Source of the DNA: Escherichia phage a20
Length of the DNA: 64,000 bases
Direction: 5' to 3' (one strand)
Sequence record: OQ067374.1
Part shown: piece after piece, positions 1 to 64,000 of the stretch
How positions within the stretch are numbered: the stretch's first letter is position 1
How the letters are laid out: the number at the start of each line of letters is the position of its first letter
Position numbers and translations under genes: made by a program
The notes under the pieces: generated by a model
Seen by the model: only the letters and a program-made list of their open reading frames with translations
Database searches by the model: none
Told to the model about the DNA's origin: nothing

Positions 1-225
1 GTTCAACGTGATAAGAAAATTCATGAACTCTATAAATTATTCAGTGTTTTAAGTTCTCTTATTGACGCAGAGGTTGCTAATAGAGAAGAAAAACGAAAAT
101 TTAAAGAGCTCAAAAAATTCTTTGCTCTTTTAGAAAAACATGAACATCTTGGCGGCGAATTCCCTAAATTCCCTGACCTTGAAAACAAATCTATTGTCAA
201 AGCGATTATAAATATCTTTAAGTAA
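1..225 (+). CDS. 3' end of an upstream late gene, 5'-truncated by the window edge; position immediately upstream of holin t matches gene 38 (distal tail-fibre assembly/adhesin) in T4 synteny
   Basis: Open frame from nt 1 to TAA at 223-225 (...LGGEFPKFPDLENKSIVKAIINIFK*); synteny only, no motif recognised. Confidence 0.4.
   Translation, partial: VQRDKKIHELYKLFSVLSSLIDAEVANREEKRKFKELKKFFALLEKHEHLGGEFPKFPDLENKSIVKAIINIFK
207..214 (+). promoter_or_regulatory. T4-type late promoter box TATAAATA upstream of holin t
   Basis: Exact TATAAATA on plus strand about 20 nt upstream of the SD (AAGGAGG) and ATG at 235; t is a late gene in T4. Confidence 0.55.
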
Positions 226-234
226 GGAGGTATT

Positions 235-894
235 ATGGCAACACCAAAAGTGTCATTTTCGCCTAGTGATATTCTATTTGGGTTGCTAGATCGTATTTTC
301 AAAGATAACGCTACTGGAAAGGTTTTAATGTCCCGAGTAGCGGTAATTATTCTTTTGTTCCTAATGGCACTAATATGGTACAAAGGAAGTATTTTGCTGG
401 ATTATTATGTAAGAGCTAAGTATGATACTTATACTGAAATAATCCAAAAAGAACGAGCTTTACGTTTTGAATCTGCGGCTCTAGAACAACTGCAAATAGT
501 TCATATCTCATCTGGTGCAGATTTTAGTGCTGTGTATTCTTTCAGACCTAAAAACTTAAATTATTTTGTCGACCTTATAGCTTATGAAGGCAAACTACCT
601 AGCACAATTTCTGAAAAGTCCCTTGGCGGATTCCCGGTGGATAAAACGGCCGATGAATATATAATTCATTTAAGCGGCCGTCATTTCTCATCTAAATCAG
701 AATTTGCATTTTTGCCTACAAAATCTAAGACTGCCGAACTTTCTTATATGTATAGCTGTCCATACTTTAATTTGGATAACATCTATGCCGGAACTGTGAC
801 GATGTATTGGTATAAGGGGAATAATATACTTGAGGAGGACCGCTTAGCGGCTATATGCAACCAAGCGGTCCGAATACTAGGAAGGGCTAAATAA
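235..894 (+). CDS. t: holin (lysis timing protein T)
   Basis: 219 aa; MATPKVSFSPSDILFGLLDRIFKDNATGKVL... with single TM segment VAVIILLFLMALIWY and large periplasmic domain; strong SD; recognised as T4 t-type holin. Confidence 0.9.
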   Translation: MATPKVSFSPSDILFGLLDRIFKDNATGKVLMSRVAVIILLFLMALIWYKGSILLDYYVRAKYDTYTEIIQKERALRFESAALEQLQIVHISSGADFSAVYSFRPKNLNYFVDLIAYEGKLPSTISEKSLGGFPVDKTADEYIIHLSGRHFSSKSEFAFLPTKSKTAELSYMYSCPYFNLDNIYAGTVTMYWYKGNNILEEDRLAAICNQAVRILGRAK

Positions 895-1167
895 TTAGTT
901 GTTAGAATACATCGCTAAATGACGATAAATATTTTCAAAACCTTCATTGAATTCACTAATCAGTGTTTTCTTTTCTTCGGCAGTTAAATTTGTAATTAGT
1001 TTTCTAAAAGAATTCTGATTTAGCTGCCGACCATCTTTTTTAATTCCAATCTCATTCAAGAATCCGATGAAACTTGCTCGGTCTTCAACAATATCTTCCC
1101 TAGAGAATTTAATCAAAATAGAAGCAATAGTAATAATTTCACGTACGATTTCAATGTCTTTATTCAT
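895..1167 (-). CDS. asiA: anti-sigma70 factor AsiA
   Basis: 90 aa; MNKDIEIVREIITIASILIKFSREDIVEDRASF...EFNEGFENIYRHLAMY; length and sequence match T4 AsiA; adjacent to t as in T4. Confidence 0.9.
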   Translation of the reverse strand: MNKDIEIVREIITIASILIKFSREDIVEDRASFIGFLNEIGIKKDGRQLNQNSFRKLITNLTAEEKKTLISEFNEGFENIYRHLAMYSNN

Positions 1168-1213
1168 AACGTTTTATTCATTCCACTTAGTTGATATGGA
1201 TATAGTACCATTA

Positions 1214-1429
1214 TCAGTGTTGATTGTAAACGGCTTTTTCTACGCTTTTAACGTAATCAATGTAGTCTTCCTGTTCGTACGAGTTTAAGGCTAAGAACGA
1301 GGCTAATAGTTCATTATAGACTAAAGCCTCACGCTCACGTTCGGCCTCTACTACGTTCTGAAGATTATGACTCATATTGTTCCTTATAACTATCAATGTA
1401 ATCCTGTATGTCAAAGAATGACATTTCAT
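1214..1429 (-). CDS. hypothetical small protein (arn region); true start may be the internal ATG near 1375
   Basis: ORF track; acidic C-terminal half; overlaps next gene by 65 nt if the longest start is used. Confidence 0.4.
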   Translation of the reverse strand: MKCHSLTYRITLIVIRNNMSHNLQNVVEAEREREALVYNELLASFLALNSYEQEDYIDYVKSVEKAVYNQH

Positions 1430-1751
1430 ATTCTAGGACATTAAGAGCCCGTTCTTCAGTATAGTCAGAACCAAAGACGATAGTGATTTCACCAGGCTTC
1501 ATATGATTGAAATCGACACTAAAAGGAATACGAGAACATACTTCGTCTGCCATATCTACGATAACACTACGACACACTTCTCGGTTAACCTGATAAAGCT
1601 CTGCAAGTTCTTCACATCGAATAACAAGTTCAGTGGCAGGATTTTCTTTGATTTTAGTAAGCATAGTCTTTACCCTTATGTTTTTGTTTACGTTTAGATT
1701 GAAGTTCTGATTTCTTTTTGTCCTTATGGACGGAAGCCTTATTGAAATCAT
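1365..1751 (-). CDS. hypothetical protein
   Basis: ORF track, 128 aa; ATGA-type overlap with upstream gene; N-terminal 29 aa basic/low complexity so start uncertain. Confidence 0.45.
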   Translation of the reverse strand: MISIRLPSIRTKRNQNFNLNVNKNIRVKTMLTKIKENPATELVIRCEELAELYQVNREVCRSVIVDMADEVCSRIPFSVDFNHMKPGEITIVFGSDYTEERALNVLEYEMSFFDIQDYIDSYKEQYES

Positions 1752-1966
1752 GTTTTGCTACAAGATTGTTCATAATGCTTTATAACCTCGTTTAAACATT
1801 TACTAGTGAAAGAAAACTTTTTAGCCACAGAACATTCGATAATGTGCTCTTTCAAATCTTTAGAGTCAGTATAACCCATCTCAGTAATAAAGTGGCGAAT
1901 TAAAGCTTTATTCTTATCATTAACAGAATTAAAATAATCTGCTTTAGAATCAATTATTCTCATCAT
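1748..1966 (-). CDS. hypothetical protein
   Basis: ORF track, 72 aa, tightly packed between neighbours. Confidence 0.45.
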   Translation of the reverse strand: MMRIIDSKADYFNSVNDKNKALIRHFITEMGYTDSKDLKEHIIECSVAKKFSFTSKCLNEVIKHYEQSCSKT

Positions 1967-2231
1967 CTAATTTCCTTAATTGATATTGCAACGAGCTAAT
2001 AATTTCTTCATTCATTTTAATATACATGTCGCGCAAGAAAGGTTTTAACCCATCACGAATAATTGCTAACGTATCACCTTTACATAAATTAACCAAATAA
2101 GGATGGTCTAAAGCATCCCAACCAGGCTGATTAGCATACATACCATAATTTTCTTCCATCATAGCATTCAGGCGTTTGATATGATTAATGTGGGCTTCAA
2201 TAGCATCAATCTGGAGTTGTTTAAGATTCAT
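1950..2231 (-). CDS. hypothetical protein
   Basis: ORF track, 93 aa. Confidence 0.45.
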   Translation of the reverse strand: MNLKQLQIDAIEAHINHIKRLNAMMEENYGMYANQPGWDALDHPYLVNLCKGDTLAIIRDGLKPFLRDMYIKMNEEIISSLQYQLRKLDDENN

Positions 2232-2692
2232 TAGTAAAGGTCCTCAGAGTAAAGTTCTTTTTCATTACCGCCACGTTCAATACGTACCTGTCCAGCATAC
2301 GTTGCAATAATCATTGCTTCTTCACGAGTCCAGTAATTAGAGTATTGATCAATAAAGCCTTGGTCGTCGCCACAAACTTGCTGCGAGACTAATTGAGGAC
2401 CAACTATATCAAGTACTTCAGCCATATCTTTAGAGTAATGACGAGCACCTGGAATAATAAGAGTTCGTCCATCTTTTAATTTAAAACGGTTGGCTGCACA
2501 GACAATTCGTCGTTGGTACTTTTGGTTTTCATCCCAATACAGAGTCTGCCAACATATTTCAGGAACTTCATCTAAAACATTTTGTTCTGTATATTCACCG
2601 CCGTAAGAAGCTAATTTAGCAGCCAGACTTTCCGGAGTCTCACGAGATAAAGCTTTATCTAACAGAGCTAAACGTTCTTTAAAAGTTTTCAT
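2231..2692 (-). CDS. hypothetical protein
   Basis: ORF track, 153 aa; 1-nt overlap with downstream gene. Confidence 0.5.
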
Positions 2693-3018
2693 TTAAACCA
2701 TCCTTTAATACGTTGCCAAATAGATTTTTGTGCTTGTTTATTTACACCAAACGAACGAATAACCGGTTGTGACTGCTGATATTCTTTATAATCTTCTTTA
2801 TAGATTTCGTAAGCTGCATCAACAAATGAACTGATCGCTGCCATGTAGTTTTTACGAAGGCCAAATGGCGCGTCATTATTTTCACGAATAACCGTATATT
2901 GGCCTGCTTTAATCTTTACAATTGTCCCTAAATAAGCCCCGTGGTACCAAATATCCCATCCTTCCTGAGTAGGTTCTGCACATTTACGAAGTTCGTTAAT
3001 AATATTCAGCTTATTCAT
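2689..3018 (-). CDS. hypothetical protein
   Basis: ORF track, 109 aa; ATGA overlap with upstream gene. Confidence 0.5.
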
Positions 3019-3028
3019 TATGTATTCC

Positions 3029-3661
3029 TCACAGTACGTTAGTTACAAGGGTAATGATTTCTTTGGACACATTAGGGAAGTCAATGTAAGTATATTTACC
3101 ACCGATCTTAATCTTAACATCATTTTCAAGAGAAGTAAACAGCTTTGATTCAGTTTCTGACATGTTGTATGCAAAGATTCTAAGAGCGCCATCTCGACGA
3201 ATTTCGATCTGACGAATACCTAGAACTCGTTTTGCAAATCGAACTTCCAAGTTACTACGGTTTTCACCAATTTCTTTAACTTCAACTTTATCTTTAATAT
3301 TTTCAAAAACAAAGTTTGCTAGTTCATGCATTTCAGGAGTAACTCCACGTGCTTTTCTAGTGTTACGTTTCTGAAGAAGTTCTGGAGCATTTTCTTGGGC
3401 AAAGAGGTCTGCAGCTTTTTGGATAATATCCATTGCTTCGCCTGTTGCTATAAGTCCATCACCGGATTTTTCGACTAAACCTTTCTTAATCAATACACCA
3501 ATGTTAGAGTTAACAACCGATGCATTGTATTCCGCTTCTAGAGCTTCACGGACATTGGCAGCAGTGGTGAAGTTGTTCTTAATGATATAAACCATTATTG
3601 CAGCAGTTTTTTCATTCAGAGCGTTTTCAGAAGCTTTGATGATGTAAGTAACTTTAGACAT
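3029..3661 (-). CDS. motA: middle-transcription activator MotA
   Basis: 210 aa; MSKVTYIIKASENALNEKTAAIMVYIIKNNFTTAANVRE...NSNIGVLIKKGLVEKSGDGLI; T4 MotA is 211 aa with the same N-terminus; synteny between asiA and gene 52. Confidence 0.85.
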   Translation of the reverse strand: MSKVTYIIKASENALNEKTAAIMVYIIKNNFTTAANVREALEAEYNASVVNSNIGVLIKKGLVEKSGDGLIATGEAMDIIQKAADLFAQENAPELLQKRNTRKARGVTPEMHELANFVFENIKDKVEVKEIGENRSNLEVRFAKRVLGIRQIEIRRDGALRIFAYNMSETESKLFTSLENDVKIKIGGKYTYIDFPNVSKEIITLVTNVL

Positions 3662-3698
3662 TTTATTTCTCCAATTTGGTTGTTTTGTTTTGATAGGT

Positions 3699-3730
3699 CT
3701 ATAATATCATGTTTGAAGCATATGTAAACT
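3699..3730 (-). promoter_or_regulatory. sigma70-type early promoter for motA (-35 GTTTAC, ~17 nt spacer, -10 TATTAT read on minus strand)
   Basis: Plus-strand text ...ataggtctATAATAtcatgtttgaagcatatGTAAACt...; approx coordinates. Confidence 0.6.
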
Positions 3731-3737
3731 GTTTTGT

Positions 3738-3772
3738 GAGAAAAAAATGCACAAAAGGGAGCCGAAGCTCCC
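3738..3772 (-). terminator. rho-independent terminator after gene 52 (GC stem, UUCG loop, U-tract)
   Basis: gggagc-cgaa-gctccc hairpin preceded on plus strand by A-run (U-tract on minus-strand RNA). Confidence 0.7.
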
Positions 3773-3848
3773 TAATCATGTTTGTCTAACCAATACAGCC
3801 AAATCACTAGTACAGCTATTGCACCGAGAAATCCTAAGGCTAGGGCAC

Positions 3849-5174
3849 TCAAAGTGCCTCCAAGTCTTTAGTGTACTCTGTCACAACATCAGTAGACTTC
3901 CAATACTCATTTTCTTCTTTCTTAGCTTTAGCTTCTTCTGCTAGTTTACGTGCTTCGTCGGAAGTGATATGGAAGATGTTAAGACCTACCAGTTTATCGA
4001 CATGTTCTTTATACATTTCGATTTGTGCTAGCTCTTCAGTCAAAGCTTTACGAGTCTTGTCCTGAATCACAATTTCACCACTGATAACTTTTTTGATGAA
4101 GTGTGCCTTAGCAAAAGCAAGTTTAAATGCTTTTTCAGATTCAAGGATTTTGTTGTCAATACGTTTCTGAACGTAAGTCTTACGGACTTCAACAAAATCT
4201 TTGATTAAGTCCACTACGTTATCGTAGACAGCTAATTTACCCTTTTCATTAATCACTGTGATGTTTTGTGAACGACGTTCGATGAGACTAAAATCTTTCA
4301 TGATTTTTTCATGACGTAGCTCTTCATCATCAGGAAGCGAGTACTCTTTACGGAACTTCACCTTAAACCCAAAGCCGTGTTCACCACAATCATCTTCCCA
4401 AGAGATTAGACCTTTGTCTTCCAACGGGTCAAGAACCTTACTCACATACGTTTCACGGTCGAATTTATATGGGATTTCAGTTATCTGCATTTGAGTGCGA
4501 GATGTGAACTTATATGTTCCGTGAATCTCATAACGCCCATCAACTTCATGTACTTCGCCACGGAATTCCGGGAATTCAACTTTTGGCTTAGTGACATTTT
4601 TACCTTGAAGAGCTTGTAATACAGCCTTTTTTACCGATTTAAAACTATGAGGCAGAATATTTGTTGCGTAACCGGTTGCAATACCAGAAACACCATTCAA
4701 AAGAACTGTCGGAATAATAGGAAGATAGAATTTTGGTGGAATGTGTTCTTTATCTTCATGAGCTGGAGCATATTCAGTATCTTTATATACGTTATAGAAA
4801 TTTTTACTTACACGAGCAAAAATATAACGAGATGCTGCAGCTTTTTGGACTGTTCTAGAACCAAAGTTGCCCTGGCCATCTAACAGTGGATAGTTGTTGT
4901 TCCATGTGTTAGCCATTAATGCACCTGCATCTTGTGCAGAAGATTCACCGTGGTGATAACCTAAATCTGCAACACCGCCTGCAATTGACGCAAGTTTATG
5001 AAATTTTTCTTTATTACCACGAGCCAAATCTAATGCACGATGAACCACAAAACGTTGAACCGGTTTAAATCCATCAATCATGTTTGGGATTGCACGGTTT
5101 TCAACGGTGTACATCGCATATGCTAAGGCTTCGTTATCAATAATACTTTTTAGATTACGAGAATTCAATTGCAT
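3849..5174 (-). CDS. 52: DNA topoisomerase II medium subunit (GyrA-like, gp52)
   Basis: 441 aa; ...AYAMYTVENRAIPNMIDGFKPVQRFVVHRAL...; catalytic-Tyr region typical of type IIA topoisomerase A subunit; T4 gp52 is 442 aa. Confidence 0.93.
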   Translation of the reverse strand: MQLNSRNLKSIIDNEALAYAMYTVENRAIPNMIDGFKPVQRFVVHRALDLARGNKEKFHKLASIAGGVADLGYHHGESSAQDAGALMANTWNNNYPLLDGQGNFGSRTVQKAAASRYIFARVSKNFYNVYKDTEYAPAHEDKEHIPPKFYLPIIPTVLLNGVSGIATGYATNILPHSFKSVKKAVLQALQGKNVTKPKVEFPEFRGEVHEVDGRYEIHGTYKFTSRTQMQITEIPYKFDRETYVSKVLDPLEDKGLISWEDDCGEHGFGFKVKFRKEYSLPDDEELRHEKIMKDFSLIERRSQNITVINEKGKLAVYDNVVDLIKDFVEVRKTYVQKRIDNKILESEKAFKLAFAKAHFIKKVISGEIVIQDKTRKALTEELAQIEMYKEHVDKLVGLNIFHITSDEARKLAEEAKAKKEENEYWKSTDVVTEYTKDLEAL

Positions 5175-5178
5175 ATTT

Positions 5179-5319
5179 TCACCATATTAATGAACGAATA
5201 ATCATTATAACATCTGAAATGAAAAGCACTACTTGGATTAGTCCAAACATCACACCATAGTACAGAACCGTAAGCAACAACAAGAGCCCGAAGGCTCCTG
5301 CTAAGATTTTCTTAATCAT
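5179..5319 (-). CDS. small hydrophobic membrane peptide (46 aa), immediately upstream of gene 52
   Basis: Hand-translated MIKKILAGAFGLLLLLTVLYYGVMFGLIQVVLFISDVIMIIRSLIW; TAATG overlap with upstream peptide; below the 60-aa ORF-track cutoff. Confidence 0.4.
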   Translation of the reverse strand: MIKKILAGAFGLLLLLTVLYYGVMFGLIQVVLFISDVIMIIRSLIW

Positions 5320-5465
5320 TACTCGCCTTTTAATACGTTAAGAAGCGCTAAGACCGCTAAGGTACCTTGTGATACGGCCTGTTGAAATACTGTTGTTTCG
5401 CCTGTAACTAAAGTGCTAACGAATAAAAACGACCAACACAGCAATGCAATAATCCATGCTACCAT
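5319..5465 (-). CDS. small hydrophobic membrane peptide (48 aa; ac/stp-region)
   Basis: Hand-translated MVAWIIALLCWSFLFVSTLVTGETTVFQQAVSQGTLAVLALLNVLKGE; SD GAGGT 9 nt upstream. Confidence 0.4.
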   Translation of the reverse strand: MVAWIIALLCWSFLFVSTLVTGETTVFQQAVSQGTLAVLALLNVLKGE

Positions 5466-5474
5466 TTTAATTAC

Positions 5475-5510
5475 CTCAAAAATAAATTAAAGGCCTATTA
5501 AGCTAGGCCT
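5475..5510 (-). terminator. terminator-like hairpin after ndd
   Basis: aggccta-ttaagc-taggcct hairpin with U-rich tract on minus-strand RNA; approx coordinates. Confidence 0.5.
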
Positions 5511-5517
5511 ATATAAA

Positions 5518-5964
5518 TTAGTAACTCTGCAGAATGAATTTGAAATTATCTGCCAGAAGACGGTTCATTTCAGTGAGTGTTTGATATTCTGATGTATGGT
5601 TGCGAGTGAATGCCAGAGCCAATTGTCCTTTACCGTAACCAGTGGTCAGTGGTTTCATGTTCTTAGCTGCAACAAAGATTACATCATATTCAATATTGTT
5701 AGTGCCCATAGTACGGGCTAGTTGCGAACGGCCTTGACGAATGTGAGAAAGAATTGCATCCAACCCTTGTTTAGAACGTTGACGTCCTACAAAGAATCGT
5801 GCTGCAACTTGACGCCAGTCAGATGAACCTTTAACAAAGAAGTAAAAACCTTCACGAGAACGAAACTCTTTAGAAACTTCAGAACCGTATTCGCCATTAC
5901 GAACTACTGCAACAACTTCACCGCCAACTGCCAGAAGGTCTTTACGAGTTAAATATTTGGACAT
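5518..5964 (-). CDS. ndd: nucleoid disruption protein Ndd
   Basis: 148 aa; ...[29 protein letters not shown]...[45 protein letters not shown]; recognised as T4 Ndd (151 aa). Confidence 0.85.
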
Positions 5965-6006
5965 GCTAATTTCCTCAATTGATTAATGTTTTTGTAATCC
6001 ATGAGA

Positions 6007-6040
6007 GCATTATACTCTGCTCTCAAGAGTTTGTACAATT
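6007..6040 (-). promoter_or_regulatory. early promoter for ndd (-35 TGTACA, 17 nt, -10 TATAAT) with -10 inside a short inverted repeat gagagc...gctctc
   Basis: Plus text gagagcATTATActctgctctcaagagtttGTACAatt. Confidence 0.6.
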
Positions 6041-6241
6041 TTATTCGGTTATATCAGAACGTTCAAAAAGCTCTTCAACAGTTAAACATTCGGTGTCATC
6101 CTCAATAAAGAATCGGGTCCAATACGTTGGGGCGATGCAGTTATGAGTTTGTCCGGCTATAGAAGCTACACGAATAAGCTGCTGACCATTATTCAGGACA
6201 AATTTTTCACCAATTTCAACATCTTTAAAAAGCTTAGCCAT
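6041..6241 (-). CDS. hypothetical small protein (ndd.x)
   Basis: ORF track, 66 aa; own promoter upstream. Confidence 0.5.
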   Translation of the reverse strand: MAKLFKDVEIGEKFVLNNGQQLIRVASIAGQTHNCIAPTYWTRFFIEDDTECLTVEELFERSDITE

Positions 6242-6267
6242 TTTGTGTTCCTCATATTTTGATAGGA

Positions 6268-6300
6268 CTACTATACCATAATCCTACCTTGTTGTAAACA
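6268..6300 (-). promoter_or_regulatory. early promoter (-35 GTTTAC, -10 TATAGT)
   Basis: Plus text gataggactACTATAccataatcctaccttgttGTAAAC. Confidence 0.55.
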
Positions 6301-6491
6301 ATTAAATTACATTAAAATATGTTAAAGCCAACCATGTTCCAGTGAACGAACATGCGATGTAAAAACCCGTATCACAAATTGTTCTTAGTACAATAAGAAG
6401 TGCATTTTTCATAAGTACCTCAATGCAATTGAAAATATTATACAAATCATAGGGATACTAAGCAACCATATTCCAATCCACATTTTAGAGC

Positions 6492-6755
6492 TCATATCTC
6501 AACTTCCGCGAGTTCCATATATCCTTTGTTGATAACCTCTTTAAGGTCTTTAGAAAGAATAACACCAAAATGGTCGTTCATATGTCCGTTAACTAAACGA
6601 GTTATTTCGGCTTCAGATGACATATAAGGCACGTCCGAGTCCCAGTGAGATAGGCCTAAATGGGTATAAATCATCCCTTCGTCATCTGCAGTGTTGTACA
6701 TTGAAACAAATTCGCCTGTTACTTTATGTTTTGCGTAGAAAAATTTAAATTTCAT
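6492..6755 (-). CDS. hypothetical small protein
   Basis: ORF track, 87 aa; own promoter upstream. Confidence 0.5.
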   Translation of the reverse strand: MKFKFFYAKHKVTGEFVSMYNTADDEGMIYTHLGLSHWDSDVPYMSSEAEITRLVNGHMNDHFGVILSKDLKEVINKGYMELAEVEI

Positions 6756-6779
6756 GATGTTATCCTCTTTTAGATAGGA

Positions 6780-6812
6780 CTACTATATCATAGTCCTACT
6801 TAGTTGTAAACA
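6780..6812 (-). promoter_or_regulatory. early promoter (-35 GTTTAC, -10 TATAGT)
   Basis: Plus text tagataggactACTATAtcatagtcctacttagttGTAAAC. Confidence 0.55.
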
Positions 6813-6823
6813 CTTTTATGAAA

Positions 6824-7381
6824 TTAAAGATGAAGATACCACCCGTTGTAGTTGCTCTTGCGGACGATTTTCTTTAGGTCTTCATGGTCTCCCACGAACT
6901 TTATAGAATAAGAGAAGACGTCAGGTGAGGTTTCTTTGACATCTAATATAATAATGCAATCTGCGACTCGATGGTTCAAGAAGGGCCCTATATTGATTCC
7001 ATTACCACCCGGATAATCACCACTGTATCCTGTGGTAACCGAAATCCATTTCGAATCCATCTGATGGGTCTTTACTTCTACGCGTAGACCACAGTACTTA
7101 GGATGAGCTAAAACGTCCCATGCATACGTGTAAGGGTCTTCTACGTCTTCATTACCTTTATTAACATATCCGTCTAGCCAATTTGCTACTACATACTCTG
7201 CAAAGACTGCAACCTTACAACGTCGAACAACGTCTTCTTTTATTTGACCTGGATCTTGTTTCAACGAGTACCGAGCAGTATCAGCGATCTTAACCTTCAT
7301 TTCGCTAGTCAAAAACTCATTCGACAGGATAAATGTCGGAAGACTCTTCAGCCTCAACAGCCCCAAGTTCGTCTTTACCAT
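6824..7381 (-). CDS. candidate endonuclease IV (DenB) by position and size; start chosen at internal ATG with SD GAGG (185 aa), longest ORF would extend to 7444
   Basis: Between ndd and rIIB as in T4; 185 aa matches T4 DenB length; no catalytic motif verified. Confidence 0.4.
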   Translation of the reverse strand: MVKTNLGLLRLKSLPTFILSNEFLTSEMKVKIADTARYSLKQDPGQIKEDVVRRCKVAVFAEYVVANWLDGYVNKGNEDVEDPYTYAWDVLAHPKYCGLRVEVKTHQMDSKWISVTTGYSGDYPGGNGINIGPFLNHRVADCIIILDVKETSPDVFSYSIKFVGDHEDLKKIVRKSNYNGWYLHL

Positions 7382-7604
7382 AGATACCTCTGATGTGTAG
7401 TTCGCCAAAATAAATGCGGTCACCTTCTTCAAGATATTCTGCATCTACAGGCGGAATTTCAATAACAACTTCGTCGCATTCTAACCAGCCGTAGTGTGCA
7501 TCGCCAGGATGTTTTACCAATTTAGCGCAATACACTGATTTACATTTATGATGGCCACGAAGATTAGCGATTTTGGATTCTGATACGTCAAATGGATGAA
7601 TCAT
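7317..7604 (-). CDS. hypothetical acidic protein immediately downstream of rIIB terminator
   Basis: ORF track, 95 aa (...CDEVVIEIPPVDAEYLEEGDRIYFGELH...); overlaps the denB candidate start by about 65 nt. Confidence 0.45.
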   Translation of the reverse strand: MIHPFDVSESKIANLRGHHKCKSVYCAKLVKHPGDAHYGWLECDEVVIEIPPVDAEYLEEGDRIYFGELHIRGIYGKDELGAVEAEESSDIYPVE

Positions 7605-7611
7605 AATTACC

Positions 7612-7640
7612 CCTAAAGAAAAAAGGGGACCGAAGTCCCC
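7612..7640 (-). terminator. rho-independent terminator after rIIB (UUCG-loop hairpin)
   Basis: ggggac-cgaa-gtcccc flanked by A-run on plus strand. Confidence 0.7.
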
Positions 7641-7645
7641 AATTA

Positions 7646-8593
7646 TTATTCTGCAAATAATTCAGTAACGTCTGAAATTACTTCATAACGACATGTACGC
7701 ATCTTAGCATCACCATAGTCAACCGGGATGGATACAACATCACGTGGATGAACTTTAACTTTCACAACTTTATCTGAGCTTGAACCAAAGTGGCGAATAT
7801 AAGATTTAGCACAAACGTGGAGACCGCGAGAACAGGTTTGAGTATCATCGTCGTTAACTCGAGTACGAGGCATTGAAACAACTTTACCAGGCGAGTTATC
7901 AAATGTACCACTATAACAGTCTAAATAGTCCTTACGAACTACTTTCCATGCATAGAAATGTCCGTCTTCAGTGATTTCAATATCATTTGCAACCAAGAAG
8001 TCGAATAAACGTTGTACAGCTTTTTCGCTCGGGTTTTCTAACAGGTTTTCAAGGAACGGCAGATAGAATTTAAAGTCTTCACCTTTTTCCATTGAATCAA
8101 TAATACGGTTAACCAGCCCTGAACGAATCTCTATACCTTGATAAAATAAACTACCACCTTCAATAGTAACATTACCATCAACAAACTTAGTAATAGCTTT
8201 CTTGATGTTAATAAGTTCGACAGCTTTACTAAGGTTTCCTGCGACCAGATTAGCTTTAATTTCTTCAAAATTTGCATGACTTGATGGAGTCGCATTGTAT
8301 GCTACGCGTCCTTCAATAATTGAAATAAATTTAGATGACGCGTTCCATACGATTTCAGGACGATGTCCGCCGATAATAGGTTCATCATTTTCTGGAACTT
8401 CTTCGATTACATAAGAGGCATCGTTTGCTTCAGGGACAACGCCTTCCGCTTTAAAATTCTTAACAATCTTACGAAGAGTATCTGTTGAAATGTCGAAGTA
8501 ATCGGCAATTTCTTTACGGGTCCATTTGCCTGATTCAACCAGGCCGTAAGCTTCTAACTGTTCTTCTTGGGACAAGCATTTGATATTATACAT
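7646..8593 (-). CDS. rIIB: rIIB membrane-associated lysis-inhibition protein
   Basis: 315 aa; MYNIKCLSQEEQ...GSLFYQGIEIRSGLVNRIIDSMEKGEDFKFYLPFLENLLENPSEKAVQRLFDFLVANDIEITEDGHFYAWKVV...; recognised as T4 rIIB (312 aa). Confidence 0.9.
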   Translation of the reverse strand: MYNIKCLSQEEQLEAYGLVESGKWTRKEIADYFDISTDTLRKIVKNFKAEGVVPEANDASYVIEEVPENDEPIIGGHRPEIVWNASSKFISIIEGRVAYNATPSSHANFEEIKANLVAGNLSKAVELINIKKAITKFVDGNVTIEGGSLFYQGIEIRSGLVNRIIDSMEKGEDFKFYLPFLENLLENPSEKAVQRLFDFLVANDIEITEDGHFYAWKVVRKDYLDCYSGTFDNSPGKVVSMPRTRVNDDDTQTCSRGLHVCAKSYIRHFGSSSDKVVKVKVHPRDVVSIPVDYGDAKMRTCRYEVISDVTELFAE

Positions 8594-8602
8594 AATGTTT
8601 CC

Positions 8603-10816
8603 TTATTTGGCCGCTTCCACGGCCTTCATGAATTTAACGATTTGAGCGACCTGTTCTTTTGAAAGAGTACCACGTCGTCCCATGTATTCTGACACAATAT
8701 GATAATTGGTTTCGAATTCAATAACCATTTTATCATCATTATCGTAAGCATTATCTTTAAGCTTATCGAAAATTTTAGCACACAATTCTAACTTCTTATT
8801 CAGTTCTCTGTTAGTAGCACCTGAGAATCGATTCCATCCCCAACGATTATTTACTGTTGAAAGTTTTGCAAAATCTTTACTGATTTCTTTGTTCTTAGAG
8901 CTAAAATACTTACTAAGGAAGTTAAGCTCTTCATTACGAGTAATATGATTCAAATAAGGCTGTGCTCTACGACTTGGTGATACATACTCATCATAATCCA
9001 CTTTATCAATTAGCGTAATATAGTCATTAATTGATTTTTCGAACAAGCATTCTACTTCACCAAGTTTACGAACTTTCTTAGCAATCTGTGGACGGACTAC
9101 AGTGAACTCTTTAATACCTGACAAATCAGCAATACGAGTCAAGAAATTAGAATCATAGTTCAACCAACCTTTATCTGCGTCAAGACATTCAGCGTTAGAA
9201 CGATTACGAATTACAACATAACCTTGAATCTCATCAGCTTTACCGGCCGGAATAAAGAGATCTTCTGATACCCAAACATCGTTTTCATTCTTAAAGAACC
9301 GATGAGCACTTGGGGATTTAGGACGAGGCTGCGATGAACGTTCTTTAACTTCAATCCATGGTTTAACTAATGCAAGAATTTCAGAGGTCTTATAAAATTT
9401 AAGGCTATCACCAGCGAAAATAACCTTTAATCGTTCCAGAAGTTTCATTGCAACTTCATCTTCCGGGTTAATGAATAATACGCTACTACCCCGTCCGGAA
9501 GGAACCTTATCAACGAGTGTTGATGCATCGGTGGAAGTCAAAGCATCGTTCAGAGCACGCATCATTGGTACGCGGCCTTTCACATCGTCAATAACAATAT
9601 CAATATGCTTACGACTAATACCTAGCAGGCTATTAATTGAAATAGTTGCAGACGAGCTTCCGCTTTCACGAATACGACGAAGTCGTGGATCTGAAACGAT
9701 ATCATATACAACGCCAAGGTTGCACCATTCAGGTCCCATTTTAAAACGTTTGTACAACTCAGAATAAGTTAGTTGTTCTTTAGAATATTTCAGTGATTCA
9801 ATATTAGAACCGGCTTTTTCCATGTATTTACGAGCAGAGTAACCAAGAGAATCGATTTCACGGAATACATGACGTGGATATTCACAATCAATCCATTTCT
9901 TAGAATCTTCAGCAAATAATTTTGCATCAATTTCTGCAACACGTTTATGAATATTTGCTACTGTACGTTTATCAAATGACAATGCTTCACGAGACGGGGC
10001 TACATCTAGTTCACCCATAGGGAATTTGATATAAGCTGTAGTGCATCGCGTCATCATCCATGTTTGTTCTTTAATAACACTTCCGATTGGATATACAATA
10101 CCACCATAAACAGCCATGATATTACCACGTTCACCCCATGGAGCTTCCTTGGCCAAATATACATCGTCAAATTCAGGAAAGTATTTAATATCTTTAACAC
10201 CACGAACTTCTGCAATATCGCCGAGAGGACGCATAACATAAGCAATTTCGGATGCGAACTTTTCAAAATCTTCTGGGTTAACCGGTACAACTACTTCTAC
10301 ACCCGTACGGTCATCGGGGCCCATCTTATCTACAAAGGTTGGCTTAATTTGTGGACCTGTGTCATCTTGGTAGATTACGTAACCACGAACTTCACCGTTG
10401 TGATAAGACGTAAGGTTAAACGTATCGGTATATGCTAGTGGAGCTTTAGAGCCGAGTCCGAATCCACCAATGAAATCGTTACTCGATGTTTTAGTTGAAG
10501 CAAAATACGAGTTATAGATTCCTGGCTCTTCGTCATTACCTCGAATGGTGAAATCACTCATACCAGGACCAAAGTCTCGAACTACAAAACGCGGGTCTAA
10601 ACGACCTGGAGCCTGAACAATAAACTTATCAGTGCAACCATTAAGAATTTGTCCATCGATACAGTTTGTGATTAATTCACGTACACAAGCCAATTCTTTG
10701 TTTGTATAAAGGTCATTAGACAAAATCTTATAAACTTTACTATTGCCTTGAATAGTGAATGCTGTGCTCTTACCGCCTGAACCAATAATCGTTTCTTTAG
10801 CCGTTTCAATAATCAT
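8603..10816 (-). CDS. rIIA: rIIA protein (GHKL ATPase-like N-terminal domain)
   Basis: 737 aa; N-terminus ...ELACVRELITNCIDGQ...VVRDFGPGMS...GGFGLGSKAP (histidine-kinase-like ATPase motifs); T4 rIIA is 725 aa; adjacent to rIIB. Confidence 0.9.
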   Translation of the reverse strand: MIIETAKETIIGSGGKSTAFTIQGNSKVYKILSNDLYTNKELACVRELITNCIDGQILNGCTDKFIVQAPGRLDPRFVVRDFGPGMSDFTIRGNDEEPGIYNSYFASTKTSSNDFIGGFGLGSKAPLAYTDTFNLTSYHNGEVRGYVIYQDDTGPQIKPTFVDKMGPDDRTGVEVVVPVNPEDFEKFASEIAYVMRPLGDIAEVRGVKDIKYFPEFDDVYLAKEAPWGERGNIMAVYGGIVYPIGSVIKEQTWMMTRCTTAYIKFPMGELDVAPSREALSFDKRTVANIHKRVAEIDAKLFAEDSKKWIDCEYPRHVFREIDSLGYSARKYMEKAGSNIESLKYSKEQLTYSELYKRFKMGPEWCNLGVVYDIVSDPRLRRIRESGSSSATISINSLLGISRKHIDIVIDDVKGRVPMMRALNDALTSTDASTLVDKVPSGRGSSVLFINPEDEVAMKLLERLKVIFAGDSLKFYKTSEILALVKPWIEVKERSSQPRPKSPSAHRFFKNENDVWVSEDLFIPAGKADEIQGYVVIRNRSNAECLDADKGWLNYDSNFLTRIADLSGIKEFTVVRPQIAKKVRKLGEVECLFEKSINDYITLIDKVDYDEYVSPSRRAQPYLNHITRNEELNFLSKYFSSKNKEISKDFAKLSTVNNRWGWNRFSGATNRELNKKLELCAKIFDKLKDNAYDNDDKMVIEFETNYHIVSEYMGRRGTLSKEQVAQIVKFMKAVEAAK

Positions 10817-10828
10817 ATTTTTCTCTCA

Positions 10829-11029
10829 TCACAAGTTACGTTTAAAAATTTCTGCTACTTCAAGAAGTTCTTCTTTAGTAGCTGTATCGGTTTGTATTTT
10901 ATATCGAATTTCTTTAAAGCGTTCTTTAAAGGACTCTGCCGACTCGATATCAAAAAATCTTTGGATAAGCCGGAATTCCCGGAGCACTGCTTTATCAAAA
11001 AGTTCCAAGTCCACGTTATATGTTCTCAT
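10829..11029 (-). CDS. rIIA.1: small protein in rIIA.1 position
   Basis: ORF track, 66 aa; synteny only. Confidence 0.55.
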   Translation of the reverse strand: MRTYNVDLELFDKAVLREFRLIQRFFDIESAESFKERFKEIRYKIQTDTATKEELLEVAEIFKRNL

Positions 11030-11050
11030 AATATTCTCTTCAGTAGATTC

Positions 11051-11106
11051 CTAGGGCACTATTACTAAAGACCATATAATCTATCATCTTATGTGTAATA
11101 GTGCCT
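11051..11106. repeat. long imperfect inverted repeat (about 14-16 bp arms, ~29-nt AT-rich loop containing TATAAT) between glycosyltransferase gene and rIIA.1
   Basis: cctagggcactattac ... gtaatagtgcctcagg. Confidence 0.6.
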
Positions 11107-11121
11107 CAGGCTATTCAGGAT

Positions 11122-12222
11122 TTACGCTGTGAAGATTTTATCCCACATCGCAACAACTGCATCTCGGTTATACTTCTTCCATACTGCTTCAGCACGTTTA
11201 ACTCGAGCTTCGTATGTGTCAGTGAATTCTAATACAGCTTTTGTGTAAAGCGCAACTACTTCTTTCTTAGGAGTAGAGGAATCAATTTCTACACGCACAG
11301 TATCTGGGTCGTATTCGAATGTCGCATGAGGATAATCCTTAAAAACTAACTGGATTACAGGGACACCTTTAGAGATGGCTTCAATAGAACTATTCTCTAC
11401 CGTACCTGTGTCAGGACACGTATTAATAAGTGCTTTAGCCGTTTTAAGACGTTCCATGATTTCACTGTGTGGAGCATCAATAATAACAGGATATTTAGCT
11501 GGTGGTGCCCATTTACTAGGACAGTATCCTACACCATTTTCGCCTAGTGCTTTAATCGCTTCAAGAGCAACATCAGTACGACGCATTTTAGTGTCATAAC
11601 GTTGTGCACTAATAATCAGATCAGTCGCCGGAAGAACTTCAGGTTTCTCATTCAAACAAATAACCGGATAATCTTCGGCTTCAAACAACGGATTTGCTCG
11701 CCAATAATCATAATCGATTTTGTCAGTCAGACCTGAAGTCATATAACAATATTTGCGTTCAAATTCACGGAAGGCTTTAGTAGGAGCATAACTCTTACCG
11801 CCATTCTTATGAATTTGAATAGTCTGGTCCCAAATTTGAACAATGCCACGAGATACTGGTTCAAATGGTGTTGCCATAAAATTCTTATGAACTTTAGAGA
11901 GACCTGCGTCTTTAATTGCCTGAACGGTTAGTTTAGTCGGTTCCATAGTAACAACAAAATCGTATTCATGGATGCCGGCTAGTTCAACAATCTTACGAGC
12001 CATAGTATAACTCATACCTAGACTGAATTTAGTCAGATGACCAACAGGATGGTGTGTAACTTTCCAGTCACCAAACATGTCATTATCAAAGCCGATATAA
12101 TCAATATCGGCACCGATAGAAACTAAATATTTCAACACGTTCAAATGAACCGCTTCAAGACCACCTTGTACACGGTCAGGATTAAATGGGACTGCACGAG
12201 ATGGGATAAACATAACTTTCAT
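11122..12222 (-). CDS. putative GT-B fold glycosyltransferase (candidate DNA hmC sugar transferase)
   Basis: 366 aa; N-terminal MKVMFIP...GGLEAV...LVSIG and C-terminal ...ENSSIEAISKGVPVIQ motif typical of GT-B (GT4-like) enzymes; sits between rIIA.1 and gene 39 where T4 has gene 60/mobA. Confidence 0.55.
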   Translation of the reverse strand: MKVMFIPSRAVPFNPDRVQGGLEAVHLNVLKYLVSIGADIDYIGFDNDMFGDWKVTHHPVGHLTKFSLGMSYTMARKIVELAGIHEYDFVVTMEPTKLTVQAIKDAGLSKVHKNFMATPFEPVSRGIVQIWDQTIQIHKNGGKSYAPTKAFREFERKYCYMTSGLTDKIDYDYWRANPLFEAEDYPVICLNEKPEVLPATDLIISAQRYDTKMRRTDVALEAIKALGENGVGYCPSKWAPPAKYPVIIDAPHSEIMERLKTAKALINTCPDTGTVENSSIEAISKGVPVIQLVFKDYPHATFEYDPDTVRVEIDSSTPKKEVVALYTKAVLEFTDTYEARVKRAEAVWKKYNRDAVVAMWDKIFTA

Positions 12223-12235
12223 AATTAAGCCTTAT

Positions 12236-12266
12236 TAAAATTAAAATGAAGCTCCCGAAGGAGCTT
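12236..12266 (-). terminator. terminator-like hairpin overlapping the stop of the HNH gene
   Basis: aagctcc-cgaa-ggagctt with downstream U-rich tract on minus-strand RNA. Confidence 0.55.
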
Positions 12267-13062
12267 AGGACATCCAACACATTTTATAACCTTTGCAGGT
12301 TCTGTTAGGATTATTTAATGCTTTCAATATATTAGAAGACCCTATATCTAAATACTCTCTTAATTCATAAAGATAGTTAAAATCAATAGTTTCACCTGTT
12401 TTTACACTTGTGATTCTTATAGGCCTTCTTTCATATTTAGATTTATACAACTCTCTAGTCTTAGCTTTAGTTTCTTCCGACCTAGGAGTGTATGGTTTAA
12501 ATCCTTTTGTTTTAAATGTTTCCATTCTTGATTTAGTTATTTTATCCTGGTGTTCTTTTGTTTTTACAGGTGCTTTTCGCCCATTCTCCCAAGATAACTT
12601 GTTGGCCTGTATTATTTTATCTATTGCTTCTTGCGTATGAGTTTTACCATAAAATGGATTTAATTCGCCTATACGTTGTGAAGCAATATGTGACATTAAT
12701 TCTCTTGTTGCTTTAGTATGTTTTTTACCTTTAAATGGGTTGCCGTTTTTAGCAATCCATTCTTTCATAAATCTAGAGTGCTCTTTAGAGAATTCTTGTT
12801 TAAGCCAATCATAATCTCTAGAATTTCTAGCTCCCATGTAAAAAGCTCTAATAGCCATAAGCATAGAACGGTTCTTATGAATTTTATAAAGCAATAAATG
12901 GGCGATAAAATGCTCTCTAGGGGTCATTTTAACTAGATTTGATTTATCATTACTCCCACCCATAGATTTTGGCAATATATGATGTGTCTCAGTATAATTA
13001 GGAATAATGCTGCGGTTTTTAGCCGCAGCGATAAGTTTATCATAAATTTTACGATAATTCAT
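12265..13062 (-). CDS. HNH-family homing endonuclease (Mob-like) with NUMOD3-type repeats
   Basis: ...ETHHILPKSMGGSNDKSNLVKMTPREHFIAHLLLYKIH... plus repeated NPF(Y/K)GK(T/K)HT; start taken at MNYRKIY giving TAATG overlap with gene 39 stop. Confidence 0.8.
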   Translation of the reverse strand: MNYRKIYDKLIAAAKNRSIIPNYTETHHILPKSMGGSNDKSNLVKMTPREHFIAHLLLYKIHKNRSMLMAIRAFYMGARNSRDYDWLKQEFSKEHSRFMKEWIAKNGNPFKGKKHTKATRELMSHIASQRIGELNPFYGKTHTQEAIDKIIQANKLSWENGRKAPVKTKEHQDKITKSRMETFKTKGFKPYTPRSEETKAKTRELYKSKYERRPIRITSVKTGETIDFNYLYELREYLDIGSSNILKALNNPNRTCKGYKMCWMS

Positions 13063-14882
13063 TATCCTAGCATCCAATCTTTACGGAGTTCAGGGTCGTT
13101 ACCCATGAGCATTTCAAATAGTTCTTTCCAATTTTCAGGAAGTTTAACTACGTCGTACACAGGGTTTTGAATCATTTCTTTATATTCATCTCGCTGAAGT
13201 GAGCCCAATCCCTTGATGTATCGAATACTATGCTTAGGCAGTGTATCTTTAGCTTCTTCATACTCAGCTACAGTATAAAACCATTTTTGAGTTTTGCCAA
13301 TTTGTGCAATAATTACAGGCGTTTTAACAAAGCGAATACGTCCTTGTTCAAACAATTCAGGCCAATTACTAAAGAAAGCAAGCAAAGCTGGATAGATACT
13401 TCCAAGACCGTCATGATCGGCATCGGTCATAATTGCAATATTACGATAGTTCGTATTCTCTGCCTTTTCACCAAGAATAAGACCTGTGATAGCACAGATA
13501 TCAAAGAGCTCTTTGTTCTTCATCATATCAGCATATGACATACCCCAGCTATTCATCACCTTACCACGTAATGGGAATCCGCCGTGTAGTTCACGGTCAC
13601 GAACATCAATGAGATAACCAATTGCCGAATCACCTTCTGTTAAAAACAATGTCGTATCTGCATCTTTACCACATTGGTTAGCTTTAATATGCTTATGAAC
13701 CTTAGCTTTAGTTGCCTTTTTAGCTGCTTTAGTTTCTGCAGCCTTTTCTGCCGCCAATTTACGAGCTAATGCTGCTTCAACAATAGGCATAATCAAGGCT
13801 TCGTTTTTAAGAAGTGCCTGAGCAATTTTCTTAGCATCTAATTGGATATGATTACGAATATCACCATACGTTGACGTTAAACGTTCTTTAGTCTGAGAAT
13901 CAAAACGCATGTTGCTCATGTCTCTAATAAACATCAACATTGTGAGACATTCTTTAACACGAGCTTTAGTGACTTCAATACCCTTATATTTCTTTTTAAT
14001 ACCCGGCAAAAGATGTTCACAGATATCATCCATTACACATTCAACATGATGACCACCGTTTTTAGTATGGATGTTATTCACATAAGTTAAATGACGGAAG
14101 CCATCTGGTGATGTTGTGAATGCTATAGAGACTTTATCATTTTCTTGAATGATGTTATCTTCACCAAATTGTTTAGCAAATCGTTTAAAATTACCATCAA
14201 CCTTTTTACCATTAAATGTGAACTTGATATCAGGATAAACGACTGCCAATGTTTGAAGTCGGTCTAAAGTAATATCTAAATAAATTTGAGATAAATTATG
14301 CTCTTCAAATGAAGAGAAATCAGGAGTGAAGATTACTTTAGTGCCTTTACCTTTAGATTTCTTAGAAGACCATGATTTGTTTTCCATTCCGTTTGAACAG
14401 TTAACAGTGATTTCATTTTCGCCATCTGACGTGATGCCTGTAAACAACGTAGAGAAGATATTAGTTAAACTACTCCCGACGCCGTTCATACCACCAGTCT
14501 TGCGTTCAGAGTCATCACCAAAGTTACCACCAGCCTTTGGAATAGTCCAGGCTGCTACAGGCCCAGGAATTTGTTCACCTGTTTGGTCGGTAACTAAACC
14601 TTGAGGAATACCACGTCCGTTATCTTCCACCGAAACTTGATTATTTTTAATTTGCACATCAATTTTATTTGCAAACTTAAATGATGTACGAATAGCTTCA
14701 TCAACCGAGTTGTCAATAATCTCATCGATTAATTTAACCAGACCAGGAACATATTCAACTTGTTGATATTTACCAAACAAAAAACGCTCGTGTGCTTCTT
14801 TAGCCGAAGAACCAATATACATACCACTACGTTTCTTAATATGTTCTACATCTGACAATACCTTAATTTCATTTTTAATCAT
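13062..14882 (-). CDS. 39: DNA topoisomerase II large subunit, unsplit (gp39 fused with gp60-equivalent C-terminus)
   Basis: 606 aa; GyrB-like ATPase motifs (EIIDNSVDEA, VEDNGRGIP, GGxxGxG region) then TOPRIM region LFLTEGDSA...MTDADHDGLGS; one continuous ORF, no gene 60 split. Confidence 0.92.
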   Translation of the reverse strand: MIKNEIKVLSDVEHIKKRSGMYIGSSAKEAHERFLFGKYQQVEYVPGLVKLIDEIIDNSVDEAIRTSFKFANKIDVQIKNNQVSVEDNGRGIPQGLVTDQTGEQIPGPVAAWTIPKAGGNFGDDSERKTGGMNGVGSSLTNIFSTLFTGITSDGENEITVNCSNGMENKSWSSKKSKGKGTKVIFTPDFSSFEEHNLSQIYLDITLDRLQTLAVVYPDIKFTFNGKKVDGNFKRFAKQFGEDNIIQENDKVSIAFTTSPDGFRHLTYVNNIHTKNGGHHVECVMDDICEHLLPGIKKKYKGIEVTKARVKECLTMLMFIRDMSNMRFDSQTKERLTSTYGDIRNHIQLDAKKIAQALLKNEALIMPIVEAALARKLAAEKAAETKAAKKATKAKVHKHIKANQCGKDADTTLFLTEGDSAIGYLIDVRDRELHGGFPLRGKVMNSWGMSYADMMKNKELFDICAITGLILGEKAENTNYRNIAIMTDADHDGLGSIYPALLAFFSNWPELFEQGRIRFVKTPVIIAQIGKTQKWFYTVAEYEEAKDTLPKHSIRYIKGLGSLQRDEYKEMIQNPVYDVVKLPENWKELFEMLMGNDPELRKDWMLG

Positions 14883-14914
14883 GTTGTCTCCTCGTTATGA
14901 AGGTATTCTATCAT

Positions 14915-14947
14915 CCGAAATCTAAAGCAAAAAGGGCCGAAGCCCTT
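14915..14947 (-). terminator. UUCG-loop hairpin terminator upstream of gene 39 (overlaps stop of preceding gene)
   Basis: aagggc-cgaa-gccctt with A-run on plus strand. Confidence 0.6.
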
Positions 14948-15368
14948 ATTTAAATTTAATTTTCTGAAGTGCATCAATTGCAGCCAAACGCCCTTGTTCA
15001 CTTTTAACTGTAATGACCACATCGCCTGATACGATCACCGAACCATCAACAAATTCTATAGAGCCTTTTTTGAAATCGACAGCTGTATCTGGTTCCGGAA
15101 CTTCTTCAAAGAATTTAAATTCTGCACCATAAAGCAGAATATCACCTTGCATACTAATGATTGTACGTCCAGGTCCATCGGTTTCAGCGGCAATCATTGA
15201 AACACCATAACCAATCATCTCTTCTACAATAAAATCTCTTGATAATAAAACTGTATGCAGAGTAGTGTTAAGACGTTTACCAGTCGTATTAAGAATTCTC
15301 AAGAAATTATCTTCCTGTCCTTTGATAATACGATATTTCTTACCAACTTCAAAACCTTTAAAAGCCAT
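14946..15368 (-). CDS. hypothetical protein (goF/39.x position)
   Basis: ORF track, 140 aa; ...MIGYGVSMIAAETDGPGRTIISMQGDILLYGAEFK... Confidence 0.5.
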   Translation of the reverse strand: MAFKGFEVGKKYRIIKGQEDNFLRILNTTGKRLNTTLHTVLLSRDFIVEEMIGYGVSMIAAETDGPGRTIISMQGDILLYGAEFKFFEEVPEPDTAVDFKKGSIEFVDGSVIVSGDVVITVKSEQGRLAAIDALQKIKFK

Positions 15369-15370
15369 AA

Positions 15371-15550
15371 TTAACCCTTCTTAAGTAAGTCGTAAAAACC
15401 ACCGTTCACATGTTTAGGAGCAGAAACCCGACGAGTAGACAGACGATGACATTCAGGGCAAACATCGTTTTCTCGTTCAGAAATTCTTTTAATTTTTTCA
15501 TATTCATGACCACAATCTTCAGATTGACATTTATAGTCGTATAACGGCAT
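15371..15550 (-). CDS. small zinc-ribbon protein (59 aa)
   Basis: Hand-translated [37 protein letters not shown]...; C-x4-C ... C-x2-C; TAATG overlap with upstream gene; fits exactly between neighbours. Confidence 0.5.
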   Translation of the reverse strand: MPLYDYKCQSEDCGHEYEKIKRISERENDVCPECHRLSTRRVSAPKHVNGGFYDLLKKG

Positions 15551-15981
15551 TATTGTTCCTTAAAGTGAGCTTTCAACATTTGATACAAAGACCATGCCTG
15601 GTCATTATTTTCGATAGTAATAGTCATCACAGGAAATTCAGACAATTCATCAAGTTCACCAGAATCTTGCTCTTCGGACGCTTGATACGGATTTCCAACT
15701 TCGTCAAAGAACTCTGCTTCATTCGTGGAGAGCCAGATAAAGTTTTCATCAAGGATATCACCGCCTGTTGCGTATCCAACCGTGCCAGTAGATGTCACAA
15801 TTTTAGTAGGACGACCAAGATGGTCAACATCTAATACTTTAAATGGTTCCATGCCAAGACGTCGTGCATAAATCCCATTATCAGTGTGGTCTTTAATAAA
15901 CTCTTCTTGGGCACGTTTATCTTTAAATTGGTACCATGAGTTAACGCGGAATTTATTAGCCATTAGTAAGTTTCCTTCCAA
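15550..15981 (-). CDS. hypothetical protein
   Basis: ORF track, 143 aa. Confidence 0.55.
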
Positions 15982-16190
15982 TAAGTTGTACCGTTTTCAG
16001 TGATTTCACGGAAGATACCATAGATAGGCATTTCATCGCCGAGTTTTTCGTAAACGTAAACCACTTCAGTGTAGCATAAAAATTCGGTCCAGTTTTTCTG
16101 TACAACAACTAAATCAGGATTAAACAGAACATCTTCAAACTCATCGATGTTTGAATCAGTAGTTACGTTTTTAATGATTTGACGTTTCAT
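15963..16190 (-). CDS. hypothetical small protein; start moved to internal ATG with SD AGAGGAG because the longer ORF start lies inside the promoter
   Basis: ORF track 15963..16235 trimmed to MKRQIIKNV... (75 aa). Confidence 0.5.
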
Positions 16191-16216
16191 AATATTCTCC
16201 TCTTGTTTTGATAGGT

Positions 16217-16249
16217 CTATAGTATCATAGACCATAGTTGTTGTACATC
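16217..16249 (-). promoter_or_regulatory. early promoter (-35 TGTACA, 17 nt, -10 TACTAT) with -10 embedded in inverted repeat ggtctat...atagacc
   Basis: Plus text gataggtctATAGTAtcatagaccatagttgtTGTACA. Confidence 0.55.
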
Positions 16250-16772
16250 ATTTTAGCAAAATAAAATCAACTTGTTCTGCCAATGAACGTCTAAACATTA
16301 ATTGACAACTTCCGAGGATGAAATCAGGTGCTTCATAGACCGCGATGTAGTATCCTTTAGCTTTCAAGAGTTCAACATCCACCTGGTCATCAAACCATGC
16401 ATAAACCGCGTCAACACTTTCAAATCCAAAATAGAACCCTTGAGCCCAATCTTCACTCAATTCAAATGTGTGCTCAATTCTATAGTATCTTAAGATATTT
16501 TGTTCAAGGAGTTTGTCTTCATTTACTGTAGGACGATTAGGGACATTATAGTTGTCGCCGTGATGGTAGAAGTTACCTGAGAGTATTCCATGCTTATCAA
16601 GGAACTCCCATGTTTCTTCAGAGTTGTCGGTGCCCGACCAACCGTATGGCGAACGAGGTTCTTTATTCCAAGAGGTTTCCCAAATTCTGACGGCTTTACC
16701 GTCTTCGATAGCAATTCCCGGTAATGATTCACGTTGAGTACAAAAACTACGTTCTACGCGGTAAACTAACAT
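16248..16772 (-). CDS. hypothetical protein
   Basis: ORF track, 174 aa; strong SD GAGGAG. Confidence 0.55.
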   Translation of the reverse strand: MLVYRVERSFCTQRESLPGIAIEDGKAVRIWETSWNKEPRSPYGWSGTDNSEETWEFLDKHGILSGNFYHHGDNYNVPNRPTVNEDKLLEQNILRYYRIEHTFELSEDWAQGFYFGFESVDAVYAWFDDQVDVELLKAKGYYIAVYEAPDFILGSCQLMFRRSLAEQVDFILLK

Positions 16773-16796
16773 ATTATTCTCCTCTGGTTGATATGG

Positions 16797-16829
16797 TTAT
16801 AATACCAAAACCAGAGGAGAAGTAAACAA
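16797..16829 (-). promoter_or_regulatory. early promoter (-35 GTTTAC, 17 nt, -10 TATTAT) lying in the loop of an 11-bp perfect inverted repeat that includes the SD of the downstream gene
   Basis: ctcctctggtt gatatggttATAATAcca aaccagaggag aaGTAAAC. Confidence 0.55.
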
Positions 16830-16831
16830 CT

Positions 16832-17251
16832 TTATGCGAAAGCAGCTGGGCTATATTTTTTAATTTGGAATTCAGGAACTACCATGAACTGTCCAGCGAA
16901 AACGATGTTATAAAGCTTAACACCATCTTCTACCCAACGGTCGCTAATAAATCCGGCGATTTGCTTAGTTTTCCACGGTGTTCCATCAGTTGCCGCAGCA
17001 ATAGTGAATTCATGGTCTTTTTCAACAGAAACTGATCTGCATAGTCCCCATTTGAACGCTTTTTCTTCTGGTTCAATGAATTGGCTTTTAACGTAACCAA
17101 TGTTACCATCAGCGTCACGAACTTTAACTTCATTACGTCCAAAAACCGGATCGCTCACAGAAAGAACTTCAACCAACTTCCCGGCAACTTTAGAGCGAGA
17201 AGCAACAGATACATATACGTAATCACCTGTAGAGAGATTTACAATATTCAT
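16832..17251 (-). CDS. paralog A of a three-member tandem family (MotB-position)
   Basis: 139 aa; shares VSVASRSKVAGKLVEV, KAFKWGLC and GFISDRWVEDGVKLYNIVFAGQF with next gene. Confidence 0.6.
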   Translation of the reverse strand: MNIVNLSTGDYVYVSVASRSKVAGKLVEVLSVSDPVFGRNEVKVRDADGNIGYVKSQFIEPEEKAFKWGLCRSVSVEKDHEFTIAAATDGTPWKTKQIAGFISDRWVEDGVKLYNIVFAGQFMVVPEFQIKKYSPAAFA

Positions 17252-17260
17252 AATAATTCC

Positions 17261-17734
17261 TTAAGCTTTACGAGGAGACACATAGCGAGTGATTTCAGAT
17301 TCTTTAACAACTCGGAAGTCACCTAAGAATACGATATTGTATAACTTTTCACCATCTTCAACCCATTGGTCACTAATGAAGCCACACATAGTATCAGTTT
17401 TGCTTGGATAACCGTATTCGTCGATGAAATCAAATTCTTTATCAGTCTGGAATTCAACACCTTTACACAAGGCCCATTTGAACTGTACATTAGGCTCTGT
17501 GGATTCAACTTTTTCTCTTGAAGCAAGAGCACCACTCACAGGAGTTTCCAAAAATTTAGGACTTACGTAAGCGTACTGAGTTTCAGTTTTTCCAGAACTA
17601 GGAATGATTCGAACTTTAACTTCTTTAACACGACCAGTACCATTAGTACGAAGTCCTACCACTTCAACTAGACGACCTGCAGCTTTAGAACGAGATGCAG
17701 ACGATACACGCTTAATTTCACCAATAGTAATCAT
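17261..17734 (-). CDS. paralog B of tandem family (MotB-position)
   Basis: 157 aa; VSSASRSKAAGRLVEV...FKWALC...GFISDQWVEDGEKLYNIVFLGDF. Confidence 0.6.
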   Translation of the reverse strand: MITIGEIKRVSSASRSKAAGRLVEVVGLRTNGTGRVKEVKVRIIPSSGKTETQYAYVSPKFLETPVSGALASREKVESTEPNVQFKWALCKGVEFQTDKEFDFIDEYGYPSKTDTMCGFISDQWVEDGEKLYNIVFLGDFRVVKESEITRYVSPRKA

Positions 17735-17761
17735 AATTTCTCTCTTTGTTTAAATTGAATT

Positions 17762-17792
17762 CACTATACTCCATCCATCCTTGGATGTACAA
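17762..17792 (-). promoter_or_regulatory. early promoter (-35 TGTACA, 17 nt, -10 TATAGT)
   Basis: Plus text tcACTATActccatccatccttggaTGTACAac. Confidence 0.6.
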
Positions 17793-17794
17793 CA

Positions 17795-18289
17795 TTAATT
17801 AAGGATATTAACCACAGCACTACGTGGAACTACACTAAAATCACCTGCATGAACAACGTTCAGAAGTTCAACACCATTTTCAATCCATTGGTCAGTTACC
17901 CATCCATTTACTGGACCGGCGAACGGTCGACGAATTGAAACATATTTACACAACAAATCAGTAGGCTCAATAGGCTTAATCAGAGTACCGTACATACAAG
18001 CGATATCCATATCAATACAGATGTCTTTAACGGGTTCTACTTCTTCAATCAACAGTTCAAAGTCGGTGCTTGGAAGGGCGGTAGTAGAAATTGTACCGTA
18101 TGAATTTTTAATTTCTAAGAATAACCAAGGGCCTTCAGCTTGTTTGATAAAGTTAACAATAGTGAAACTATTACCTTGAGTGGCACCTAAAATTTCACAA
18201 AACTTTTCATAAGCTCGCACTGAAGCACCGTACCAGTTGATTTGTTTTTCGTCTTTCAGGATGTAAGTAGCCGTAGTATTGATATTCAT
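17795..18289 (-). CDS. paralog C of tandem family (shares C-terminal module only)
   Basis: 164 aa; ...GWVTDQWIENGVELLNVVHAGDFSVVPRS. Confidence 0.55.
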   Translation of the reverse strand: MNINTTATYILKDEKQINWYGASVRAYEKFCEILGATQGNSFTIVNFIKQAEGPWLFLEIKNSYGTISTTALPSTDFELLIEEVEPVKDICIDMDIACMYGTLIKPIEPTDLLCKYVSIRRPFAGPVNGWVTDQWIENGVELLNVVHAGDFSVVPRSAVVNILN

Positions 18290-18318
18290 AATGTTTTTCC
18301 TGTTTGGTTAAGATAGAA

Positions 18319-18351
18319 AGATTATACTCCAACCATCCTTGGTTGTAAACT
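18319..18351 (-). promoter_or_regulatory. early promoter; 30-mer attatactccaaccatccttggttgtaaac repeated near-identically at ~60483 and ~61503
   Basis: Plus text gATTATActccaaccatccttggttGTAAAC. Confidence 0.6.
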
Positions 18352-18355
18352 GGTT

Positions 18356-19033
18356 TTATCGCTGTTTTACACTTAACGGGTCAGGATTCTCAGGGACATC
18401 TTCAAGGCCAAGCGCATAACGCTGAGCATATTTTAACATCAAAATATCTTTAGCACAATCATGAATACTATCATGGGCAACGAATCCTTTTAGCGTACCC
18501 ATCGGTAATGGACACATACTTAATCCTCGTGTCAAAGAGTAAGCTTCGATTGCCGTACGAATATCACGTTGAGCCCAGAATTTAACAGGTTCTAATTTAT
18601 CAGTATCAATATCTGGTTCAAGAACACCTTCATCACGATAGAGGTCACGAATCAAATCGACCAAGATCGGGAAGTCAAAGCTCATACCACGGCACCACAT
18701 CTGTGATTTCCATTGGTCAACTTTATTAGCTCGGCAATAGTCTAAAAAGATTTTAATGCCTTCAAGCGTAGTGACATCGTCTTCAGACGGAGCCAAGTTT
18801 TTACGCGCTTCAACCGATTGTTCTTTCCACCATTTCATAGTTGATTTAGCGAAAACTCGCTTCCCTTTCTGAGAAGCTAAATTAAATTTAATTCGCTTAC
18901 CTCGTTGAACAAGTTCTTCAAATGATTCAACAACTTCAGGGTCGGAATTATATGCAATAACCGCAAGGTCAATAACAGCCGCTTTTGATGTATTGCCGAA
19001 TGTTTCAAAGTCTATAATAACATCAGTGCTCAT
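18356..19033 (-). CDS. dexA: exonuclease A (DEDDh 3'-5' exonuclease)
   Basis: 225 aa; VIIDFETFG (Exo I motif) and ...HDSIHDCAKD; T4 DexA 227 aa; synteny next to dda. Confidence 0.85.
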   Translation of the reverse strand: MSTDVIIDFETFGNTSKAAVIDLAVIAYNSDPEVVESFEELVQRGKRIKFNLASQKGKRVFAKSTMKWWKEQSVEARKNLAPSEDDVTTLEGIKIFLDYCRANKVDQWKSQMWCRGMSFDFPILVDLIRDLYRDEGVLEPDIDTDKLEPVKFWAQRDIRTAIEAYSLTRGLSMCPLPMGTLKGFVAHDSIHDCAKDILMLKYAQRYALGLEDVPENPDPLSVKQR

Positions 19034-19042
19034 AATTTTCTC

Positions 19043-20356
19043 TCAAATAAAATGGACGTCAAAACGACCACGAGTCGTGCCGACATACAATAACTGTTTA
19101 GCTAATTCTGAATCAGCATAATGGATACACGGTGTATAAACAAAGGCCGTGTCAACAGACATACCCTGGGCCTTATGGAAGGTTGATACTGGTAGTGCCT
19201 TCACCTTAGTGAACATACGTTTAGCATCCCAGAATTCGCTCCATGGAGCTTTACCACCTTTATTCCAGAATTTGTATGTTTCTGCAGTCTTAGCCAAAAA
19301 CAAATTGAATTTATAAAGCTCTTCTTCAGAAGAAATAACCTTTATATCTTCGCGGATATATTCTTCATCATCCCCATATGTTTCTACTGTAAGATTCCAG
19401 TATCGTATCATATATTCGCCTGAAACACCACGTGCTTTAACGAATGTAGACGTTTCTACAGCATCTCGAATACGAACGAATTGCCCGTTATTGAAAAGCA
19501 TTTCGGTCATATTTTTACCATCTAGCTTATATGTCTTAGTAAATGGCTCTTGTAGAACAATGACTTCGTCTTTAATAAATGGTTTTTCTGTTTCAAGAAG
19601 TTTTCGGCGAATAATTGAATTTAACTTGTCCACCGACTTATTTGTGAATGCCATCATTCGATTTTCGAAAAGGTCTTCAGGAGTTTTAACGACGTTAAAA
19701 TAGTTCATCATATACGATTTAAGGTCTGTATATCCATGAACACCGTGTCCATCAACTACTTTATCGTAAATCCATTTGCCATTACGAATATCAGTCGCAA
19801 CATCAATAATTGGTGCATTGCTACGTTTAACTTCTGTAAGGTTGCATTGCACGAAGTCTTTGTGAGTGAAGAAAGGACTTAGATACGCAGTTGATTCGCC
19901 TGGGTCTACCGGACGAATCTGGCATCGGTCGCCGATTCCAATTACTGTACACCATTTAGGGATACTAGCTAACATTATTTTAAACAGAGAACGGTCACAC
20001 ATTGACGCTTCATCAAATAACAGTACACGGCACAAGGCTAAGTCGGGAACCTTTTTCTGTTCAAACAATACGTTTTCTTCGTATGTAGTTGGGTTGATTT
20101 TAAGAATGCTATGAATAGTCGATGCTTCTTGACCTGCAAGTTTGCTTAGAACCTTTTTAGCAGCATGTGTAGGGGCTGCTAAAATAATACCTGATTCTCC
20201 AGAAGAAATAAGGGCTTCAACGATGAATCTAGTAAGGGTTGTTTTACCTGTACCAGCAGGCCCATTAATAGTTACGTGATGTTTCTTTTCTTTAATAGCG
20301 TTCATAACAACGTTGAAGGCGTTTTTCTGGCCTTCAGTCAAATCATCAAATGTCAT
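19043..20356 (-). CDS. dda: Dda DNA helicase (SF1B)
   Basis: 437 aa; Walker A GPAGTGKTT, ...LLFDEASM (Walker B); T4 Dda 439 aa. Confidence 0.9.
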   Translation of the reverse strand: MTFDDLTEGQKNAFNVVMNAIKEKKHHVTINGPAGTGKTTLTRFIVEALISSGESGIILAAPTHAAKKVLSKLAGQEASTIHSILKINPTTYEENVLFEQKKVPDLALCRVLLFDEASMCDRSLFKIMLASIPKWCTVIGIGDRCQIRPVDPGESTAYLSPFFTHKDFVQCNLTEVKRSNAPIIDVATDIRNGKWIYDKVVDGHGVHGYTDLKSYMMNYFNVVKTPEDLFENRMMAFTNKSVDKLNSIIRRKLLETEKPFIKDEVIVLQEPFTKTYKLDGKNMTEMLFNNGQFVRIRDAVETSTFVKARGVSGEYMIRYWNLTVETYGDDEEYIREDIKVISSEEELYKFNLFLAKTAETYKFWNKGGKAPWSEFWDAKRMFTKVKALPVSTFHKAQGMSVDTAFVYTPCIHYADSELAKQLLYVGTTRGRFDVHFI

Positions 20357-20664
20357 CGTAAAGTCCCTGCAATTGGAATACTAACAATACGGCCTGTGTC
20401 CAGGATTCGTTGATACAATCTTTGCGTCTCCGCATCTAGTTTAACGTGTTTCATTTCAAGCTTATTAAACCAGAACTTACGCGGAGTTTCGACCATTCTT
20501 AGAACTCCCATTTTTAAATCTGTTTTATACTGTGTTTTCAAAGTATCGAAAACTTTATCTGCAATATCCTTTCTAAAAAATACTGCAGGACGATGCTCAT
20601 CAAGTGGAACCGGGACAGTAAATCCTTCCATATCTCGATAAACTATTGCATATACATAAACCAT
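20353..20664 (-). CDS. hypothetical protein (dda.1 position)
   Basis: ORF track, 103 aa; ATGA overlap with dda. Confidence 0.55.
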   Translation of the reverse strand: MVYVYAIVYRDMEGFTVPVPLDEHRPAVFFRKDIADKVFDTLKTQYKTDLKMGVLRMVETPRKFWFNKLEMKHVKLDAETQRLYQRILDTGRIVSIPIAGTLR

Positions 20665-20666
20665 AA

Positions 20667-21413
20667 TTAACCTTTAATCAGTTGGAATAATGATGCGCTA
20701 AGTGGTAAGCCACGTTTCAATTTTAATTTACCAATGAAACCAATCTTTTCAAAACGTTGCAGACCTTGGATAACTTTATCATATGTATCGAAAAGCGATT
20801 CAGCGTCAGTTAATTTAGTTTTAGTTTTCCAGTCAGAGCCTTTAAGAAGAACGTTGAGTTTAGTAAGTTCATGGCCTTCTGCTTGATGTGAGCCATTAAT
20901 GCGTGCTTTCAAAGCAACAATTCTAAGTTTAGATTCGTTAGATAAAGGTTGATTTTTCATCATGTTCGCCATATGCTTAACACGATTTTCACGTTTTGCT
21001 CGGATTTTTAAAATAGTACCATAAACATTTTTAATTTGGGCCCATTTCTTCTCGTCGAGATTAAGTTTCTCTACTTTACGGGCAGAAGGATTAGCAATAC
21101 GTCTTGCAACAGCGTCACGTTTCTCAATAAGTTCTTCTAGTGTTAAATCAGAACGAGCCGTGTTATATTTTTTCTTAACTGGGATAACATTACCTTTAAT
21201 GTAGCCTATATCATTATTAAAACGTTCTAAGGATAATTTCTCACCTTCAACAGAGTTATTAAAAGATTCACCTGAGTAAGCGCAGACCTTTTGATCAAGA
21301 ATGTTTTTAAGGTAATTAAAGTCTAAGTTAAAATCCTTGGAGCGTCTCTTCGCAGAAGCTCTGGTGTGGTCAAGACGACGATTGATTTTGTTAATTTTAT
21401 TATTTGATAACAT
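20667..21413 (-). CDS. basic protein in srd position (sigma-related/transcription modifier candidate)
   Basis: ORF track, 248 aa, Lys/Arg-rich; synteny between dda.1 and modA; no motif verified. Confidence 0.45.
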   Translation of the reverse strand: MLSNNKINKINRRLDHTRASAKRRSKDFNLDFNYLKNILDQKVCAYSGESFNNSVEGEKLSLERFNNDIGYIKGNVIPVKKKYNTARSDLTLEELIEKRDAVARRIANPSARKVEKLNLDEKKWAQIKNVYGTILKIRAKRENRVKHMANMMKNQPLSNESKLRIVALKARINGSHQAEGHELTKLNVLLKGSDWKTKTKLTDAESLFDTYDKVIQGLQRFEKIGFIGKLKLKRGLPLSASLFQLIKG

Positions 21414-21459
21414 AATATTTTCCTCTGTCTTACGGACGTTAAGGTCATTTAGCTGATAA

Positions 21460-21492
21460 GTCTATAATATCATGCCCTCAGGTAGTGTACAC
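21460..21492 (-). promoter_or_regulatory. early promoter (-35 TGTACA, -10 TATTAT/ATTATA)
   Basis: Plus text gataagtctATAATATcatgccctcaggtagTGTACAc. Confidence 0.5.
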
Positions 21493-21566
21493 TCTTTTTT
21501 CGTAAAATGCTTTAATTTTTTATGTGTTATAATGGTTCTGAGTTCCATCCGGTTATTCCAATTCAG

Positions 21567-22175
21567 TCAGTAACTGACAATAGACAGATTCCAGATTGTA
21601 TAACGTCCATCTTGAATAATAGAATCTACACGCAGTGTAGTCCCTATAGGGAGCATAAATTCACATTCGTCAGATATAAGTCTAGCATTAGACCGTCTTG
21701 TCGCTTCAGGGAAAGCTCCATTGAACTCACAAGATGGCGCAGCCAGAATCATGTTAAGCATATGTTCGCGGAAGTTGAAAGCAAATGGTGCATCTTTGAT
21801 GCAGAACATATTAAATGTTCCGTAAAAATTATACGAAGCAAAGTTACGTGCTACACCGAACACTGGGCTGAAGCTCATTACTCTGTCAAATTTAATAATA
21901 CTACCAATGCCTTTATCATCGAGTGTGGCCATAGTTTTCTTAGAGATTCCACGATACATTGTCTCAGGAACAGAAGACGACCAATTTCTACGAACAATTG
22001 CACTTAAATCTTGTTGGATGCTATCGGGCTTGTTTTCCATACACTGCCACAGTACACTTTGTTCAATGTCGCTGAATTGCTCATCGATTTTGTACTGAAG
22101 CATATCTTGATAATCTGGACATTGAGCACGACGAACCATTTCTTCAATTTCACACTCGTTATACGGCATAAACAT
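21567..22175 (-). CDS. modA: ADP-ribosyltransferase ModA-like
   Basis: 202 aa; ...YRGISKKTMATL...SFSPVFGVARNF...; R / S-x-S / E-type layout shared with next gene; T4 ModA 200 aa. Confidence 0.7.
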   Translation of the reverse strand: MFMPYNECEIEEMVRRAQCPDYQDMLQYKIDEQFSDIEQSVLWQCMENKPDSIQQDLSAIVRRNWSSSVPETMYRGISKKTMATLDDKGIGSIIKFDRVMSFSPVFGVARNFASYNFYGTFNMFCIKDAPFAFNFREHMLNMILAAPSCEFNGAFPEATRRSNARLISDECEFMLPIGTTLRVDSIIQDGRYTIWNLSIVSY

Positions 22176-22202
22176 TTAGGTTTCTCCTGTGGTTGATAAA
22201 GG

Positions 22203-22233
22203 TATAGTATCATCGTCTGTAGAGTTTGTACAC
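22203..22233 (-). promoter_or_regulatory. early promoter upstream of modA (-35 TGTACA, -10 TACTAT)
   Basis: Plus text ggtATAGTAtcatcgtctgtagagttTGTACAc. Confidence 0.5.
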
Positions 22234-22814
22234 TAAAAATTCAACATTTTCAAATGAATGATTTTGTATAATCGAGATAAAGGGTCATATTCTAAGTCTT
22301 CAATTTCCACAATCTCAAATCTAGAGATACCTGAGACCATGTACTCTCGTTCAGATTCAATCATATCTAGGACGTCAACACGCTTTTCTTCCATAACATG
22401 CTTAGGGTTCTTTCCGGCGAGTACAATGTTAATCATGTTTTGGTAGTAATCAAAAATGAATGGAGCATTCCTGAGACTAAGAATAGTGTACGTCTGATAT
22501 TCCCATCTCCCGGAGAATTGACGAGCTGTACTGAAATCAGTTGTGAATGATGTTACTCGTCCAGGAGACCAATGGCATCCAACAGAAAGAAGGGAAAGAC
22601 GTTCTACTTCTTCTGGAGTTACACCACGGTAGAGTTCTACTGGTACTGTAGAAGTCATATGCTTACGAACAAGATGGTCTAATTCATAGTGGAAATCCGG
22701 GTCTTCCTTAGAATCAGTGCAAGCCCAGAGAATGTTTTGTTCTTGGCGGGTGAATTTGCTATCAATCAGATTTGTTAGGTATTCACGTTCTTGAAGTTCA
22801 GATTGACATGTCAT
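22233..22814 (-). CDS. modB: ADP-ribosyltransferase ModB-like (paralog of modA)
   Basis: 193 aa; ...YRGVTPEEVERL...HWSPGRVTSFTTDFSTARQF...ESEREYMVS. Confidence 0.7.
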   Translation of the reverse strand: MTCQSELQEREYLTNLIDSKFTRQEQNILWACTDSKEDPDFHYELDHLVRKHMTSTVPVELYRGVTPEEVERLSLLSVGCHWSPGRVTSFTTDFSTARQFSGRWEYQTYTILSLRNAPFIFDYYQNMINIVLAGKNPKHVMEEKRVDVLDMIESEREYMVSGISRFEIVEIEDLEYDPLSRLYKIIHLKMLNF

Positions 22815-22869
22815 GATAGACCTCCATTTAAAGATAAGCCTATCATAACACGAGAGGAGGGAATGTAAA

Positions 22870-23037
22870 CTACTTTTTAAGCTTTCCTACTAAAGGTCCA
22901 TCAGGACCAGGTTGTTCTAACATGAATAAGGACGCTTTAAAAAGCAATGTCAACCCTTTCACCATTCGATACCATGTCTCGAAGTCTTTTTCCTTGATTT
23001 CTAGTAAGAATTTCTCTTTCATTTCCAAGGACTCCAT
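22870..23037 (-). CDS. possible small ORF (55 aa)
   Basis: Hand-translated MESLEMKEKFLLEIKEKDFETWYRMVKGLTLLFKASLFMLEQPGPDGPLVGKLKK; approx coordinates. Confidence 0.3.
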   Translation of the reverse strand: MESLEMKEKFLLEIKEKDFETWYRMVKGLTLLFKASLFMLEQPGPDGPLVGKLKK

Positions 23038-23207
23038 GGTGGAGGGTCATCATAATAAGAGGCAAGGTCTTTCAGGGCTTCAACAGGTAAACTAAAGCCG
23101 TGTCGTTGTATAATACTATCTAGTTCATCAACAAGTTCACTACGATGCACTTTAGGAGCCTCAACTTCAGGCTCGTCAAACATACTCATAAGGTCCATAT
23201 TATTCAC
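23019..23207 (-). CDS. hypothetical small acidic protein
   Basis: ORF track, 62 aa. Confidence 0.45.
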   Translation of the reverse strand: MNNMDLMSMFDEPEVEAPKVHRSELVDELDSIIQRHGFSLPVEALKDLASYYDDPPPWSPWK

Positions 23208-23664
23208 CTAAATAAAAACTAGGCTGCTCGGAGAATGTTTCTAGTGCTACACCTTTTGTCTTAAAAAATTTCCAAATGGCTCGTTGCAAATGGATTAAAT
23301 CTGCTAATGATGTAATAAAGTATTTTTTGGCAAAATACTTATGGTCTCGCTTTTCAAACAAGTCTAAACGCTTTTCAGGATTCACATAAACTGCATTTTC
23401 CGTAGATTCATACCCTAAGTCCTTTATGCCTTCTTCAAGACTAAACGGAGAATTTTTAGAATGAGTAATAGCTCCAACTCGCTCTACACGAATTTTGTAA
23501 CCTTTAGGAATCTGCAATTTGCAGAATTCTTCTACGATATATTGCGGATTATTTAGACTTTTGTTAATGAGAATAGCTATTTCTAGTGGAGTCTTATCTT
23601 CCACTGGTATATGTTTAAATGACTTGGCTTCAAGCAAATACATTTTAAATAACATAGCATCCAT
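23200..23664 (-). CDS. hypothetical protein (mrh position)
   Basis: ORF track, 154 aa. Confidence 0.5.
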   Translation of the reverse strand: MDAMLFKMYLLEAKSFKHIPVEDKTPLEIAILINKSLNNPQYIVEEFCKLQIPKGYKIRVERVGAITHSKNSPFSLEEGIKDLGYESTENAVYVNPEKRLDLFEKRDHKYFAKKYFITSLADLIHLQRAIWKFFKTKGVALETFSEQPSFYLGE

Positions 23665-23870
23665 TATAATTTCCTCGATGGTTCACCCATATAAAGTTTT
23701 ACAATACGTTCGCCTTCATCTTCGACGAGCTTTTCTTCATGTTTCTGGAATTCTTTAGCCATATTCTCTTCAAGAACATCCAGCCAATCTTCTGGACCGA
23801 CACCATCGTCCCAGCTTTTAAACCATTTAACTATCTTGTTCATTCGCAGCTCCCTGAGCTTGAACCACAA
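23664..23870 (-). CDS. hypothetical small protein (srh position)
   Basis: ORF track, 68 aa. Confidence 0.45.
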   Translation of the reverse strand: MWFKLRELRMNKIVKWFKSWDDGVGPEDWLDVLEENMAKEFQKHEEKLVEDEGERIVKLYMGEPSRKL

Positions 23871-24088
23871 TCAGAATAACTTGACCCAGAATCACCAGGC
23901 CAAGACGATACGTATGAATGATTATAACTTGAAGAGCTTGAAGCATTAACATGTTTTGTTTTTGGACGAACAACTTCTTCTATCATGCCGTCACCAATGT
24001 ATTCCCAAGCCTTTTCATGTGTATCAGGAATAGGCATCATACCTTCGCCTGGTTTAACAGCAAACAACTTCTTCAGCATCGTAAGCAT
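23840..24088 (-). CDS. hypothetical Ser-rich small protein; start placed at internal ATG with SD GAGGA
   Basis: ORF track 23840..24160 trimmed; C-terminus ...SSSSSYNHSYVSSWPGDSGSSYSDCGSSSGSCE. Confidence 0.4.
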   Translation of the reverse strand: MLTMLKKLFAVKPGEGMMPIPDTHEKAWEYIGDGMIEEVVRPKTKHVNASSSSSYNHSYVSSWPGDSGSSYSDCGSSSGSCE

Positions 24089-24281
24089 TAATTGTTCCTC
24101 GAACAAAACGAACACCACCATCATCCCAACGGATTTCGGCATTAAATTTGATGTCTTCACCGTCCATCATGAATGAGTGTACGACTACGTCGTCATAATA
24201 TCCAAGACCGTACTTTAATGAAACTTCTTGAGCAATCAAAGCACCTAATGTGTTATTAGGTTTAATCCAACGATTTAACAT
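24054..24281 (-). CDS. hypothetical small protein; start placed at internal ATG with strong SD AGGAG
   Basis: ORF track 24054..24350 trimmed to MLNRWIKPNNTLGALIAQEV... (75 aa). Confidence 0.45.
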   Translation of the reverse strand: MLNRWIKPNNTLGALIAQEVSLKYGLGYYDDVVVHSFMMDGEDIKFNAEIRWDDGGVRFVRGTINAYDAEEVVCC

Positions 24282-24343
24282 ATTGTTCTCCTCTTGAGTA
24301 AGTAAGAATATCTTAACACAGTTTTTAGTGGTTGTAAACTGTA

Positions 24344-24376
24344 GAAACAAAAAAAGGAATCCCGAAGGATTCCTTA
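24344..24376 (-). terminator. rho-independent terminator after soc (UUCG-type loop, long U-tract)
   Basis: ggaatcc-cgaa-ggattcc preceded on plus strand by aaaaaaa. Confidence 0.7.
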
Positions 24377-24382
24377 AATTAT

Positions 24383-24619
24383 TTAACCGCTTACTGGTGT
24401 AGGGGTAAACATTGCAGCGTTCTTAGTTTTCCAAGTTGCTGCATCAGAAACGACATCAGAATAAGCTGCCTTTTCTGATGGAAAGATTTGGTAATGAGAA
24501 TCTGCAATCCGATGTTCGTTTGAATAAATCTCAAACGGTACAGAAACTTCCATACCTTTAACTTCTTTGCCTTCACCAGCCGGATGTGTAAAGGTTTTGA
24601 TATTAACGTAACCACCCAT
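24383..24619 (-). CDS. soc: small outer capsid protein Soc
   Basis: 78 aa; MGGYVNIKTF...HYQIFPSEKAAYS...; recognised as T4 Soc (80 aa). Confidence 0.9.
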   Translation of the reverse strand: MGGYVNIKTFTHPAGEGKEVKGMEVSVPFEIYSNEHRIADSHYQIFPSEKAAYSDVVSDAATWKTKNAAMFTPTPVSG

Positions 24620-24650
24620 AATTAACTCCTTTGTTGTTTAATTACAGGTG

Positions 24651-24658
24651 TATTTATA
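24651..24658 (-). promoter_or_regulatory. late promoter box TATAAATA upstream of soc
   Basis: Plus-strand tatttata about 30 nt upstream of soc ATG; leader contains AAGGAG inside a taattaa...ttaatta inverted repeat; approx coordinates. Confidence 0.5.
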
Positions 24659-24664
24659 ACTTAA

Positions 24665-25186
24665 TCAGTAACCATTATCCTGACGTTCAAAGTTGTGTTG
24701 GTTTTTCAAGTAGTAAAGTTTAAAGATTTCTTCAGCGGAAAGACCCAGACCTTGGAACATATTCAGAACAAAGTGGAGGATATCAATCATCTCGAATTTA
24801 ATTTCAAGCTGGTCTTCAGGAGACAGTTCATCGATACGACGATTTCGATATTCAGCATGTTGTGCTTTCCATGGCTTCCATACAGAGCTAGCGGTTTTCT
24901 CACCATTGCTCATACCACCAAGTGAAGTCAGCAGTTCACGGAATTCATCATCAATATAATCTTTCTGATTACGCAGCCAATCAACAACATCACCAGCAGT
25001 GGCCAATTCATCAGGATGTTTGTTATGTTCAGGCTTGTCATTTGCCAGACGAACCTGTAAAGATTTCTGCATATCAAGCATTACCTGCAGTGGGTCTTTA
25101 TCTTCGTGAATCAGAGCATTAAAATAAGCTTCTTCTGCTTTATCAACACCAGAAATAAGTTGTGAACATTCGTTAAAGTGTGCCAT
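24665..25186 (-). CDS. 56: dCTP/dUTP pyrophosphatase (MazG-like dCTPase, gp56)
   Basis: 173 aa from MAHFNECSQLISGVDKAEEAYF...; longest ORF begins with a non-ATG codon 15 nt upstream; T4 gp56 171 aa. Confidence 0.85.
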   Translation of the reverse strand: MAHFNECSQLISGVDKAEEAYFNALIHEDKDPLQVMLDMQKSLQVRLANDKPEHNKHPDELATAGDVVDWLRNQKDYIDDEFRELLTSLGGMSNGEKTASSVWKPWKAQHAEYRNRRIDELSPEDQLEIKFEMIDILHFVLNMFQGLGLSAEEIFKLYYLKNQHNFERQDNGY

Positions 25187-25274
25187 TATTTTTCCTTTCA
25201 ATTCAGTATAAGAGAGTTAATTCTAACATTAATTTTATAAAGCGTAATAAATAATAGGTAACTAAGGAGATATT

Positions 25275-25463
25275 ATGTTTAAACTTCCATCGTTAATCAA
25301 CGCTATTAAAGGCAATAAAAAGAAAACTGCAATAGTTGTAGGTGGCATTATTTCATGGAACTTCGGGATTGCACCGTTGTTAGTTGCCCATGGTGTTATG
25401 GTTCCTTCTGTTCCATTGGATACTGTAGTTGATTTGGCCTTTGCTATTATAGGGCTTGTTTAA
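25275..25463 (+). CDS. small hydrophobic protein on the plus strand
   Basis: 62 aa; strong SD TAAGGAG 7 nt upstream; two predicted TM segments (AIVVGGIISWNFGIAPLLVAHGV / VDLAFAIIGLV). Confidence 0.55.
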   Translation: MFKLPSLINAIKGNKKKTAIVVGGIISWNFGIAPLLVAHGVMVPSVPLDTVVDLAFAIIGLV

Positions 25464-26482
25464 ATCTTCGAATAACGAGATAATCTCATTTTAGCATGCA
25501 ACCCACTTGAAATATTCTGTTTCATATATTCTAAAATTTCTTGTGGTGTTGCATTTTCTTTCATTACCATATCATTCACATCCTTTGATCTCCATGGAGC
25601 TCGGTCCCAGAACATGACACGTTCGTCTGCATCAACTAATCGCTTCATGCGAGCTATAGTATCCGGATGCCTAGGTTCATTATCCATTACCCATACCCGA
25701 CGTTCTTTAAATGGTACCACATCTAAATCTATTGAGCCGCCTGTAATAGCGATTGCATTGGGTATGAATAAACTATCAATAGGGCCTTCCATTACCCAGA
25801 CGTCTCCTTCCTTAACACGTTCAACACCATAAATTTTTGTTGCAGACTCAAACGCTTTAATAGTGATATATTTCTGAGGAGCATCTTTACGAAGTGCACG
25901 TCCTTGGAATGACTCAGCCTTCCCATCTTTATTAAAAATAGGAATCACTAAACGTGGTTCGTGGATCTCTTTCTTATACGTACCAGGTTGAATCTTGTTG
26001 ACCAATTTGGGCCATTCTAATGTGAACCATAATCTGTTCCATGATTCTTTAGGAATACACCGAGACTTAACATATTTCACAATAGGATGCTCTTCAGGCA
26101 ACTTGTCCAGACGAGAACAAGACGGCAAAGAATTTATAGTCTTTTTCTCTGGCTCCGGCTTAGCTTCAGGAACCTTTTCAATCTTTGGTTCCATTCTAGC
26201 TTTTTCTTTACGAACTTCCATTAGATATTCGCGATAAAGCTCTTCATCATACTCTTTTAAGTATCCGGAAATTGTATTGTGGTATTGACAGTTATAGCAA
26301 TGTACATTACCAGGAGTACCGCCATAATACCAACCGCGAGCTTTCATTGCATCTGTCTGAGAGTCGCCACAAACTGGACAACGAAACGTTAATTTAAATG
26401 TGCTTGAATTATTGATTTGTCTAAAACGAGGGAGGTGAGAAAACGCACGATAAGCAAATTCATTATCTATCCATTCAGCCAT
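25460..26482 (-). CDS. 61: DNA primase (gp61)
   Basis: 340 aa; N-terminal zinc ribbon CPVCGDSQTD...HCYNCQYH followed by TOPRIM-like region; T4 gp61 342 aa. Confidence 0.9.
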   Translation of the reverse strand: MAEWIDNEFAYRAFSHLPRFRQINNSSTFKLTFRCPVCGDSQTDAMKARGWYYGGTPGNVHCYNCQYHNTISGYLKEYDEELYREYLMEVRKEKARMEPKIEKVPEAKPEPEKKTINSLPSCSRLDKLPEEHPIVKYVKSRCIPKESWNRLWFTLEWPKLVNKIQPGTYKKEIHEPRLVIPIFNKDGKAESFQGRALRKDAPQKYITIKAFESATKIYGVERVKEGDVWVMEGPIDSLFIPNAIAITGGSIDLDVVPFKERRVWVMDNEPRHPDTIARMKRLVDADERVMFWDRAPWRSKDVNDMVMKENATPQEILEYMKQNISSGLHAKMRLSRYSKI

Positions 26483-26523
26483 AGTATTCTCCAGAGGCCT
26501 TAAATTAATTTAAGGCCATCATA

Positions 26524-27018
26524 TCACAACTTATTAATATTTACTTTAATTCGCTTTCTTTTCTTGGAAGGAATTTGGTCTGGACCTTTATTTACGACTG
26601 CACCTGTAGTTGTTCCTGATGCAATAGCTTGAGGACTGCCGCCTGAATCACCAGCAACCATATCCTCAAATAAAGGGAGTTCTTTAAATATTTCTTTCTG
26701 TTGTTCTTCCGTAATGTTATAGCGTGAAGCTACAGCACTCCAGGCAGACATCATTGAGGCCATTCCATTAAGACCCGGAACAGTGCTCATCATTCGCTTC
26801 ATTGAACGAACTGAAGCATGAAAAGGTGTATAAGCCGCTTTCTCTTCGGGAGTAGAAGGACGTTTAAGAACACTTCCACGTTCATCGATGATTTTGGCTT
26901 CGTATGCTTTCCATTCGGTAAAAGGTTTTTGCATTAGTCGAATAAACTTATATGCGTAAACAGAATCTATTGCAGTGTTAATAATACCCATAGGTACCTC
27001 CTGAGTATATTTAATCAA
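26524..27018 (-). CDS. hypothetical protein (61.1 position)
   Basis: ORF track, 164 aa. Confidence 0.5.
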   Translation of the reverse strand: MIKYTQEVPMGIINTAIDSVYAYKFIRLMQKPFTEWKAYEAKIIDERGSVLKRPSTPEEKAAYTPFHASVRSMKRMMSTVPGLNGMASMMSAWSAVASRYNITEEQQKEIFKELPLFEDMVAGDSGGSPQAIASGTTTGAVVNKGPDQIPSKKRKRIKVNINKL

Positions 27019-27208
27019 TTACAAAGATTGCTTTGTCACCATTTATATCTGTGACTTCATATGTAGTGCCTTCATACCGTGGAATATTCCAAATTACACC
27101 GTCATTAGCTTTTACGCTAATATGGCATTGGTGTTTTGAAACAACTTCATAATCTTCAAAACTTGTAAAAACACTAATTTTAGAACCAGTGCAAATTGCA
27201 GTAGTCAT
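27011..27208 (-). CDS. hypothetical small protein
   Basis: ORF track, 65 aa. Confidence 0.45.
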   Translation of the reverse strand: MTTAICTGSKISVFTSFEDYEVVSKHQCHISVKANDGVIWNIPRYEGTTYEVTDINGDKAIFVID

Positions 27209-27209
27209 T

Positions 27210-27869
27210 TTAACCTCGATTCATAAATGCATTAAATATTTGGTCATCAACAGAAATTTCTAATTCGACTTCAATTGCTTCGGCCTTTTCTTCAGGTGGT
27301 AATTCGTATCCACACACTACAATTTTTTCATCGATATCAAAATATACAGAAGCAATACGATTAATGTTATTTTCAGTTAAGTCTAAATCAACATCAACAT
27401 CTTTTTGACCTACACTTAAAGGATAACTAATACGGGTTATTTTATTATCTTTAACAAAGAGTCCACCAACATACTCTGTACTACGTTTGAAGTTTACACG
27501 TTTCCGAATTGAAAGATATGATGCATCTTTACCGTGAGCTCGGCTCATAGGACATAATGAATAGCTAGAATAAGAGATGTCAAATCCTACACCTTCAATA
27601 TGAGCCAACGTGTCATGATTAAACCAATTATAATCATATGCCAAATCCATTATATTGTAATATGTGAAAGGCACAGGATTAACATCATATGTTGTACCTT
27701 TAAAATCTGCCCAGGCAACGATTTCGTTATCTTTAACAATTACAAAAATTACACCGAGATGGTATCCGTTATTATTTTCATTCGGCGTTATATTATAACA
27801 TTGTGCATTAGGAAATTTACCATATTTAAATGGCGCATTTTTGTGCATATAATAAATCATATTATTCAC
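27210..27869 (-). CDS. hypothetical protein
   Basis: ORF track, 219 aa. Confidence 0.5.
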   Translation of the reverse strand: MNNMIYYMHKNAPFKYGKFPNAQCYNITPNENNNGYHLGVIFVIVKDNEIVAWADFKGTTYDVNPVPFTYYNIMDLAYDYNWFNHDTLAHIEGVGFDISYSSYSLCPMSRAHGKDASYLSIRKRVNFKRSTEYVGGLFVKDNKITRISYPLSVGQKDVDVDLDLTENNINRIASVYFDIDEKIVVCGYELPPEEKAEAIEVELEISVDDQIFNAFMNRG

Positions 27870-28155
27870 CTGTGATTTCGGTTACGATATCTTTGTTATC
27901 GAAATTAGGGTCACAATACAAAACATAGTTGTACTGCATGATACCGCCAGACTTAAGTTGTTCAACAACTTTATTAACCATATTAGGACGGTCTCGTTTA
28001 GTGATGTTCATGATATCAGAGAAGATTTGTTGTTCAACATCTTCTTGATTTGCAGTCATTGACCACTCACAGAGGTCTTTATCATAACCTGCCGTAACTG
28101 GAGCCGGTGCACATGATACTGCAAGTAAGATTGCTGCCAATGATAACTTTTTCAT
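27862..28155 (-). CDS. sp: periplasmic spackle protein (lysozyme inhibitor / superinfection exclusion)
   Basis: 97 aa; signal peptide MKKLSLAAILLAVSCAPAPVTAGYDKDLCEWSMTA...SGGIMQYNYVLYCD; recognised as T4 Sp (97 aa). Confidence 0.8.
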   Translation of the reverse strand: MKKLSLAAILLAVSCAPAPVTAGYDKDLCEWSMTANQEDVEQQIFSDIMNITKRDRPNMVNKVVEQLKSGGIMQYNYVLYCDPNFDNKDIVTEITGE

Positions 28156-28183
28156 TTTAACTCCTTAGTTGATTTGATAGGAC

Positions 28184-28214
28184 TACTATACTATAGTACA
28201 TCTATAATGTAAAC
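28184..28214 (-). promoter_or_regulatory. early promoter upstream of sp (-35 GTTTAC, -10 TATAGT)
   Basis: Plus text gactACTATActatagtacatctataatGTAAAC. Confidence 0.55.
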
Positions 28215-28218
28215 AAGT

Positions 28219-28467
28219 TTATTCTTTTTCGCGAATAATAATTACTTGTTGAGGCTGCTGAGCAGATTTCTTTTCGGCAACGATAGACCAAATTAAAGTT
28301 CCAATCCAACCAACCATCGTCCAGTTAAAGAGTAAAGATACAAAGAAGATTGCTGTTGTGCTTTTTGTGCCACGAATAAGTGCGATTACCCAAGGCAACA
28401 TGTAAATGATGATTGAACCAATACCTGCGATTAAAACTGCTACTGAACTAGCCACGAGTAATTCCAT
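28219..28467 (-). CDS. small inner-membrane protein (two TM segments)
   Basis: ORF track trimmed to MELLVASSVAVLIAGIGSIIIYMLPWVIALI... (82 aa) with SD AGAGGA. Confidence 0.5.
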   Translation of the reverse strand: MELLVASSVAVLIAGIGSIIIYMLPWVIALIRGTKSTTAIFFVSLLFNWTMVGWIGTLIWSIVAEKKSAQQPQQVIIIREKE

Positions 28468-28493
28468 GTTAATTTCCTCTTGATTTGTTATGT

Positions 28494-28526
28494 TTATAGT
28501 ATCTTGTTTTAACTTTGGTGTAACCA
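28494..28526 (-). promoter_or_regulatory. early promoter (-35 GTTACA, -10 TACTAT)
   Basis: Plus text tgtttATAGTAtcttgttttaactttggTGTAAC. Confidence 0.45.
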
Positions 28527-28527
28527 A

Positions 28528-28896
28528 TTAATTAAATTTGTTTAAACGTTCAATACACTGGACGTAGTTATTCGCGATTTGTTTCTGGGTAGGCTCTTTA
28601 CCAGTTGTTTCAACATAGCGAATGAATGCGATTTCAGTAGCCTGTAAGCAATGTTCTTTAACGCGTTGTTCTTTTGACAATGCTACAGTATCAGAGTCAC
28701 GATAACGTTGAGCATGGGCATCAGCTTGAATCATTCGATTACCTACAGTAACCGGGTCTTCCACTTCAACTTTAGGTTGGTCGTACTGTTTAACATTCGG
28801 ATTGTAAATCAGTTGGCCAACGTTATTAGGGATAAAGCCATGGGCACCACATCCTGTTAATCCAAATACCATTGCTAAAGCGATTAATTTTTTCAT
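28528..28896 (-). CDS. predicted lipoprotein
   Basis: 122 aa; MKKLIALAMVFGLTGCGAHG (signal peptide with lipobox LTGC). Confidence 0.6.
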   Translation of the reverse strand: MKKLIALAMVFGLTGCGAHGFIPNNVGQLIYNPNVKQYDQPKVEVEDPVTVGNRMIQADAHAQRYRDSDTVALSKEQRVKEHCLQATEIAFIRYVETTGKEPTQKQIANNYVQCIERLNKFN

Positions 28897-28922
28897 TTCA
28901 ATTTCCTCTGTAGTTGATAGAA

Positions 28923-28955
28923 AGATAGTAACACAGTATGTGGGGCTTGTAAACA
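28923..28955 (-). promoter_or_regulatory. early promoter upstream of lipoprotein gene
   Basis: Plus text aaagATAGTAacacagtatgtggggcttGTAAAC; approx coordinates. Confidence 0.5.
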
Positions 28956-28967
28956 GTTATTTTAAAA

Positions 28968-29156
28968 TTATCGAAAATCTGCTTCGAAAACTTTCTCGTC
29001 ATTAACAAATGCTTTAACTAATGCTTTGTTCACTTCAGCAAGTTGTACCGTAACCCACTCGATTTCTTCGCGATCACCTGATAACATCATATCTTTAGTG
29101 AACATCTCACCGCTTTTAAACCAACCGATAAAAGTAACTTTAGTTAATTTGCTCAT
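28968..29156 (-). CDS. dmd: Dmd-like antitoxin (discriminator of mRNA degradation; inhibits host RnlA/LsoA-type toxins)
   Basis: 62 aa from MSKLTKVTFIGWFKSGEMFTKDMM...AEVNKALVKAFVNDEKVFEADFR; recognised from T4 Dmd (60 aa); ATGA overlap with upstream gene. Confidence 0.65.
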   Translation of the reverse strand: MSKLTKVTFIGWFKSGEMFTKDMMLSGDREEIEWVTVQLAEVNKALVKAFVNDEKVFEADFR

Positions 29157-29470
29157 ATTTCCTCGCAAAATGCCCATTCAGCGTGATAAACTGTAGCGCC
29201 TTTAGTATCATTCATTTGAACTACATCTACCGGAGAAATTACTCGGTAGAGACGTGGTTCACCTCCATAAGAGCGTGCTGCTCGTCCTGCATAAATCTTT
29301 GCTAAACCGATATCTTCAGTAAAGAATACACGATCCAAGTTTTTCTTACGTCCAGTTTCAGACAGAACTCCTGTTTCTTCAGGAGGACAAAGCATGTTTT
29401 CGATGTTAGCTGAACTACTTGAACCGTGATAAAAAATCTTAAATTCTGCTTTACAATCGATGGTTTTCAT
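29153..29470 (-). CDS. hypothetical protein
   Basis: ORF track, 105 aa. Confidence 0.5.
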   Translation of the reverse strand: MKTIDCKAEFKIFYHGSSSSANIENMLCPPEETGVLSETGRKKNLDRVFFTEDIGLAKIYAGRAARSYGGEPRLYRVISPVDVVQMNDTKGATVYHAEWAFCEEI

Positions 29471-29494
29471 TTTGTTCTCCAGTAGTTGATAGGT

Positions 29495-29526
29495 CTATAA
29501 TAACACAACTACTGGAGAAGTAAACT
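29495..29526 (-). promoter_or_regulatory. early promoter (-35 GTTTAC, 17 nt, -10 TATTAT) within the loop of a 12-bp perfect inverted repeat that contains the downstream SD
   Basis: ctccagtagttg ataggtctATAATAaca caactactggag aaGTAAAC. Confidence 0.6.
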
Positions 29527-29900
29527 TAAAAACGTAATTTAGATATATCTGCGTTGATTTCGTTTTGGTTTGCGTCGTATGCAATTAAACGAACCGCTTT
29601 AGATGGGTCATTCAATGCATAGAAATGATGGAACATTGCTCGAACGATATCACCATTTACGAGTTCTACCTGGATAGGAGAACCTTTTTCGAGTTGGAAA
29701 TGTTCATAAGCTTTGATGGTTCGTAGATAATCAAGTTTTTGATTTCCGGCTCCAACTATTTGTACGATACGTTTGCCCATATTTTCCATACGAGATACAA
29801 TAGTTTTAGGAGCAAGAATAACGTAGGTTGCCAGTGGAGAAACTACTTCAACAGTTGTGTTTTCGGTGATTGCAGTAAAAATTGCTTGAGACATATTCAT
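29526..29900 (-). CDS. hypothetical protein
   Basis: ORF track, 124 aa. Confidence 0.5.
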   Translation of the reverse strand: MNMSQAIFTAITENTTVEVVSPLATYVILAPKTIVSRMENMGKRIVQIVGAGNQKLDYLRTIKAYEHFQLEKGSPIQVELVNGDIVRAMFHHFYALNDPSKAVRLIAYDANQNEINADISKLRF

Positions 29901-29959
29901 AATGTTTTCCTCTTGGTTGGTGTAAGTACATCATATCATGCCTAGAGGAAGATGTAAAC

Positions 29960-29990
29960 CCCGAAAGGAGACCGAAGTCTCCTTTTTATT
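29960..29990. terminator. stable hairpin immediately after gene 41 stop; U-tract is better on the plus-strand side, so orientation is ambiguous
   Basis: aggagac-cgaa-gtctcct followed by ttttt on plus strand. Confidence 0.5.
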
Positions 29991-31431
29991 AAAATTTTAA
30001 CTCATTGGCTAAGCTATCTAGGTCAGCACGTGTTGCTTTGGCTTTACCTACGCGTTCCGTACGATTCACCTCTGCCTGACGCATCTGAGCACCTGCGTTT
30101 TCATTTACTGTGTTAGGTGTGTTCATGCCTTCTTGCTCAATCTCAATCCATTTCTGGTTGCCTTTACGTACACCCATCAGGAATTTATTCCACTTATTCT
30201 TATCACCATATCGTGATTTGATTTGTTTGATAAGTTGTTGTTCAGCTTGTGCAAGTTCTTCGGTTTCAATTACGGCCAACATGAAATCTGCCGTTGCTGG
30301 TAAACCTGCTGATTCTGCAATATCGCTCATGTTCATATCCGAAGCATCCCATGCTGCACGTCCTACTTGAGCTGCAGTCCATAGAACTGTTTCAGATTCT
30401 ACTGCTAATGCACGAAGTTCTTCTGCGATAGCTTTAACTAATGTGTAGCTATTTTCAGTGTAAACTCTGATACGACAAGACCCACAAATACCTAAGTAAT
30501 CAACCATGATTACAGATGGCACAAAGTTCTTCTTAAGTTTTAACTCATTAAGCAATGCACGAAATGTATTAGCATTAGCTCCACCGGTAGGATACTGTTT
30601 AACTACTAAACGTCCTAATGTGGATTTTGAACGCCATTTTTCCATCTTGGCTTTATATTCAGCATAAGATACGTTACCATCATCGATATCATCAAGTGAT
30701 ACGTCAAGCATGTTTGCATCTATACGCTTAGCGCAAACTTCTTCAGCCATTTCCATGGAAATATAAAGAACATTATGACCTGTTTGAAGATAATCTGCAG
30801 CAAGTGAACAAAGGCCTAAAGATTTACCAACGTTAACACCGGCCATTAAAACATTCAGTGTACCGGTTTCAGCACCACCTTTAGTGATTTTATTCAGAAT
30901 GTTTAATTTGAACGGGACCTTACGTGCTTTATTTAGATAAGAAAGCCAGCGTGCTTCGTAGTCTTCCATCCAGTCATGTCCAACATAACTATCAAACGAA
31001 ATTGAAAGTGCTTGACGCATAATATCAGGAATAGCTCCTACATCAGGCATTTTCTTGTTACGTTGTTCTGGAGGTAGTTCAGCATTAGACTGAATCTCAA
31101 TGATTTTGGATGTAGCATTATACATCGCTTTTTGCTGGACATATTTCTCAGTTTCTTTAACCAACCATTCGTGGTCTTCAGGAGTATCAGCCAATTTTTC
31201 AATTAGGTCTGAAGTTCCTTTATATTCGGCTTCAGTTAAAGAACTGTTATCTAAAGCCACCTTTAATGCATTGATAGATGGCATTGCATTATATTCGTTA
31301 ACGTGGCTCTTTATAATTTTAAAGACATTTTTTGCCGGTCCACGCTCAAAATACTCAGAATCCATATAAGGCCAGACCTTAGAAAAATAAGCCTGGTCGT
31401 ATACTAGATGAGACAAAATAATTTCTACCAC
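29989..31431 (-). CDS. 41: replicative DNA helicase (DnaB-like, gp41); GTG start
   Basis: 480 aa; MVEIILSHLVYDQAYFSKVWPYMDSEYF...; Walker A GVNVGKS; T4 gp41 475 aa. Confidence 0.92.
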   Translation of the reverse strand: MVEIILSHLVYDQAYFSKVWPYMDSEYFERGPAKNVFKIIKSHVNEYNAMPSINALKVALDNSSLTEAEYKGTSDLIEKLADTPEDHEWLVKETEKYVQQKAMYNATSKIIEIQSNAELPPEQRNKKMPDVGAIPDIMRQALSISFDSYVGHDWMEDYEARWLSYLNKARKVPFKLNILNKITKGGAETGTLNVLMAGVNVGKSLGLCSLAADYLQTGHNVLYISMEMAEEVCAKRIDANMLDVSLDDIDDGNVSYAEYKAKMEKWRSKSTLGRLVVKQYPTGGANANTFRALLNELKLKKNFVPSVIMVDYLGICGSCRIRVYTENSYTLVKAIAEELRALAVESETVLWTAAQVGRAAWDASDMNMSDIAESAGLPATADFMLAVIETEELAQAEQQLIKQIKSRYGDKNKWNKFLMGVRKGNQKWIEIEQEGMNTPNTVNENAGAQMRQAEVNRTERVGKAKATRADLDSLANELKF

Positions 31432-31440
31432 GATAACTCC

Positions 31441-31803
31441 TTAAAAGAATTTAAATTTTTTCTTGGTTCGTTCATTAAAAGCTTGTTGTACTTGCATTGT
31501 AACACATTTTTCAACATGTGGTGCAAGTTCTGCTTTTCTGTCCTGGTCAAGAACTGCAAAGTCCATTACGATTTTACCATCAACCCAGTCTAGTTTTGTA
31601 ATATAGACTATATGATGGGAACCGTCTTCAAGTGTAATCAGAATCTCTTGAATGACATTTTCCATTGCTGAACGGATAATTTTAAGAGATTCATTAAACA
31701 CTCGTTCTTTGCGAATGTCTTCCCCTTCCGAAGAAGGGGATTCATCAACGATTTCTAGATTTAAATCATCGAGATTATTCATCGAAATCTTCCATTTCGT
31801 CAA
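31441..31803 (-). CDS. 40: gp40-position protein (head vertex assembly chaperone in T4)
   Basis: 120 aa; synteny between uvsX and 41; no motif verified. Confidence 0.55.
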   Translation of the reverse strand: MTKWKISMNNLDDLNLEIVDESPSSEGEDIRKERVFNESLKIIRSAMENVIQEILITLEDGSHHIVYITKLDWVDGKIVMDFAVLDQDRKAELAPHVEKCVTMQVQQAFNERTKKKFKFF

Positions 31804-32947
31804 GGTCGTTTTCTATATCTGCTGCAGACGGAGCATCAGAAGTTTTAACCGGAACTTTAGTTGTTGCTTTGCAATTAATAAGGTCATTAACAGCGTCATC
31901 AACTTCTTTAATAGAAGAGATAGCACCTAGTTTATATTTAGTTTCAATTGCATCTCGGAAAGGTTTGTGTTTAAACAAAGGTCCCCAGAATTCTACACAA
32001 TCAGTAGCTTTAGCACGCCATGATTTCTCTTCACGAATCATTTCACCTGTTTCTTCGTCAAGGAATTCGCGAGCATACCAACCGGCTTTAGGCTTAACTA
32101 CAAAACCAATTTCAGTTGCCATTTCTAACAAGCCACTGAATGGGTCAATACCGCCATCAAAATTAACCGTGATCGGGAAAGTAGATTTCTCTTTAACTGT
32201 GCGAGATTTTTCTGCTTTCAACGTGAAGTCATAACCGGTCAATTCTGTACCTTCTTTAACCTGACGTTTAGAGATAAAAAATACCGTGTTGGCAGAATAA
32301 AGAATACCTGTACCACCGCCCATAATCTCTTTAGGATACAATCCGCCAATTTCCATTGCTGTATGGTTAATTGCAACACACGGAATATCTTTAATAGTCA
32401 GATACGGGGTCACAATGCGGAACAGAGATTTAAGTGCCTTAGCACGAGACATATCACCTACAACTTTCTCGTTCAATGCATCTTCGGTTTCTTTCTTAGA
32501 TGCAGTATTACCAATCGAGTCAATAAAGATAATAACTTTATCACCGCGTTCAATAGCGTCAAGCTGATTAGTCATATCGACTTTAAGTTGTTCGACAGAT
32601 TGAATCGGAGTATGAACTACACGGTCTAAATCAACACCCATTGAACGAAAATAAGATTCTGAAGCACCGAATTCTGAGTCATAAAACAAACAGATTGCAT
32701 CTTTATATTTCTTCATATACGCTGCAACCATAGTCAGCCCAAACAACGTTTTAAAGTGTTTAGAAGGAGCAGCAAAAATAGTTAAGCCTGATTGCAACCC
32801 TGCATTCAGTGCACCACCTAATGCAATATTCAACATCGGAATACGAGTAGGGACTTCATCACGATTATTAAACAGCTTAGACTTAGTCAAGTCTGCAGTC
32901 ATTTTAGAAGTAGAAGCTTTAATCAGACGAGATTTTAAATCAGACAT
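31775..32947 (-). CDS. uvsX: UvsX recombinase (RecA/Rad51 family)
   Basis: 390 aa; ...GLTIFAAPSKHFKT (Walker A-like) ...; T4 UvsX 391 aa. Confidence 0.92.
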   Translation of the reverse strand: MSDLKSRLIKASTSKMTADLTKSKLFNNRDEVPTRIPMLNIALGGALNAGLQSGLTIFAAPSKHFKTLFGLTMVAAYMKKYKDAICLFYDSEFGASESYFRSMGVDLDRVVHTPIQSVEQLKVDMTNQLDAIERGDKVIIFIDSIGNTASKKETEDALNEKVVGDMSRAKALKSLFRIVTPYLTIKDIPCVAINHTAMEIGGLYPKEIMGGGTGILYSANTVFFISKRQVKEGTELTGYDFTLKAEKSRTVKEKSTFPITVNFDGGIDPFSGLLEMATEIGFVVKPKAGWYAREFLDEETGEMIREEKSWRAKATDCVEFWGPLFKHKPFRDAIETKYKLGAISSIKEVDDAVNDLINCKATTKVPVKTSDAPSAADIENDLDEMEDFDE

Positions 32948-32998
32948 TGTATTTTTCCATAGGCATCATTATATTTTACTCATGTTTAAAAGATAAGA

Positions 32999-33030
32999 TG
33001 ATTATATACTAAGGGTTATACAGCATTTAA
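32999..33030 (-). promoter_or_regulatory. MotA-dependent middle promoter candidate for uvsX (MotA box TGCTGTA, 12-nt spacer, -10 TATAAT)
   Basis: Plus text ATTATAtactaagggttaTACAGCAttt; uvsX is a middle gene in T4. Confidence 0.5.
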
Positions 33031-33045
33031 AACTTTAAATGGCTC

Positions 33046-33594
33046 TTAACGAGCCCATTTGATGATTTCTGTAATCAAAACATTACGTTCGCTTGCATTA
33101 AATCCTATAACTTTGTTAGCACCATCATGATTAAGTAATTGATACGTTTGGATTTTGTTATGAATTGCAAACTCTTCAAAATGTGAAATGACTGTATTAA
33201 AACCGAATGAAGACAAAGTAATAAGGTCGTCTTCAAAACTTTCAGTCATTTCGTTACGTGTTAAAATAATTGTGAACACATCATGGTTTTGGCAAAGACG
33301 AACATAATCCTGTTCATAAACGTCAAGAACCGAGTCCGCATCTTGTCGAATACGTCCATAAACCCAGTTACTAATATATCCACGGTCTAACAGATAAATC
33401 TTAGTAGGGTCTAAATAATTCAACATCGTTTCGAAACAGCCAACTTCATTTCGAGACTTAACATCGAAACGTCCATCAACTGTTCGTTTAGGGAAATCAA
33501 TCTTTACATATCTTTCACTAATTTCCATTATGTCATTAATGAAAGTTGTTTTACCAGCATTATCCGGGCCATCTACTAAAATAATTTTAGCCAT
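33046..33594 (-). CDS. P-loop nucleotide/nucleoside monophosphate kinase-like protein (thymidylate-kinase-like)
   Basis: 182 aa; Walker A LVDGPDNAGKTT and LLDRGYIS (DR-Y motif) as in dNMP/thymidylate kinases. Confidence 0.55.
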   Translation of the reverse strand: MAKIILVDGPDNAGKTTFINDIMEISERYVKIDFPKRTVDGRFDVKSRNEVGCFETMLNYLDPTKIYLLDRGYISNWVYGRIRQDADSVLDVYEQDYVRLCQNHDVFTIILTRNEMTESFEDDLITLSSFGFNTVISHFEEFAIHNKIQTYQLLNHDGANKVIGFNASERNVLITEIIKWAR

Positions 33595-33595
33595 T

Positions 33596-34495
33596 TTATT
33601 CCTCGATTACGACATCTTCATATTTAGGTATATTATACGGTGAAGAAATTAAAGCATTAAAGTAGATGAACTCACCAAGACCTGGATGAAATACTTCTTC
33701 AGGATTTTCGAAATATTGAATCTTCGGACGTCCTTTAAGAATTTGATAGTATTCAGTTTTAGTTGGTTTAAAAATTCGAATCAACGCTTCTTCAGGATAC
33801 TTATTTCTGTCGAAGCTATTATTTGGATCGGTTATATAAAGCGGTTGGCCTAATTGAATTGCACATTCAACCACTTGTTCAAAACGATAGCATGGGTCAC
33901 TAATTCGAAATGGATGAAAAATACCATCTAGATGAATAGGAGCCAAATCACCTACAAGACGCTGCATGATGGAAGGACGTATAACTTTCTGCGTTACGAT
34001 AATCTTATTACCATCTGCACCTGCGTTAACCAGCACTTCTTTTTGACGTTCATTCAACACAGTAGTTTGAAGTGAACGATTAACCGACAACATATCGGTT
34101 TTTAAGAATTCGTCAATATAAAAACGTGGTTTATTAGGGTCTGCAGTGATATTGAAATTGAATTCTACATCAAAAGCGCCGTCATATCCGGTGATATCTG
34201 TGATTAGAAAATCACAATCATAATAAGCAATTAATGAATCAACCACAAATTCATTTTCAGTCCAGAAATATTTACGAGTGTTATACGCGTTATCTTTATA
34301 CCATAATGGAACAAACTTAAATTCTGGGAAAAGACGTTCACATTCTTTAATATCAGATGCATTACGTGGATATGTAATCACATCACCTGGATTAGCACGG
34401 TGCAAATGAAGTTGGAAGTTGCCATCCTTAAGGATAGCATACTGCCCAGTTTCATAAGACCGCATACTCAAAATAGGTACGCGGAAAATAGCCAT
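33596..34495 (-). CDS. protein of unassigned family occupying the T4 beta-glucosyltransferase position (candidate DNA-modifying transferase)
   Basis: 299 aa; no motif recognised; adjacent to the hydroxymethylase; T4 has bgt between uvsX and 42. Confidence 0.5.
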   Translation of the reverse strand: MAIFRVPILSMRSYETGQYAILKDGNFQLHLHRANPGDVITYPRNASDIKECERLFPEFKFVPLWYKDNAYNTRKYFWTENEFVVDSLIAYYDCDFLITDITGYDGAFDVEFNFNITADPNKPRFYIDEFLKTDMLSVNRSLQTTVLNERQKEVLVNAGADGNKIIVTQKVIRPSIMQRLVGDLAPIHLDGIFHPFRISDPCYRFEQVVECAIQLGQPLYITDPNNSFDRNKYPEEALIRIFKPTKTEYYQILKGRPKIQYFENPEEVFHPGLGEFIYFNALISSPYNIPKYEDVVIEE

Positions 34496-35211
34496 TAGTC
34501 AAGGAATCCTTTAACATAATCAAAATCACGTTCAAACACATGGGCACTTACCATGGTATGAGTATAATCACCAACTTCTACACCACATTCGTTAGCGATA
34601 TAATGAAGTAATTTTCCTTGGAGATAAAAATCCAACTGCATAACAACAGCACAGTTCTGAGAACGCATATGACAGTGGGTATAAAGCTTACCATCACGAA
34701 TATAATAAGTCACTGAGTCAGTACATGGATATTCAAGAGTTTCGTCCGAATCAAGCAAAGCCTGATCAGAACTTTCTAGAATTTGGAACACAACTCTTCG
34801 AGAGTTAGGCTTCTCTTTAAGTTCTTTTAGAAGAGCTGGTAATTGGGCCGCAATGCGAGGACCATAGAAAGTGTTGAAGTTCGCCGGCAAAACATCTGAT
34901 TTTGGTTTAGAAATAAATTTAGCGACATTAGGATATGCCTTAAACGCTTCTTCTGCGTTGGTACCACCAGAAATCATAAACTTCCAGAAGTCTTCGGCAT
35001 ATTCATAAGAGATGCGGTTAATACGTGGGTCAGTCATTTTGAATGATGATGGAGTGTCAACAACTACTGTCATAGACCCAATTTCATTACAACGTCCAAT
35101 ACGAGAATCAGTTACGAATTCCGGGTTTTCTAAAATTTCACGATTGACTGCTTTAAATGCGGTTTGAAAATCTGCGGCTTTGATATATTTCATTGTGTTA
35201 TGTTTTCCCAT
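34495..35211 (-). CDS. 42: thymidylate-synthase-superfamily pyrimidine hydroxymethylase (gp42-like, divergent)
   Basis: 238 aa; ...KPNSRRVVFQI...EYPCTDSVTYYIRDGKLYTHCHMRSQN... (catalytic Cys context and R-S-x-N/D region of TS/dCMP-HMase fold); position of T4 gene 42. Confidence 0.7.
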   Translation of the reverse strand: MGKHNTMKYIKAADFQTAFKAVNREILENPEFVTDSRIGRCNEIGSMTVVVDTPSSFKMTDPRINRISYEYAEDFWKFMISGGTNAEEAFKAYPNVAKFISKPKSDVLPANFNTFYGPRIAAQLPALLKELKEKPNSRRVVFQILESSDQALLDSDETLEYPCTDSVTYYIRDGKLYTHCHMRSQNCAVVMQLDFYLQGKLLHYIANECGVEVGDYTHTMVSAHVFERDFDYVKGFLD

Positions 35212-35253
35212 GTTTACCTCAATACAATTTATTATATACTCAATTCATAAAGC

Positions 35254-35493
35254 TTATTTGAATTTCTTAGCGATGTTGATATAACGTAAAGCTTCAGCAT
35301 CGATACTTCCAAGAACACTATGAAGAAATGCATCAGCGTAGTATTCCAATTGAACAGGTTCTTTAATCACTTTAGCCGCTTTGGTTCCAAACAGGCCCAT
35401 AAGGGCCTTTTTAAGAATTTGTTCATTAGTGTTCAGTTTCATAGTCAAAATCTCTTCATTAAGTTGGTGGTTAAAAGTTTTTCTAGAAATCAT
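35254..35493 (-). CDS. hypothetical small protein
   Basis: ORF track, 79 aa. Confidence 0.45.
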   Translation of the reverse strand: MISRKTFNHQLNEEILTMKLNTNEQILKKALMGLFGTKAAKVIKEPVQLEYYADAFLHSVLGSIDAEALRYINIAKKFK

Positions 35494-36650
35494 TCTGGGT
35501 ACCTCAAAGCGTCATCAGAGTTAGTTATATCAATAATAGATATAGAATTTTCTGATAACCCATTTTTAGATAACTGACGTTTATAATATCTTTCACAATA
35601 TGTACACGTCGTCCCGCAGATTTCATTAGCACAATCGAAATCTGGATGTCTGAACCACCTTTTTTCTAAAAAGCCATCTAACAAAGAGGTTTCAATATTT
35701 ACTGTATGTGAAAACTCAGTTTCGTTTTCAAGAGTGAAAATAGTCTCTAAAGGCTTCCACAGTTCTAACAAATTACCTTCAAACTTTTCAGAAGCGTATG
35801 CTTCAAGAACTTTCAAAATGTAGTCTGTGCTACCTGTACGTCCTGAAACTTTGAATTGAGTGATACCAATATCATTATAAAGTTTCAAATCTTGAGGACG
35901 AACAAAACGAGTTCTCAACCAGTTAAATGGGTCTGTATCACGAGCTTTAATGCAGTGTTGCATTGGATATCCGTTTAAGGATTTAGCATCATCAGCTGTA
36001 ACATCAGTACTATGGAAAATATAGCAAGAGTCACGATAGCTACAATGTGTTGTATACCCTTTACCAGCATTAGAACAGAACTCATTTACAAGAACTTCAA
36101 ATATTATATTGTTCTTATTGCAAAACTCTGCTGCACGCTTCAGGAAAGAAACTGAACGGTTCTTATGAATTCCACAGCAGACCTTTTTGATATTATATTG
36201 GTCATGCAAGTATTTGATTTGAGTTACAGCATCGACATGTAGAATTGTTGAAACTTCAATCTCAATGTCTTTATTGACTTCACGAACAATTTCCATAACA
36301 ACAGGGTTAGCGATAGTAATACGCCATACGCCTATTGACCAAAGATACTGAACATAATCCTGAATAGCTTTCTTCTTCCACTCAACTAGTTCTCTTTTTG
36401 AACCAGGATTTATCGTGTTGAGTGTATAGTTAAAGCAAATACCTAATTCGTTACAACGTTTAACGTAATCTTCTAACATCTTTTTGTCAACGTCAGGAAG
36501 CCTAAAATCAGGTCTGGCTGCTACAAAAGCCATTTCTCTTGTAGAGCCGTATACTTCGTTTATCAAGCTATTAGGATAAGTTTTATTGAGCTCTACGATT
36601 TTATCAAGAAGAGCTAAATCAAAATTCGTTCCAATTTTAAAAGTATTCAT
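35490..36650 (-). CDS. Cys-rich putative Fe-S enzyme of unassigned family
   Basis: 386 aa; clusters KKVCCGIH, EFCSNAGKGYTTHCSYRDSCY and C-terminal DCANEICGTTCTYCERYY (contains a CxxxCxxC spacing). Confidence 0.5.
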   Translation of the reverse strand: MNTFKIGTNFDLALLDKIVELNKTYPNSLINEVYGSTREMAFVAARPDFRLPDVDKKMLEDYVKRCNELGICFNYTLNTINPGSKRELVEWKKKAIQDYVQYLWSIGVWRITIANPVVMEIVREVNKDIEIEVSTILHVDAVTQIKYLHDQYNIKKVCCGIHKNRSVSFLKRAAEFCNKNNIIFEVLVNEFCSNAGKGYTTHCSYRDSCYIFHSTDVTADDAKSLNGYPMQHCIKARDTDPFNWLRTRFVRPQDLKLYNDIGITQFKVSGRTGSTDYILKVLEAYASEKFEGNLLELWKPLETIFTLENETEFSHTVNIETSLLDGFLEKRWFRHPDFDCANEICGTTCTYCERYYKRQLSKNGLSENSISIIDITNSDDALRYPE

Positions 36651-36707
36651 TTTTTTTGCATCTCACGTTAATTGATGCGATGGTTTTTGCAGGTCTTACT
36701 TAAATTA

Positions 36708-37097
36708 TTATAGATTCGGTTTATATGATTTAAATGTTTCGAATTCGCCTTTATTCATAAGAGCTTTGAATTCGTCAGGACGCATAGCTTTGTCGTCGAT
36801 AATCCAATCATATACTGGTTTATGTGTTAGCAAATTATGGTACTTCAAACCAATGTTTTCCAAGTTCTGAATCAGACTTGGGAGAATGTCAATTGCTATA
36901 CGTCCAGGACCTACTGACTTCATACCGCGAGCAGTGTAAAGCGTTATGGTATGCCCTGCATCATACAGAGCATTAATAGCAGTCACCATTTCGACGTCTG
37001 GTTTGAAGTTCACGTAATCACGATTGTTATTCCACTCTGTTATACAATCATCGACGTCCACGCAAAGATGTAATGGTTTCATAGCAATATCCTTCAA
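36708..37097 (-). CDS. small HAD-superfamily phosphatase
   Basis: 129 aa; motif I LCVDVDDCIT (DxDx[T/V]), ITLYTAR, and K...IIDD; start may be the ATG 15 nt downstream. Confidence 0.6.
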   Translation of the reverse strand: MKDIAMKPLHLCVDVDDCITEWNNNRDYVNFKPDVEMVTAINALYDAGHTITLYTARGMKSVGPGRIAIDILPSLIQNLENIGLKYHNLLTHKPVYDWIIDDKAMRPDEFKALMNKGEFETFKSYKPNL

Positions 37098-37809
37098 TAG
37101 AATTTTTAATATTATCAGCTATACGCTTTCTAGGAATACCCGTTTTCTTTTCAGCTATCCTAAGAGATTCATAGTAATTTTCGTTTATTTTAACAAATTT
37201 TTGAGACTTGTGAGCATTTTTGCTTTCGTCCTGATATCGATAATTAAGATATTTAGGCGATTTTACTCTCTTTTGAATCGTGGCAGAAGATATACCCAAA
37301 TCTTTAGCCGCTTCCCGACAGGATTCATAATATTTGCCATCTACATTAATCTTTAGACCATGTAATGCAGGTTTACCATACCTCCTGTGCTTTTCTTTAC
37401 CCCTAGCTATAGATTCAGCTGACAAAGTTTTACCCCATCTTGGGTTTTTATCACCAACTAAACGTCCTTTATTTGCCTTAGAAATTTTATCCTTGGACCT
37501 TTGGGATAACCCGTCAGAACCGCCTTCGCCACCAGTTTTAAGATTGTAATAATTTGGGTCTTTAACTATGTCTAATGTTATTAGAGCCTTTTCAGCTATT
37601 TTTAATTCTTCTCTCGAGCTATGGTAGGAAATGATTTCTTTAAGAAAATTTTCCTTCCCGTATTTCCTTTCAGCCTTTTTATATAATTTACCAGAACCTT
37701 TATATAAATCTAAAGGCTCGGCTTCTTCAGCCGAGTGCATTCCTAAATAAACTTTACCGTTTATAAGATTAGTAGTTTTGTAGAGATAATGTATCAAATT
37801 CGTTCCCAT
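37048..37809 (-). CDS. GIY-YIG homing endonuclease (Seg-like)
   Basis: 253 aa; N-terminal HYLYKTTNLINGKVYLGMHS...YKGSG (GIY-YIG module), basic DNA-binding C-terminal region; overlaps both neighbours. Confidence 0.8.
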   Translation of the reverse strand: MGTNLIHYLYKTTNLINGKVYLGMHSAEEAEPLDLYKGSGKLYKKAERKYGKENFLKEIISYHSSREELKIAEKALITLDIVKDPNYYNLKTGGEGGSDGLSQRSKDKISKANKGRLVGDKNPRWGKTLSAESIARGKEKHRRYGKPALHGLKINVDGKYYESCREAAKDLGISSATIQKRVKSPKYLNYRYQDESKNAHKSQKFVKINENYYESLRIAEKKTGIPRKRIADNIKNSIEGYCYETITSLRGRR

Positions 37810-39479
37810 TGATGAGTGATATCGCCACCGATTGGACGATAGGAAACACCAGTTTCTTTATCAGTTAGTACCCATTTACCAGGATTTTTTGTAATCAGAG
37901 TAGCCGTTACAGGTTCTGCTACGTCATAACTAATAGAGCCGTCTTGAAGTACACGGCCCATATTACGTAATTGCTTAGTCAGAAGTTCCATACCTTTATA
38001 ATATGCGGCTACCGCTTTAAGTGGATTATTCTTGAAATAACCACCTAATGCAATCCAGATAATTGCCACTGCCAAATGATGATACTCGTTAAACGAACTC
38101 ATCTTTCCATATTTGTAAACTAATGGATTGATGTTAATAGTCACATTACAAGTTGTTTCATCAATAGTAAACTGTCCCCAGGTCGGATTAGCATTGAATT
38201 CATCATAACCTGAAACAGCATAAAGCACTTTAGCTTCATCATACAATTTTGGCCCGTAAATCTTGGTTTCGCCAAAATATCCACGAGGGTCGATAAACTT
38301 AACTTCGCCGTTATCAGTAATCATAGTATTACTGAAGTTCGGGTCACCATGAATAACAGAGTACTGTCCCTGAGAACGGTTATGATAACGAATAAGATGT
38401 TCTAAAGCTTGTTTCAGCATTGGCTTCAGACGTCCAATCTTAGTGTAGTTCACATGTGTGATTTTACCAAATGAATCAATCAATGGTTGAATGCTTTCAC
38501 AACGATCAATAACTTTCGTATAGAATTCTTTAGTGAAATCACGACGAACAGTTTCAGGACTTACAAAATAAGTGTCTGTGCTGAATTTCAGTGCATCTAA
38601 AATTGTATCAACAATTTGTGGACGAGCAAGACTTGATTTGGATTTAATATATTCAAATGCCGGCTTACCTTTAATGCGTTCCATTTCAAAGTTATTTTCA
38701 TTAACAGAAACTAACTGAGGGACTGAATCTGATTTCACTTTCAAATACCACGAAATCTCATCTTTCTGAAGAGCTCGGCCCTGTTCGGTTAATGCGAATT
38801 TAGTTACAGTTTCTTCACCGATTTCAACTGCATTAAAACTACGATTAAGTTCACGAACTTCATGAGCTTTTTCAAGTTTAGGCATATCACCTAAATCAAT
38901 TAGATTCATAAGCTCTGATTTATTGAATGCGCCGCTGTAAAGGAATTCTACGAAATCACGTCCTTTGCAGTATTCATGAATTTCTTCATCAGTAGAACCC
39001 ATATAGAATTCCCAGTCTTTGAACTGATAAATTCCTACAACATTACCACCTGTTGAACCTACGTTAGTGATATTTTCACCGTCGAAATTATATCGACATT
39101 CGTCGCCCTTAACATAGATTGCGTTAACATTCCAAGACCATGAACCAAAATCGGGAATAATATCACACCAGTTAACAATTACATTATGGCCGTCTAAATC
39201 TTTGTGTAATTTAGCAAGAGCATAAGCAGATCCATACGCTTCATCAACTGTACGAATAGTCACATTGAACCCTTCTTGCTCACAATAAGCTCGAACAGTT
39301 TCAGCAAATTTTGAATGAACTACTACAATAATTTCATCTGCGCCTAGGTCAGAATAAATTGTATACAAATTGCTCAGAATAGTGTCTTGTTTATAGTTAA
39401 CAAGCACCTTAGGAATATGGTGAGTAATTGGATATAAACGAGTTGCCAGTCCAGCACCAAGAATAACAGCTTTTTTCAT
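37794..39479 (-). CDS. bifunctional sugar-1-phosphate nucleotidyltransferase (N-terminal) / APH-ChoK-type kinase (C-terminal)
   Basis: 561 aa; N-term MKKAVILGAGLATRLYPIT...PKVLV (G-x-G-x-x-R-L nucleotidyltransferase signature, LicC/RmlA-like); C-term HGDPNFSNTMIT...VKFIDPRGY (Brenner HxDxxxxN and DxxG of aminoglycoside/choline kinase fold). Confidence 0.7.
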   Translation of the reverse strand: MKKAVILGAGLATRLYPITHHIPKVLVNYKQDTILSNLYTIYSDLGADEIIVVVHSKFAETVRAYCEQEGFNVTIRTVDEAYGSAYALAKLHKDLDGHNVIVNWCDIIPDFGSWSWNVNAIYVKGDECRYNFDGENITNVGSTGGNVVGIYQFKDWEFYMGSTDEEIHEYCKGRDFVEFLYSGAFNKSELMNLIDLGDMPKLEKAHEVRELNRSFNAVEIGEETVTKFALTEQGRALQKDEISWYLKVKSDSVPQLVSVNENNFEMERIKGKPAFEYIKSKSSLARPQIVDTILDALKFSTDTYFVSPETVRRDFTKEFYTKVIDRCESIQPLIDSFGKITHVNYTKIGRLKPMLKQALEHLIRYHNRSQGQYSVIHGDPNFSNTMITDNGEVKFIDPRGYFGETKIYGPKLYDEAKVLYAVSGYDEFNANPTWGQFTIDETTCNVTININPLVYKYGKMSSFNEYHHLAVAIIWIALGGYFKNNPLKAVAAYYKGMELLTKQLRNMGRVLQDGSISYDVAEPVTATLITKNPGKWVLTDKETGVSYRPIGGDITHQWERI

Positions 39480-39520
39480 GTTGTGGTCCTCATTGGTAAG
39501 TAGGAGTATTGTACACTATT

Positions 39521-39664
39521 CTAGTTAAAGCATTCATACTTTGCTTGTAGTCCAATCATAATCCATCCAATTACAAGTGTTGGAATCATTACCGGAGCCG
39601 TTAAGCTCCAGTAGATAGTCATGACAAGCATCAATAGTAAAAGTCCTATTGCTATTGCTTTCAT
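39521..39664 (-). CDS. small hydrophobic membrane peptide (47 aa) between the sugar-isomerase gene and the fused kinase gene
   Basis: Hand-translated MKAIAIGLLLLMLVMTIYWSLTAPVMIPTLVIGWIMIGLQAKYECFN; TAATG overlap with SIS gene stop; imm-like position. Confidence 0.4.
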   Translation of the reverse strand: MKAIAIGLLLLMLVMTIYWSLTAPVMIPTLVIGWIMIGLQAKYECFN

Positions 39665-40296
39665 TATTCGCCTCGTAACATGGCACCTAGTGCACCACCA
39701 GGGTGGAACTTAAGGAAATCATTAGAGGTAAATCCACGTTCAGACGAAAGGTTGATAGCAAACGTATCGATAAGCGCTAACAACAATGTAGTGGACATAG
39801 TCGGAGCCAGAGAATTCTCATCAACCTCTACTGCGATGCCTGTACAGAAAGAGTAATCAAAAAGGGCTTCATTTTCTTGTGGAATGTCTGGGTTACAATG
39901 CAACAGAATCTGTTTGACGTTCGGACGAATCATTTTAAGATGCTTAGCCACGCCTATCATTTCTTCAGTTTTACCAGAACGACTAATATGAATCAACACA
40001 TCATTAGGCGCAATGAATCCTGCATCACCGTGAGAATAATGCCCAGTGTTCAAGTACATACTCGGGATACCTAGTGAAGCAAAAGTCTCGGAAGCTTTAG
40101 TTGCGATATTAGCATTCTTACCAACACCTGTAATAATTACTCGGCTTTCATAATTACTAAGTCCCGGGCGTCGAAGAGTTTCTAGAATAGCATTATAACG
40201 AGCAGGGTTTTGACTAATTACTTTGGCCATAGCGGCCAAAGAAGAAGCTTGTTTTATGATTGCGTCAATAGCGATAGTAATAGGAGTAGTTTTCAT
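39664..40296 (-). CDS. single-domain SIS sugar-phosphate isomerase, KdsD/GutQ-type (arabinose-5-phosphate isomerase-like)
   Basis: 210 aa; VIITGVGKNANIATKASETFASLGIPSMYLN...SHGDAGFIAPNDVLIHISRSGKTEE...LAPTMSTTLLLAL...GFTSNDFLKFHPGGALG closely parallels KdsD core motifs; lacks CBS domains. Confidence 0.8.
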   Translation of the reverse strand: MKTTPITIAIDAIIKQASSLAAMAKVISQNPARYNAILETLRRPGLSNYESRVIITGVGKNANIATKASETFASLGIPSMYLNTGHYSHGDAGFIAPNDVLIHISRSGKTEEMIGVAKHLKMIRPNVKQILLHCNPDIPQENEALFDYSFCTGIAVEVDENSLAPTMSTTLLLALIDTFAINLSSERGFTSNDFLKFHPGGALGAMLRGE

Positions 40297-40336
40297 ATTT
40301 CTCTCATTTAATTAGTTTACCGTCCATGGCATTATA

Positions 40337-43048
40337 TCAAAAATCGAACATATCGAACAGAGATGCTTTCTTCTCGTAATCGAGTTTCGCTGCTGATGTG
40401 AATCCTTCAAGTGGTTTAATAAATGTCTTCTCAAGGAGAACAGTGTAGTCCATCCAATGAAGTACGTCGTCTTTAATTAAATCTGTGATTTCAGTGCCAG
40501 AAGGCCATGCGATACATTTATCACCGAATGGGTTTCCTTCACGTAAAGGCAGAACATATACTTTTTCACCTTCTACAACTTGCGGTGCATCGATATTACC
40601 TTTGATAGCCCGGTTATATGTCAGAATTCCACGAATATGGAACGGACATTTGGGACCAGGGAATCCACCTACGTCATATTTAGCAATGTTATTCGCAGAA
40701 GATACCGACGCGATGCTAATATAATTCAATTGGCGGAATTCTTTTTCAAACTCTTTAAAATATTCTTGTAATGATTCTTCACCTTCTTGAAGCATACGAC
40801 GAATACATTCTTTAAGAGCTTTCTGTACTGCTTTAGGAGTCGAAGATTTCTGTGTTTCGAGACCCATGATTTTAAGCTTAGGTTCAGCGTATCTGGTTCC
40901 TTCCATATCCCACACGTTTAATGCATAACGTTTCTTACCAGTCCAGAATCCACCAATACCTTTAGAACCGAGCGGAGGACCAGCGATAGCTTCTCGGTCC
41001 ATGAACATCAAATGTTGCTTATTATTCATGTATTCGCACATTTCACGGAAACCTCTATCAATAGCAGGTTCCATACGTTCACGAGCGAACTTATCTAAGA
41101 AGTCTACCCAATGGTTGGTATCACGGAATTTAGATTCACCAACCTTATCGATAATTTTATCAGCAGATACGTAAATAGAGTCTGTATCACCATATAGAAC
41201 GAAAGCTTCACCTTCTGTACCACAAACTTCATTCAGATATTCATTAACTTTACGTTCAATCCACTGTAAAGCCATTTGACCAAATGTTGTGATTGCAGTA
41301 GCATTACGCAAATCATAATAACGGAACCAAACGTTGCCAAGTGCACCATAAAGTGAGTTGATAAGCAATTTACGGTTAATCTGTGCAGTCATACCTGCAA
41401 CTTCAGTACGTTGAGCTCTAAACAACATTTCATTAAGAGATTTAGCAGACAACTTTTTAATCTTTTCTTTAATCTCATCACTGAAGTCGAAACGATAATC
41501 AACATCTAATGGTTCGTCAACAGAAAGATTAGGATTATGCAATGCCTCTTTAATTATTTCACCATTACGTTGAGCTGCAAGCATGTAACCTTTATGTTCT
41601 TTACGTTGATTAAAGACCTTAGTGATTTCAGTTGGAACTACACCATCACGGTCTTTATAATACATCATGCCGTTAGGAGAGCAACTGTACACATCTGAAG
41701 GACGTTCAGCGATTGCGTTAATATAATCATGCAGTGGAGCTACTTTAAACGTTCCTGCTATTGTTTCCGGGCTAATATTCACTTGGCGAATAATACTTGG
41801 ATACAGAGATGTAAGGTCGAAACTCATTACATATTTGTATCGATTTGGAATAGGTTCCTTAACAAAAGCGCCAGGATAAGGTTGAACCGGGTGAGAACGA
41901 CCTTGTGGAATCACCTTGTTCTGCTCTTTAAGGCTATTAAAAATAATAGCATCCCATGTTTTAATTGGACTGAACACAGATTGAATCTGAATTTTAGCAT
42001 AATAACCCATGTCCAAGCTCAAGTTAATGAACTGGCGTTTAGCATCAATTTGCAATACACGATATACGTCGATGATGTTATAGCTTATATATCGTTGATG
42101 ATTACTTTCGCGAAGTTTAGAAATAGGACCGTCATATTTCAGTTTACCAACGTTCAATTCAAATTCTGAAATGTAATCCAGAGAATACGACGGTTGATTG
42201 GTAAAAGAGAATTTTTTGTAAAGGTCAATGTAATCAAGAACAGAGATACCGAACAATGTAATGATTTCACGAGAACCATACATGTTTTCGATAACTTTAA
42301 CACGAGTTTTACGATGCGGTGATAAACGTTTCGCAGTAGATTCGCCAAAAATATTCTTGATTCGGTTATACACATATGGAATATCAAATGACTCAACGTT
42401 CCATCCAGTCAAAATGACAGGAGTTTTCTGTTGCCAGAAGTTGAGATATTCCATCAACAATTCTTTTTCGTTATCGAACGGCATATAAATGATTTTATCG
42501 ATAATTTCAGATGGAACTTCATCACCGCCTTGTTCTTGAAGCTTAGCAGCGATTTCAATAGACCATTCTTCTACATTACCATACGGAGAATTCAATAGAT
42601 CAAATACGTAGAACCTGTCGTCAATTGAGTCATAATGGGTGATAGCATCAATCGGATGTTTTGCTTGTGACGGCTCAGGGAACCCATCCGGAGATGTTAC
42701 TTCGATGTCGAAGTTAGCCACACGAATTTTTGTATGGTCGTATTTGATTTCATAGTTATAAGTGTCAGACAAATACGCCAATTTGAAATCGTCCATGCCA
42801 AGTGCTTCAAGTCCGATATCTTCCATGCGTTTAATCCATTGGGAGGCATCACGCATATTAGCGAACAACTTACGAGTACACGGTTTACCGTAGATATCGA
42901 AATATTTCGTAGCCTGACTTTCTGGACAATGAGCAAACAGTGATGGTTTATATTCTACTTCACGAGTACGTTCACGGCCATTAGAATCGATGTAACGTTC
43001 AAAAATTGAATCACCAATCTGTTCAACCGTTAAGTAAAATTCTTTCAT
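40337..43048 (-). CDS. 43: family-B DNA polymerase with 3'-5' exonuclease (gp43), RB69-type
   Basis: 903 aa; exo motifs FDIEV / YNIIDV, polymerase motifs DxxSLYPS, K(x3)NSxYG, YGDTDS; N-terminus MKEFYLTVEQIGDSIFERYIDSNGRERTREV. Confidence 0.97.
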   Translation of the reverse strand: MKEFYLTVEQIGDSIFERYIDSNGRERTREVEYKPSLFAHCPESQATKYFDIYGKPCTRKLFANMRDASQWIKRMEDIGLEALGMDDFKLAYLSDTYNYEIKYDHTKIRVANFDIEVTSPDGFPEPSQAKHPIDAITHYDSIDDRFYVFDLLNSPYGNVEEWSIEIAAKLQEQGGDEVPSEIIDKIIYMPFDNEKELLMEYLNFWQQKTPVILTGWNVESFDIPYVYNRIKNIFGESTAKRLSPHRKTRVKVIENMYGSREIITLFGISVLDYIDLYKKFSFTNQPSYSLDYISEFELNVGKLKYDGPISKLRESNHQRYISYNIIDVYRVLQIDAKRQFINLSLDMGYYAKIQIQSVFSPIKTWDAIIFNSLKEQNKVIPQGRSHPVQPYPGAFVKEPIPNRYKYVMSFDLTSLYPSIIRQVNISPETIAGTFKVAPLHDYINAIAERPSDVYSCSPNGMMYYKDRDGVVPTEITKVFNQRKEHKGYMLAAQRNGEIIKEALHNPNLSVDEPLDVDYRFDFSDEIKEKIKKLSAKSLNEMLFRAQRTEVAGMTAQINRKLLINSLYGALGNVWFRYYDLRNATAITTFGQMALQWIERKVNEYLNEVCGTEGEAFVLYGDTDSIYVSADKIIDKVGESKFRDTNHWVDFLDKFARERMEPAIDRGFREMCEYMNNKQHLMFMDREAIAGPPLGSKGIGGFWTGKKRYALNVWDMEGTRYAEPKLKIMGLETQKSSTPKAVQKALKECIRRMLQEGEESLQEYFKEFEKEFRQLNYISIASVSSANNIAKYDVGGFPGPKCPFHIRGILTYNRAIKGNIDAPQVVEGEKVYVLPLREGNPFGDKCIAWPSGTEITDLIKDDVLHWMDYTVLLEKTFIKPLEGFTSAAKLDYEKKASLFDMFDF

Positions 43049-43078
43049 TTAATTTCCTTTAGACGAGTTATTGTCTTT
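43049..43078 (-). promoter_or_regulatory. candidate gp43 translational operator: small hairpin with 8-nt loop AAUAACUC immediately 5' of the gene 43 SD
   Basis: mRNA sense agac-aauaacuc-gucu then aaaGGAaauuaa AUG; T4-type gp43 autogenously represses translation via such a hairpin. Confidence 0.5.
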
Positions 43079-43094
43079 TGTTTGTTGATGAACT

Positions 43095-43125
43095 TATTAT
43101 ACTCCAAATGGGACCGAAGTCCCAT
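43095..43125 (-). terminator. UUCG-loop hairpin between regA and gene 43, overlapping a TATAAT -10-like element
   Basis: atgggac-cgaa-gtcccat; adjacent plus-strand attata. Confidence 0.5.
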
Positions 43126-43129
43126 TGCT

Positions 43130-43498
43130 TTAATTACCAATTGTATATTTTGCTTTCAAAGTCCAGTCATCTTTCTGTTTAAAAGAGATAACACGAAAGT
43201 TATTAGTCAGGCCAAACAGATCTTCACGAGCAGAGTCTTCAATAACAATCAAGCCCCAGTCTTCAAGCAACTGGGCAATCGAATCACGTCGCTGATAGTC
43301 TTCACCGTCAATATCAACCTGACGTCCATCCATACGCAACATTTCTTTAAAGTGGACGATGTAATATTTACCTTGCTTTTGGAGTATATGACAGGACTGA
43401 TAAAGGACTTTATCCTTGTTATTAGCGATGCCCATACGGGTCAAAGTCTCTTTGACTTTCAGAAAATCTTCAGGGTTCTTCAATTTAATTTCGATCAT
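43130..43498 (-). CDS. regA: translational repressor RegA
   Basis: 122 aa from MIEIKLKNPEDFLKVKETLTRMGIANNKDKVLYQSCHILQKQGKYYIVHFKEMLRMDGRQV...; recognised as T4 RegA. Confidence 0.9.
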   Translation of the reverse strand: MIEIKLKNPEDFLKVKETLTRMGIANNKDKVLYQSCHILQKQGKYYIVHFKEMLRMDGRQVDIDGEDYQRRDSIAQLLEDWGLIVIEDSAREDLFGLTNNFRVISFKQKDDWTLKAKYTIGN

Positions 43499-43500
43499 TT

Positions 43501-44064
43501 TTACCATTCCAATGCTAATTTTTTAAATTGTTTTTGTTCTTTCACATTTTTTGTAACTTCTTTGAGAAACTCATCAGTGACCATGGCCTTCAGTTCTTTA
43601 AGGACTATTGGCAACTTGTTATTTTTTTCAAGGAGCCGCTTATACTCGGTAGCATCATTCATGTTGATTGTGTAATGTTTCATCAACAGTTTGATAACTA
43701 GTAACTCTGAAGTGTCTTCAACTAGTTTAGCCCATTTAGAGAATCGACGACCACGCGGAATTGCCGCCATCATATAGTTGAAGTGTGCTTCATCACTTAA
43801 TTCAGAACCGACTAAGTTCATCATGTAAACAGCTGGCATACATTCCGGGAACTGGGATAATGAGTTCTCAACCATAAATTTTGAGTAGTCGACCTGAGCA
43901 ATTGACATAGATTTCTTTTCATTAATAGCATTAATGATTTTAAAGAATTCATTCTCAGGTTTTTCTTTAAACATATCAGCACATTTTTGAATCGCATCAG
44001 CGTCATTAGACTTCCATGCAATTTGGTGCTCGTTAAGCCGGACGTCATCATCGAATAAGTTCAT
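43501..44064 (-). CDS. 62: clamp-loader small subunit (gp62)
   Basis: 187 aa, same length as T4 gp62; synteny between regA and 44. Confidence 0.8.
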
Positions 44065-44065
44065 A

Positions 44066-45028
44066 TTATTTCCAAGTCAGTTCACAAGTCAATTGAAGAA
44101 GCATATACATAACATGTAATTCAATATTACTAGCTAGTCCATGAAACTTATTATTTTCGCCTGCAATTTCGTAAAGCGAAATAATACTTTTACCAGGTGC
44201 AACTTGGTCATAACATTCTGAAACTAATTTATCGATGAACCATGAATAATCTGCAGCATATTTTGGAGCTAATGCACGAAGTTGTTTGATATCTTTGTTC
44301 TTCATTGCTTCGATAACATCAGAGACTGTGCCACGGTCATTAGTTACGATAGACAGAATACCTGCATCGAGAACACCTTTAGACGAGTACTGGTCTAATT
44401 GTCCAATTGTACGACGAAAGTCCGGGAAGTTCTTTTTAACCAGAGCTGCAACAACTTTCATATCAGCGATTTCGATATTTTCGTTCTTACAGATTTCAAC
44501 CATACGATGAATCATTTTCTTCATCATCGAGATTTTATCTTCTTCGGTTGGACGTCCGAATTCGATAACTCGACAACGACTACGTAATGGTTCAATAATT
44601 CCATCGATGTTGTTAGCAGTAATAATAATAGAACAGTTACTAGAGAATTCTTCCATGAATGTACGAAGGTGCCGTTGTGATTCAGCAAGGCCACTACGGT
44701 CAAATTCATCGATAACGATAACTTTCGGCTTGCCTTCCATTGAGACTGAACGAGCGAATGCAGTTAACGGACCACGCACAAAATCAATCTTACAATCAGA
44801 ACCGTTGACGAACATCATTTCAGCGTTGATATCGTTACATAATGCTTTTGCTACGGTTGTTTTACCTGTACCAGGAGAAGGAGAGTGCAAAATAATATGA
44901 GGAAGTTTTCCTTTAGATACTAAAGACTTGAATGTTTCATGGTCATACGCAGGCAGAATACATTCGTCAATGGAAGAAGGACGATATTTCTGTTCTAGAA
45001 TGTGTTCTTTGGAATTGATAGTAATCAT
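44066..45028 (-). CDS. 44: clamp-loader ATPase subunit (gp44, AAA+)
   Basis: 320 aa; Walker [11 protein letters not shown], Walker [12 protein letters not shown] motif (LRSRC). Confidence 0.92.
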
Positions 45029-45103
45029 GTAATTTTCCTCATTATCATTAAACTGGAGGATTTCTCCTCCATAATCGTACTACATTAAACGTAAAGCTTT
45101 GAC

Positions 45104-45790
45104 TTAGAAGTCGTGAGTAGAATCGGCTTCCATCGCAATAACATAACTTACTTGAGAGCTTTCAAACTTGGCTGCAACTTTATCACCAGCTCCCCACAAC
45201 ATTACTTTATAGTTACCTGGCTGGATTTTCATATTAGCCATATTGATTACGAAGTTAAAGTTGTTAGAACCATCATAATCGGTAAGAGTCAAAGAATACT
45301 TAGGACGAGTTAGTCCAGAATCTTCAACTTTATTATAGCCGTTGATAACAATTTTACCATCTTTATTTGTAATAGCAATTGTATCAATCTGAAGACCACG
45401 TGAAACTCGAAGCAATTGTTGAAGGTCTTCGGCTTTAATTTCAGTAATCACAGAAGCCACTGGGAATTGAATTGGCTTATTAGGAAAAACAATGGTGCTC
45501 TTGTCAGCGGCAGGCCAATAAACTGTGGAACGTGTGTCTGCAATTTTAATATTGCCATCAGTGTGCATTGAAATTTCAGCATCATCAGACACTAGACTCA
45601 AAATGCTTAAGAAGCTATTCAAATCATAAAGTGCTACGTCAAAATCAATTTCATCGGAGATATTTGCTTCCGCATAAGTGGTGCCATTAACTGCACGAGT
45701 CATAATAAATTTACCTTGACTCAGCAGAATGCCGGAGTTAATAGAGGCAAAGTTTTTCAGAATAGCGATAGTATCTTTAGACAGTTTCAT
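45104..45790 (-). CDS. 45: sliding clamp (gp45)
   Basis: 228 aa from MKLSKDTIAILKNFASINSGILLSQGKFIMTRAVNGTTYAEANISDEIDFDVALYDLN...; recognised as T4/RB69 gp45. Confidence 0.92.
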   Translation of the reverse strand: MKLSKDTIAILKNFASINSGILLSQGKFIMTRAVNGTTYAEANISDEIDFDVALYDLNSFLSILSLVSDDAEISMHTDGNIKIADTRSTVYWPAADKSTIVFPNKPIQFPVASVITEIKAEDLQQLLRVSRGLQIDTIAITNKDGKIVINGYNKVEDSGLTRPKYSLTLTDYDGSNNFNFVINMANMKIQPGNYKVMLWGAGDKVAAKFESSQVSYVIAMEADSTHDF

Positions 45791-45832
45791 TTTATTTCCT
45801 TTCAAGACAATTCAAAGTTTATAACAAATTTA

Positions 45833-46249
45833 TTATGCAGCAACCATCTGCTTTTTAATAGCTTCAGGCAGTGATTCAATATATTCTGGAATTTTAGAAG
45901 CAACAATTTCGCCAGCTGCAATTAGTTGTTCGTCGGCATCAACACAATAGAAATCTTCCAGACGCTCAGAACCGTCTTTATCAAGAACGATTTTTCCGCC
46001 AGCTTCAATAGAATCTTTATAGTGCTTACGCATCAGATGAATCCACATATCAGATACATCGTTATCAATAAAACCATAAATCATAAAACGAGTTTCTTGT
46101 GGCAAAGATTGGAGTTTTTTAGCACTTGCGTCATCACAATGCAGGACCCATGCTTTACGAACACGATTATGGTTATGTGGGTTAGCGTCAGTACGGATAG
46201 AAGTAACTTTCAGATCAGCAGCAGTGAAACCTTTAGCAGTAGTAAACAT
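45833..46249 (-). CDS. rpbA: RNA polymerase-binding protein RpbA-position protein
   Basis: 138 aa; synteny immediately downstream of gene 45. Confidence 0.5.
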   Translation of the reverse strand: MFTTAKGFTAADLKVTSIRTDANPHNHNRVRKAWVLHCDDASAKKLQSLPQETRFMIYGFIDNDVSDMWIHLMRKHYKDSIEAGGKIVLDKDGSERLEDFYCVDADEQLIAAGEIVASKIPEYIESLPEAIKKQMVAA

Positions 46250-46261
46250 ATTATTTCTCTC

Positions 46262-46453
46262 TTATTCGTAGAAGTCGGTAACTGTCCATGCGGAATTGCG
46301 ATTAGACATTATTTTATTATACTCATCTTTAAAAGCAGATTTGAGCATTTGTTCAGTAACAATATGTTCTTCACCTGAAAACGTATTGGTCAAAACATAT
46401 CTTTTAATTTCAGGGACAACGAGAAGATGTTGTCCGGTTGAATACTCCGCCAT
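46262..46453 (-). CDS. hypothetical small protein (45.2 position)
   Basis: ORF track, 63 aa. Confidence 0.45.
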   Translation of the reverse strand: MAEYSTGQHLLVVPEIKRYVLTNTFSGEEHIVTEQMLKSAFKDEYNKIMSNRNSAWTVTDFYE

Positions 46454-46530
46454 TATAAATCTCCGTGATTAAAGCAATATAAATAGGTTTATCAATTTAT
46501 CTGTTGCTGTATCAAATAAGGATTTAGTAA

Positions 46531-47247
46531 ATGAATTATAACTCAATATACGAAAAGCTTATCACCAATGCTAAATCAAGAAGTTTAGATGGTTATACAG
46601 AACGTCATCACATTATACCACAATGTTTAGGTGGAAGTGATGATGCTTTAAACTTAGTAGACTTAACACCGGAAGAACATTATTTGGCACATCAACTGTT
46701 GGTAAAAATCCATCCAGATAATGCCTCTTTAATATATGCCGCTCGTATGATGACCATATCATCTCCTAAAGCAGATAGAAGCAAAAACAAATTATTTGGA
46801 TGGCTTCGACGTAAGAATCAAGAAGTTCAAAAGAATAAAGAATTCACTGCTGAAACCCGTAAGAAAATGTCCGAGTCTGCAAAAAATAAACCAAAGATTA
46901 CCTGTCCACATTGTGGTTTAACTGGAACTGAAGGAAACATGCGACGTTGGCATTTTGATAATTGTAAACAAGGTCCAACGCCTAAAATAGTAAAACTTGA
47001 TCAAGAAACAAAAGATAAAATAATTAAAACCATGGCCACGAAAATTTGGAAAGAAGATTCTTGCCCGTTTTGTGGCTTAACTACTAAGTTATCGGCGTTA
47101 AAGCCACATATAAAATTCTGTAAATCAAATCCTAACAGAAAGAAAAAAGAGGACAAGAAAATTAAATGTCCTCATTGCGATAAAATAGGGATCCCTGCTA
47201 ATATGCATCGTTGGCATTTCGATAATTGTAAATATAAGCCTCATTAA
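46531..47247 (+). CDS. HNH-family homing endonuclease with three C-terminal CxxC...C zinc-finger repeats, plus strand
   Basis: 238 aa; ...YTERHHIIPQCLGGSDDALNLVDLTPEEHYLAHQLLVKIH...; repeats CPHCGLTGTEGNMRRWHFDNCK / CPFCGLTTK / CPHCDKIGIPANMHRWHFDNCK; SD AAGGA; convergent with gene 46. Confidence 0.8.
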   Translation: MNYNSIYEKLITNAKSRSLDGYTERHHIIPQCLGGSDDALNLVDLTPEEHYLAHQLLVKIHPDNASLIYAARMMTISSPKADRSKNKLFGWLRRKNQEVQKNKEFTAETRKKMSESAKNKPKITCPHCGLTGTEGNMRRWHFDNCKQGPTPKIVKLDQETKDKIIKTMATKIWKEDSCPFCGLTTKLSALKPHIKFCKSNPNRKKKEDKKIKCPHCDKIGIPANMHRWHFDNCKYKPH

Positions 47248-48932
47248 GAGGCTTTCATTACAGTAAATCGTCCAACTTTGCTCATTTGAAGATGTTGTCC
47301 ATAAGCTTGTGGGTCATGGTCTCTGTGACTAATTATAAACACGTTTGCATCGGTTAGAGAGTTAAGAATTGTTGAAATAGCTTTAATACCTTCAGAATCA
47401 GTCGCGGAATCCATGACTTCGTCCATAATTAATGTATTGATTCTAACGCCAGAGACCTTTTCAGCGATATCTCGCCATGTAAACAACAATGCGATATCGA
47501 TACGTGCCTTTTCACCTTGACTAAACGAAGCATAACTGAATTCTTCACGTCCACGTGATTTTATAGATTCATTGAATTCTTCGTCAATAGAAAACACATA
47601 ATCAGCTTCCATGATTTTAAGATAATGGTTAATCTGCTTGTTGAACAGAGGCACATATTTTTTAATGATAGCACCTTTAATACCAGAATCTTTTAACATA
47701 TCTGTGATAATACCGCGATGGTATTTTTCAAGAACGATATCCGATTTTGTTTTAATGATTTTATCAAGTTCTTTTTGAAGCAAAGCTATCTCATCGGCAT
47801 GGTCGATAAATTCCGCCGAGGCTTGTTCTATTGCAGCTTTAACTTTCTTAGCTTTATCAATAGTGGCAATCATTGCTTGTTTCTTGGTACGAATATCAGA
47901 TGCAAGGTCCTGTTTAGTCTTAACATTAGCTCTATATTCGTCCACTAGGACACTCAGATTATCTCTGTGACATGTAAGTTGCTCGAATGAGTGATTACAT
48001 TCGTGAAGCTTATCGGTAATCTTAGAGACAATAGGATCACCCTGGTGCAACTGTGATGCACAAGTAGGACATGTACCGCCATCATGATACATCTTAATAA
48101 CTTTGTTATATGAGTCAATTTTAGATTTAATCAAGAATGCTTCTTGTCCTATCTTGTTGAATGCCTCAGTAGGGTCTTCGTCAAGAACGATATTAAGTAG
48201 ACGCTCGTTAGCTTCTTCGATTTCTGCTTTTAATGAACGAGCTTCTTTGGCTAGGTCGTCATACATATTCTGTAGACGCGCTACATTATCACCAGATAAT
48301 TTCTTTTGGCGTTCGATATTCTCGTTATAAATCTTAATTTGTTGGATAACACCATCTTTCTTGGCATCGAGAACTTGTCCCTGGGAATTAAGTTCTCGAA
48401 CTTGAGACTTATTGATTTTATCCATTTCAGCGAGTGTGCCGACTTCTAAAAGGTCTTCGACAAGTTTTCTACGAGCAGGGGTGCTAAGAGCCATGAAAGG
48501 GGTATACCCTGCCGTCCCAAGCACAACGATTTGTTTAAAAGACGCGTATGACATTCCGATGCTACGTTCAAATTCTTCTTGGAAGTCACGACTGCTGGCA
48601 GATTCATCAAGACGAACACCGTCAACGGAGATTTCGAAAATATTGGGCTTTTGGCCACGTCTAATGAAGTATTTTTTATCATCGAATTCCATCCAAAGCT
48701 CAACTAAGAGCTCTTTCTTGTTCGTGCTATTAATGATTTGTCCTTTCTTAACATCACGAAATGGTTTACCGAAAAGTCCGAAAGTAATGGCTTCTAACAT
48801 CGTAGATTTACCACCGCCATTTTTACCAGTGATTAATGTCTTTTGGACTTTATCTAATTGGATATCAATAGGATTCCCACCTACCGACATGATGTTTTGA
48901 TAACGAACACGATTTAATTTAAATGATTTCAT
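47244..48932 (-). CDS. 46: recombination endonuclease subunit gp46 (Rad50/SbcC-like ATPase)
   Basis: 562 aa; Walker A GKNGGGKST, long coiled-coil middle, zinc hook CPTC, signature SGGE-like and Walker B LIMDEV. Confidence 0.9.
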   Translation of the reverse strand: MKSFKLNRVRYQNIMSVGGNPIDIQLDKVQKTLITGKNGGGKSTMLEAITFGLFGKPFRDVKKGQIINSTNKKELLVELWMEFDDKKYFIRRGQKPNIFEISVDGVRLDESASSRDFQEEFERSIGMSYASFKQIVVLGTAGYTPFMALSTPARRKLVEDLLEVGTLAEMDKINKSQVRELNSQGQVLDAKKDGVIQQIKIYNENIERQKKLSGDNVARLQNMYDDLAKEARSLKAEIEEANERLLNIVLDEDPTEAFNKIGQEAFLIKSKIDSYNKVIKMYHDGGTCPTCASQLHQGDPIVSKITDKLHECNHSFEQLTCHRDNLSVLVDEYRANVKTKQDLASDIRTKKQAMIATIDKAKKVKAAIEQASAEFIDHADEIALLQKELDKIIKTKSDIVLEKYHRGIITDMLKDSGIKGAIIKKYVPLFNKQINHYLKIMEADYVFSIDEEFNESIKSRGREEFSYASFSQGEKARIDIALLFTWRDIAEKVSGVRINTLIMDEVMDSATDSEGIKAISTILNSLTDANVFIISHRDHDPQAYGQHLQMSKVGRFTVMKAS

Positions 48933-49183
48933 ATGTATTCTCTTCGAATGAAGTCCTCTACATATTTTAACATGTCATCCCTATCAGCAAAATATTCATC
49001 TAGTTCTGCATACATAACAACACCTGGTGCGTACTCACAGGTAACATACATTGTTCCAAAGAAACGAGGAGTTGATTCCTCGTAATTCTCAGTCCATTCA
49101 ACGATACCAATATAACCGTCACCAATACTAAATTCATGACGATGGATTTCATAATCAGTCTTCGTCATTATACGCATCCTCAA
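48929..49183 (-). CDS. hypothetical small protein (46.1)
   Basis: ORF track, 84 aa. Confidence 0.45.
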   Translation of the reverse strand: MRMRIMTKTDYEIHRHEFSIGDGYIGIVEWTENYEESTPRFFGTMYVTCEYAPGVVMYAELDEYFADRDDMLKYVEDFIRREYI

Positions 49184-49412
49184 TACACGCTTCAGCCATT
49201 TTAAGAATAGAGCCAGGAGTATCGTTGTCCATTATATTAAAGCTAAATTCAATAGCCCAGTCGGTGCAGACATGAACTGCTTTAACTTCATTGCCTTCAA
49301 CGCGTAATGGCTCAATCCAATACTTGATAGTGTTCTCGAATCCATCATCATCTTTAACGTCCATTTCAACTTCAAGCCTGAGTCCAGCATTGTTAAATTC
49401 ATCTAAAGTCAT
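49155..49412 (-). CDS. hypothetical small protein (46.2)
   Basis: ORF track, 85 aa. Confidence 0.45.
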   Translation of the reverse strand: MTLDEFNNAGLRLEVEMDVKDDDGFENTIKYWIEPLRVEGNEVKAVHVCTDWAIEFSFNIMDNDTPGSILKMAEACIEDAYNDED

Positions 49413-50428
49413 TGTGTTGCCTCAATATAAAGTTCGTTGGAATATTTGACCAGCGCTTCTCTGTCTTCGTCTGAGATATCTGGAATCGCGTCAATATATT
49501 CTTTAATGATATCTTGAAGTGATTTAATCTCGATTTCCTGGTCGTCATCAGATTCAACACTGTTATCAACTTTAGAAACCATACGAAGAGAGTGAACTAC
49601 TTTTTCAAGTTCAGATTCAAACTTAGTCAACTCTGAATCAATTTCTGATACTATAACACGTACAGCTAGATTAGTATAATCAGAATAATTGATTTTGCCT
49701 TTAAACGGATAAGTGATTCGTCGATGCCATGTTGTTTCATTAGGAATAAATTCCATACGTTCAACATCAGTGTCAAATACCCAGAATCCGCGCGGGTCGT
49801 TCTCATCACCTGCAGTAAGGGTCCATGGTGTCCCAATATATTTGACGTTAGCAGCTTCAGAGATTGTGTGGAAGTGGCCAGACCAGACTTGTTTATAAGT
49901 CTTTAAGAAATCAGGTTCAAGCCCATGAGACTTCATCCCTTTATAGAAATAAAAGCCATTCAGTTCCCAGTGCCCAACACAATACGCTGCAGAAGAAGTC
50001 TTGATGTGCTCTAAGATTTCACCTGTATTTTCTTCACACATCCATGGAACGATATCAATCAGACATCCGTCAAAATCTACAGTAGTTGGATGCTCGTAAA
50101 TAGTAAAGTTTTCAAATTGAGTTAACAATTCAGAAACAGTGTTAGGTGTTATTGTATTCTTAAACGCCATGTCATGGTTTCCTATCGTGACATGAACGTG
50201 AATGCCTGCTTTAGAAATCATATCAACGATTTCACGATTGAATTCCATTGTACGATGTGTTATTGCTTTACGGACGTCGAACCAATCACCGTACTGAATC
50301 CAAGTTTTAATCCCGTGTTTCTTAGAGTATTCAATTGCTTGACGAATACCATCACGTTGAATATCTTGAACCCATGGGTCGTCTTGTTTGACTCCGATAT
50401 GGAAGTCGCCTAAGTGCAAAATTTTCAT
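49409..50428 (-). CDS. 47: recombination nuclease subunit gp47 (Mre11/SbcD-like phosphoesterase)
   Basis: 339 aa; MKILHLGDFHIG..., GDWFD, GNHD, calcineurin-like phosphoesterase motifs. Confidence 0.9.
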   Translation of the reverse strand: MKILHLGDFHIGVKQDDPWVQDIQRDGIRQAIEYSKKHGIKTWIQYGDWFDVRKAITHRTMEFNREIVDMISKAGIHVHVTIGNHDMAFKNTITPNTVSELLTQFENFTIYEHPTTVDFDGCLIDIVPWMCEENTGEILEHIKTSSAAYCVGHWELNGFYFYKGMKSHGLEPDFLKTYKQVWSGHFHTISEAANVKYIGTPWTLTAGDENDPRGFWVFDTDVERMEFIPNETTWHRRITYPFKGKINYSDYTNLAVRVIVSEIDSELTKFESELEKVVHSLRMVSKVDNSVESDDDQEIEIKSLQDIIKEYIDAIPDISDEDREALVKYSNELYIEATQ

Positions 50429-50466
50429 ATTATTTCCTCATTAGTTAATTCATTTTATCATCCGTT

Positions 50467-50499
50467 TATAAAGCAAAAAAGGAACTCCGAAGAGTTCCT
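50467..50499 (-). terminator. rho-independent terminator upstream of gene 47
   Basis: aggaactc-cgaa-gagttcct with aaaaaa on plus strand (U-tract on RNA). Confidence 0.65.
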
Positions 50500-50671
50500 A
50501 TCCACATAGTACACCGTACAGAGGCTCATTTGAACTTTTAAATCGAATGGGCTTGTACGTAATAGTTCCTTCGGCTTTAGCTTTATCATAAGACTCTTTA
50601 AAACGTCTCGTTCTTTCTGCTTTGCCTTTACGGATTTTATCGAAATTTTCAGAAGTCGGGATGTTCGTCAT
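50498..50671 (-). CDS. possible small basic protein (57 aa)
   Basis: Hand-translated MTNIPTSENFDKIRKGKAERTRRFKESYDKAKAEG...; SD GAGAGGTG; approx coordinates. Confidence 0.35.
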   Translation of the reverse strand: MTNIPTSENFDKIRKGKAERTRRFKESYDKAKAEGTITYKPIRFKSSNEPLYGVLCG

Positions 50672-50710
50672 GCATAAGCACCTCTCAGAAAATGCCTAAA
50701 TCAATTTCTC

Positions 50711-50932
50711 TCATCGTTTCCACCATTTCTTAACTTGAAATGAATCGACCCACACGAGTTGTTTTGGGTCTGCCTTTACAATAGGCGGACAAATTTCTGT
50801 AATAGAACCGTCGTGATATTCCTTTTCAGAAATTTTAACACAAAGAGGACCTCCCAATTTAAGGGTGAACCCTGCGTTCAGCTTCAGACGTTTAAACTTT
50901 GTTTGAACTAGCGCCATTAATGATGTCCTCAA
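50711..50932 (-). CDS. hypothetical small protein
   Basis: ORF track, 73 aa. Confidence 0.45.
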   Translation of the reverse strand: MRTSLMALVQTKFKRLKLNAGFTLKLGGPLCVKISEKEYHDGSITEICPPIVKADPKQLVWVDSFQVKKWWKR

Positions 50933-51215
50933 TAGCCTGACGAGTAGTAACCCACTGGATTTTAATTAACTTGTCATTATATGGTTGTCGTAGAATATCC
51001 CGAGATTTCTTAATAGCATATTCGTAAGCTTCGAAGTTGTTTTGAATTGCTGCTTCTTGAGCATGAGCATAAAGACGGTTTAGTTCAAAACGATTCTTTT
51101 TAAGAATCTTTTCGGATTTTTTACGTGCTTCAGCTTCATTTTTCTTTTGGATTTCTTGTAGCATTTTAGCTACTGCATCTTCTGCTTCTTTATTTTCAAT
51201 AATCTCGGTAGTCAT
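50892..51215 (-). CDS. hypothetical protein (coiled-coil, Lys/Glu-rich)
   Basis: ORF track, 107 aa. Confidence 0.45.
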   Translation of the reverse strand: MTTEIIENKEAEDAVAKMLQEIQKKNEAEARKKSEKILKKNRFELNRLYAHAQEAAIQNNFEAYEYAIKKSRDILRQPYNDKLIKIQWVTTRQAIEDIINGASSNKV

Positions 51216-51216
51216 A

Positions 51217-51510
51217 TTATCTCATTAAATTAAAATAAAAACGTCCATCCTCTTCAATACAGAACTCATACTCAACCGGAGTCCCATTTATCGAAAATGA
51301 CACGTCATGTGGGTTCAAAGGGTCGATGTCAAAATTAATTTTAAATTCACGACCCAACAGTTTTACCAAATAAGGGATTGCTTCGTCAAAAGGTTCTTCT
51401 AAGTAGTTAGAGATGTCAATTGTCATCCTCATATAAAAAATCCAAACTAGGCGAATCGCTAACAACTTCCTTCTTTTCAGCCCCAGGAGCTTTATAAGCG
51501 GATTCTTCAT
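51217..51510 (-). CDS. hypothetical small protein; start uncertain, overlaps 3' end of gene 55 in every candidate frame start
   Basis: ORF track, 97 aa; internal ATGs at about 51432/51426. Confidence 0.35.
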
Positions 51511-51973
51511 AATGCGTCATTTTATCGTAGATGTCTTGAATAAACGTTTCATCTACCAACGCTACCATATCATCGTCATGACTGTCGTAGACATTATGAA
51601 CGAAGTAACTATATTTCTTTGCAACTTCCTTACGTTCTTTTTTGATACGTTGGACAAAAGCATTAAAACAAGCTCGAGTTATGTATGCATGTGGGTTATT
51701 GTACTTAGTTTCGTCGAAATTATGAAGTCCCTTAATAGAGGCTTCAATCCCATCTGCAATCATCTCCTGCTTCCAAGACTGGGTATATCCTGAAAAGTTG
51801 AAACGTTTGGACAGGCCTTCGGCGATAAGCATAATTGCTAAACCGATGGTATCATTCTGACGAATAATTTTGTTTGGGTCTTTATTATTTAAGAGCTCCT
51901 TTTTCCACTCGATTATAGCGGCGAGAAGCTCTTTATTATTCACATAGTTATTTTTAGGTTTTTGTTCAGTCAT
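51416..51973 (-). CDS. 55: late-transcription sigma factor gp55
   Basis: 185 aa; [26 protein letters not shown]...; same length as T4 gp55; strong SD. Confidence 0.9.
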
Positions 51974-52045
51974 AAGTACCTCTTAGCTCAATTCATAGGT
52001 CTATTATATCATAATATTTAGAGACCTATCTTAAAGCACGAGATA

Positions 52046-52315
52046 CTATCGGAGCAAACAATAAGCCTGAAACACTTTTTCCATTAAACGTTTGAACTCA
52101 TGGATATCGATATAAAGCTCAGTAAGACCGGCATTATAAAGAAAATCTAAAAAGTTCTCATGTGTTTCGTTATAGTCGCCTTCGTTTAATTGAGATACAT
52201 GAGTTTCCCAAAAACCAACACCTTTAACGAATGGAAAATACGTGACTTTCATGTATTCGTCAACATAAAATTCGCCCAGCTTTTCTTCAGTTATACTGAT
52301 TCGAGTTAATTTCAT
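52046..52315 (-). CDS. hypothetical protein
   Basis: ORF track, 89 aa. Confidence 0.45.
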   Translation of the reverse strand: MKLTRISITEEKLGEFYVDEYMKVTYFPFVKGVGFWETHVSQLNEGDYNETHENFLDFLYNAGLTELYIDIHEFKRLMEKVFQAYCLLR

Positions 52316-52539
52316 TCTAGTTCCTTTGCTGCTTCAAGAGCAGCATCCAGCGAATCAAATTGGTCAACGAAATCAATATTCAACGCATCGTCAACCGTAG
52401 CATATAACCACCATTGTTTGAATTCATATTCTAGGATAAATCCAGGCCCTTCAATCTGAGGAAGACCTAGGCTATTTGTACCAACTTCGTAACCAGCTAG
52501 ACGCAGGTCATTAATCAAAGTTTCTGTTAATACGCTCAT
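52312..52539 (-). CDS. hypothetical protein
   Basis: ORF track, 75 aa; ATGA overlaps on both sides. Confidence 0.45.
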   Translation of the reverse strand: MSVLTETLINDLRLAGYEVGTNSLGLPQIEGPGFILEYEFKQWWLYATVDDALNIDFVDQFDSLDAALEAAKELE

Positions 52540-52868
52540 TTTACCGCCTTAACAATTTTCAGGTCAACGAATTTTTTCTTACGTTGATTTTTCATACGAC
52601 GGATAGTCTTTTCAGAGATTTCATGTTTCTGATAAGCTTTAGATTCAACACCAAATGCAGTAACGTCAAATTCAGAAAGAATATATTGTACTAGAATTTC
52701 ACGAATAGAATTACGTCCAATTTTCTGGTCGTGTTTTTGCATGATTTCATAAAGACGGAATTCCCACGCGTCAAGAACTTGAGGAGTAACAATATTGCCG
52801 GATTCCAGAAGAGCAACAACTTTATCGAAAGCGAAAGAATTAACTACGTTTTTGATTTTAGTAGACAT
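52536..52868 (-). CDS. hypothetical protein; start moved to internal ATG with SD GAGGA because longer start lies inside the promoter
   Basis: ORF track 52536..52916 trimmed to MSTKIKNVVNSF... (110 aa). Confidence 0.45.
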   Translation of the reverse strand: MSTKIKNVVNSFAFDKVVALLESGNIVTPQVLDAWEFRLYEIMQKHDQKIGRNSIREILVQYILSEFDVTAFGVESKAYQKHEISEKTIRRMKNQRKKKFVDLKIVKAVK

Positions 52869-52903
52869 ATTATTTTCCTCGGTTATTTTATTATCCAACG
52901 AGA

Positions 52904-52936
52904 GAATTATACTCATCTCTCAAGAGTTTGTATACT
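52904..52936 (-). promoter_or_regulatory. early promoter (-35 TATACA/TGTATA, 17 nt, -10 TATAAT) with -10 inside inverted repeat gagag...ctctc
   Basis: Plus text gagagaATTATActcatctctcaagagttTGTATAc. Confidence 0.5.
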
Positions 52937-53174
52937 ATTTTTTAAGCATGAAAAGTAAGTAATTTGTATCACGTGGAGTAATATCAACACCCATATCAAA
53001 GATGCCTTTATAGATTGGGTATTTGTTTTCGGTTGTATCGAAGCTGAAACTATTTCCATCACAACTAACAGTAATAGCATCTGTTAAAATGTCATACTCA
53101 ATCCTAACAATTGAATCCCCAATTTTAACGTCGAGGTGTTTTTTGAATTTGATAAAATCTAATTCTTGGGCCAT
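52935..53174 (-). CDS. hypothetical protein
   Basis: ORF track, 79 aa. Confidence 0.45.
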   Translation of the reverse strand: MAQELDFIKFKKHLDVKIGDSIVRIEYDILTDAITVSCDGNSFSFDTTENKYPIYKGIFDMGVDITPRDTNYLLFMLKK

Positions 53175-53203
53175 GATATTTTCCTCATTTTAAGACGATA
53201 GGA

Positions 53204-53236
53204 AGATAATAACATGACTTCCTATCGTTGTACATT
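53204..53236 (-). promoter_or_regulatory. early promoter (-35 TGTACA, 17 nt, -10 TATTAT) inside inverted repeat gataggaag...cttcctatc
   Basis: Plus text gataggaagATAATAacatgacttcctatcgtTGTACA. Confidence 0.55.
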
Positions 53237-53237
53237 A

Positions 53238-53438
53238 TTAACCGAACTTTTTAGCGCCTTTCCAGCCTTCGTACATAACTGCACAAGTCAGTAGTACAGC
53301 GTGCTGGCATTCTTTGTATTTGTAAATCCAGAACCAGCGTAAGAAGTCTTCATCCTCAACGCCGTTGAGTTTCATATTGGCAAAGAATTCGGCACGTTCT
53401 TCACGAAGTTTTTGAGATAACATAGATTCAGGATTCAT
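53238..53438 (-). CDS. hypothetical small protein
   Basis: ORF track, 66 aa. Confidence 0.45.
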   Translation of the reverse strand: MNPESMLSQKLREERAEFFANMKLNGVEDEDFLRWFWIYKYKECQHAVLLTCAVMYEGWKGAKKFG

Positions 53439-53569
53439 TTTATATTCCAGACCCCATTTTCATCGATGAACTTAATCCAGTCATTTACAGACCATTTAGT
53501 TGTATCACCCTTTGGATTAACATTTAAAGTGTAGAACCCTTGCTTAAAAAGCCAGCGTTTGATATTCAT
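53435..53569 (-). CDS. hypothetical small protein; start moved to internal ATG with strong SD GAGGA
   Basis: ORF track 53435..53662 trimmed to MNIKRWLFKQGFYTLNVNPKGD... (44 aa). Confidence 0.35.
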   Translation of the reverse strand: MNIKRWLFKQGFYTLNVNPKGDTTKWSVNDWIKFIDENGVWNIK

Positions 53570-53576
53570 AATTTCC

Positions 53577-53897
53577 TCAACTGTAACGATAACATTCGTT
53601 AGCTTTACGTTTGGCTTCAGTATGAGAAGTATTATAATCATAATCTTCTTTACTGTAAACATCTTTTTTCAACTTACGAACTTCTTTGCGGAGTTGTCGA
53701 TTCATTTCATTCTTGACTTCAGAATCAACGCCTTTCATACGTTTCCATTTATCTGAGCGGAAAATGTTTTCAACCATGTCTTTGTGGCTAACACCGTCAG
53801 GAGCTTTACGCTTACCAAAATAGTCGTAATCGCGAACTTTCAAATCTTTACGACGATATGTTTTACCCATAAGTACCTCAGAGGTTGATTGATACAA
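53577..53897 (-). CDS. hypothetical basic protein
   Basis: ORF track, 106 aa, Lys/Arg-rich. Confidence 0.45.
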   Translation of the reverse strand: MYQSTSEVLMGKTYRRKDLKVRDYDYFGKRKAPDGVSHKDMVENIFRSDKWKRMKGVDSEVKNEMNRQLRKEVRKLKKDVYSKEDYDYNTSHTEAKRKANECYRYS

Positions 53898-54126
53898 TGC
53901 GTTTGATAAAATTCACTTCACTTACTGAAAGGTCTTTAAGGCCAATTGCTTCTAAACGCTGAGTAAGCGTCAACATCGGGATATAATCCCATTGAGTTTT
54001 ATTTGCTTGATAAGTACGAACGCCATTAGCAATTTCAACATGCAAATCGGAAATGGTAACGAATACCGGTCGCTCGTCATTAACTTTAAGGGTTAGAACA
54101 ACTTTCTTTGAATCTAAACTAATCAT
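53878..54126 (-). CDS. hypothetical protein
   Basis: ORF track, 82 aa. Confidence 0.45.
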   Translation of the reverse strand: MISLDSKKVVLTLKVNDERPVFVTISDLHVEIANGVRTYQANKTQWDYIPMLTLTQRLEAIGLKDLSVSEVNFIKRIVSINL

Positions 54127-54305
54127 GGCTTAATTTCCTTCGCAATTGAACAGAAGATACCACGGTCACAAAGCATTTCGCCAATTTCTGGATATTTGAT
54201 TGAACGGTACCAAACATCCAGGCTTGAAACTCTGGTTATCTGTACTGCATTACCGTTGACGGAATAGTACTGGTCAACCTTAATTTCTTTATCTTCAATT
54301 GTCAT
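54123..54305 (-). CDS. hypothetical small protein; start moved to internal ATG with strong SD AGAGGAAA
   Basis: ORF track 54123..54425 trimmed to MTIEDKEIKVDQYYSVNGNAVQ... (60 aa). Confidence 0.4.
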   Translation of the reverse strand: MTIEDKEIKVDQYYSVNGNAVQITRVSSLDVWYRSIKYPEIGEMLCDRGIFCSIAKEIKP

Positions 54306-54470
54306 TTTATTTTCCTCTATAGTAGATGGTTTAATCTTAACACGTCTATTGAGGATGTAAACTGTTTTATGAAAATATTTTCGATTTGAGAGGGGCACAA
54401 GGAGATAGTGAAGTGAAGATTCCAATGGATTATATTAGAAATGAGATAAAGAAGACCAGGCGGCACCTGG

Positions 54471-54779
54471 TCAATCTTCTATGATATCAGAGTCATATCC
54501 TAATGAAATCAAGGACTTTTTAAACTCTGCAATATTCTTTTGTTTCTTATCATTTAAAAATATGACAGGATAACGAATATTAAGTGAAGTGAATCCTGCA
54601 CGTTTAGCAAGAGATACGATTAAAGGACGGTCATATTCAATCTTACCATTATTAGTGAGGACTTTATAAAATGTATAAGGAGCATTGAGCTCCTTTAAAA
54701 GTTTTGTAACAGTATAACATCCTGGACAACGTCCTACTTCTTCAGGGATGCCATAAATTTCAATCTTGTTGTGTTCCAC
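54471..54779 (-). CDS. nrdH: glutaredoxin-like protein NrdH
   Basis: 102 aa; redox motif CPGC near N-terminus; adjacent to nrdG/nrdD. Confidence 0.75.
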   Translation of the reverse strand: MEHNKIEIYGIPEEVGRCPGCYTVTKLLKELNAPYTFYKVLTNNGKIEYDRPLIVSLAKRAGFTSLNIRYPVIFLNDKKQKNIAEFKKSLISLGYDSDIIED

Positions 54780-54781
54780 AA

Positions 54782-54994
54782 TTATTCCTTGCCAAGAACA
54801 GAATTCAGTTTATTAGTAATTTTGTCCAAACGTTCATTGAATTCGCTGGAGGATAAACCCTTTTCCGGAGAAATTAAACTAATCACGAAAAATACAACAG
54901 TAAAAGGAATAAGAAAAATAGCTCCAACTGCCATAAACAAAAAGAATGTTACAGTTGTAAGAAAATCAGCTAAACCTTTACGAAATTTATACAT
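54782..54994 (-). CDS. small membrane protein
   Basis: ORF track, 70 aa; two hydrophobic segments. Confidence 0.45.
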   Translation of the reverse strand: MYKFRKGLADFLTTVTFFLFMAVGAIFLIPFTVVFFVISLISPEKGLSSSEFNERLDKITNKLNSVLGKE

Positions 54995-55104
54995 ATTTAC
55001 CCTTAATTAACTAAGCATTGATAAGCACTAAACTATATTGGGAATAAAATTCTGGACCAAAATGAAAAATCATATCATTTATAGTATCCATAATATAATT
55101 CAAT

Positions 55105-55575
55105 TTAATCATGTTTCCACACCCCATCGGTATTTGTCCAAAGTCGCTGATTATCTGATCCTCGCCACAGCTTTTTAGTCGGAAGATTTTTCTCATACTT
55201 CCCATCAATAATAACATCAACATATTTAAGCATTTCTAGCTGTTTAATATCTTCAAACTTATATCCTGTCCACAACCAAATGCTTTTATTTGGATAAAGA
55301 TTTTTTACTGTTTGAGCAATGCAATGAATAACATCTCGATTGTCAGGATAGAGAGGGTCTCCTCCAGTTATAGTCAATCCTTCTATATAATCATTATTCA
55401 AACATTCAATTAATTGTTCTAGTGTTTCACCGGTGAATGGAATACCATTTCTAGCATTCCATGTTGATTTATTATAACACCCTTCGCATTTATGCAAACA
55501 ACCTGTAACGAAAAGAACGACCCTGCAACCAGGGCCATTCACAAAATCGCAAGGATAAAATCTATCATAATTCAT
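55105..55575 (-). CDS. nrdG: anaerobic ribonucleotide reductase activating protein (radical SAM)
   Basis: 156 aa; CDFVNGPGCRVVLFVTGCLHKCEGCYN (radical-SAM-type Cys cluster of NrdG); ATGA overlap with nrdD. Confidence 0.9.
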   Translation of the reverse strand: MNYDRFYPCDFVNGPGCRVVLFVTGCLHKCEGCYNKSTWNARNGIPFTGETLEQLIECLNNDYIEGLTITGGDPLYPDNRDVIHCIAQTVKNLYPNKSIWLWTGYKFEDIKQLEMLKYVDVIIDGKYEKNLPTKKLWRGSDNQRLWTNTDGVWKHD

Positions 55576-57389
55576 TGGTGTTTAACCCTATGCATGATTT
55601 CTTTATTTTTGCCTAGATTAAATCCGCGTTCGTTCGGATTTCCAAGATAACCGCATGTTCTTCTTATGGTGTTCATCTTTTTAGGATCAGTTTCTCCACA
55701 AACTGAACAAACAAATCCGTTTTCAGTAGGAGTCATTTCATGGGTACTTCCGCATGTAAAACATTTATCTACTGGCATATTAACACCAAAATAATCTAAA
55801 TGTTGTGCAGCATAATCCCATACAGCCTCAAGTCCTTTTAAGTTATTTTTCATATCAGGAAGTTCAACATAAGAAATATGACCGCCGGTCGCTATGAAAT
55901 GATATGGCGCTTCACGAGAAATCTTTTCAAACGGAGTAATATTTTCTTCTACTGAAACATGGAAACTATTAGTGTACCAGCCTTTATCAGTGACATCCTT
56001 TACACTTCCATATTTTTCTGTGTCGAGTTTACAGAAACGATAACACAAGTTTTCGGCAGGAGTAGAATATAAACTAAAAGCAAAACCGGTTCTTTCGGTC
56101 CACTGCTTAAGACGAGCATTCATTTTAGTTAAAATTTCCTGTCCAATATCACGACCGACAAGAATATTCAATTCGTGAATACCAATGTATCCTAGGGACA
56201 CTGAACTTCTACCGTTTTTAAATAACTCAATTATATCGTCATCAGGTTTAAGACGAACCCCGAATGCACCTTCTTGGTAAAGAATAGGAGCAACAGTCGC
56301 TTTAACTCCTTTTAAGGAACTAATTCTACACATCAAGGCTTCAAAACACAGGTCCATTCGTTCGTTAAATAGCTCAACAAATTTCTGTTCATTGAACTGT
56401 GTTCCAATATAAGAATCTAATGCTATACGAGGAAGATTCAGTGTTACAACGCCAAGATTATTACGACCGTCAAGAATTTCATTTCCAGTTGAATCTTTCC
56501 ATACACTCAAGAAACTACGGCAGCCCATTGGAGAAACAGGAACAGATGAACCGGTAATAGCTTTATTATTCTTAACCGAAATAACGTCAGGATACATTCT
56601 TTTGCTTGCACATTCTAACGCAAGTTGTTTAATATCATAGTTTGGATCGTCTTTATAAAGATTAACACCTTCTTCAATGAACATAACAAGCTTAGGGAAA
56701 ATAGGAGTTATCCCATCACGACCAAGACCTTTAATACGATTTTTCAGAATTGCTTTCTGAATCATTCGTTCAGTCCAGTCAGTTCCCGTACCAAATGTAA
56801 TTGTTACAAAAGGCGTTTGTCCGTTTGAACTAAAGAGAGTGTTTACTTCATATTCATAAGCTTGGAATGCGTCATAGACATCTTTTTCTGTTTTGGATTG
56901 AGCATAATTCAACGCATCAGCGATTTGCCATTTTTCTGCATCTTCAATATGTTTTGCATAGGTGCGTTTAACATAAGGAGAAAGTACTTTATCTACATTA
57001 GCAAAAGTCGTTCCGCCGTATTGGTGAGAAGCAACCTGTGCAGTAATTTGTGCCATAATTGCAGTAGCAACGCCAATTGATTTAGGAGTTTCAATCTGCG
57101 CATTACCTAGCTTAAATCCGTTTTCAAGCATTCCTTTTAAATCTACTAAACAACAATTAGTAAATGGAAGAGCAGGGGAATAATCAATATCATGGAAATG
57201 GATAATTCCGCTTTCATGTGCTTTCATAATAAAAGACGGGACCATATTTTTGGCAATGTGTTTAGACACAATACCAGCCATAAGGTCCCGTTGAGTTGGA
57301 AAAACACGAGAATCTTTATTAGCATTCTCGTTTAAAAGGTCTTTATTAGTTTTATGAATCAATCCTTCAATTTCTTTTTCAATTGTCAT
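55572..57389 (-). CDS. nrdD: anaerobic ribonucleoside-triphosphate reductase (glycyl radical enzyme), uninterrupted
   Basis: 605 aa; C-terminal Zn site CxxC...CxxC and glycyl-radical motif RTCGYLG; no intron. Confidence 0.95.
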   Translation of the reverse strand: MTIEKEIEGLIHKTNKDLLNENANKDSRVFPTQRDLMAGIVSKHIAKNMVPSFIMKAHESGIIHFHDIDYSPALPFTNCCLVDLKGMLENGFKLGNAQIETPKSIGVATAIMAQITAQVASHQYGGTTFANVDKVLSPYVKRTYAKHIEDAEKWQIADALNYAQSKTEKDVYDAFQAYEYEVNTLFSSNGQTPFVTITFGTGTDWTERMIQKAILKNRIKGLGRDGITPIFPKLVMFIEEGVNLYKDDPNYDIKQLALECASKRMYPDVISVKNNKAITGSSVPVSPMGCRSFLSVWKDSTGNEILDGRNNLGVVTLNLPRIALDSYIGTQFNEQKFVELFNERMDLCFEALMCRISSLKGVKATVAPILYQEGAFGVRLKPDDDIIELFKNGRSSVSLGYIGIHELNILVGRDIGQEILTKMNARLKQWTERTGFAFSLYSTPAENLCYRFCKLDTEKYGSVKDVTDKGWYTNSFHVSVEENITPFEKISREAPYHFIATGGHISYVELPDMKNNLKGLEAVWDYAAQHLDYFGVNMPVDKCFTCGSTHEMTPTENGFVCSVCGETDPKKMNTIRRTCGYLGNPNERGFNLGKNKEIMHRVKHQ

Positions 57390-57859
57390 TTTAAACTCTT
57401 TCTAAGTTGCTTCTTAAATGAAGCTATTAACTGTGTTTTGGTGTCAGATTCATTATATTCAAATCCTCTTTGAAGCATCTCAGCCATCATTTCCTCTTTA
57501 CCTAGTCTTGAGAACTCTTTAGTTTTGTCTGGAACAAAATTAGGATGGATATTATTATAAGAATAATCTTGTTTCAAATAAGCAAGAAGAGCTTCAAGCC
57601 ATTCGAGGTAGTCAACATCACGTCCTTTAAGACCGGAACGGTTGAACTTATGCTTCATTTGACCTTCTGCTGCGTTGCACAGATTACAGAGTAATCCACG
57701 AACTCTACCGGCTTTTGGCCCGTTTAATTCGTGGTCGTGGTCAAGATGGTTACCTTGAACATCAGGGTCTAATTCACGGTGGCAAATAGGACACTTACCA
57801 TTCTGTGCATCATAAAATTTTTGTTTTTCTTCTTTATATTTTGCGCCTGATAATAACAT
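57386..57859 (-). CDS. 49: endonuclease VII (Holliday junction resolvase, gp49)
   Basis: 157 aa; ...KFYDAQNGKCPICHRELDPDVQGNHLDHDHELNGPKAGRVRGLLCNLCNAAEGQ...; recognised as T4 EndoVII. Confidence 0.92.
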   Translation of the reverse strand: MLLSGAKYKEEKQKFYDAQNGKCPICHRELDPDVQGNHLDHDHELNGPKAGRVRGLLCNLCNAAEGQMKHKFNRSGLKGRDVDYLEWLEALLAYLKQDYSYNNIHPNFVPDKTKEFSRLGKEEMMAEMLQRGFEYNESDTKTQLIASFKKQLRKSLK

Positions 57860-57888
57860 GATAAACCCTTACCTTAAATAGATAAGGG

Positions 57889-57896
57889 TATTTATA
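57889..57896 (-). promoter_or_regulatory. late promoter box TATAAATA upstream of gene 49, positioned at the 5' arm of a hairpin that contains the gene 49 SD
   Basis: Plus-strand tatttata; hairpin accctta-(11 nt)-taagggt between box and ATG. Confidence 0.55.
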
Positions 57897-57898
57897 AT

Positions 57899-58069
57899 TT
57901 AGTAAACGTTATAAAAGTTACGATGAGAACGTTTAGCTTTGCGAAGCTGACGTTTAGTAGGACGAACTGTAAATGGTTGTCCGGAGAAAAAATTCGGATC
58001 GGTTTTAATAAGCAAATACCAATCATGCTTGCCATTTTTTAATAAACGGTACAATAATTTAACTTGCAT
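57899..58069 (-). CDS. possible small basic protein (56 aa)
   Basis: Hand-translated MQVKLLYRLLKNGKHDWYLLIKTDPNFFSGQPFTVRPTKRQLRKAKRSHRNFYNVY. Confidence 0.3.
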   Translation of the reverse strand: MQVKLLYRLLKNGKHDWYLLIKTDPNFFSGQPFTVRPTKRQLRKAKRSHRNFYNVY

Positions 58070-58197
58070 AATAATCTCTTCCCATTTCCATATTAATTAA
58101 TTCATTTATTGAAGGTTCATCATAACACGTTTCTTCGTCGTTGTAAACTGTTTCGACGTCTGGCTCGACTGTCTCCCATCGAGCCGAATACCACGGT

Positions 58198-58533
58198 TTA
58201 ACCGCGGAGCTTATCGAGCTCTTCATAATCAATCCAGGATTCTAGTCCGGACGGCAAATCAGATTCAACATTCCACAGAAGCTCTTCGATGGCTTGTAGG
58301 CGATTATATTCTTCAACAGTAATAGTAACCATTGTTTCAGGCTTTTTAACCATCATGTCATTCATCAGAATGTACAGGTCTTCACAAACAGCTGGGTCGT
58401 CCCATGTCCATATTTCAGCATCTCGAACCAATGAAGCCGGAATCAAATTTAAAACTTCAAGCTTAGTAGGAGCGTCAGGGCCGAGAAGAGTTGCTACAAA
58501 TTTATATGCTTTGGCGAAATCAATATTGTTCAT
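58198..58533 (-). CDS. hypothetical acidic protein
   Basis: ORF track, 111 aa. Confidence 0.45.
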   Translation of the reverse strand: MNNIDFAKAYKFVATLLGPDAPTKLEVLNLIPASLVRDAEIWTWDDPAVCEDLYILMNDMMVKKPETMVTITVEEYNRLQAIEELLWNVESDLPSGLESWIDYEELDKLRG

Positions 58534-58793
58534 TTAAAATATTCTCGCAGTTGGTCAAATCCACCAATGTGACTTCCGTCAGGAGCAAACACTTGAGGCA
58601 TAGTCAATCCGACTTGTGATTCACGACCAAGCTTAACCAGAAGCTCAGCAATTTTCTCATCATCGAACACACCTTTTTCTGGCATAACATTAATGAATTC
58701 GAATGGCTGTTTCTTAACAGTCAGCAATCTTTTCGCATTATCACAGAAAACACAACGGTGAATAGTAGAGTCATACCCGTACACTTTAAACAT
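58530..58793 (-). CDS. nrdC: thioredoxin/glutaredoxin NrdC
   Basis: 87 aa from MFKVYGYDSTIHRCVFCDNAKRLLTVKKQPFEFINVMPEKGVFDDEKIAELL...; CxxC active site; recognised as T4 NrdC. Confidence 0.88.
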   Translation of the reverse strand: MFKVYGYDSTIHRCVFCDNAKRLLTVKKQPFEFINVMPEKGVFDDEKIAELLVKLGRESQVGLTMPQVFAPDGSHIGGFDQLREYFK

Positions 58794-59199
58794 TATTTTT
58801 CCTTTCATCGATTAAATATGCAACACCAAATACAATACATGTAATAAAACCTGTGATACCGATAGAGAACATCAACACTGTACCAAAGAACCAAATCAGG
58901 TTATCTTTAGTAGTTTGTTTGATATCCATCTCACGAATTTCTATAGCTATCGTATCACCTTTATTCAGAAGCGTATAAAACGACGGTGATACACGCCTGT
59001 CAAAAACTCGTCCTTGCTCATCTTTATAGACGGCAATAAATTCTAATTTAGAATATTTTCCTGTAGATTGACCTGAAATTAATTCCACTACCTCCACAGG
59101 AATTACTTTAGTTTCCATGTAAGTATTCTGGCTGTTCCAAATGAATGGAATGATGGCAAAAACTAAAGCTGCAATAAAACAACGAAGGCTATATCTCAT
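58786..59199 (-). CDS. membrane protein (N-terminal and C-terminal TM segments)
   Basis: ORF track, 137 aa. Confidence 0.5.
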   Translation of the reverse strand: MRYSLRCFIAALVFAIIPFIWNSQNTYMETKVIPVEVVELISGQSTGKYSKLEFIAVYKDEQGRVFDRRVSPSFYTLLNKGDTIAIEIREMDIKQTTKDNLIWFFGTVLMFSIGITGFITCIVFGVAYLIDERKNNV

Positions 59200-59504
59200 T
59201 ATAATGTTCTCTCAAATTTGTGGAAGCATTTACGGCATTTCAATTTCAAGTTATCAGTGGTCCAGTTAACCAGTTGGACTTGGATAGTTCCACATTCTGG
59301 GCATGGATGTTTTGCTGCCGATTTGGCAGCATTTTCACGTCGTTCAACCATTTTCATGATTTCGTTCCATGCCGGAGGAACGAACTCTTCTTCACCGTGG
59401 ATTTTATCTCGCTGAACAAATTCAATCTTTGAACTATCATCAATAAACTTAACCAAGTCATGATTAGTGCTCATATCAATATCCTCTAAAAGACGTAGTT
59501 TCAT
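59199..59504 (-). CDS. zinc-ribbon protein
   Basis: 101 aa; CPECG...CRKC. Confidence 0.5.
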   Translation of the reverse strand: MKLRLLEDIDMSTNHDLVKFIDDSSKIEFVQRDKIHGEEEFVPPAWNEIMKMVERRENAAKSAAKHPCPECGTIQVQLVNWTTDNLKLKCRKCFHKFERTL

Positions 59505-60454
59505 TATAAAACCTCAATGGCATTTCGTAAACCATCCGCTTTCGCATTCAGAGCTTTTAACGATTTAGTTTGTTCTGCAATCTGGGCTTCGACTTCTTTC
59601 AGACGAGATTTGAGATATTCGCGTTCTTCTCTTAAGTTATCAACTTTTTCTGCTTTAGGCTCTTTAATAGGCTTAGGTTTATACGTATTAGGGTTCTTCA
59701 GTTTAATTTGAATTCGAGAACTGAATAACATTGAACCGTTATCTTCGGTTTCACTGTGTATTTCTACCACGTCCATGATTCTTAACATCATGCGAAGTTT
59801 ATAAGACAGCGAACGAACGGTTTTATTGTGCTTCTTAATTTCTTCAGCTTTCATGGTGCCGAGATTACGTGAGTAGTAATAAGGAACCTGAATATCAATT
59901 GATAATGATGCGGTACCATTACCGGTTGGTTTGAACACTGCAGTAACCCAATCTTTAGCATGAACTGTATTTGTACGATCATCGCCGCCTGTGAATAATT
60001 TACGAGAATGTTTAAAAAGCATATTCACTTGGTTATTGAATTCACAAGCAAATTTATCAGCAAATTTAGTTTCAGGAATGGTAGTTAACCAATCAGCCAA
60101 ATGAGTCTTTTTAACATCATTAACAATAGTGAATTCAACCAAATCGGTTTTAGATGTCACAGATTTAATAAAGCTCGGCTTCATAAAGTTTTTAATGTTA
60201 TCGCGAGCTACAGTAGAAGATAATAAACGAGAACGTTTGAACCATTGAAGCAACGTCCCTAACGAATGAGAATACGCATTTTGAGTATCTTTACAGATAT
60301 GATTTTCTTGGCCTATGTATGTACCAAAATCGCGAAGAATACCACTTACTACATCTCGGTGTGGAACATCAAATCCTAGTGCACCAGAAGCACGTTGGGC
60401 ATGAACGTTAGCGATAAGACCTGCAAAGTATTCAATGTAATGTGAACGTGTCAT
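59504..60454 (-). CDS. hypothetical protein with C-terminal coiled-coil (member 1 of three adjacent ~320-aa proteins)
   Basis: 316 aa; C-terminus ...EEREYLKSRLKEVEAQIAEQTKSLKALNAKADGLRNAIEVL. Confidence 0.55.
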   Translation of the reverse strand: MTRSHYIEYFAGLIANVHAQRASGALGFDVPHRDVVSGILRDFGTYIGQENHICKDTQNAYSHSLGTLLQWFKRSRLLSSTVARDNIKNFMKPSFIKSVTSKTDLVEFTIVNDVKKTHLADWLTTIPETKFADKFACEFNNQVNMLFKHSRKLFTGGDDRTNTVHAKDWVTAVFKPTGNGTASLSIDIQVPYYYSRNLGTMKAEEIKKHNKTVRSLSYKLRMMLRIMDVVEIHSETEDNGSMLFSSRIQIKLKNPNTYKPKPIKEPKAEKVDNLREEREYLKSRLKEVEAQIAEQTKSLKALNAKADGLRNAIEVL

Positions 60455-60480
60455 AATATTTTCCTCTCGTTAAGATAGAT

Positions 60481-60513
60481 TCATTATACTCCAACCATCC
60501 TTGGTTGTAAACT
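60481..60513 (-). promoter_or_regulatory. early promoter; near-identical copy of the 18319 promoter 30-mer
   Basis: Plus text tcATTATActccaaccatccttggttGTAAAC. Confidence 0.6.
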
Positions 60514-60516
60514 ATT

Positions 60517-61476
60517 TTATGATTTTAACGCATTCATTGCGTTAAAAAGTTTAGAATACTGCAACTGGAGATTCGTTACAACACTTTGAGCATCACGAAG
60601 CTTAGCTTGTGCTTTGTCAAGTTCAACAGACAGTTGGTCCATAGTGGCCTTGATTTGATTGTAACGGTAATCTTCGGCCGGAAGAAGGTCATTAGAAACA
60701 TTTAGTTTTACTGCAGACAGTTTGCACACATTTGGCAAACCTTTAAACATTGATTTACCCGAAGTAGAATAAGCACTTAGGACTTCGGCCTGTTCAATTG
60801 GGGTCCCAGTAAGCGATGCTTCAAACAATGCATTTTCCTTTTTAAGATTTTGATAATATTCGGAGTCTTTGTGCCACCATGGCGCAGGAACCTTTTTACC
60901 AATAGATACACGAGCCTGGATAGCGATATGGCCCTTATTCTTGATAGGGTCGATAATATTAAGCTCACGAGAATAAATTGCTTTAATCTGGTGGATATTA
61001 TCACCTAAAACTTCCAACGCTTGGTGGAATACACGAGCAACGTTATCATTCTTAGGTTTATACGTAAGAGTGAACTCGTTCTCACTGATAACCATGATTT
61101 CTAACTTATCGTAAGTATATTTCAAATGTTTCATGTTAATTGCTTGAGGACGAATACGAGAAGCAATGGCCATCAGATTGTTAAGGTTATTCCGGAACTG
61201 CTTAGCGAAATATTGTCCTTCACCACCAATACAAAAATTACGAAGTTTCTGTTTGGCTAATAAACGGCTGAACTCACCATTTTTAATGAACTCTTTAACG
61301 GGTGTGTTAGTAACGCATTCAAATTGAGTAAACTTACGAGAAGTAATCCCATAATATGAACAGATTTCCTCAATCTCTTCAGGAGTCTTTACAGGCATAC
61401 GGATAGGATTAGGTCCTGGAGTATATGCGTTCGAGGTAAATTCTTTGATAAGTTCTCTACGTGTAATAAAAGCCAT
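60517..61476 (-). CDS. hypothetical protein with C-terminal coiled-coil (member 2)
   Basis: 319 aa; C-terminus ...MDQLSVELDKAQAKLRDAQSVVTNLQLQYSKLFNAMNALKS. Confidence 0.55.
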   Translation of the reverse strand: MAFITRRELIKEFTSNAYTPGPNPIRMPVKTPEEIEEICSYYGITSRKFTQFECVTNTPVKEFIKNGEFSRLLAKQKLRNFCIGGEGQYFAKQFRNNLNNLMAIASRIRPQAINMKHLKYTYDKLEIMVISENEFTLTYKPKNDNVARVFHQALEVLGDNIHQIKAIYSRELNIIDPIKNKGHIAIQARVSIGKKVPAPWWHKDSEYYQNLKKENALFEASLTGTPIEQAEVLSAYSTSGKSMFKGLPNVCKLSAVKLNVSNDLLPAEDYRYNQIKATMDQLSVELDKAQAKLRDAQSVVTNLQLQYSKLFNAMNALKS

Positions 61477-61500
61477 TTTATATTCCTCATGTTGAAAAAT

Positions 61501-61533
61501 TTATTATACTCCAACCATCCTTGGTTGTACATC
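61501..61533 (-). promoter_or_regulatory. early promoter; third copy of the repeated promoter (one substitution in -35: TGTACA)
   Basis: Plus text ttATTATActccaaccatccttggttGTACAtc. Confidence 0.6.
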
Positions 61534-62527
61534 ATTCCTTAAGAAGTTTTACTACTTGAATAAGATTAGCTCGTTCTGTTTTATTTTTACCGTTTAAGCC
61601 TGCTAATCGTGAGATTTCATCGTCAGTCTGTTGAATAGTTACATTAAGTTCGTTAATCAAAGCTTCAAAGTATTTGATTTGCTCAGCATGTTTTGATTCA
61701 AATTTCTGAACCGGAATAACGTCTTGATTCAGTTCATCAATAAGGTCTTTAAGAGCATCTTCTTGGTTGATATCATATTCAACTTCTTTTATTTCTTCAA
61801 CGAGCTCGTCTTTATATCTAACGTCTTTTAGTCCTGGAGCTGGTCCTAAAATCTCTTCTTTAAGAGTACAAACATATCCAATACGATATCCAGTGCCGTC
61901 TCGCTTGATATCAACTTCGTCGATAAATCCACAATGTTTAAGACCAGAGCCGATTAGGTTAAAATATCCTTGACGTCGTCCTTCAAACGTTACACGAACT
62001 ACTAAGACGGTTTTGCCACTGACCTTTTGAAGCTCACATTTATAAAAGTCTGTTGAACCTGAATAACATGGATGAGTTTTAAAGTTCATCTGACGATCTA
62101 GACCCATTTGTAAGCGTGCTGATACGGCCATAAAACGTGTTTGGTTCTCGTTAAGATGAGCAACAATCCATTTCAAAGGCATTTTACACTGTTCACGACC
62201 GAACAAATCAGTACGTCCTAGATTACGCAGGATGTTGTTAGAGTTAATCATCGACAGAACGTTAAGTTTATTCAGCGCGCTGAAGATTCCATCAGCCATT
62301 GATTTTCCGTAACCTTTACACGCTTTAATAAGCGCTCGCGGCAGATTAGTATAGATTTCAGACGGCATATGAAAATCAAATTTACTAGTCAGTAATTGAT
62401 GAACTTGGATAGCAATTTGCTCATAATTAAGTGCTCTGCGATCATTATGGTCTTTAAACCACACTTTAATCTGTGAAGCACATAAACCGTTAATTTCATG
62501 TTTTACCGCATCAGATGTAATGCTCAT
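61532..62527 (-). CDS. hypothetical protein with C-terminal coiled-coil (member 3)
   Basis: 331 aa; C-terminus ...EALINELNVTIQQTDDEISRLAGLNGKNKTERANLIQVVKLLKE. Confidence 0.55.
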   Translation of the reverse strand: MSITSDAVKHEINGLCASQIKVWFKDHNDRRALNYEQIAIQVHQLLTSKFDFHMPSEIYTNLPRALIKACKGYGKSMADGIFSALNKLNVLSMINSNNILRNLGRTDLFGREQCKMPLKWIVAHLNENQTRFMAVSARLQMGLDRQMNFKTHPCYSGSTDFYKCELQKVSGKTVLVVRVTFEGRRQGYFNLIGSGLKHCGFIDEVDIKRDGTGYRIGYVCTLKEEILGPAPGLKDVRYKDELVEEIKEVEYDINQEDALKDLIDELNQDVIPVQKFESKHAEQIKYFEALINELNVTIQQTDDEISRLAGLNGKNKTERANLIQVVKLLKE

Positions 62528-62589
62528 AACTATTTCCTCAGATTGAATTGGAACTCAAAACCATTATAACCCGTCCTTGGGTAAAGCGT

Positions 62590-63117
62590 TTATGCGTGAA
62601 CCGTCTTTAAACGTTCTTCAAATTTCCGAAGAGTACTAATACGTTCTGCTTTCTGTTTTGTATAGTTTGCAATACGTTCTGAAGTGAGAGCGTATCGTTC
62701 GTTTACTGTTTCTTTCATGAAGTCAGGGATTTCACGAGAAGCTTTAATTTCATCAAACTTATCGAGTACTGCCTGGTCTTCAGCGATTAAATTTTCGTAC
62801 ATCTCGATATCTTTCTTGATAAACTCGATATCTTCCTGGGTTACTTTGGATAAACGAGACGCTTTATCCTTTTTGTACTGCTCGTTAGTTTCACGAGACC
62901 AGAATAATGTACGTTTTTTGTTAGTGTTTTTGTAGACTTCCACAATTCCAACTGAATCGATGATAGCAATCCAATTCCAGCGAGATTTGAAAATCTGACC
63001 TCCATCCACGGTAATCTCGTTACCATAAGCAACGTCATTAAAGAACTTGCTTTGTGCTTCAGATTTAAATTTACCGTCGTTATAATTTACCAGGTTGAAA
63101 ATATCTTTAGCGTTCAT
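62590..63117 (-). CDS. hypothetical protein
   Basis: ORF track, 175 aa; SD GGAGGT. Confidence 0.5.
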   Translation of the reverse strand: MNAKDIFNLVNYNDGKFKSEAQSKFFNDVAYGNEITVDGGQIFKSRWNWIAIIDSVGIVEVYKNTNKKRTLFWSRETNEQYKKDKASRLSKVTQEDIEFIKKDIEMYENLIAEDQAVLDKFDEIKASREIPDFMKETVNERYALTSERIANYTKQKAERISTLRKFEERLKTVHA

Positions 63118-63142
63118 GTTTTACCTCCAGTAGTTGATAGGT

Positions 63143-63174
63143 CTATAATAACATAACCATAGACCTTGTAAACA
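63143..63174 (-). promoter_or_regulatory. early promoter (-35 GTTTAC, 17 nt, -10 TATTAT); 5' leader shares ~27 nt with the 29495 promoter region
   Basis: Plus text ctccagtagttgataggtctATAATAacataaccatagaccttGTAAAC. Confidence 0.6.
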
Positions 63175-63175
63175 A

Positions 63176-63463
63176 CTAAAAGAAACTTTTTTCGGTATTT
63201 TTTCCACTGAACCAAACAGACTTCGGTATTTTTTGTAATTTTTCAGATTTAAGTTTCTCTTCCTGTTCTTTCTTATATGCATCCTTGTCGTACTGGAACA
63301 ACTCTAGGGCATTCTTTTGTAGACGGTCTAAGGTAATTAAGGCTTTAGTTTTTCCTTTCAAGGAAGAGTCCTGGCGAACCTCCTCGCTATATTGCATCGT
63401 AGAACTAACCATACGATGAGCATACAGTTCGACTGCGGCTTTAATTTTTTGCATAAAATCCAT
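63176..63463 (-). CDS. hypothetical Lys/Glu-rich protein
   Basis: ORF track, 95 aa; SD AGAGGA. Confidence 0.5.
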   Translation of the reverse strand: MDFMQKIKAAVELYAHRMVSSTMQYSEEVRQDSSLKGKTKALITLDRLQKNALELFQYDKDAYKKEQEEKLKSEKLQKIPKSVWFSGKNTEKSFF

Positions 63464-63601
63464 AACATATCCTCTTTGATTTGTACACCATTATTTTTAA
63501 ATATTTCTATGCCCTCAGTAAGTTCCTGGTGTCCTTCTTTGAGGTAAGCCATATGATTATTCATCTTTATGGCTTTTGTTACCTCAGAACTTCCTATAAG
63601 C

Positions 63602-64000
63602 TTATTTCAGTAAAGTTACTTCAGAGATTTCCTCCCAACCATCTTTATCAGTTGAAATAAAATCCGCTACATAAAGAGCCGTACGTAATGATACATTGCG
63701 AAGACGAGATACGTTAGCCTTCATCCAGGACAATGCTTTATACGTTTCTGCATCCGTCAGGCCACGTTTCTGCATCATGTCAGTAGATAATATTACATCT
63801 TCAACTCGAACCATAATCTCTTCATTAGAGTGTACTCCAAGGTCCAAATACACTGAACGAGATACTAAAGCTTGAAGGTGCGGAGCAAGTTTCGAACCGC
63901 GTTCTAACTCTTTATCGATATCAACGTTTGTAATGAAAACGATAGTACCTTCAAACTCAAATTCTTTATCAATACCCTTATCATCGAGATAAGATGACGC
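63602..64000 (-). CDS. 3' portion of a gene whose 5' end lies beyond the right window edge (hypothetical protein)
   Basis: Open frame continues in-frame from nt 64000 through the 63602..63853 ORF (...FEGTIVFITNVDIDKELERGSKLAPHLQALVSRSVYLDLGVHSNEE...); the ORF-track start at 63853 is an internal GTG. Confidence 0.55.
   Translation of the reverse strand, partial: ASSYLDDKGIDKEFEFEGTIVFITNVDIDKELERGSKLAPHLQALVSRSVYLDLGVHSNEEIMVRVEDVILSTDMMQKRGLTDAETYKALSWMKANVSRLRNVSLRTALYVADFISTDKDGWEEISEVTLLK

Follow-up and report, generated by a model that had tools for sequence, protein, structure and literature searches.

The 366-aa protein encoded next to rIIA.1 in the window (the whole 64,000-nucleotide stretch of Escherichia phage a20 DNA analyzed here, record OQ067374.1) is the ortholog of Mosigvirus RB69 ORF003c (gp3), and probably functions as the second-step beta-(1->3) DNA arabinofuranosyltransferase that acts after replication. 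The orthology, the GT-B fold, the nested distribution of the protein family and the co-occurrence of the gene with the whole 5-hydroxycytosine arabinosylation pathway in the window are direct observations. The gene is already known from a candidate function proposed in 2018, a structure released in 2025 and a pathway model published in 2026, and the window adds a near-identical copy.

The window represents an RB69-like Mosigvirus, and the DNA of the locus is 95-99% identical in 166 phage records. The following features were delineated around the transferase gene:

8603..10816, minus strand: rIIA.
10829..11029, minus strand: rIIA.1 (Pfam T4_RIIA1, 2e-30).
11122..12222, minus strand: GT-B glycosyltransferase, 366 aa; its orthologs are RB69 ORF003c/gp3 and the glycosyltransferase of phage HY126 (PDB 9IQZ/9IR0).
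12249..12266, minus strand: GC-rich hairpin with a UUCG loop, AAGCTCCTTCGGGAGCTT, followed by a T-rich run; a putative terminator-like site.
12265..13077, minus strand: HNH/NUMOD3 homing endonuclease, 270 aa, located between the transferase gene and gene 39.
13062..14882, minus strand: gene 39, topoisomerase II large subunit, 606 aa, unsplit.

The gene order is rIIA, rIIA.1, transferase, HNH insertion and gene 39 in the window and rIIA, rIIA.1, ORF003c and gene 39 in RB69, which lacks the homing endonuclease. The endonuclease gene is inserted at the last codons of gene 39, and outside this insertion, the junctions are essentially those of RB69, with a single difference in 151 bp on the rIIA.1 side. 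The original prediction, made from the sequence alone, placed the transferase between rIIA.1 and gene 39; the rIIA.1 side of this placement holds, whereas adjacency to gene 39 does not, with the endonuclease intervening. As also noted in that prediction, T4 carries other genes in this slot, namely, 60, 60.1 and mobA.

The ORF, as predicted, occupies 11122..12222 and starts with ATG. Its product is identical to RB69 ORF003c (RB69p003, NP_861693) in 362 of 366 residues and is about 99% identical, across residues 1-366, to the protein in PDB entries 9iqz and 9ir0. Thus, the window protein differs by four substitutions from each of these two counterparts, with which it shares the length of 366 aa, the rIIA.1 neighbor and the same accompanying set of 5-hydroxycytosine arabinosylation genes. 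Of the codons that differ between the gene and ORF003c, 23 are synonymous and 4 non-synonymous; these counts, along with the crystal structure of a ~99% identical protein, point to a real gene under constraint. The protein strings quoted in the original prediction were all found in the translation: MKVMFIP at residues 1-7, GGLE at residues 20-23 and IEAISKGVPVIQ at residues 280-291. The E-x7-G-x-P-V-I motif that was read from the last of these has to be corrected, the actual spacing being E276-x4-E281-x4-G286-x-P288-V-I. In PHROGs, the protein matches phrog_8302 over residues 1-366 of 366 (E 4.5e-222), a family labelled 'unknown function', and the homologs in GenBank are mostly named 'hypothetical protein', with a few alpha-glucosyltransferases or mannosyltransferases.

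The 366-aa protein is predicted to adopt a GT-B fold that is closest to GT4-type enzymes. The AlphaFold model used here was obtained from a 12-sequence run and superposes on 9IQZ with a TM of 0.97, in contrast to an earlier 6-sequence run that yielded a poor model (pLDDT 65.8, residues 115-188 unresolved, TM 0.73 to 9iqz). Two Rossmann-like beta/alpha/beta domains are separated by an inter-domain cleft, the arrangement that defines GT-B, so that the fold comparison and the superposition on 9IQZ bear out the initial GT-B call. The 9iqz entry is entitled 'phage HY126 glycosyltransferase' (apo) and 9ir0 is entitled 'phage HY126 glycosyltransferase with UDP', both released on 2025-07-16; by analogy with the latter, a ~99% identical protein, and going by its title, the 366-aa protein probably binds a UDP donor. 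Apart from the phage protein, the top structural neighbors are retaining-type GT4/GT5 enzymes whose acceptors are lipids, LPS or small molecules. The GT4-type retaining GT-B enzymes (sucrose-phosphate synthase 6KIH, BshA, BGluT, PimA/PimB', WaaG/WaaB and MshA) are only 10-14% identical to the window protein. Neither the closest fold nor a sequence relation connects it to the T4 DNA glucosyltransferases: T4 alpha-GT ranks only 36th among the structural neighbors, at 10% identity, and T4 beta-GT lies outside the top 60.

At the sequence level, the connection to known glycosyltransferase families is faint. Scans of the 366-aa protein gave no match in Pfam at E<=1 and none in NCBIfam at E<=0.01, and no significant match to the CAZy GT4 / Pfam Glycos_transf_1 sequence models. 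When the 14 family members were compared with Pfam glycosyltransferase models, only sub-threshold hits were obtained (GT4-conflict, 0.0028, in 2 members; Glyco_trans_1_4, 0.013; Glycos_transf_1, 0.048). A family profile built from the 14 sequences retrieved from the PDB no solved transferase except that of HY126; the next matches, a transcriptional regulator, ThiJ and DapB, are Rossmann-like noise at E 0.003 or worse. Lack of GT-B profile similarity had been named in advance as evidence against the GT-B call; it describes the HMMER searches, which gave no significant GT match, but not the fold comparison or the published HHpred analysis (PMC6024577), both of which do show GT-B.

The residues that are invariant in the family include G142, R208, R214, N267, T268, T274, E281, A282 and G286, and those that are near-invariant include G20 and E276. 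The hallmark of GT4 enzymes in the C-terminal domain is an E-x7-E motif. This canonical motif is not present in the 366-aa protein, in which the residue at that spacing (seven residues) before E281 is G273. The window protein has E-x4-E in place of E-x7-E and departs from the GT4-type enzymes also in its presumed acceptor, a sugar on DNA, and in its assigned linkage, which is beta.

RB69 DNA was shown to contain arabinose by Thomas et al. 2018, whose searches with custom HMMs, HHpred and Phyre2 pointed to ORF003c as a candidate arabinosyltransferase of the GT-B type (PMC6024577). Lee et al. 2026 (NAR) revised the base to 5-hydroxycytosine, which is produced as 5hodCMP by gp48, a conversion from dCMP that is marked as experimentally confirmed in their Table 1 (PMC13326640). 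RB69 DNA contains both mono- and di-arabinosylated 5hodC, the di-form being beta-D-Araf-(1->3)-alpha-D-Araf-5-hydroxy-dC; RB69p003 is labelled 'beta-arabinosyltransferase 2', and sequential action was proposed, with gp46:47 acting first and gp3 adding the second sugar (PMC13326640). A two-sugar modification involving the 299-aa partner was one of the options in the original prediction, and it matches this published di-arabinosyl chemistry. The other option, a T4-style alpha/beta division of labor, is at odds with it, the RB69 sugars being chained on one base rather than placed on separate residues, and the suggested hydroxymethylcytosine (hmC) acceptor gives way to 5-hydroxycytosine bearing arabinofuranose, given the 99% identity to gp48 and the published structure of the modification (PMC13326640).

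In the window, the pathway genes are located between uvsX (31775..32947) and the DNA polymerase gene 43 (40337..43048):

33046..33594, minus strand: nucleotide-kinase-like protein, 182 aa, in the position of RB69p045 (gp45), which is annotated as 'thymidylate kinase'; weak dTMP-kinase match, putative role.
33596..34495, minus strand: partner transferase, 299 aa, in the beta-gt slot; unsplit ortholog of RB69 gp46:47.
34495..35211, minus strand: thymidylate-synthase-like 5-hydroxy-dCMP synthase, 238 aa (Pfam Thymidylat_synt), predicted to make the acceptor base.
35490..36650: U32-peptidase-like ORF.
36708..37097, minus strand: HAD-type sugar phosphatase, 129 aa, in the position of RB69 gp51 (RB69p051); analog of HY126 AfhF.
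37794..39479, minus strand: bifunctional nucleotidyltransferase/kinase, 561 aa, matching RB69 ORF53_52c; analog of HY126 AfhE.
39664..40296, minus strand: SIS-domain protein, 210 aa (Pfam SIS, 1e-10), in the position of RB69 gp55, next to gene 43.

The 299-aa ORF lies between the gene-42 analog and uvsX, that is, in the beta-gt slot, as originally predicted. It is identical to RB69 ORF047c in 178 of 181 residues over its N-terminal part and matches RB69 046+047 at 99.0% by tblastn (overall, about 98-99% to gp46:47); identity to gp79 of Acinetobacter phage DLP3 is 46%. Comparison of the two transferases encoded in the window revealed no detectable similarity (E 3.1). The ThyA-like protein is identical to RB69 gp48 in 236 of 238 residues. 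In a BLAST comparison with E. coli ThyA, Asn at position 169 was not placed unambiguously, and the identification of this protein as a 5-hydroxy-dCMP synthase draws on the 99% identity to gp48 rather than on the D169N signature. The ThyA-like protein is also near-identical to the proteins in PDB entries 9iqc, 9ir2 and 9iqu, the codes of which neighbor 9iqz and 9ir0. A citing paper credits He et al. 2026 (Nat Chem Biol) with the crystal structure of the HY126 ThyA-like enzyme, and the structure of the HY126 glycosyltransferase presumably comes from the same study. Among the remaining proteins, the HAD phosphatase matches the NCBIfam model of the EcbF-BcbF capsule biosynthesis phosphatase (1.1e-13, below the curated cut-off). 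The 561-aa protein combines an N-terminal Pfam NTP_transferase domain with weak kinase-like matches in the C-terminal part and has the same length as the corrected RB69 ORF53_52c (PMC6024577). RB69p055 is annotated as arabinose-5-phosphate isomerase.

These genes outline a plausible pathway. The ThyA-like enzyme would make 5-hydroxy-dCMP, which would replace dC in the DNA, as published for the 99% identical RB69 gp48. The gene cluster beside gene 43 would produce UDP-D-arabinofuranose (UDP-Araf) from pentose phosphate through the SIS isomerase, the kinase/nucleotidyltransferase and the HAD phosphatase, by orthology to the HY126 AfhE/AfhF route, the UDP-Araf synthesis roles of which are reported in a citing paper. 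For the HAD phosphatase (AfhF), the proposed step is conversion of Araf-1,5-P2 to Araf-1-P, as described in the RB69 study (PMC13326640). The 299-aa transferase is proposed to attach the first, alpha-linked Araf to the 5-hydroxyl of cytosine, and the 366-aa two-domain GT-B enzyme, as proposed in the literature, would then transfer the second Araf from UDP-Araf onto the first one, in a beta-(1->3) linkage. The product, di-arabinosyl-5-hydroxycytosine, would shield the DNA from host nucleases. We infer catalysis of the second step by this particular enzyme from its orthology, its fold, the title of the UDP-complex structure, the biochemistry of its paralogs and the distribution of the family. 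Neither a knockout nor a direct assay is described for RB69 gp3 or for the exact 366-aa protein in the accessible literature, outside of which lie Mahler 2025 and He 2026.

The two DLP3 paralogs, gp77 and gp76 (beta-arabinosyltransferases 2 and 3), are full-length homologs of the window protein, with 42.6% and 40% identity, respectively, and share with it the invariant R208, R214 and E281 and the near-invariant E276. When combined in vitro, purified gp76 and gp77 used UDP-Araf to extend the modification of RB69 DNA by a third arabinose; they are thus DNA-directed enzymes both of which are needed together, and single DLP3 glycosyltransferases showed no activity on 5hoC-DNA (PMC13326640). Unlike the Mosigvirus gene, the DLP3 homologs are present as two paralogs per genome and are located in the modification cluster, not beside rIIA, and DLP3 DNA carries up to three arabinoses, compared to two in Mosigvirus DNA. 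That one enzyme suffices for the second step in Mosigviruses is our assumption; neither DLP3 paralog worked alone.

We compared the distributions of the two transferase families in phage records using tblastn, with E<=1e-3 as the cut-off. The 366-aa family was detected in 211 records, of which about 155 are Escherichia/Shigella phages of the Mosigvirus type (matches of at least 95%), 55 are Acinetobacter phages and one is a Tegunavirus; each of the 15 listed Acinetobacter phages has two copies. The 299-aa transferase was detected in 348 records, additionally covering phages of Klebsiella, Serratia, Enterobacter, Proteus, Yersinia and Edwardsiella, Dhakavirus and Shewanella phage Thanatos. The 211 records are nested within the 348, and therefore the 366-aa family is a nested add-on to the core pathway, a distribution that fits a second-step role. 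In three phages, the number of copies of the 366-aa family equals the number of arabinoses minus one: none in Thanatos with one sugar, one in RB69 with two, and two in DLP3 with three. The family is very small. Only 11 representatives were detected when 1.84 billion representative proteins were searched exhaustively with the family profile, and a word-indexed homolog search yielded only 5 clusters, so that there is no sequence bridge to the bacterial GT4 families.

This distribution also bears on the alternative order of the two steps, in which the 366-aa enzyme would be the first, base-proximal arabinosyltransferase acting on 5-hydroxycytosine, with the 299-aa protein doing something else. 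ORF003c was indeed put forward in 2018 as 'the' arabinosyltransferase for the final step, at a time when it was the sole candidate (PMC6024577). However, at the same tblastn threshold, many phage groups that possess both the 299-aa transferase and the 5hoC/arabinose cluster, the mono-pentosylated Thanatos among them, yielded no member of the family, and synteny with the 5hodCMP synthase is universal for the 299-aa gene alone. Furthermore, the DLP3 paralogs acted on DNA that was already arabinosylated (PMC13326640). We therefore regard a first-step role of the 366-aa enzyme as quite improbable. The closest structural relatives, PimA, WaaG/WaaB and BshA, use lipid, LPS or small-molecule acceptors, and one GenBank record refers to a phosphatidylinositol mannosyltransferase, both of which would be compatible with glycosylation of something other than DNA, for instance, a protein, a lipid or host LPS. 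The counts by genus, however, place the family only in those groups (Escherichia/Shigella Mosigvirus types and Acinetobacter phages) that also have the cytosine-arabinosylation cluster; both DLP3 copies reside within the modification cluster and the DLP3 paralogs modify DNA in vitro (PMC13326640); and the minute size of the family argues in the same direction, which makes a non-DNA acceptor very unlikely.

The 366-aa enzyme could also be viewed as a hexose (glucose) transferase acting on hydroxymethylcytosine, similarly to the alpha- and beta-glucosyltransferases of T4. The GenBank label 'DNA alpha-glucosyltransferase' carried by some homologs agrees with such a function, as does the hmC idea of the original prediction. 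Against it, the gene-42 analog is 99% identical to a 5-hydroxy-dCMP synthase rather than to an hmC synthase; RB69 DNA has arabinose on 5hoC, with neither hmC nor glucose reported (PMC6024577, PMC13326640); and the position of the T4 enzymes far down, or outside, the ranking of structural neighbors speaks against a close relationship. The T4 alpha-GT (PDB 1Y6F/1XV5) and beta-GT use UDP-glucose and the hydroxyl of hmC, whereas the donor and acceptor here would be UDP-arabinofuranose and a sugar already attached to 5hoC. Glucosylation of hmC by this enzyme is thus extremely improbable.

The assignment of the 366-aa protein as the second-step arabinofuranosyltransferase involves a stereochemical tension: its nearest fold relatives are of the retaining type, and the linkage assigned to it is beta. 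If both transferases employ the same anomer of the UDP-D-Araf donor and form alpha and beta products, one of them must invert. A tentative possibility, which we consider rather unlikely, is that the 366-aa enzyme is an inverting arabinofuranosyltransferase that has the scaffold of the retaining clan and an unusual E-x4-E motif and modifies a glycan attached to duplex DNA.

Arabinosylation of 5-hydroxycytosine has only recently been clarified as a hypermodification of phage DNA. According to papers that cite Mahler 2025, it confers protection from restriction enzymes, DNA glycosylases and some CRISPR systems, and the number of sugars appears to alter which host defenses still work. According to a T4 paper that refers to Mahler et al. 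2025 (Cell Host Microbe), Bas46 became sensitive to a plasmid-borne defense upon deletion of the arabinosyltransferase Aat; Bas46 and Bas47 are described as doubly arabinosylated. As the likely determinant of the second sugar, the 366-aa gene matters for predicting the defense sensitivity of Mosigvirus therapeutic phages. The practical value lies in the correct annotation of its homologs in GenBank.

A promoter scan around the transferase gene gave matches at chance level (10 found against 9.2 expected). The UUCG hairpin, located 26 nt ahead of the start codon of the transferase gene, shares nucleotides with the stop codon of the upstream ORF. RB69 has the identical hairpin sequence immediately after the gene 39 stop codon.

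The gene for the 366-aa GT-B transferase lies, on one side, next to a homing endonuclease gene and, on the other, next to a long hairpin; a further homing endonuclease gene is located among the genes proposed to provide UDP-arabinose (all on the minus strand):

11030-11121, - strand: intergenic region of 92 nt, from the transferase stop to the rIIA.1 start, predicted to form a long hairpin
12265-13077, - strand: HNH/NUMOD3 homing endonuclease, 270 aa, with the gene 39 junction at 13062-13077
37048-37809, - strand: second homing endonuclease, free-standing and seg-like (GIY-YIG/NUMOD1; 253 aa)

Compared with RB69, the HNH endonuclease gene is a clean insertion of about 800 bp within the final codons of the topoisomerase gene 39. 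Gene 39 of a20 ends in ...KDWMLG*, and the endonuclease ORF ends in ...CWMS*, re-using the former gene 39 stop. The GC content of the insert is 0.319, compared with 0.370 for the window. A 2.3-kb query containing the HNH endonuclease was covered to at least 80% in only 19 of the 166 related records, so that, by this sequence comparison, the presence of this gene appears to be variable among related phages. In T4, the equivalent site is occupied by mobA, a defective HNH gene. Within the arabinose-precursor cluster, the GIY-YIG endonuclease ORF separates the HAD phosphatase gene from that of the 561-aa NTP-transferase/kinase, with an overlap of a few codons at either end; RB69 lacks a gene at this position. 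The arms of the hairpin, GGCACTATTA and TAATAGTGCC, enclose an internal stem-loop of approximately 30 nt (dG -28.6 kcal/mol; z -4.1 against shuffles). RB69 retains the same hairpin except for a single base, which produces an A.C mismatch in the stem.

In Shigella phage JK45 (MK962757.1, 2523-4123; GenBank matches H25 and H68), the match to the transferase is split into two pieces across 1.6 kb, with a summed score that exceeds the single-copy score and two hypothetical proteins annotated in the region. Together, these features suggest either an insertion within the gene or a partial duplication. The naming of the transferase gene is inconsistent among public phage genomes (GenBank matches including H30, H33, and H79-H88): most commonly, it is a 'hypothetical protein', whereas HX01 and several Acinetobacter phages label it 'DNA alpha-glucosyltransferase', the NRG-P0074 record gives only 'glycosyltransferase', and one GenBank record names it GDP-mannose-dependent phosphatidylinositol mannosyltransferase.

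Residues 183-187 of the ThyA-like protein (34495-35211, - strand) are RSQNC. In a BLAST alignment with E. coli ThyA, which is ambiguous here, D169 is paired with Ala and S167 with Asn; shifting this pairing by one residue (RS-QN vs RS-CD) would yield D169N, the published signature of 5hodCMP synthases.

The furthest detectable relative of the transferase family is P0015 (E 4.7e-4, 19% identity):

L005, 8001-9110: P0015 gene, on the 15-kb Logan contig SRR24908209_33372

Its neighbors match the 5-hmdU DNA kinase domain (PF18723) and PF18724 (ADDT), and include two AdoMet-decarboxylase-like proteins and a weak match to inositol-1-phosphate synthase. Judging by these Pfam families, the locus looks to be of the thymidine hypermodification type, perhaps with a GT-B transferase as a further component.

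Follow-up and report, generated by a model that had tools for sequence, protein, structure and literature searches.

Inverted repeats that enclose early promoters and the downstream ribosome-binding site in an RB69-group phage: candidate terminator-free insulators

The window, i.e., the whole 64,000-nucleotide stretch of Escherichia phage a20 (OQ067374.1) that was analysed, belongs to a T4-like phage, a member of the RB69 group (Mosigvirus). Almost all of its genes are carried on the minus strand, and every element described here is read on that strand. In two intergenic spaces, hereafter sites 1 and 2 (59 and 55 nt long, respectively), the −10 element of an early-type promoter lies between the arms of a perfect inverted repeat, and the Shine-Dalgarno (SD) sequence of the next gene is part of the distal arm. 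The site-1 region is 96–97% identical to phages BEU50 and mobillu, and the identity of the site-2 region to Mosigvirus records reaches 99.7%. The features of the two sites are:

16822–16827, minus strand: −35 hexamer GTTTAC of site 1, T4-type early, 17 nt from TATTAT, with TG before the −10
16809–16821, minus strand: 5′ arm of site 1, TTCTCCTCTGGTT (anti-SD), the first 13 nt of the −35/−10 spacer, in a perfect 13-nt inverted repeat
16799–16804, minus strand: −10 element TATTAT of site 1, within the 19-nt loop; predicted start near 16792
16777–16789, minus strand: 3′ arm of site 1, AACCAGAGGAGAA, with the SD GGAG at 16782–16779
16248–16772, minus strand: motB.2 homologue downstream of site 1, 174 aa, 40% identity to T4 motB.2
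29520–29525, minus strand: −35 hexamer GTTTAC of site 2, directly after (0 nt) the TAA stop codon of ORF124
29506–29519, minus strand: 5′ arm of site 2, TTCTCCAGTAGTTG (anti-SD), in the spacer, in a perfect 14-nt inverted repeat
29497–29502, minus strand: −10 element TATTAT of site 2, within the 17-nt loop; predicted start near 29490
29475–29488, minus strand: 3′ arm of site 2, CAACTACTGGAGAA, with the SD GGAG at 29480–29477
29153–29470, minus strand: ORF105, downstream of site 2
28968–29156, minus strand: dmd homologue, following ORF105 in the same unit

From 16827 to 16770, site 1 reads GTTTAC-TTCTCCTCTGGTT-TTGG-TATTAT-AACCATATC-AACCAGAGGAGAA-TAAT-ATG(16772), with AGGAG in the 3′ arm 7 nt ahead of the ATG of the 174-aa ORF. 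Site 2, which reads GTTTAC-TTCTCCAGTAGTTG-TGT-TATTAT-AGACCTAT-CAACTACTGGAGAA-CAAA-ATG(29470) from 29525 to 29468, has the same plan with different stem letters. Both promoters were listed by the promoter scan, each with a TG extended −10. The original prediction had placed the −10 elements in the loops of perfect repeats of 11–12 bp with GGAG in the distal arm; layout and places were correct, and the repeats are longer than proposed (13 and 14 bp). The gene upstream of site 1 matched the Pfam MotB family, and its stop codon lies 4 nt before the −35 hexamer. Pfam gave no match for ORF174, ORF105 or ORF124, and no family was matched in an Rfam search of the window. A plus-strand promoter at a TATAAT on that strand was also considered and was rejected, as it has no properly spaced −35 element.

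The same logic had been proposed for the late gene 49, where the following features were found:

57889–57896, minus strand: late-promoter box TATAAATA of gene 49, sharing its final base with the beginning of the 5′ arm
57865–57889, minus strand: hairpin of ACCCTTATCT, loop ATTTA and AGGTAAGGGT, arms at 57889–57880 and 57874–57865, 10 bp
57386–57859, minus strand: gene 49, endonuclease VII, 157 aa; in the T4 annotation gene 49 is next to nrdD

The box and the hairpin are thus present as proposed, except that the box stands 5′ of the hairpin rather than in its loop. The SD of gene 49, AAGGG, is in the 3′ arm, 6 nt from the ATG at 57859.

The window contains four perfect inverted repeats with arms of 11 nt or more and loops of 3–30 nt, compared with a mean of 0.87 in 30 dinucleotide shuffles, and three of the four straddle the −10 element of an early-type promoter. 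The predicted energies of the read-through RNAs are −24 kcal/mol for site 1, −21.7 kcal/mol for site 2 and −12.9 kcal/mol for gene 49, with fold z-scores of −6.14, −5.48 and −4.10, respectively; none of 200 shuffles folded as well. When the 106 gene starts of the window were ranked by the probability that the SD pairs upstream, sites 1 and 2 and gene 49 took the first to third ranks. The observation of promoter-bracketing, SD-containing inverted repeats at sites 1 and 2 and of the gene 49 hairpin is confirmed as real.

Folding of read-through and promoter-proximal RNAs, a check suggested together with the prediction, gave a locked SD in the former and an open SD in the latter at all three sites. 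In read-through RNAs of 119–130 nt the helices of sites 1 and 2 and gene 49 are predicted to persist, with a probability of about 1.0 that the SD is paired upstream. RNAs that begin 6–10 nt past the −10 elements lack the 5′ arm and are predicted to have an open SD and a minimum free energy of −4 kcal/mol or weaker; likewise, the predicted folds of gene 49 RNAs that begin 5–9 nt past TATAAATA leave the SD open, the 5′ arm being absent. The local starts were placed by consensus spacing, usually 7 nt past the −10. The proposal that read-through RNA occludes the SD while local RNA lacks the 5′ arm agrees with the predicted folds at three of three sites. What the analysis shows is the sequence anatomy, the predicted folds, the covariation and the anticorrelation with terminators described below; where transcription starts, that translation is blocked and how RegB acts on these RNAs are inferences.

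Hairpins that sequester the ribosome-binding site and contain an internal late promoter are known for T4 genes e, soc, 49 and I-TevI (Uzan and Miller, 2010; PMC3014915). The window sites share with these cases the SD or AUG in a helix of the long transcript, here as a prediction, and a promoter placed such that the local RNA lacks the 5′ strand, here with starts placed by spacing. Gene 49 of the window is the orthologue of one documented T4 case (PMC3014915), and its internal promoter at 57896–57889 is of the late type (TATAAATA, gp55), unlike the promoters of sites 1 and 2. The latter are σ70-type early promoters, GTTTAC-N17-TATTAT, rather than TATAAATA, and differ further from the T4 late cases in that the loop encloses the −10 and the promoter spacer supplies the 5′ arm. 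While the T4 late genes are off early and on late, sites 1 and 2 are expected to be early-only or promoter-autonomous. The original prediction had described the mechanism as documented for a few T4 genes, which holds for e, soc, 49 and I-TevI (PMC3014915); it did not remark that all of these precedents are late promoters, so that the temporal logic at the two early sites would be inverted (on early and off later, or promoter-autonomous). No description of an anti-SD arm in an early-promoter spacer was found in the searchable literature, outside which lie older subscription works such as the 2003 T4 genome review. The RB69 genome paper predicted 57 early promoters and did not mention hairpins. 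Maintenance of the helix by compensatory change, as in the T4-type class, was found for gene 49, for motB.2 and for the wider family described below.

The gene 49 helix of the window (ACCCTTATCT/AGGTAAGGGT) is identical to that of T4. Among 39 distinct orthologous gene 49 leaders, all 39 have a (T/A)ATAAATA-like box with a hairpin immediately on its 3′ side, the hairpins being formed by several unrelated stem sequences. RNAalifold found no consensus structure on a MAFFT alignment of these leaders, which we attribute to register shifts in the alignment, and covariation was instead assessed with an explicit structure and pair counting. In the alignment of 23 orthologues the helix is 86% paired, with compensatory changes at six of its ten pairs, and the covariation score is 0.48, whereas shuffled controls score 0.17 and slid controls do not exceed 0.20. 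The G-U pairs of the gene 49 helix favour the sense strand (31 vs. 10).

Relatives of motB.2 were sought by a protein-seeded locus search, which returned only near-identical sequences, and farther ones were reached via two-sequence alignment. The leaders could not be forced into one common structure because the SD register varies among lineages, and they are described individually. The motB.2 orthologues of four lineages, T4 included, have four different SD-masking hairpins:

This window: TTCTCCTCTGGTT/AACCAGAGGAGAA, 13-bp helix, −24 kcal/mol
T4 and close relatives: GTTTAC-T-TCCTCGGT.AGTTGTGGT...ACACCATAGCTACTGAGGA, 17 bp with three G-U pairs, −23.7 kcal/mol
L183 group: TTCTCCTCATG/CATGAGGAGAA, −19.4 kcal/mol
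L181, L182 and L193: 5′ arm formed by the −10 element (whole or its 3′ part) and the following bases, about −18 kcal/mol

In L181, L182 and L193 the partner of the 5′ arm is the SD together with the start codon or the bases just before the start codon. In all four groups the predicted start of the local transcript falls downstream of the 5′ partner. Four different hairpins that serve one end point to selection for SD masking in long transcripts and are hard to explain otherwise, and these hairpins together with the gene 49 covariation argue for selected masking of the SD at the sequence level. A protein operator was rejected since the arm sequences vary by site and by lineage while their complementarity is kept. 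Duplexes of 13–14 bp are short for RNase III sites, and an RNase III site at sites 1 and 2 was considered unlikely for that reason.

The original prediction also held that the device is used repeatedly. Within the window this amounts to the two strong early cases and gene 49, one moderate case and two weak ones:

22812–22870, minus strand: moderate case at a modB-like gene (22814), −13.1 kcal/mol, z −2.4
54303–54362, minus strand: weak case at the 55.6 homologue, spacer TCCTC.ATAG with CTAT.GAGGA (SD), −8.3 kcal/mol, z −1.3
29898–29959, minus strand: weak case at ORF124, spacer TTCCTCT with AGAGGAA (SD), −10 kcal/mol, z −1.3; a canonical terminator precedes it

In the moderate case the 5′ strand of the helix is made up of the −10 element TATGAT and the next 5 nt (22847–22837); the opposite strand (22822–22812) comprises the AUG, the spacer before it and the 3′ half of the SD. 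The promoter spacer also contains CCTCC. The T4 modB leader has the same geometry, its −10 region being paired to the AUG and to part of the SD, again the 3′ half. Across the first 50 kb of T4, convincing cases were found at motB.2 and modB only.

Read-through is expected at sites 1 and 2 because the upstream stop codon abuts the −35 element, promoters are present upstream and terminators are absent between. Promoters lie upstream of site 1 at 17791 and 18350 and upstream of site 2 at 29959, with no terminator-like site before either hairpin. The cassettes in which the two promoters reside resemble the promoter-early stem-loop (PeSL) cassettes of T4-type phages, which have been described in RB49/phi1, PST/T4 and nt-1/KVP40 and whose stem-loop was read by the authors as a terminator or attenuator at which cassettes also recombine, not as a translational mask (Arbiol et al., 2010, PMC2839356; Comeau et al., 2014, PMC4122927). 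A strong early promoter, a stem-loop, an SD and an ATG in a short intergenic cassette are common to both, as are repetition in the genome and the gain and loss of small ORFs, of which the polymorphism of ORF124, with its chimeric junction, is an example. The five published positions of the PeSL stem-loop are upstream of the −35, over the −35, between the boxes, over the −10 and just before the start site (PMC2839356); they never include the SD, which is drawn as a separate 3′ module, whereas here the stem-loop encloses the −10 and its 3′ arm is the SD. The hairpins described here also lack the polyG/polyC stems of RB49 and a T run. Sites 1 and 2 agree with PeSLs in cassette composition and in the association with indels, and the placing of their stem-loop adds a geometry that has a distinct predicted consequence. 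They are best described as an early-promoter version of the known T4 late-gene device, carried on PeSL-type cassettes.

With moderate confidence, we favour the interpretation that sites 1 and 2 act as terminator-free insulators that let each gene be translated only from its own early promoter. In this model, each site is a composite early-promoter cassette of the PeSL type, in which the 17-nt spacer holds the anti-SD arm and the downstream SD forms the other arm. Polymerases from the upstream promoters, meeting no terminator between and an upstream stop codon that abuts the −35, would copy both arms, and the nascent read-through RNA would close a helix of 13–14 bp and about −20 kcal/mol over the SD. 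The closed site would be unusable by 30S subunits and probably also by the RegB/S1 nuclease. RNA from the embedded promoter would begin in the loop, about 7 nt past the −10, without the 5′ arm; its leader of about 22 nt would present a free SD and a RegB target consensus, which would allow immediate translation and later inactivation. Gene dose would then not be additive along units with tandem promoters, and synthesis would end when the early promoters are shut off, even if read-through in the middle mode persists. At gene 49 the same device with a late promoter would give the opposite timing, silent early and translated late. If correct, the model would explain how tandem unterminated early genes of T4-type phages avoid over-expression or expression that lasts too late, by an RNA switch that lies inside the promoter itself and gives no space to terminators, and part of the PeSL stem-loops would insulate at the level of translation instead of transcription. 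At about 55 nt the design is small and easily transferred, and it could be useful in synthetic operons.

In the original reading of PeSLs, the stem-loop stops or pauses upstream polymerases, which would leave the downstream gene to be transcribed chiefly by its own promoter, and its overlap with the SD would be incidental. Some PeSL stem-loops of RB49/phi1 do lie between the −35 and −10 or over the −10, and one PeSL stem-loop reduced downstream lacZ as strongly as rrnB T1 (PMC2839356). In the window, hairpins as good as those of sites 1 and 2 straddle the −10 elements at 63173, 6811, 6299 and 53234 with a 3′ arm that falls short of the SD, and at four window promoters the hairpin lies entirely within the spacer; some pressure other than SD masking must exist for these hairpins. 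The site-1 hairpin is labelled a rho-independent terminator in the automated annotation of phage SA79RD, a label that calls for caution, as automated annotation calls such hairpins terminators. The combination of features of an intrinsic terminator, i.e., a G+C-rich stem, a short loop and a U run, is nevertheless not found at sites 1 and 2: no T/U run follows the hairpins (the tails are AAUAAUAUG and ACAAAAUG), the loops are 17–19 nt long, and the terminator scan called neither site. Attenuation also leaves unexplained why, among motB.2 and modB orthologues, the SD stays within the helix although its 5′ partner varies, why the AUG too is inside the helix in most motB.2/modB cases of other geometry, and why the spacer motif matches the SD type of its own gene (TCTCC with GGAGA, CCTCC with GGAGG, TCCTC with GAGGA). 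We consider attenuation less likely than SD masking at sites 1 and 2, yet a serious alternative.

This matching was also found beyond the two sites. A spacer pentamer complementary to the SD of the promoter's own gene, in one of these three pairings, occurs at five of 16 early promoters of the window, compared with 0.6 expected from shuffled spacers; the partner-specific matching of spacer to SD is weakly significant (p = 0.03 in the non-seeded set, p = 0.085 in the window only). When a loose criterion for such clamps was applied to 99 promoters not picked by the search pattern, 14 were found and 11.2 expected, i.e., no enrichment, which indicates that the clamp is a minority design and no general property of early promoters.

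A scan of viral contigs for GTTTACWTCTCC-N24–42-GGAGA returned at least 109 distinct sequences. Among the 109 matches listed, 54 have both a correctly spaced −10 element and a start codon that follows GGAGA. Eighteen of the 41 non-redundant promoter-plus-start elements among the matches listed extend the TCTCC/GGAGA pairing inward by 4–10 further Watson-Crick pairs, these being related phages and not phylogenetically independent; permuting the partners among the matches listed gave 1.4 such elements on average and never more than 8. None of the 53 matches listed that lack promoter or start features extends the pairing. The family occurs in many T4-like phages, and its stems are diverse (CATTAG/CTAATG, TGTAG/CTACA, TCATG/CATGA, TCTAGTTG/CAACTAGA, GGTTTGACAT/ATGTCAAACC). 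A terminator precedes none of 19 strong clamps, as opposed to eight of 23 weak or absent ones (Fisher p = 0.005; related phages). A long hairpin that appears where read-through is guaranteed fits an insulator against upstream transcripts, and it should be noted that a restriction of strong clamps to places without a preceding canonical terminator fits an attenuator equally well.

The ORF105 locus provides a case in point. The 14-bp clamp of ORF105 stands behind an unterminated ORF124 in the window as well as in L006 and L007. In many phages ORF105 follows a GC hairpin with a T run, and only a 5–6-bp TCTCC/GGAGA pairing is present. ORF124 is absent from NHEP36, CEV1 and the LF82 phages; in NHEP36, ORF105 follows the terminator of gene 41 and has a chimeric promoter module with a 7-bp pairing only. 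A broader proposition, which we hold tentatively and with rather less confidence than the one for sites 1 and 2, is that modular, PeSL-borne anti-SD clamps in promoter spacers provide terminator-free insulation throughout dense early clusters and are rebuilt behind unterminated genes. A gene's translation and RegB exposure would then be set solely by its own promoter, and compensatory change would rebuild the clamp whenever a cassette lands behind an unterminated gene. If true, early genes would be under a further layer of control that has not been described before and that is the counterpart of the classic late-gene cases.

The mobility of these cassettes also bears on the possibility that the repeats are DNA-level features or by-products, i.e., template-switch repeats or recombination or cruciform sites of mobile PeSL cassettes, with no role in RNA. 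The junction of NHEP36, which lacks ORF124, is a chimera of two promoter modules joined inside the SD, which shows that the cassettes recombine, and the place of motB.2 in the gene order of the window differs from that in T4. In addition, the stems of sites 1 and 2 are perfect Watson-Crick helices, those of the TCTCC/GGAGA family are almost wholly so, and the family shows no G-U strand bias (29 vs. 29), so that a role at the RNA level and one at the DNA level are inseparable by that criterion. On the other hand, the repeats persist with compensating differences over lineages and paralogues, and they are confined to the context of a promoter plus a start codon (0 of 53 controls among the matches listed). 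The sense-strand G-U pairs of T4 motB.2 and gene 49 would be A-C mismatches on the other strand. The arm sequences also differ between the sites, which makes a common protein operator unlikely. We consider a purely DNA-level origin or role improbable.

Translational coupling would act at the same junctions, in that a ribosome finishing the upstream gene might melt the base of the stem and open the SD in read-through RNA. The strong clamps begin only 9–22 nt past the upstream stop codon (median 13; all but one within 17), and the SD pairs form the base of the stem, the first part within reach of a terminating ribosome. Judged from the established dimensions of the ribosome footprint, however, a ribosome terminating at the median distance of 13 nt should reach little or none of the stem; the distance from stop to arm is 14 nt at site 1 and 10 nt at site 2, where about 3 of the 14 bp would be exposed. 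A gene with a strong promoter of its own would also hardly need coupling, and we regard this explanation as very improbable.

The SD sequences of sites 1 and 2 also resemble targets of the RegB/S1 nuclease. Compared with the consensus GGAGRAYARAA given in a review (PMC3014915), site 1 (GGAGAATAATA) matches at 10 of 11 positions and site 2 (GGAGAACAAAA) at 11 of 11. The same GGAG with an A-rich 7-mer occurs in the initiation regions of early genes at the RegB/S1 sites of T4 early mRNAs, and an in vivo target has been mapped in T4 motB.2, to which the site-1 gene is orthologous (PMC1702504). RB69 has a regB gene (PMC3014915), and RNA structure shields against RegB (PMC3014915; PMC1702504), from which it follows that read-through and local RNAs should be unequal not only in translation but also in their sensitivity to the nuclease. 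The helix might thus serve mainly to hide a strong RegB/S1 site and protect the 3′ end of the upstream cistron, with the effect on translation being secondary. Stability and translation effects are inseparable by sequence since masking of the SD necessarily blocks initiation. Against a primary role in stability, gene 49 and several members of the family have the same design with non-GGAG SDs, and site 2 has C at position 7, which is absent from the natural RegB sites of T4 (PMC1702504). Among the explanations considered, we give this one the least credence.

The RegB data from T4 are also relevant to the preferred model, in which short local transcripts would have an open SD. In T4 motB.2, Durand et al. 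mapped an efficient in vivo RegB cut in the GGAU SD (PMC1702504), which indicates that at least some motB.2 RNA in infected cells has an open SD, as expected of promoter-proximal transcripts. The modB RNA of T4 is seemingly structured and resistant in vitro, yet it is cut in vivo (PMC1702504). That report treats structure only as a cause of resistance and draws no link to alternative 5′ ends from an embedded promoter. The puzzle of modB may be explained by the geometry of its leader, described above. If correct, the masking model would provide a simple account of why some RNAs resist RegB in vitro but are cut by it in vivo. The motB.2 and modB data are consistent with short in vivo transcripts that have an open SD.

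The genes around the two early promoters in the window whose -10 lies in a hairpin loop and whose downstream SD lies in the 3' arm (i.e., sites 1 and 2) vary among related phages. The features adjoining site 2 are as follows:

29526-29900, ORF124, flanked by promoters at 29959 and 29525; compared with locus L242
28968-29156, homologue of dmd (antitoxin, discriminator of mRNA degradation), overlapping the end of ORF105

ORF124 is missing from NHEP36, CEV1 and the LF82 series phages. At the position of the missing gene, NHEP36 has a chimeric junction, in which the module of P29959 (named by its -35 position) supplies the terminator, -35, spacer and -10, and the ORF105 leader supplies the 3' part, with the join falling within the SD, between AAGAGGA and GAACAAAATG. 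The presence or absence of ORF124 is the gain or loss of a cassette of the promoter-early stem-loop (PeSL) type. Given that the dmd homologue overlaps the end of ORF105, it is a member of the unit behind the site 2 clamp, the helix predicted in read-through RNA between an anti-SD arm in the promoter spacer and the SD.

Around site 1, gene order is not the same in the regions compared (window 16248-17251 and T4 6653-8161): in the window a MotB-family gene (16832-17251) precedes motB.2, whereas the T4 order is motB.2, motB.1 and motB. The promoter-hairpin module stays linked to motB.2 in both arrangements. In SA79RD, the site 1 orthologue (locus L002, 1773-1817) was labelled a rho-independent terminator by TransTermHP/WebGeSTer; no T run follows this hairpin. 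Promoter hairpins of this kind may be mislabelled by automated annotation.

A second masking geometry was found in the modB-type genes, whose leaders are:

22812-22870, window modB-type leader
T4 modB leader, with the ATG at 13130

The -10 hexamer and the following 5-8 nt pair with the SD and AUG, and the spacer additionally has CCTCC. At 22812-22870 the pairing takes in the 3' half of the SD only. T4 modB RNA appears structured in vitro, yet is cut in vivo by RegB, the nuclease that cuts GGAG in early mRNAs (PMC1702504); this pairing geometry may be the reason.

Inverted repeats also straddle the -10 at window promoters with -35 at 63173, 6811, 6299, 53234, 6037 and 52935. Their 3' arm directly follows the -10 and ends 8-20 nt before the SD. 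As SD masking is not possible for these hairpins, they need another explanation. Many early promoters share a conserved motif, AGnCCTATCAA, directly downstream of the -10 and around the predicted transcript start; it is frequently the 3' arm of hairpins that end before the SD.

53195-53228, perfect 11-nt inverted repeat of promoter 53234
29496-29486, 63144-63134 and 3700-3690, examples of AGnCCTATCAA

The near-identical promoter module AACCAAGGATGGTTGGAGTATAAT is present four times (60512, 18350, 61531 and 17791), with a small hairpin, AACCA-agga-TGGTT, entirely within the spacer. Two further structures were noted:

11055-11105, perfect inverted repeat with 11-nt arms, GGCACTATTAC/GTAATAGTGCC, and a loop of 29 nt
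about 51975-52045, 51973 leader hairpin, ATAGGTCT...AGACCTAT, enclosing ATTATGATATAAT

The former lies 26 nt upstream of an ORF starting at 11029, with no clear early promoter. In the latter, GUAUCUC is also predicted to form an outer pairing with the SD region, GAGGUAC, and this leader may represent a middle-promoter version of the promoter embedded in a masking hairpin.

Follow-up and report, generated by a model that had tools for sequence, protein, structure and literature searches.

The three tandem genes at the motB position of Escherichia phage a20, here called A, B, and C, are very probably the Mosigvirus form of the T-even motB/motB.1 cluster, encoding proteins with a predicted MotB-like DNA-binding mechanism that evolve under purifying selection. 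We analyzed a single window of 64,000 nucleotides from this T4-type phage of the genus Mosigvirus (RB69-like, T-even), whose DNA is ~97% identical to that of Mosigvirus genomes. In a classification of 102 MotB homologs, Patterson-West et al. 2021 (PMC7827196) described MotB and MotB.1 as having a common C-terminal domain and different N-terminal domains, proposed that one gene arose from the other by duplication, and recorded two motB genes and one motB.1 gene in RB69. The paralogy, the duplication, and the extra copy in RB69 were thus published in 2021, so the arrangement is already known in this close relative, and Pfam and PHROG annotation already labels A, B, and C. While very little is new in the arrangement itself, we add a quantitative answer on selection, which is purifying with diversity apparently supplied by recombination; evidence for exchange of the C-B-A block between Mosigvirus and Tequatrovirus; a predicted SH3-like/Tudor/KOW fold as opposed to the published OB-fold guess; and a caution that the widely used T4 reference gives a truncated MotB.1 that is absent from re-sequenced T4, which weakens published negative results for that protein.

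Locus and gene order

Every gene of the motB region is carried on the minus strand. The features are as follows, with indented positions giving the domains of each protein.

19043-20356, minus: dda
18356-19033, minus: dexA
18321-18350, minus: early-type promoter cassette upstream of C, GTTTACAACCAAGGATGGTTGGAGTATAAT; sigma-70 consensus 11/12
17795-18289, minus: gene C, 164 aa; full-length motB.1 ortholog
 18035-18289, minus: N-terminal domain of C, residues 1-85
 17966-18034, minus: predicted disordered linker of C with the conserved motif DMDIACMYGTLIKPI, residues 86-108
 17798-17965, minus: MotB-type C-terminal domain of C, residues 109-164
17763-17792, minus: degenerate copy of the cassette upstream of B, directly after the C stop, TTGTACATCCAAGGATGGATGGAGTATAGT; 9/12
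17261-17734, minus: gene B, 157 aa; motB ortholog
 17549-17734, minus: predicted KOW-like N-terminal domain of B, residues 1-62
 17483-17548, minus: variable, predicted disordered linker of B, residues 63-84
 17264-17482, minus: C-terminal domain of B, residues 85-157
16832-17251, minus: gene A, 139 aa; second motB paralog, without linker, RB69 ORF010c type
 17063-17251, minus: N-terminal domain of A, residues 1-63
 16835-17062, minus: C-terminal domain of A, residues 64-139
16799-16827, minus: promoter-like site GTTTACT-N16-TATTAT, overlapping the hairpin at 16777-16821
16777-16821, minus: hairpin with a 13-bp stem, -24 kcal/mol, z -4.5; 0/200 shuffles fold as well
16248-16772, minus: motB.2 homolog, 174 aa; 34% identity to T4 MotB.2, E 9e-16; phrog_1106
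beyond the motB.2 homolog, minus: cef, goF, zinc-ribbon 39.2, an unnamed ORF, then gene 39

A, B, and C occupy the motB position, with dexA on one side and cef on the other, in the early region downstream of dda. Protein B was 100% identical to a protein of Escherichia phage a20. Across region 15500-19100, identity was 96-98% to BEU50, mobillu, PhAPEC2, and many other phages, and Mosigvirus relatives had the same gene order with annotations including ‘MotB-like transcriptional regulator (x2)’. The motB.2 homolog falls outside the A/B/C paralog group, and its place differs from that in T4: downstream of A here, upstream of motB.1 there.

Paralogy of A, B, and C

The preliminary description had read this locus as three tandem paralogs of 139, 157, and 164 aa, with three sequence blocks shared by A and B and only the last of them retained in C. 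The three ORFs, at the given coordinates on the minus strand, and all of the blocks were recovered: SRSKVAGKLVEV and SRSKAAGRLVEV at the N-termini of A and B; FKWGLC (A) and FKWALC (B) in the center; and GFISDRWVEDGVKLYNIVF, GFISDQWVEDGEKLYNIVF, and GWVTDQWIENGVELLNVVHAGDF at the C-termini of A, B, and C, respectively. Pairwise alignment placed the similarity far beyond chance and not in a few residues alone. A and B are full-length duplicates (42% identity across 151 columns, E 1e-30), and the C-terminal region of C aligned with both A (E 6e-10) and B (E 1e-9, last 36 residues by BLASTP). Pfam family PF17613 (motB) matched all three proteins above its gathering score of 25 bits (A 77.2, B 142.2, and C 33.0 bits). 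PHROGs assigned A and B to phrog_1671 (‘MotB-like transcriptional regulator’) and C to phrog_2333, with a secondary match to phrog_1671. These are true paralogs in the motB position. The claim for C held in part: its similarity to A and B was restricted to the C-terminal domain as proposed but went beyond the last block, with the ‘LCK.V’ of the central block also paired. Profile-profile comparison of the MotB and MotB.1 alignments (hhalign) paired B 89-151 with C 113-162 (probability 98.1%, E 8.5e-14), and homology therefore spans the whole C-terminal domain, in which a hairpin of C is 11 residues shorter. A tblastn search with the three C-terminal modules as queries found no fourth module in the window.

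The identity of B is given by its full-length match to T4 MotB (48% identity, E 4e-48) and to PF17613 (profile positions 2-157 of 162). C matched PF17613 over residues 84-159 (profile positions 78-153 only), phrog_2333 over its full length (E 8e-82, profile positions 42-210 of 210), and T4 MotB.1 over residues 3-136 (37% identity, E 3e-26). Its N-terminal domain was unrelated in sequence to the MotB N-terminus, and the full-length MotB architecture was absent. Lacking a KOW-like N-terminal domain, C was classed as MotB.1 and not MotB proper, and it has the full-length similarity and the MotB-homologous C-terminal domain that characterize the MotB.1 family (phrog_2333; Category 2 of PMC7827196). 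The linker motif DMDIACMYGTLIKPI of C recurred in related proteins, where its position relative to the N-terminal domains varied.

Gene A shared phrog_1671 with B (E 1e-51) and retained the invariant residues of the family. Copies at least 80% identical to A were found in 207 phage records and none were found at 60-80%, while the other 570/777 records contained only the more distant MotB proper, a gap that marks A as a discrete lineage. A was 42% identical to B and 38.5% identical to T4 MotB, with B and T4 MotB 48% identical to each other. Since A is about equidistant from B and T4 MotB, the A/B duplication is old and not recent.

Domain architecture and fold

Structure models and profile comparison point to a pair of small domains in each protein, all-beta or mostly beta, connected through a disordered linker that A lacks. 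A and B had the two-domain MotB architecture, a predicted KOW-like N-terminal domain (SRSK.AG..VEV) followed by the C-terminal domain (FKW, G(F/Y)I(S/T)DQWVE.G.KLYN). The AF2 model of B (mean pLDDT 80.9) had a four-stranded unit at residues 7-57, disorder at 66-81, and five strands at 92-152. The model of C (mean pLDDT 78.6) had strands and two helices at 8-83, disorder at 86-108, and five strands at 116-163. The N-terminus of C is thus modelled as a different, helix-containing domain and not as a fast-diverged version of the KOW-like MotB N-terminus. Kim et al. 2025 (PMC12152347) modelled the N-terminal domain of MotB.1 as LSm-like, along with GoF and Frd.2. Our Foldseek search against viral models returned MotB.1/MotB relatives and KOW proteins; no named GoF or Frd.2 was among the matches listed, several of which carried no name.

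The same chains headed the structure-match lists of the B and C models even though their N-terminal domains differ, which points to an SH3-like barrel in the C-terminal domain that they share; the lists did not report which residues were aligned. We infer that the domain common to A, B, and C is a five-stranded SH3-like barrel. This predicted SH3-like/Tudor/KOW assignment differs from the OB-fold that PMC7827196 proposed on the basis of HHpred. Searching PDB sequences with a profile found no solved relative (best E 0.51, a ribosomal protein). The C-terminal module is confined to T4-like phages: an exhaustive HMM search of 1.84 billion representative proteins gathered 29 clusters at 50% identity. 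Three of these, long matches to the C-terminal profile (MucBP, Ig, and Calx-beta repeat proteins), were discarded as spurious since they matched short repeated stretches.

Promoters and expression signals

The preliminary description also gave B and C each an early promoter, and early-type promoters were present at both, with 11/12 consensus positions for C and a degenerate 9/12 for B; all of these promoter calls are consensus matches only. The C promoter, GTTTACA-N17-TATAAT, is strong and of the T4 early type. The B copy is weak in this window (GTTGTACA...TATAGT, with three mismatches to the 30-nt cassette), and a promoter at the C/B junction was kept in nine other Mosigvirus/Tequatrovirus loci and in T4, mostly with TATAAT. 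The 30-mer of the C cassette occurred identically at 60483-60512 and nearly so at 61503-61532 (0 expected by chance), and the window has four copies of the early-promoter cassette in all, each at a gene boundary within a variable region. The three ~320-aa ORFs behind the other cassette copies (59504-62527) had no mutual BLASTP similarity (E >= 0.7) and belonged to three different PHROGs.

Gene A starts 10 nt past the B stop with its own AAGGA ribosome-binding site and no promoter, and we infer that it is translationally coupled to and co-transcribed with B. The minus strand at 16800-18350 showed no terminator-like site, and none separates A, B, and C. The promoter-like site and hairpin at 16777-16827 are the downstream boundary of the A-B-C block, and the 3' arm of the hairpin includes the GAGGAG ribosome-binding site of the motB.2 homolog. 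A 172-aa form of B annotated in some relatives was rejected: its upstream extension translates the promoter, and (AG)n tracts whose lengths differ by other than multiples of three disrupt the frame of the extension.

The repeated cassettes resemble PeSL cassettes (PMC2839356, PMC4122927) in that an early promoter recurs at gene boundaries in variable regions, and the motB block also differs between genera at such boundaries. PeSLs are composites of a terminator stem-loop and an early promoter at indel boundaries, whereas here only the promoter 30-mer was seen to repeat, with only a potential 5-bp stem between its two hexamers.

Selection and recombination

We calculated dN/dS with the Nei-Gojobori method (NG86) on orthologs from 8-9 Mosigvirus genomes (nine loci).

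Gene A: dN/dS 0.149, dS ~0.30
Gene B: dN/dS 0.237, dS ~0.30
Gene C: dN/dS 0.127, dS 0.14
Nine neighbouring small early genes: dN/dS 0.03-0.19, dS 0.05-0.16
C-terminal domains: dN/dS 0.145 (A), 0.094 (B), and 0.083 (C), the most constrained
N-terminal domains: dN/dS 0.16-0.31
Disordered linker of B: dN/dS 0.53, the highest value

A, B, and C are under ordinary purifying selection. The preliminary description had taken the proteins for host-interaction factors whose N-termini diverged under diversifying (positive) selection after tandem duplication, an account that we now regard as very unlikely and that the dN/dS values do not support, since they were well below 1 in every gene and domain. A and B were indeed more variable than their surroundings, with 80-99% amino acid identity among Mosigvirus genomes against 97-100% in the neighbours; the linker of B had indels along with its top dN/dS; and the N-terminal domains were unlike between classes. 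The excess divergence of A and B was mainly synonymous (dS ~0.30 vs 0.05-0.16 in the neighbours) and arranged in blocks, as recombination between old alleles predicts, and the N-terminus of C is by our models and those of PMC12152347 a different domain, not a diverged copy. It is also highly improbable that A is a redundant duplicate decaying toward loss, with B alone mattering. T4 and most Tequatrovirus genomes lack A (the 570/777 records with only distant MotB matches), A is shorter than B and missing its linker, and single genes merging B and A exist (P0036), all of which decay could explain. Against this, an intact 139-aa ORF was present in 9/9 of the Mosigvirus loci examined and in two Tequatrovirus loci, its copies were at least 80% identical across ~207 records, its dN/dS was even over both domains, the invariant family residues were kept, and A was retained after transfer to another genus.

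The block-wise, mainly synonymous divergence of A and B instead indicates recombination between diverged alleles, and their added variability appears to come from mosaic recombination, including cassette exchange between genera. Alternative alleles of A differed in two short blocks, and the N-terminal domain of B in phage ESh15 was of the T4 type. B and A of the Tequatroviruses GiZh and Sf23 were 87-90% identical to those of the window, against only 65-68% for their dexA and cef, and C of Sf23 was 96% identical. Chimeric genes exist as well: in the metagenomic proteins P0036 and P0093 a single chain pairs an N-terminal domain of B or T4 type with a C-terminal domain of A type. These comparisons suggest that homologous recombination is frequent and that Mosigvirus and Tequatrovirus exchange the C-B-A block, with each module under purifying selection.

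Proposed origin and predicted function

An old tandem duplication would have produced A and B and a domain swap would have produced C relative to B, with the array later reshuffled by homologous recombination and travelling between phage genera as a cassette. C and B would be transcribed from the repeated early-promoter cassettes and A together with B. By homology to T4 MotB, the products are predicted to be abundant early proteins that bind dsDNA tightly and without sequence specificity, and this binding may alter how host H-NS and StpA sit on DNA, giving a modest gain in burst size. Under this scheme A would be a compact second DNA binder, and C would combine that C-terminal barrel with another N-terminal domain, one that binds a partner. 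We assign putative MotB-type activity to B with reasonable confidence, from its 48% identity to T4 MotB, and to A with less confidence.

T4 MotB is an abundant early protein that binds modified and unmodified DNA non-specifically (PMC6070864, PMC7827196). [quoted passage not shown] H-NS footprints are altered by MotB and ~75 host genes are up, one third of them in the H-NS regulon (PMC7827196). Knockdown of motB barely changed the phage transcriptome, and the benefit of the gene was only 2-fold (PMC6070864).

A role mainly on RNA or on the transcription/translation machinery, and not on DNA and H-NS, seems improbable. Such a role might have the KOW domains contact RNA polymerase or the ribosome in the manner of NusG/Spt5, or have C chaperone RNA as LSm proteins do, and would suit the KOW-like fold, the LSm-like model of the MotB.1 N-terminal domain shared with GoF and Frd.2 (PMC12152347), and the first naming of motB as a ‘modifier of transcription’. 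T4 MotB nevertheless binds DNA directly, and its knockdown left early and middle transcripts unchanged (PMC6070864). An RNA reporter was also unaffected by T4 MotB.1 (PMC12152347), a weak objection given a construct without the end of the C-terminal domain. A speculative reading, which we consider doubtful, is that the C-terminal barrel is a T-even-restricted Tudor/SH3-like anchor, for example to DNA or H-NS-DNA filaments, onto which KOW-like or LSm-like N-terminal barrels have been grafted singly or doubled. If so, a phage with A, B, and C would bring three different activities to the same site. The same tentative reading includes the view that the MotB.1 branch is in effect functionally untried, as the published heterologous T4 MotB.1 constructs were made from a reference in which a 1-nt error would remove the last three strands of the barrel.

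Comparison with T4 and RB69

Within the favored account of a MotB/MotB.1 cluster, B is the positional and sequence ortholog of T4 MotB (PF17613; phrog_1671), with a two-domain layout and disordered linker in common and an early promoter at the same place, and A is a full-length member of that family. In contrast to T4, the gene is duplicated here (B and A); A has no linker of ~20-40 residues, and its identity to either MotB type is only 38-42%. The ortholog of T4 MotB.1 (phrog_2333; Category 2 of PMC7827196; LSm-like family of PMC12152347) is C, immediately upstream of motB. It differs from T4 MotB.1 in its length of 164 aa, in a further linker motif of 21 residues (DMDIACMYGTLIKPI...), and in having the C-terminal domain complete. 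RB69 (NC_004928), in the same genus, has the same order and the three paralogs, with A 97%, B 91%, and C 98% identical; its counterpart of A is ORF010c, annotated as ‘similar to T4 MotB’. The motB.1 of the RB69 record is split into a 132-aa ORF and the 29-aa ORF012, whereas here it is one intact gene of 164 aa.

Inserted bases in reference records of motB.1

The T4 reference (NC_000866 / AF158101) contained one extra G in motB.1, reading ATTGGAAGATGG vs ATTGAAGATGG in other records. The extra G ends the reference MotB.1 at 119 aa, and the remainder of the C-terminal domain (EDGVELLNVVHAGEYSVVPRSAVVAILN) is intact in the next frame. Ten re-sequenced T4 records along with RB55 and RB59 matched a 601-nt query over 600 nt, and two more T4 records matched over 597 nt. 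The extra G was the sole difference in two of these records, both of which encode 143 aa. In PMC12152347 the MotB.1 expression constructs were synthesised, the recombination templates cite NC_000866.4, and the protein is given as 13.8 kDa, which fits 119 aa. With a construct from the reference sequence missing the C-terminal end, the published negative RNA-reporter result for MotB.1 is weak. The ‘29 aa peptide’ of RB69 is likewise motB.1 sequence: two single-T insertions in the record sever this C-terminal end from the rest of the gene.

Mobility of the motB block

Mosigvirus-type genes occurred in two Tequatroviruses at the following positions.

GiZh (locus L006), 2508-3920: Mosigvirus-type block
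Sf23 (locus L011), 2451-3920: Mosigvirus-type block

GiZh and Sf23 both carried Mosigvirus-type versions of B (the motB ortholog) and A (the second motB copy) with 87-90% identity, and Sf23 additionally had a Mosigvirus-type C (the full-length motB.1 ortholog, 96%). The flanking genes, motB.2 and cef, were T4-type and only 35-65% identical to those of the window, and motB.2 lay on opposite sides of the motB block in Mosigvirus vs Tequatrovirus. The motB block is one that has moved between genera. Two metagenomic proteins, P0036 and P0093, were encoded by single MotB genes in which a B-type or T4-type N-terminal half was joined to an A-type C-terminal half; unequal recombination between the tandem copies appears to have produced them.

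Promoters and translation starts

17735-17792: C/B junction, with the corresponding junction in relatives' loci L001, L004, L009, and L010
18321-18350, 17763-17792, 60483-60512, and 61503-61532, minus strand: 30-nt early-promoter cassette, GTTTACAACCAAGGATGGTTGGAGTATAAT
16777-16827, minus strand: promoter-like site GTTTACT-N16-TATTAT overlapping a hairpin, upstream of the motB.2 homolog

Some relatives had B annotated as 165-186 aa, with a start ATG overlapping the stop of C. We rejected this longer form, as its N-terminal extension is translated promoter and its frame is set by a run of (AG)n that precedes the real start and differs in length by non-multiples of three. The credible start of B is therefore at 17734, giving 157 aa.

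The early-promoter cassette was present in four copies in the window, with zero expected by chance, and is possibly similar to PeSL, the promoter-early stem-loop cassette of T4-type phages. The two distant copies (60483-60512 and 61503-61532) preceded two of three adjacent ORFs of ~320 aa (59504-62527) that belonged to three different PHROGs and had no detectable similarity to one another.

The hairpin ahead of the motB.2 homolog had a 13-bp stem (-24 kcal/mol, z -4.5) with a GAGGAG ribosome-binding site in its 3' arm. This site could be masked in read-through transcripts from upstream; transcripts begun at the local promoter would be missing the 5' arm.

Linker motif in C

17969-18013 (C residues 93-107): motif DMDIACMYGTLIKPI in the disordered linker of C

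The motif was conserved, and it recurred in related proteins at other positions. In P0232, P0236, and P0151 it followed a KOW-type N-terminal domain and directly preceded the MotB.1-type C-terminal domain, while in the 180-aa and 250-aa classes it came before an additional N-terminal domain. The 143-aa T4-type MotB.1 did not contain it.

Frameshifts in reference motB.1 records

L003 (T4) 3792-4151 = NC_000866.4 7291-7650: motB.1
L008 (RB69) 5377-5873 = NC_004928 8376-8872: motB.1 and ORF012

The T4 reference motB.1 contained one surplus G, ATTGGAAGATGG (NC_000866.4), that cut MotB.1 to 119 aa and shifted the end of the MotB-type C-terminal domain, its final 28 residues, into the next frame. 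The 601-nt query matched ten re-sequenced T4 records, as well as RB55 and RB59, over 600 nt, and a direct check of MT984581 and KJ477684 found no surplus G and a MotB.1 of 143 aa. Since published MotB.1 expression constructs were made by gene synthesis, with NC_000866.4 and a 13.8 kDa protein given (PMC12152347), their product appears to be the truncated form.

Relative to the window, motB.1 in the RB69 record had two single-T insertions, dividing it into a 132-aa ORF and a 29-aa 'peptide' that has been given its own category (PMC7827196). All eight other Mosigvirus loci examined had an intact single motB.1 gene of 163-165 aa.

Possible GoF-type paralogs downstream

14946-15368: unnamed 140-aa ORF in the 39.1 position
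15550-15981: GoF

Both the unnamed ORF (E 2e-19) and GoF (E 2e-39) matched phrog_622, and the C-terminus of the former also matched a goF PHROG. The two may represent a second, GoF-type pair of paralogs, lying downstream of the motB block at a distance of a few genes.

Follow-up and report, generated by a model that had tools for sequence, protein, structure and literature searches.

A stretch of 64,000 nucleotides of Escherichia phage a20 (sequence record OQ067374.1; hereafter the window) contains several dispersed, near-identical sequences of about 30 nt. The question raised by the copy at 18319–18351 is what these sequences are, and what they do to the content and order of the genes around them. 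The window is a segment of a Mosigvirus (RB69-like) genome and is 98–99% identical to Mosigvirus genomes such as NRG-P0074 and BEU50. Its minus strand carries nearly all of the genes, so that the repeats are to be read on this strand. An earlier note on this DNA, in which both long repeats were written as plus-strand sequences and a shared downstream motif as a minus-strand sequence, had interpreted them as promoter-plus-leader cassettes that are substrates for homologous recombination.

The 30-mer ATTATACTCCAACCATCCTTGGTTGTAAAC occurs exactly at 18321–18350 and 60483–60512, while none is expected by chance (100 shuffles). For the third copy, at 61503–61532, the earlier note had the position right but counted one substitution; there are two, both at the −35 end. 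A repeat search picks up a fourth relative at 17763–17792, with five mismatches that include a compensated stem change, together with many other intergenic sites that form looser families of the same shape. The second repeat of the note, placed at about 29480 and 63128, is equally real, its positions being off by one base: a 27-mer is exact at 29479–29505 and 63127–63153, again with none expected by chance, and the exact identity of this pair extends over 29 nt. The shared downstream motif TATAATAGACCTATCAA is also borne out, with nine matches at three or fewer mismatches, all on the minus strand, against 0.41 expected. Finally, the 10 nt core CCAAGGAYGG is found five times in the window (0.07 expected), each time on the minus strand and within a promoter spacer. 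Four of these occurrences (17775–17784, 18333–18342, 60495–60504 and 61515–61524) belong to the early copies and the fifth to a shortened element at 62563–62587.

On the minus strand the 30-mer reads as a G followed by TTTACA, a 17 nt spacer ACCAAGGATGGTTGGAG and TATAAT. Across the family the −35 is GTTTACA or TGTACA, the spacer is 17 nt and the −10 is TATAAT or TATAGT, with an SD and the ATG of the next gene about 25–30 nt beyond the −10, just as the promoter-plus-leader interpretation had it. Each copy occupies an intergenic unit of 55–66 nt that runs from the stop codon of the upstream gene to the SD and ATG, the stop codon lying in an A/T-rich stretch just 5′ of the −35 (for example TAAAACCAG-TTTACA...AGGAAAAACATT-ATG). 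The copies are the top σ70-type consensus matches in their own regions: those at 18349 and 60511 match 11 of 12 positions and that at 61531 matches ten.

The motB.1 cassette (minus strand, as are all those that follow; 18290–18355) stretches from the dexA stop codon to the ATG of motB.1 at 18289. It consists of a G at 18350, TTTACA at 18349–18344, the 17 nt spacer at 18343–18327 and TATAAT at 18326–18321, followed by a leader that begins with CTTTCTATCTTAACC and contains an SD-like AGGAAA. Its spacer region can form a small hairpin from CAACCA (18345–18340), an AGGA loop and TGGTTG (18335–18330). The motB cassette (17735–17794), between motB.1 and motB, is a variant with TGTACA at 17791–17786, TATAGT at 17768–17763 and a compensated spacer hairpin, CATCCA/AGGA/TGGATG. 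The nrdC.3 cassette (60455–60516) lies between nrdC.5 and nrdC.3 (ATG at 60454) and contains the 30-mer at 60483–60512 and the leader GAATCTATCTTAACGAGAGG. The nrdC.5 cassette (61477–61531), between nrdC.6 and nrdC.5 (ATG at 61476), has TGTACA as its −35 and a core at 61503–61528 that is identical from ACAACC to TATAAT. The names used here for the neighbouring genes are those of RB69; the product of nrdC.5 is a DUF7235 protein.

As motB and motB.1 each match the Pfam family motB, this pair may be a tandem duplicate. The nrdC.3, nrdC.5 and nrdC.6 proteins are not similar to one another, and the nrdC-region copies are therefore not by-products of tandem gene duplication, which is ruled out as their origin. 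The 30-mer is confined to Mosigvirus, with two to four copies per genome, and Dhakavirus, with one copy upstream of nrdC.4. Between the two genera 27–28 of the 30 core positions are identical, while the downstream proteins share 23% identity and the flanking DNA is unalignable; by this sequence comparison the core is an island of conservation. Across loci its columns vary much less than the flanks, for which the variability counts are inflated by unaligned indels and are not usable as a rate.

To place the copies among the promoters of the region, 24 early promoters were curated on the minus strand of the window. Their consensus is aaAataGTtTACA ... taTg.TAT.ATa..ccTATCaa, and the shared downstream motif therefore corresponds to the part of this local consensus around the start site. 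In addition to the cassettes described in this paper, members of this class are found (from the start of the −35 to the end of the −10) at 58147–58119, 54361–54334, 53234–53206, 52934–52906, 29958–29930, 28953–28925, 28213–28185, 24338–24310, 22869–22842, 22232–22204, 21491–21464, 16247–16219, 6810–6782, 6298–6270, 6037–6009, 3728–3701 and 1230–1202. No early promoters were found between about 30 and 52 kb of the window, the block of replication genes. The four early copies are located in the motB.x and nrdC.x clusters of variable, non-essential genes.

According to Nolan et al. (2006; PMC1524935), RB69 early promoters have a −35 GTTTAC preceded by an A-rich element, and C is favoured at −3 to −1. 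The cassettes likewise have GTTTAC at −36 to −31, A-rich sequence upstream, a TATAAT-like −10 and a position 5′ of an early-gene homologue. In RB69, the counterparts of the four early copies lie within promoters predicted there and are thus the same sites: Pe:8947 for motB.1, Pe:8387 for motB, Pe:51019 for nrdC.3 and Pe:52042 for nrdC.5. Spacings checked among the other curated promoters also match the RB69 early-promoter list. The promoter reading is therefore right and, as a prediction, already published. The text of that paper gives coordinates and a logo and does not discuss near-identical sub-families, hairpins or associated indels. Activity in vivo and the start sites of the cassettes are predictions from sequence.

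The fifth element, upstream of nrdC.6, differs from the four early copies. It consists of GCTTTA at 62587–62582, a 13 nt spacing that includes CCAAGGACGG at 62580–62571, and TATAAT at 62568–62563. Measured against the MotA middle-promoter pattern, (a/t)(a/t)(a/t)TGCTTtA followed by 11–13 nt and TAnnnT, AAACGCTTTA-N13-TATAAT shows a single departure from the MotA box. It thus resembles the MotA-dependent middle promoters of T4 in its GCTTTA, 13 nt spacing and TATAAT, but has a C instead of a T before GCTT. The element is conserved as GCTTTA-N12-TATAAT in the T4-like phage PP01 and is also found in Dhakavirus-type sequences. It appears in neither the early nor the middle RB69 promoter list of Nolan et al. 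(2006). Its spacing fits a MotA-type middle promoter and not a σ70 early promoter, and its status is uncertain. We had also considered decay of an early promoter as the origin of the element around 62570, but a MotA-type site agrees better with its spacing and with the fact that PP01 and Dhakavirus-type sequences have kept it.

Our preferred explanation, which we hold with a probability of roughly 0.8, is that the repeats are compact T4-type early-promoter cassettes of the promoter-early stem-loop (PeSL) class (Arbiol et al., 2010, PMC2839356; Comeau et al., 2014, PMC4122927), and that recombination or slippage between neighbouring copies removes the gene that lies between them. Host-σ70 early promoters would be packed into intergenic cassettes of 55–66 nt, ordered as stop codon, A-rich stretch, −35 GTTTACA, 16–17 nt spacer, −10 TATAAT, start site, short leader, SD and ATG, with the start site presumably inside the conserved CCTATCAA. 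The CCAAGGAYGG sub-family, with four early copies and one shortened relative, would have a spacer core able to form a small hairpin, and its members would be alike because they descend from one another: the motB and motB.1 copies through tandem duplication and the nrdC copies through spread of the cassette itself. Neighbouring cassettes are direct repeats of about 28–31 nt, so that recombination or slippage between them would remove the gene in between; the pathway itself is an interpretation of the junctions described below.

Deletions of this kind are observed directly. The nrdC.5 unit of 1020 bp (60483–61502), which comprises one cassette copy and nrdC.5, is present in some Mosigviruses and absent from others. 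It is missing from JM10, AV118, AV115 and the metagenome contig L044, each time with a junction within the cassette core. In the three isolates the sequence upstream of the 61503 copy is joined through a single core to the leader of the 60483 copy; L044 is arranged in the same way, except that it has the other leader allele. In length, the missing piece is equal to the 1020 bp by which the two copies are spaced. In the phage-collection records, at megablast sensitivity, nrdC.6 is found 153 times and nrdC.5 132 times. As JM10, AV118 and AV115 all come from Danish pig material and have one common junction, they may record a single event. We also considered a mosaic of three copies at the JM10 junction, in view of a 'cttt' after the −10 as in the motB.1 copy; the RB69 nrdC.3 copy itself has 'cttt' and this idea was dropped.

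The second case concerns the motB.1 unit of 558 bp (17763–18320), again one cassette copy plus its gene, which is missing from the contig L036 (NFYZ01001493.1). Here the end of dexA and an 18321-type core are joined to the motB leader, and the two parents of the junction have only about 11 nt in common in a row. Both L036 and L044 are single metagenome contigs. Homologues of nrdC.5 and of motB.1 exist in outgroups, and their absences are therefore losses. These junctions support the view that the cassettes act as recombination substrates, as the earlier note had proposed, insofar as deletion between neighbours is concerned; exchange between distant copies, such as those at 18321 and 60483 that are 42 kb apart, was not seen.

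Gene order around the cassettes also differs between genera, with Mosigvirus on one side and Tequatrovirus and Dhakavirus on the other. T4-like phages and Dhakavirus have the order dexA-[Pe]-motB.2-motB.1-motB, while the window, like Mosigvirus, has dexA-[Pe]-motB.1-[Pe]-motB-ORF010c-[Pe]-motB.2. Similarly, nrdC.7 follows an CCAAGGATGG element in PP01 and nrdC.2 in the window. The cassettes sit at module boundaries where the genera differ in gene order.

A general link between cassettes and indels is not borne out at closer range. In a survey of 50 kb of the window against one close relative, KAW3E185, none of the nine structural differences is flanked by cassettes on both sides. Three of the nine are ORFs of homing-endonuclease type present in the window; in KAW3E185 there are two larger insertions, one with an annotated group I intron endonuclease gene; and two small-gene indels that were read through have junctions with microhomology only. 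The three ORFs present in the window and absent from KAW3E185 are located at 12265–13077 (minus strand), 37048–37809 (minus strand) and 46531–47247 (plus strand). In two of them there are NUMOD or I-TevI DNA-binding motifs, as is typical of homing endonucleases; the third, which matches no Pfam family above threshold, contains an internal 75 nt repeat (46894–46968 and 47158–47232) that encodes a Cys-rich motif.

Three further observations were made in the regions compared. In AV115 (L054, 1500–1913, homologous to about 58786–59199 of the window) the nrdC.7 region is annotated as two short ORFs and not as one 137-amino-acid gene, and nrdC.7 may be disrupted in this phage. In ATK47 (NC_055708.1), in the region homologous to 61540–62520, a 'direct repeat sequence1 posible binding site of StbAB' is annotated in or next to nrdC.6. 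The end of the contig L012 (Ga0307490_1000243, 4871–4996) aligns in inverted orientation to 18230–18105 of the window, where there is no cassette; this is probably an assembly artefact.

PeSLs have been described for RB49/phi1, T4/PST and KVP40/nt-1 (PMC2839356, PMC4122927). Their stem-loops lie between the −35 and −10 or overlap the −10, crossovers map between the −10 and the SD, and indels are flanked by the elements (PMC2839356, PMC4122927). The cassettes of the window resemble them in having a stop codon in an A/T-rich stretch, a strong σ70-like early promoter, an SD and ATG at the 3′ end and, in many of them, a predicted stem-loop most often placed between the −35 and −10 or across the −10. 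The class is further characterized by measured promoter and terminator or attenuator activity and by the formation of mini-circles, for which Arbiol et al. (2010) used reporter assays and inverse PCR. PeSLs too are dispersed between non-essential genes, are associated with indels that have crossovers inside the element, and have been proposed as linkers for modular shuffling. At the level of sequence, we find the oriented early promoter, the flanking layout, indels with the crossover inside and the location among variable genes; the stem-loop is strong in the second repeat family and in some others, and weak in the 30-mer family. In contrast to the PeSLs of RB49, the stems are not of the G-tract/C-tract type and several of them pair the spacer with the SD. 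A literature search retrieved no paper naming PeSLs in RB69-like phages.

Many of the cassettes contain an inverted repeat with its 5′ arm in the spacer, the −10 in the loop and its 3′ arm in the leader. The second repeat is, judging from its sequence, the −10, leader and SD of two other early promoters of this kind. In the cassette of a 105-amino-acid ORF (29471–29525, upstream of the ATG at 29470), with TTTACT at 29524–29519 and TATTAT at 29502–29497, the spacer segment CTCCAGTAGTTG (29517–29506) is predicted to pair with CAACTACTGGAG (29488–29477) of the leader and SD. This creates a 12 bp stem (−21.1 kcal/mol, z = −4.95) with the −10 in its loop. The nrdC.8 cassette (63118–63175, upstream of the ATG at 63117) corresponds to Pe:53683 of RB69, as assigned by spacing. 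It has the same 29 nt of −10, leader and SD as 29477–29505 and a different spacer, and its predicted stem is formed by AGGTCTAT (63166–63159) and ATAGACCT (63146–63139; −16.7 kcal/mol, z = −2.72). In the motB.2 cassette (16773–16831) the spacer segment CTCCTCTGGTT is predicted to pair with AACCAGAGGAG, the SD (−24.0 kcal/mol, z = −5.4). Mosigvirus, Tequatrovirus and Dhakavirus all retain this hairpin although its arms differ in sequence, with z below −4.8 in each; the motB.2 stem of fPS-65 was paired by hand and includes one G–U pair.

The two strongest hairpins, those of the promoters at 29524 and 16826, both pair the spacer with the SD and have z near −5. Together with those at 53234 (−15.3 kcal/mol) and 63172 the strong stems span z values from −2.7 to −5.4. 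For the set as a whole, the folding z-score is below −2 in eight of the 24 promoters compared with 8.7% of control segments (Mann–Whitney p = 0.005). The hairpin of the 30-mer family is weak, however, at −6.9 kcal/mol and z = −0.55, no better than shuffled sequence. Comparative support for it consists of one compensated change (CAACCA/TGGTTG versus CATCCA/TGGATG), one G–T variant and a recurrent T/C at the loop-closing base. Pattern scans of viral and metagenome contigs with a free stem returned only ACCA/TGGT, TCCA/TGGA, one GCCA/TGGT and the T/C variant, the remaining matches being chance hits in unrelated contexts; as the scans gave so few stem variants, covariation support for the small hairpin is thin. 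A homologous cassette in the Jiaodavirus Klebsiella phage KpnM6E1 (L053, 1505–1567) is without the anti-SD arm; its spacer hairpin, CCACA-AGGA-TGTGG, has the same AGGA loop as the 30-mer family.

These hairpins could themselves be the main point of the cassettes, a possibility to which we give less than even odds and which complements the cassette and recombination explanation without excluding it. The spacer, with the 5′ arm, is not transcribed from the cassette's own promoter, whereas the leader contains the 3′ arm, so that only RNA initiated upstream can fold. Read-through RNA would then hide the SD or attenuate transcription, while RNA from the own promoter would be open. The excess of low z values points in this direction, as do predicted SD accessibilities: in nine of 23 promoters, where about two are expected, the native upstream sequence reduces accessibility to a greater extent than 92% or more of its shuffled versions do. 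It is also consistent with the identical leaders of the 29524 and 63172 cassettes, whose different spacers are each complementary to a different part of the leader, with the preservation of the motB.2 hairpin across three genera, and with the nrdC.8 promoter of PP01, in which the spacer likewise pairs with the SD. Against it, these are thermodynamic predictions for short RNAs with an assumed start site, about half of the promoters have no notable stem, and the stem of the 30-mer family, besides being weak, lies within the spacer and does not touch the SD. Moreover, no U-run follows any of the stems inspected, which are therefore not classical terminators. UUCG-loop elements that look like true terminators are distinct from these stems and lie upstream of some promoters. 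Rfam gave no match at or above the gathering score in the whole window.

A more specific version is modelled on T4 e, soc, 49 and I-TevI (PMC3014915), in which a promoter lies within a hairpin and only upstream-initiated RNA has both arms and hides the SD. There the promoters are late (TATAAATA) and the effect was demonstrated experimentally, whereas here they are early promoters and the effect is predicted. It remains tentative, and somewhat less probable than a general role of the hairpins, that the cassettes would act as an early-gene device for start-dependent translation of this type and that the CCAAGGAYGG/GGAG core would in addition serve as a protein or RNase site. If start-dependent translation holds true, it would be an early-gene, genome-wide version of the T4 device, kept through turnover of the arms in at least three genera.

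The terminator-like elements themselves are G+C-rich stems with a CTTCGG loop followed by T-runs. They are found before early promoters at about 29988, 24382 and 3848, before MotA-box promoters at 14945 and 50497, and also at 12264, 7645 and 43129. Those directly upstream of promoters correspond to the cassette form in which the stem-loop precedes the promoter. The stems at 14945 and 50497 have TTTGCTTTA-N12-TAnnnT, which resembles a middle promoter, behind them.

That the palindromic core CA(A/T)CCA-AGGA-TGG(T/A)TG is the site of a phage or host protein is, in our opinion, improbable. The protein might be a repressor, a helper of a recombinase, or an RNase (RegB, for instance) that acts at the neighbouring GGAG on RNA spanning ...UGGUUGGAGUAUAAU..., and the result would be co-regulation of motB, motB.1, nrdC.3, nrdC.5 and nrdC.6. 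The spacer is indeed conserved far better than the flanks in two genera, an A/T change in one half-site is matched by T/A in the other in the copies of motB and of Dhakavirus, and none of the phage loci examined departs from TGGAGTATA in the four early copies. On the other hand, no known protein is a candidate, the core lies 6, 2 or 0 nt from the −10 depending on the member, and shared ancestry together with selection for promoter strength could equally keep the sequence. Nor does such a site sit well with the loop-closing base, which is T or C at all four early-copy loci. This T/C difference recurs in different genomes (homologues in L001, L007, L022 and L005) and could reflect gene conversion between copies or a mutation hotspot.

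Finally, it is very improbable that the copies converged on a strong-promoter optimum and that the missing genes are unrelated deletions or assembly errors: a strong extended consensus is common to all 24 promoters and metagenome contigs can be chimeric, but identity of the 17 nt spacer is not required by promoter function, as 20 other early promoters of the window have unrelated spacers, the shared core is exactly where the junctions lie in two contigs and in the finished genomes of three isolates, and the shared run of about 11 nt at the L036 junction is too short to make an assembler collapse the two copies.

With the PeSL-class cassettes as preferred reading, what is new and most useful here is the exact position of the deletion junctions of nrdC.5 and motB.1, together with the conserved predicted pairing of spacer and SD. 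The junctions show at the sequence level, for the RB69 group, how T-even phages lose genes by breakage and joining at short promoter cassettes, which probably also serve in the reordering of genes, and they extend the PeSL model to another genus. That many early promoters are wrapped in hairpins, some of which would pair with the SD, suggests a regulatory layer by which adjacent early genes would be kept apart. The cassettes also mark natural module boundaries, which is of use in annotating and engineering phages.

Two other sites in the window have related features. The promoters at 52906–52934 and 6009–6037 are 77% identical over 57 nt, and their stems differ by a compensated change, GAGAGC/GCTCTC versus GAGAGA/TCTCTC. 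The intergenic unit at 51974–52045 combines a MotA-box-like GTGCTTTAA with an 8 bp stem, ATAGGTCT/AGACCTAT, and with several −10-like hexamers (TATTAT, TATAAT) that overlap. Its spacing fits neither an early nor a middle promoter, and it may be a rearranged cassette.
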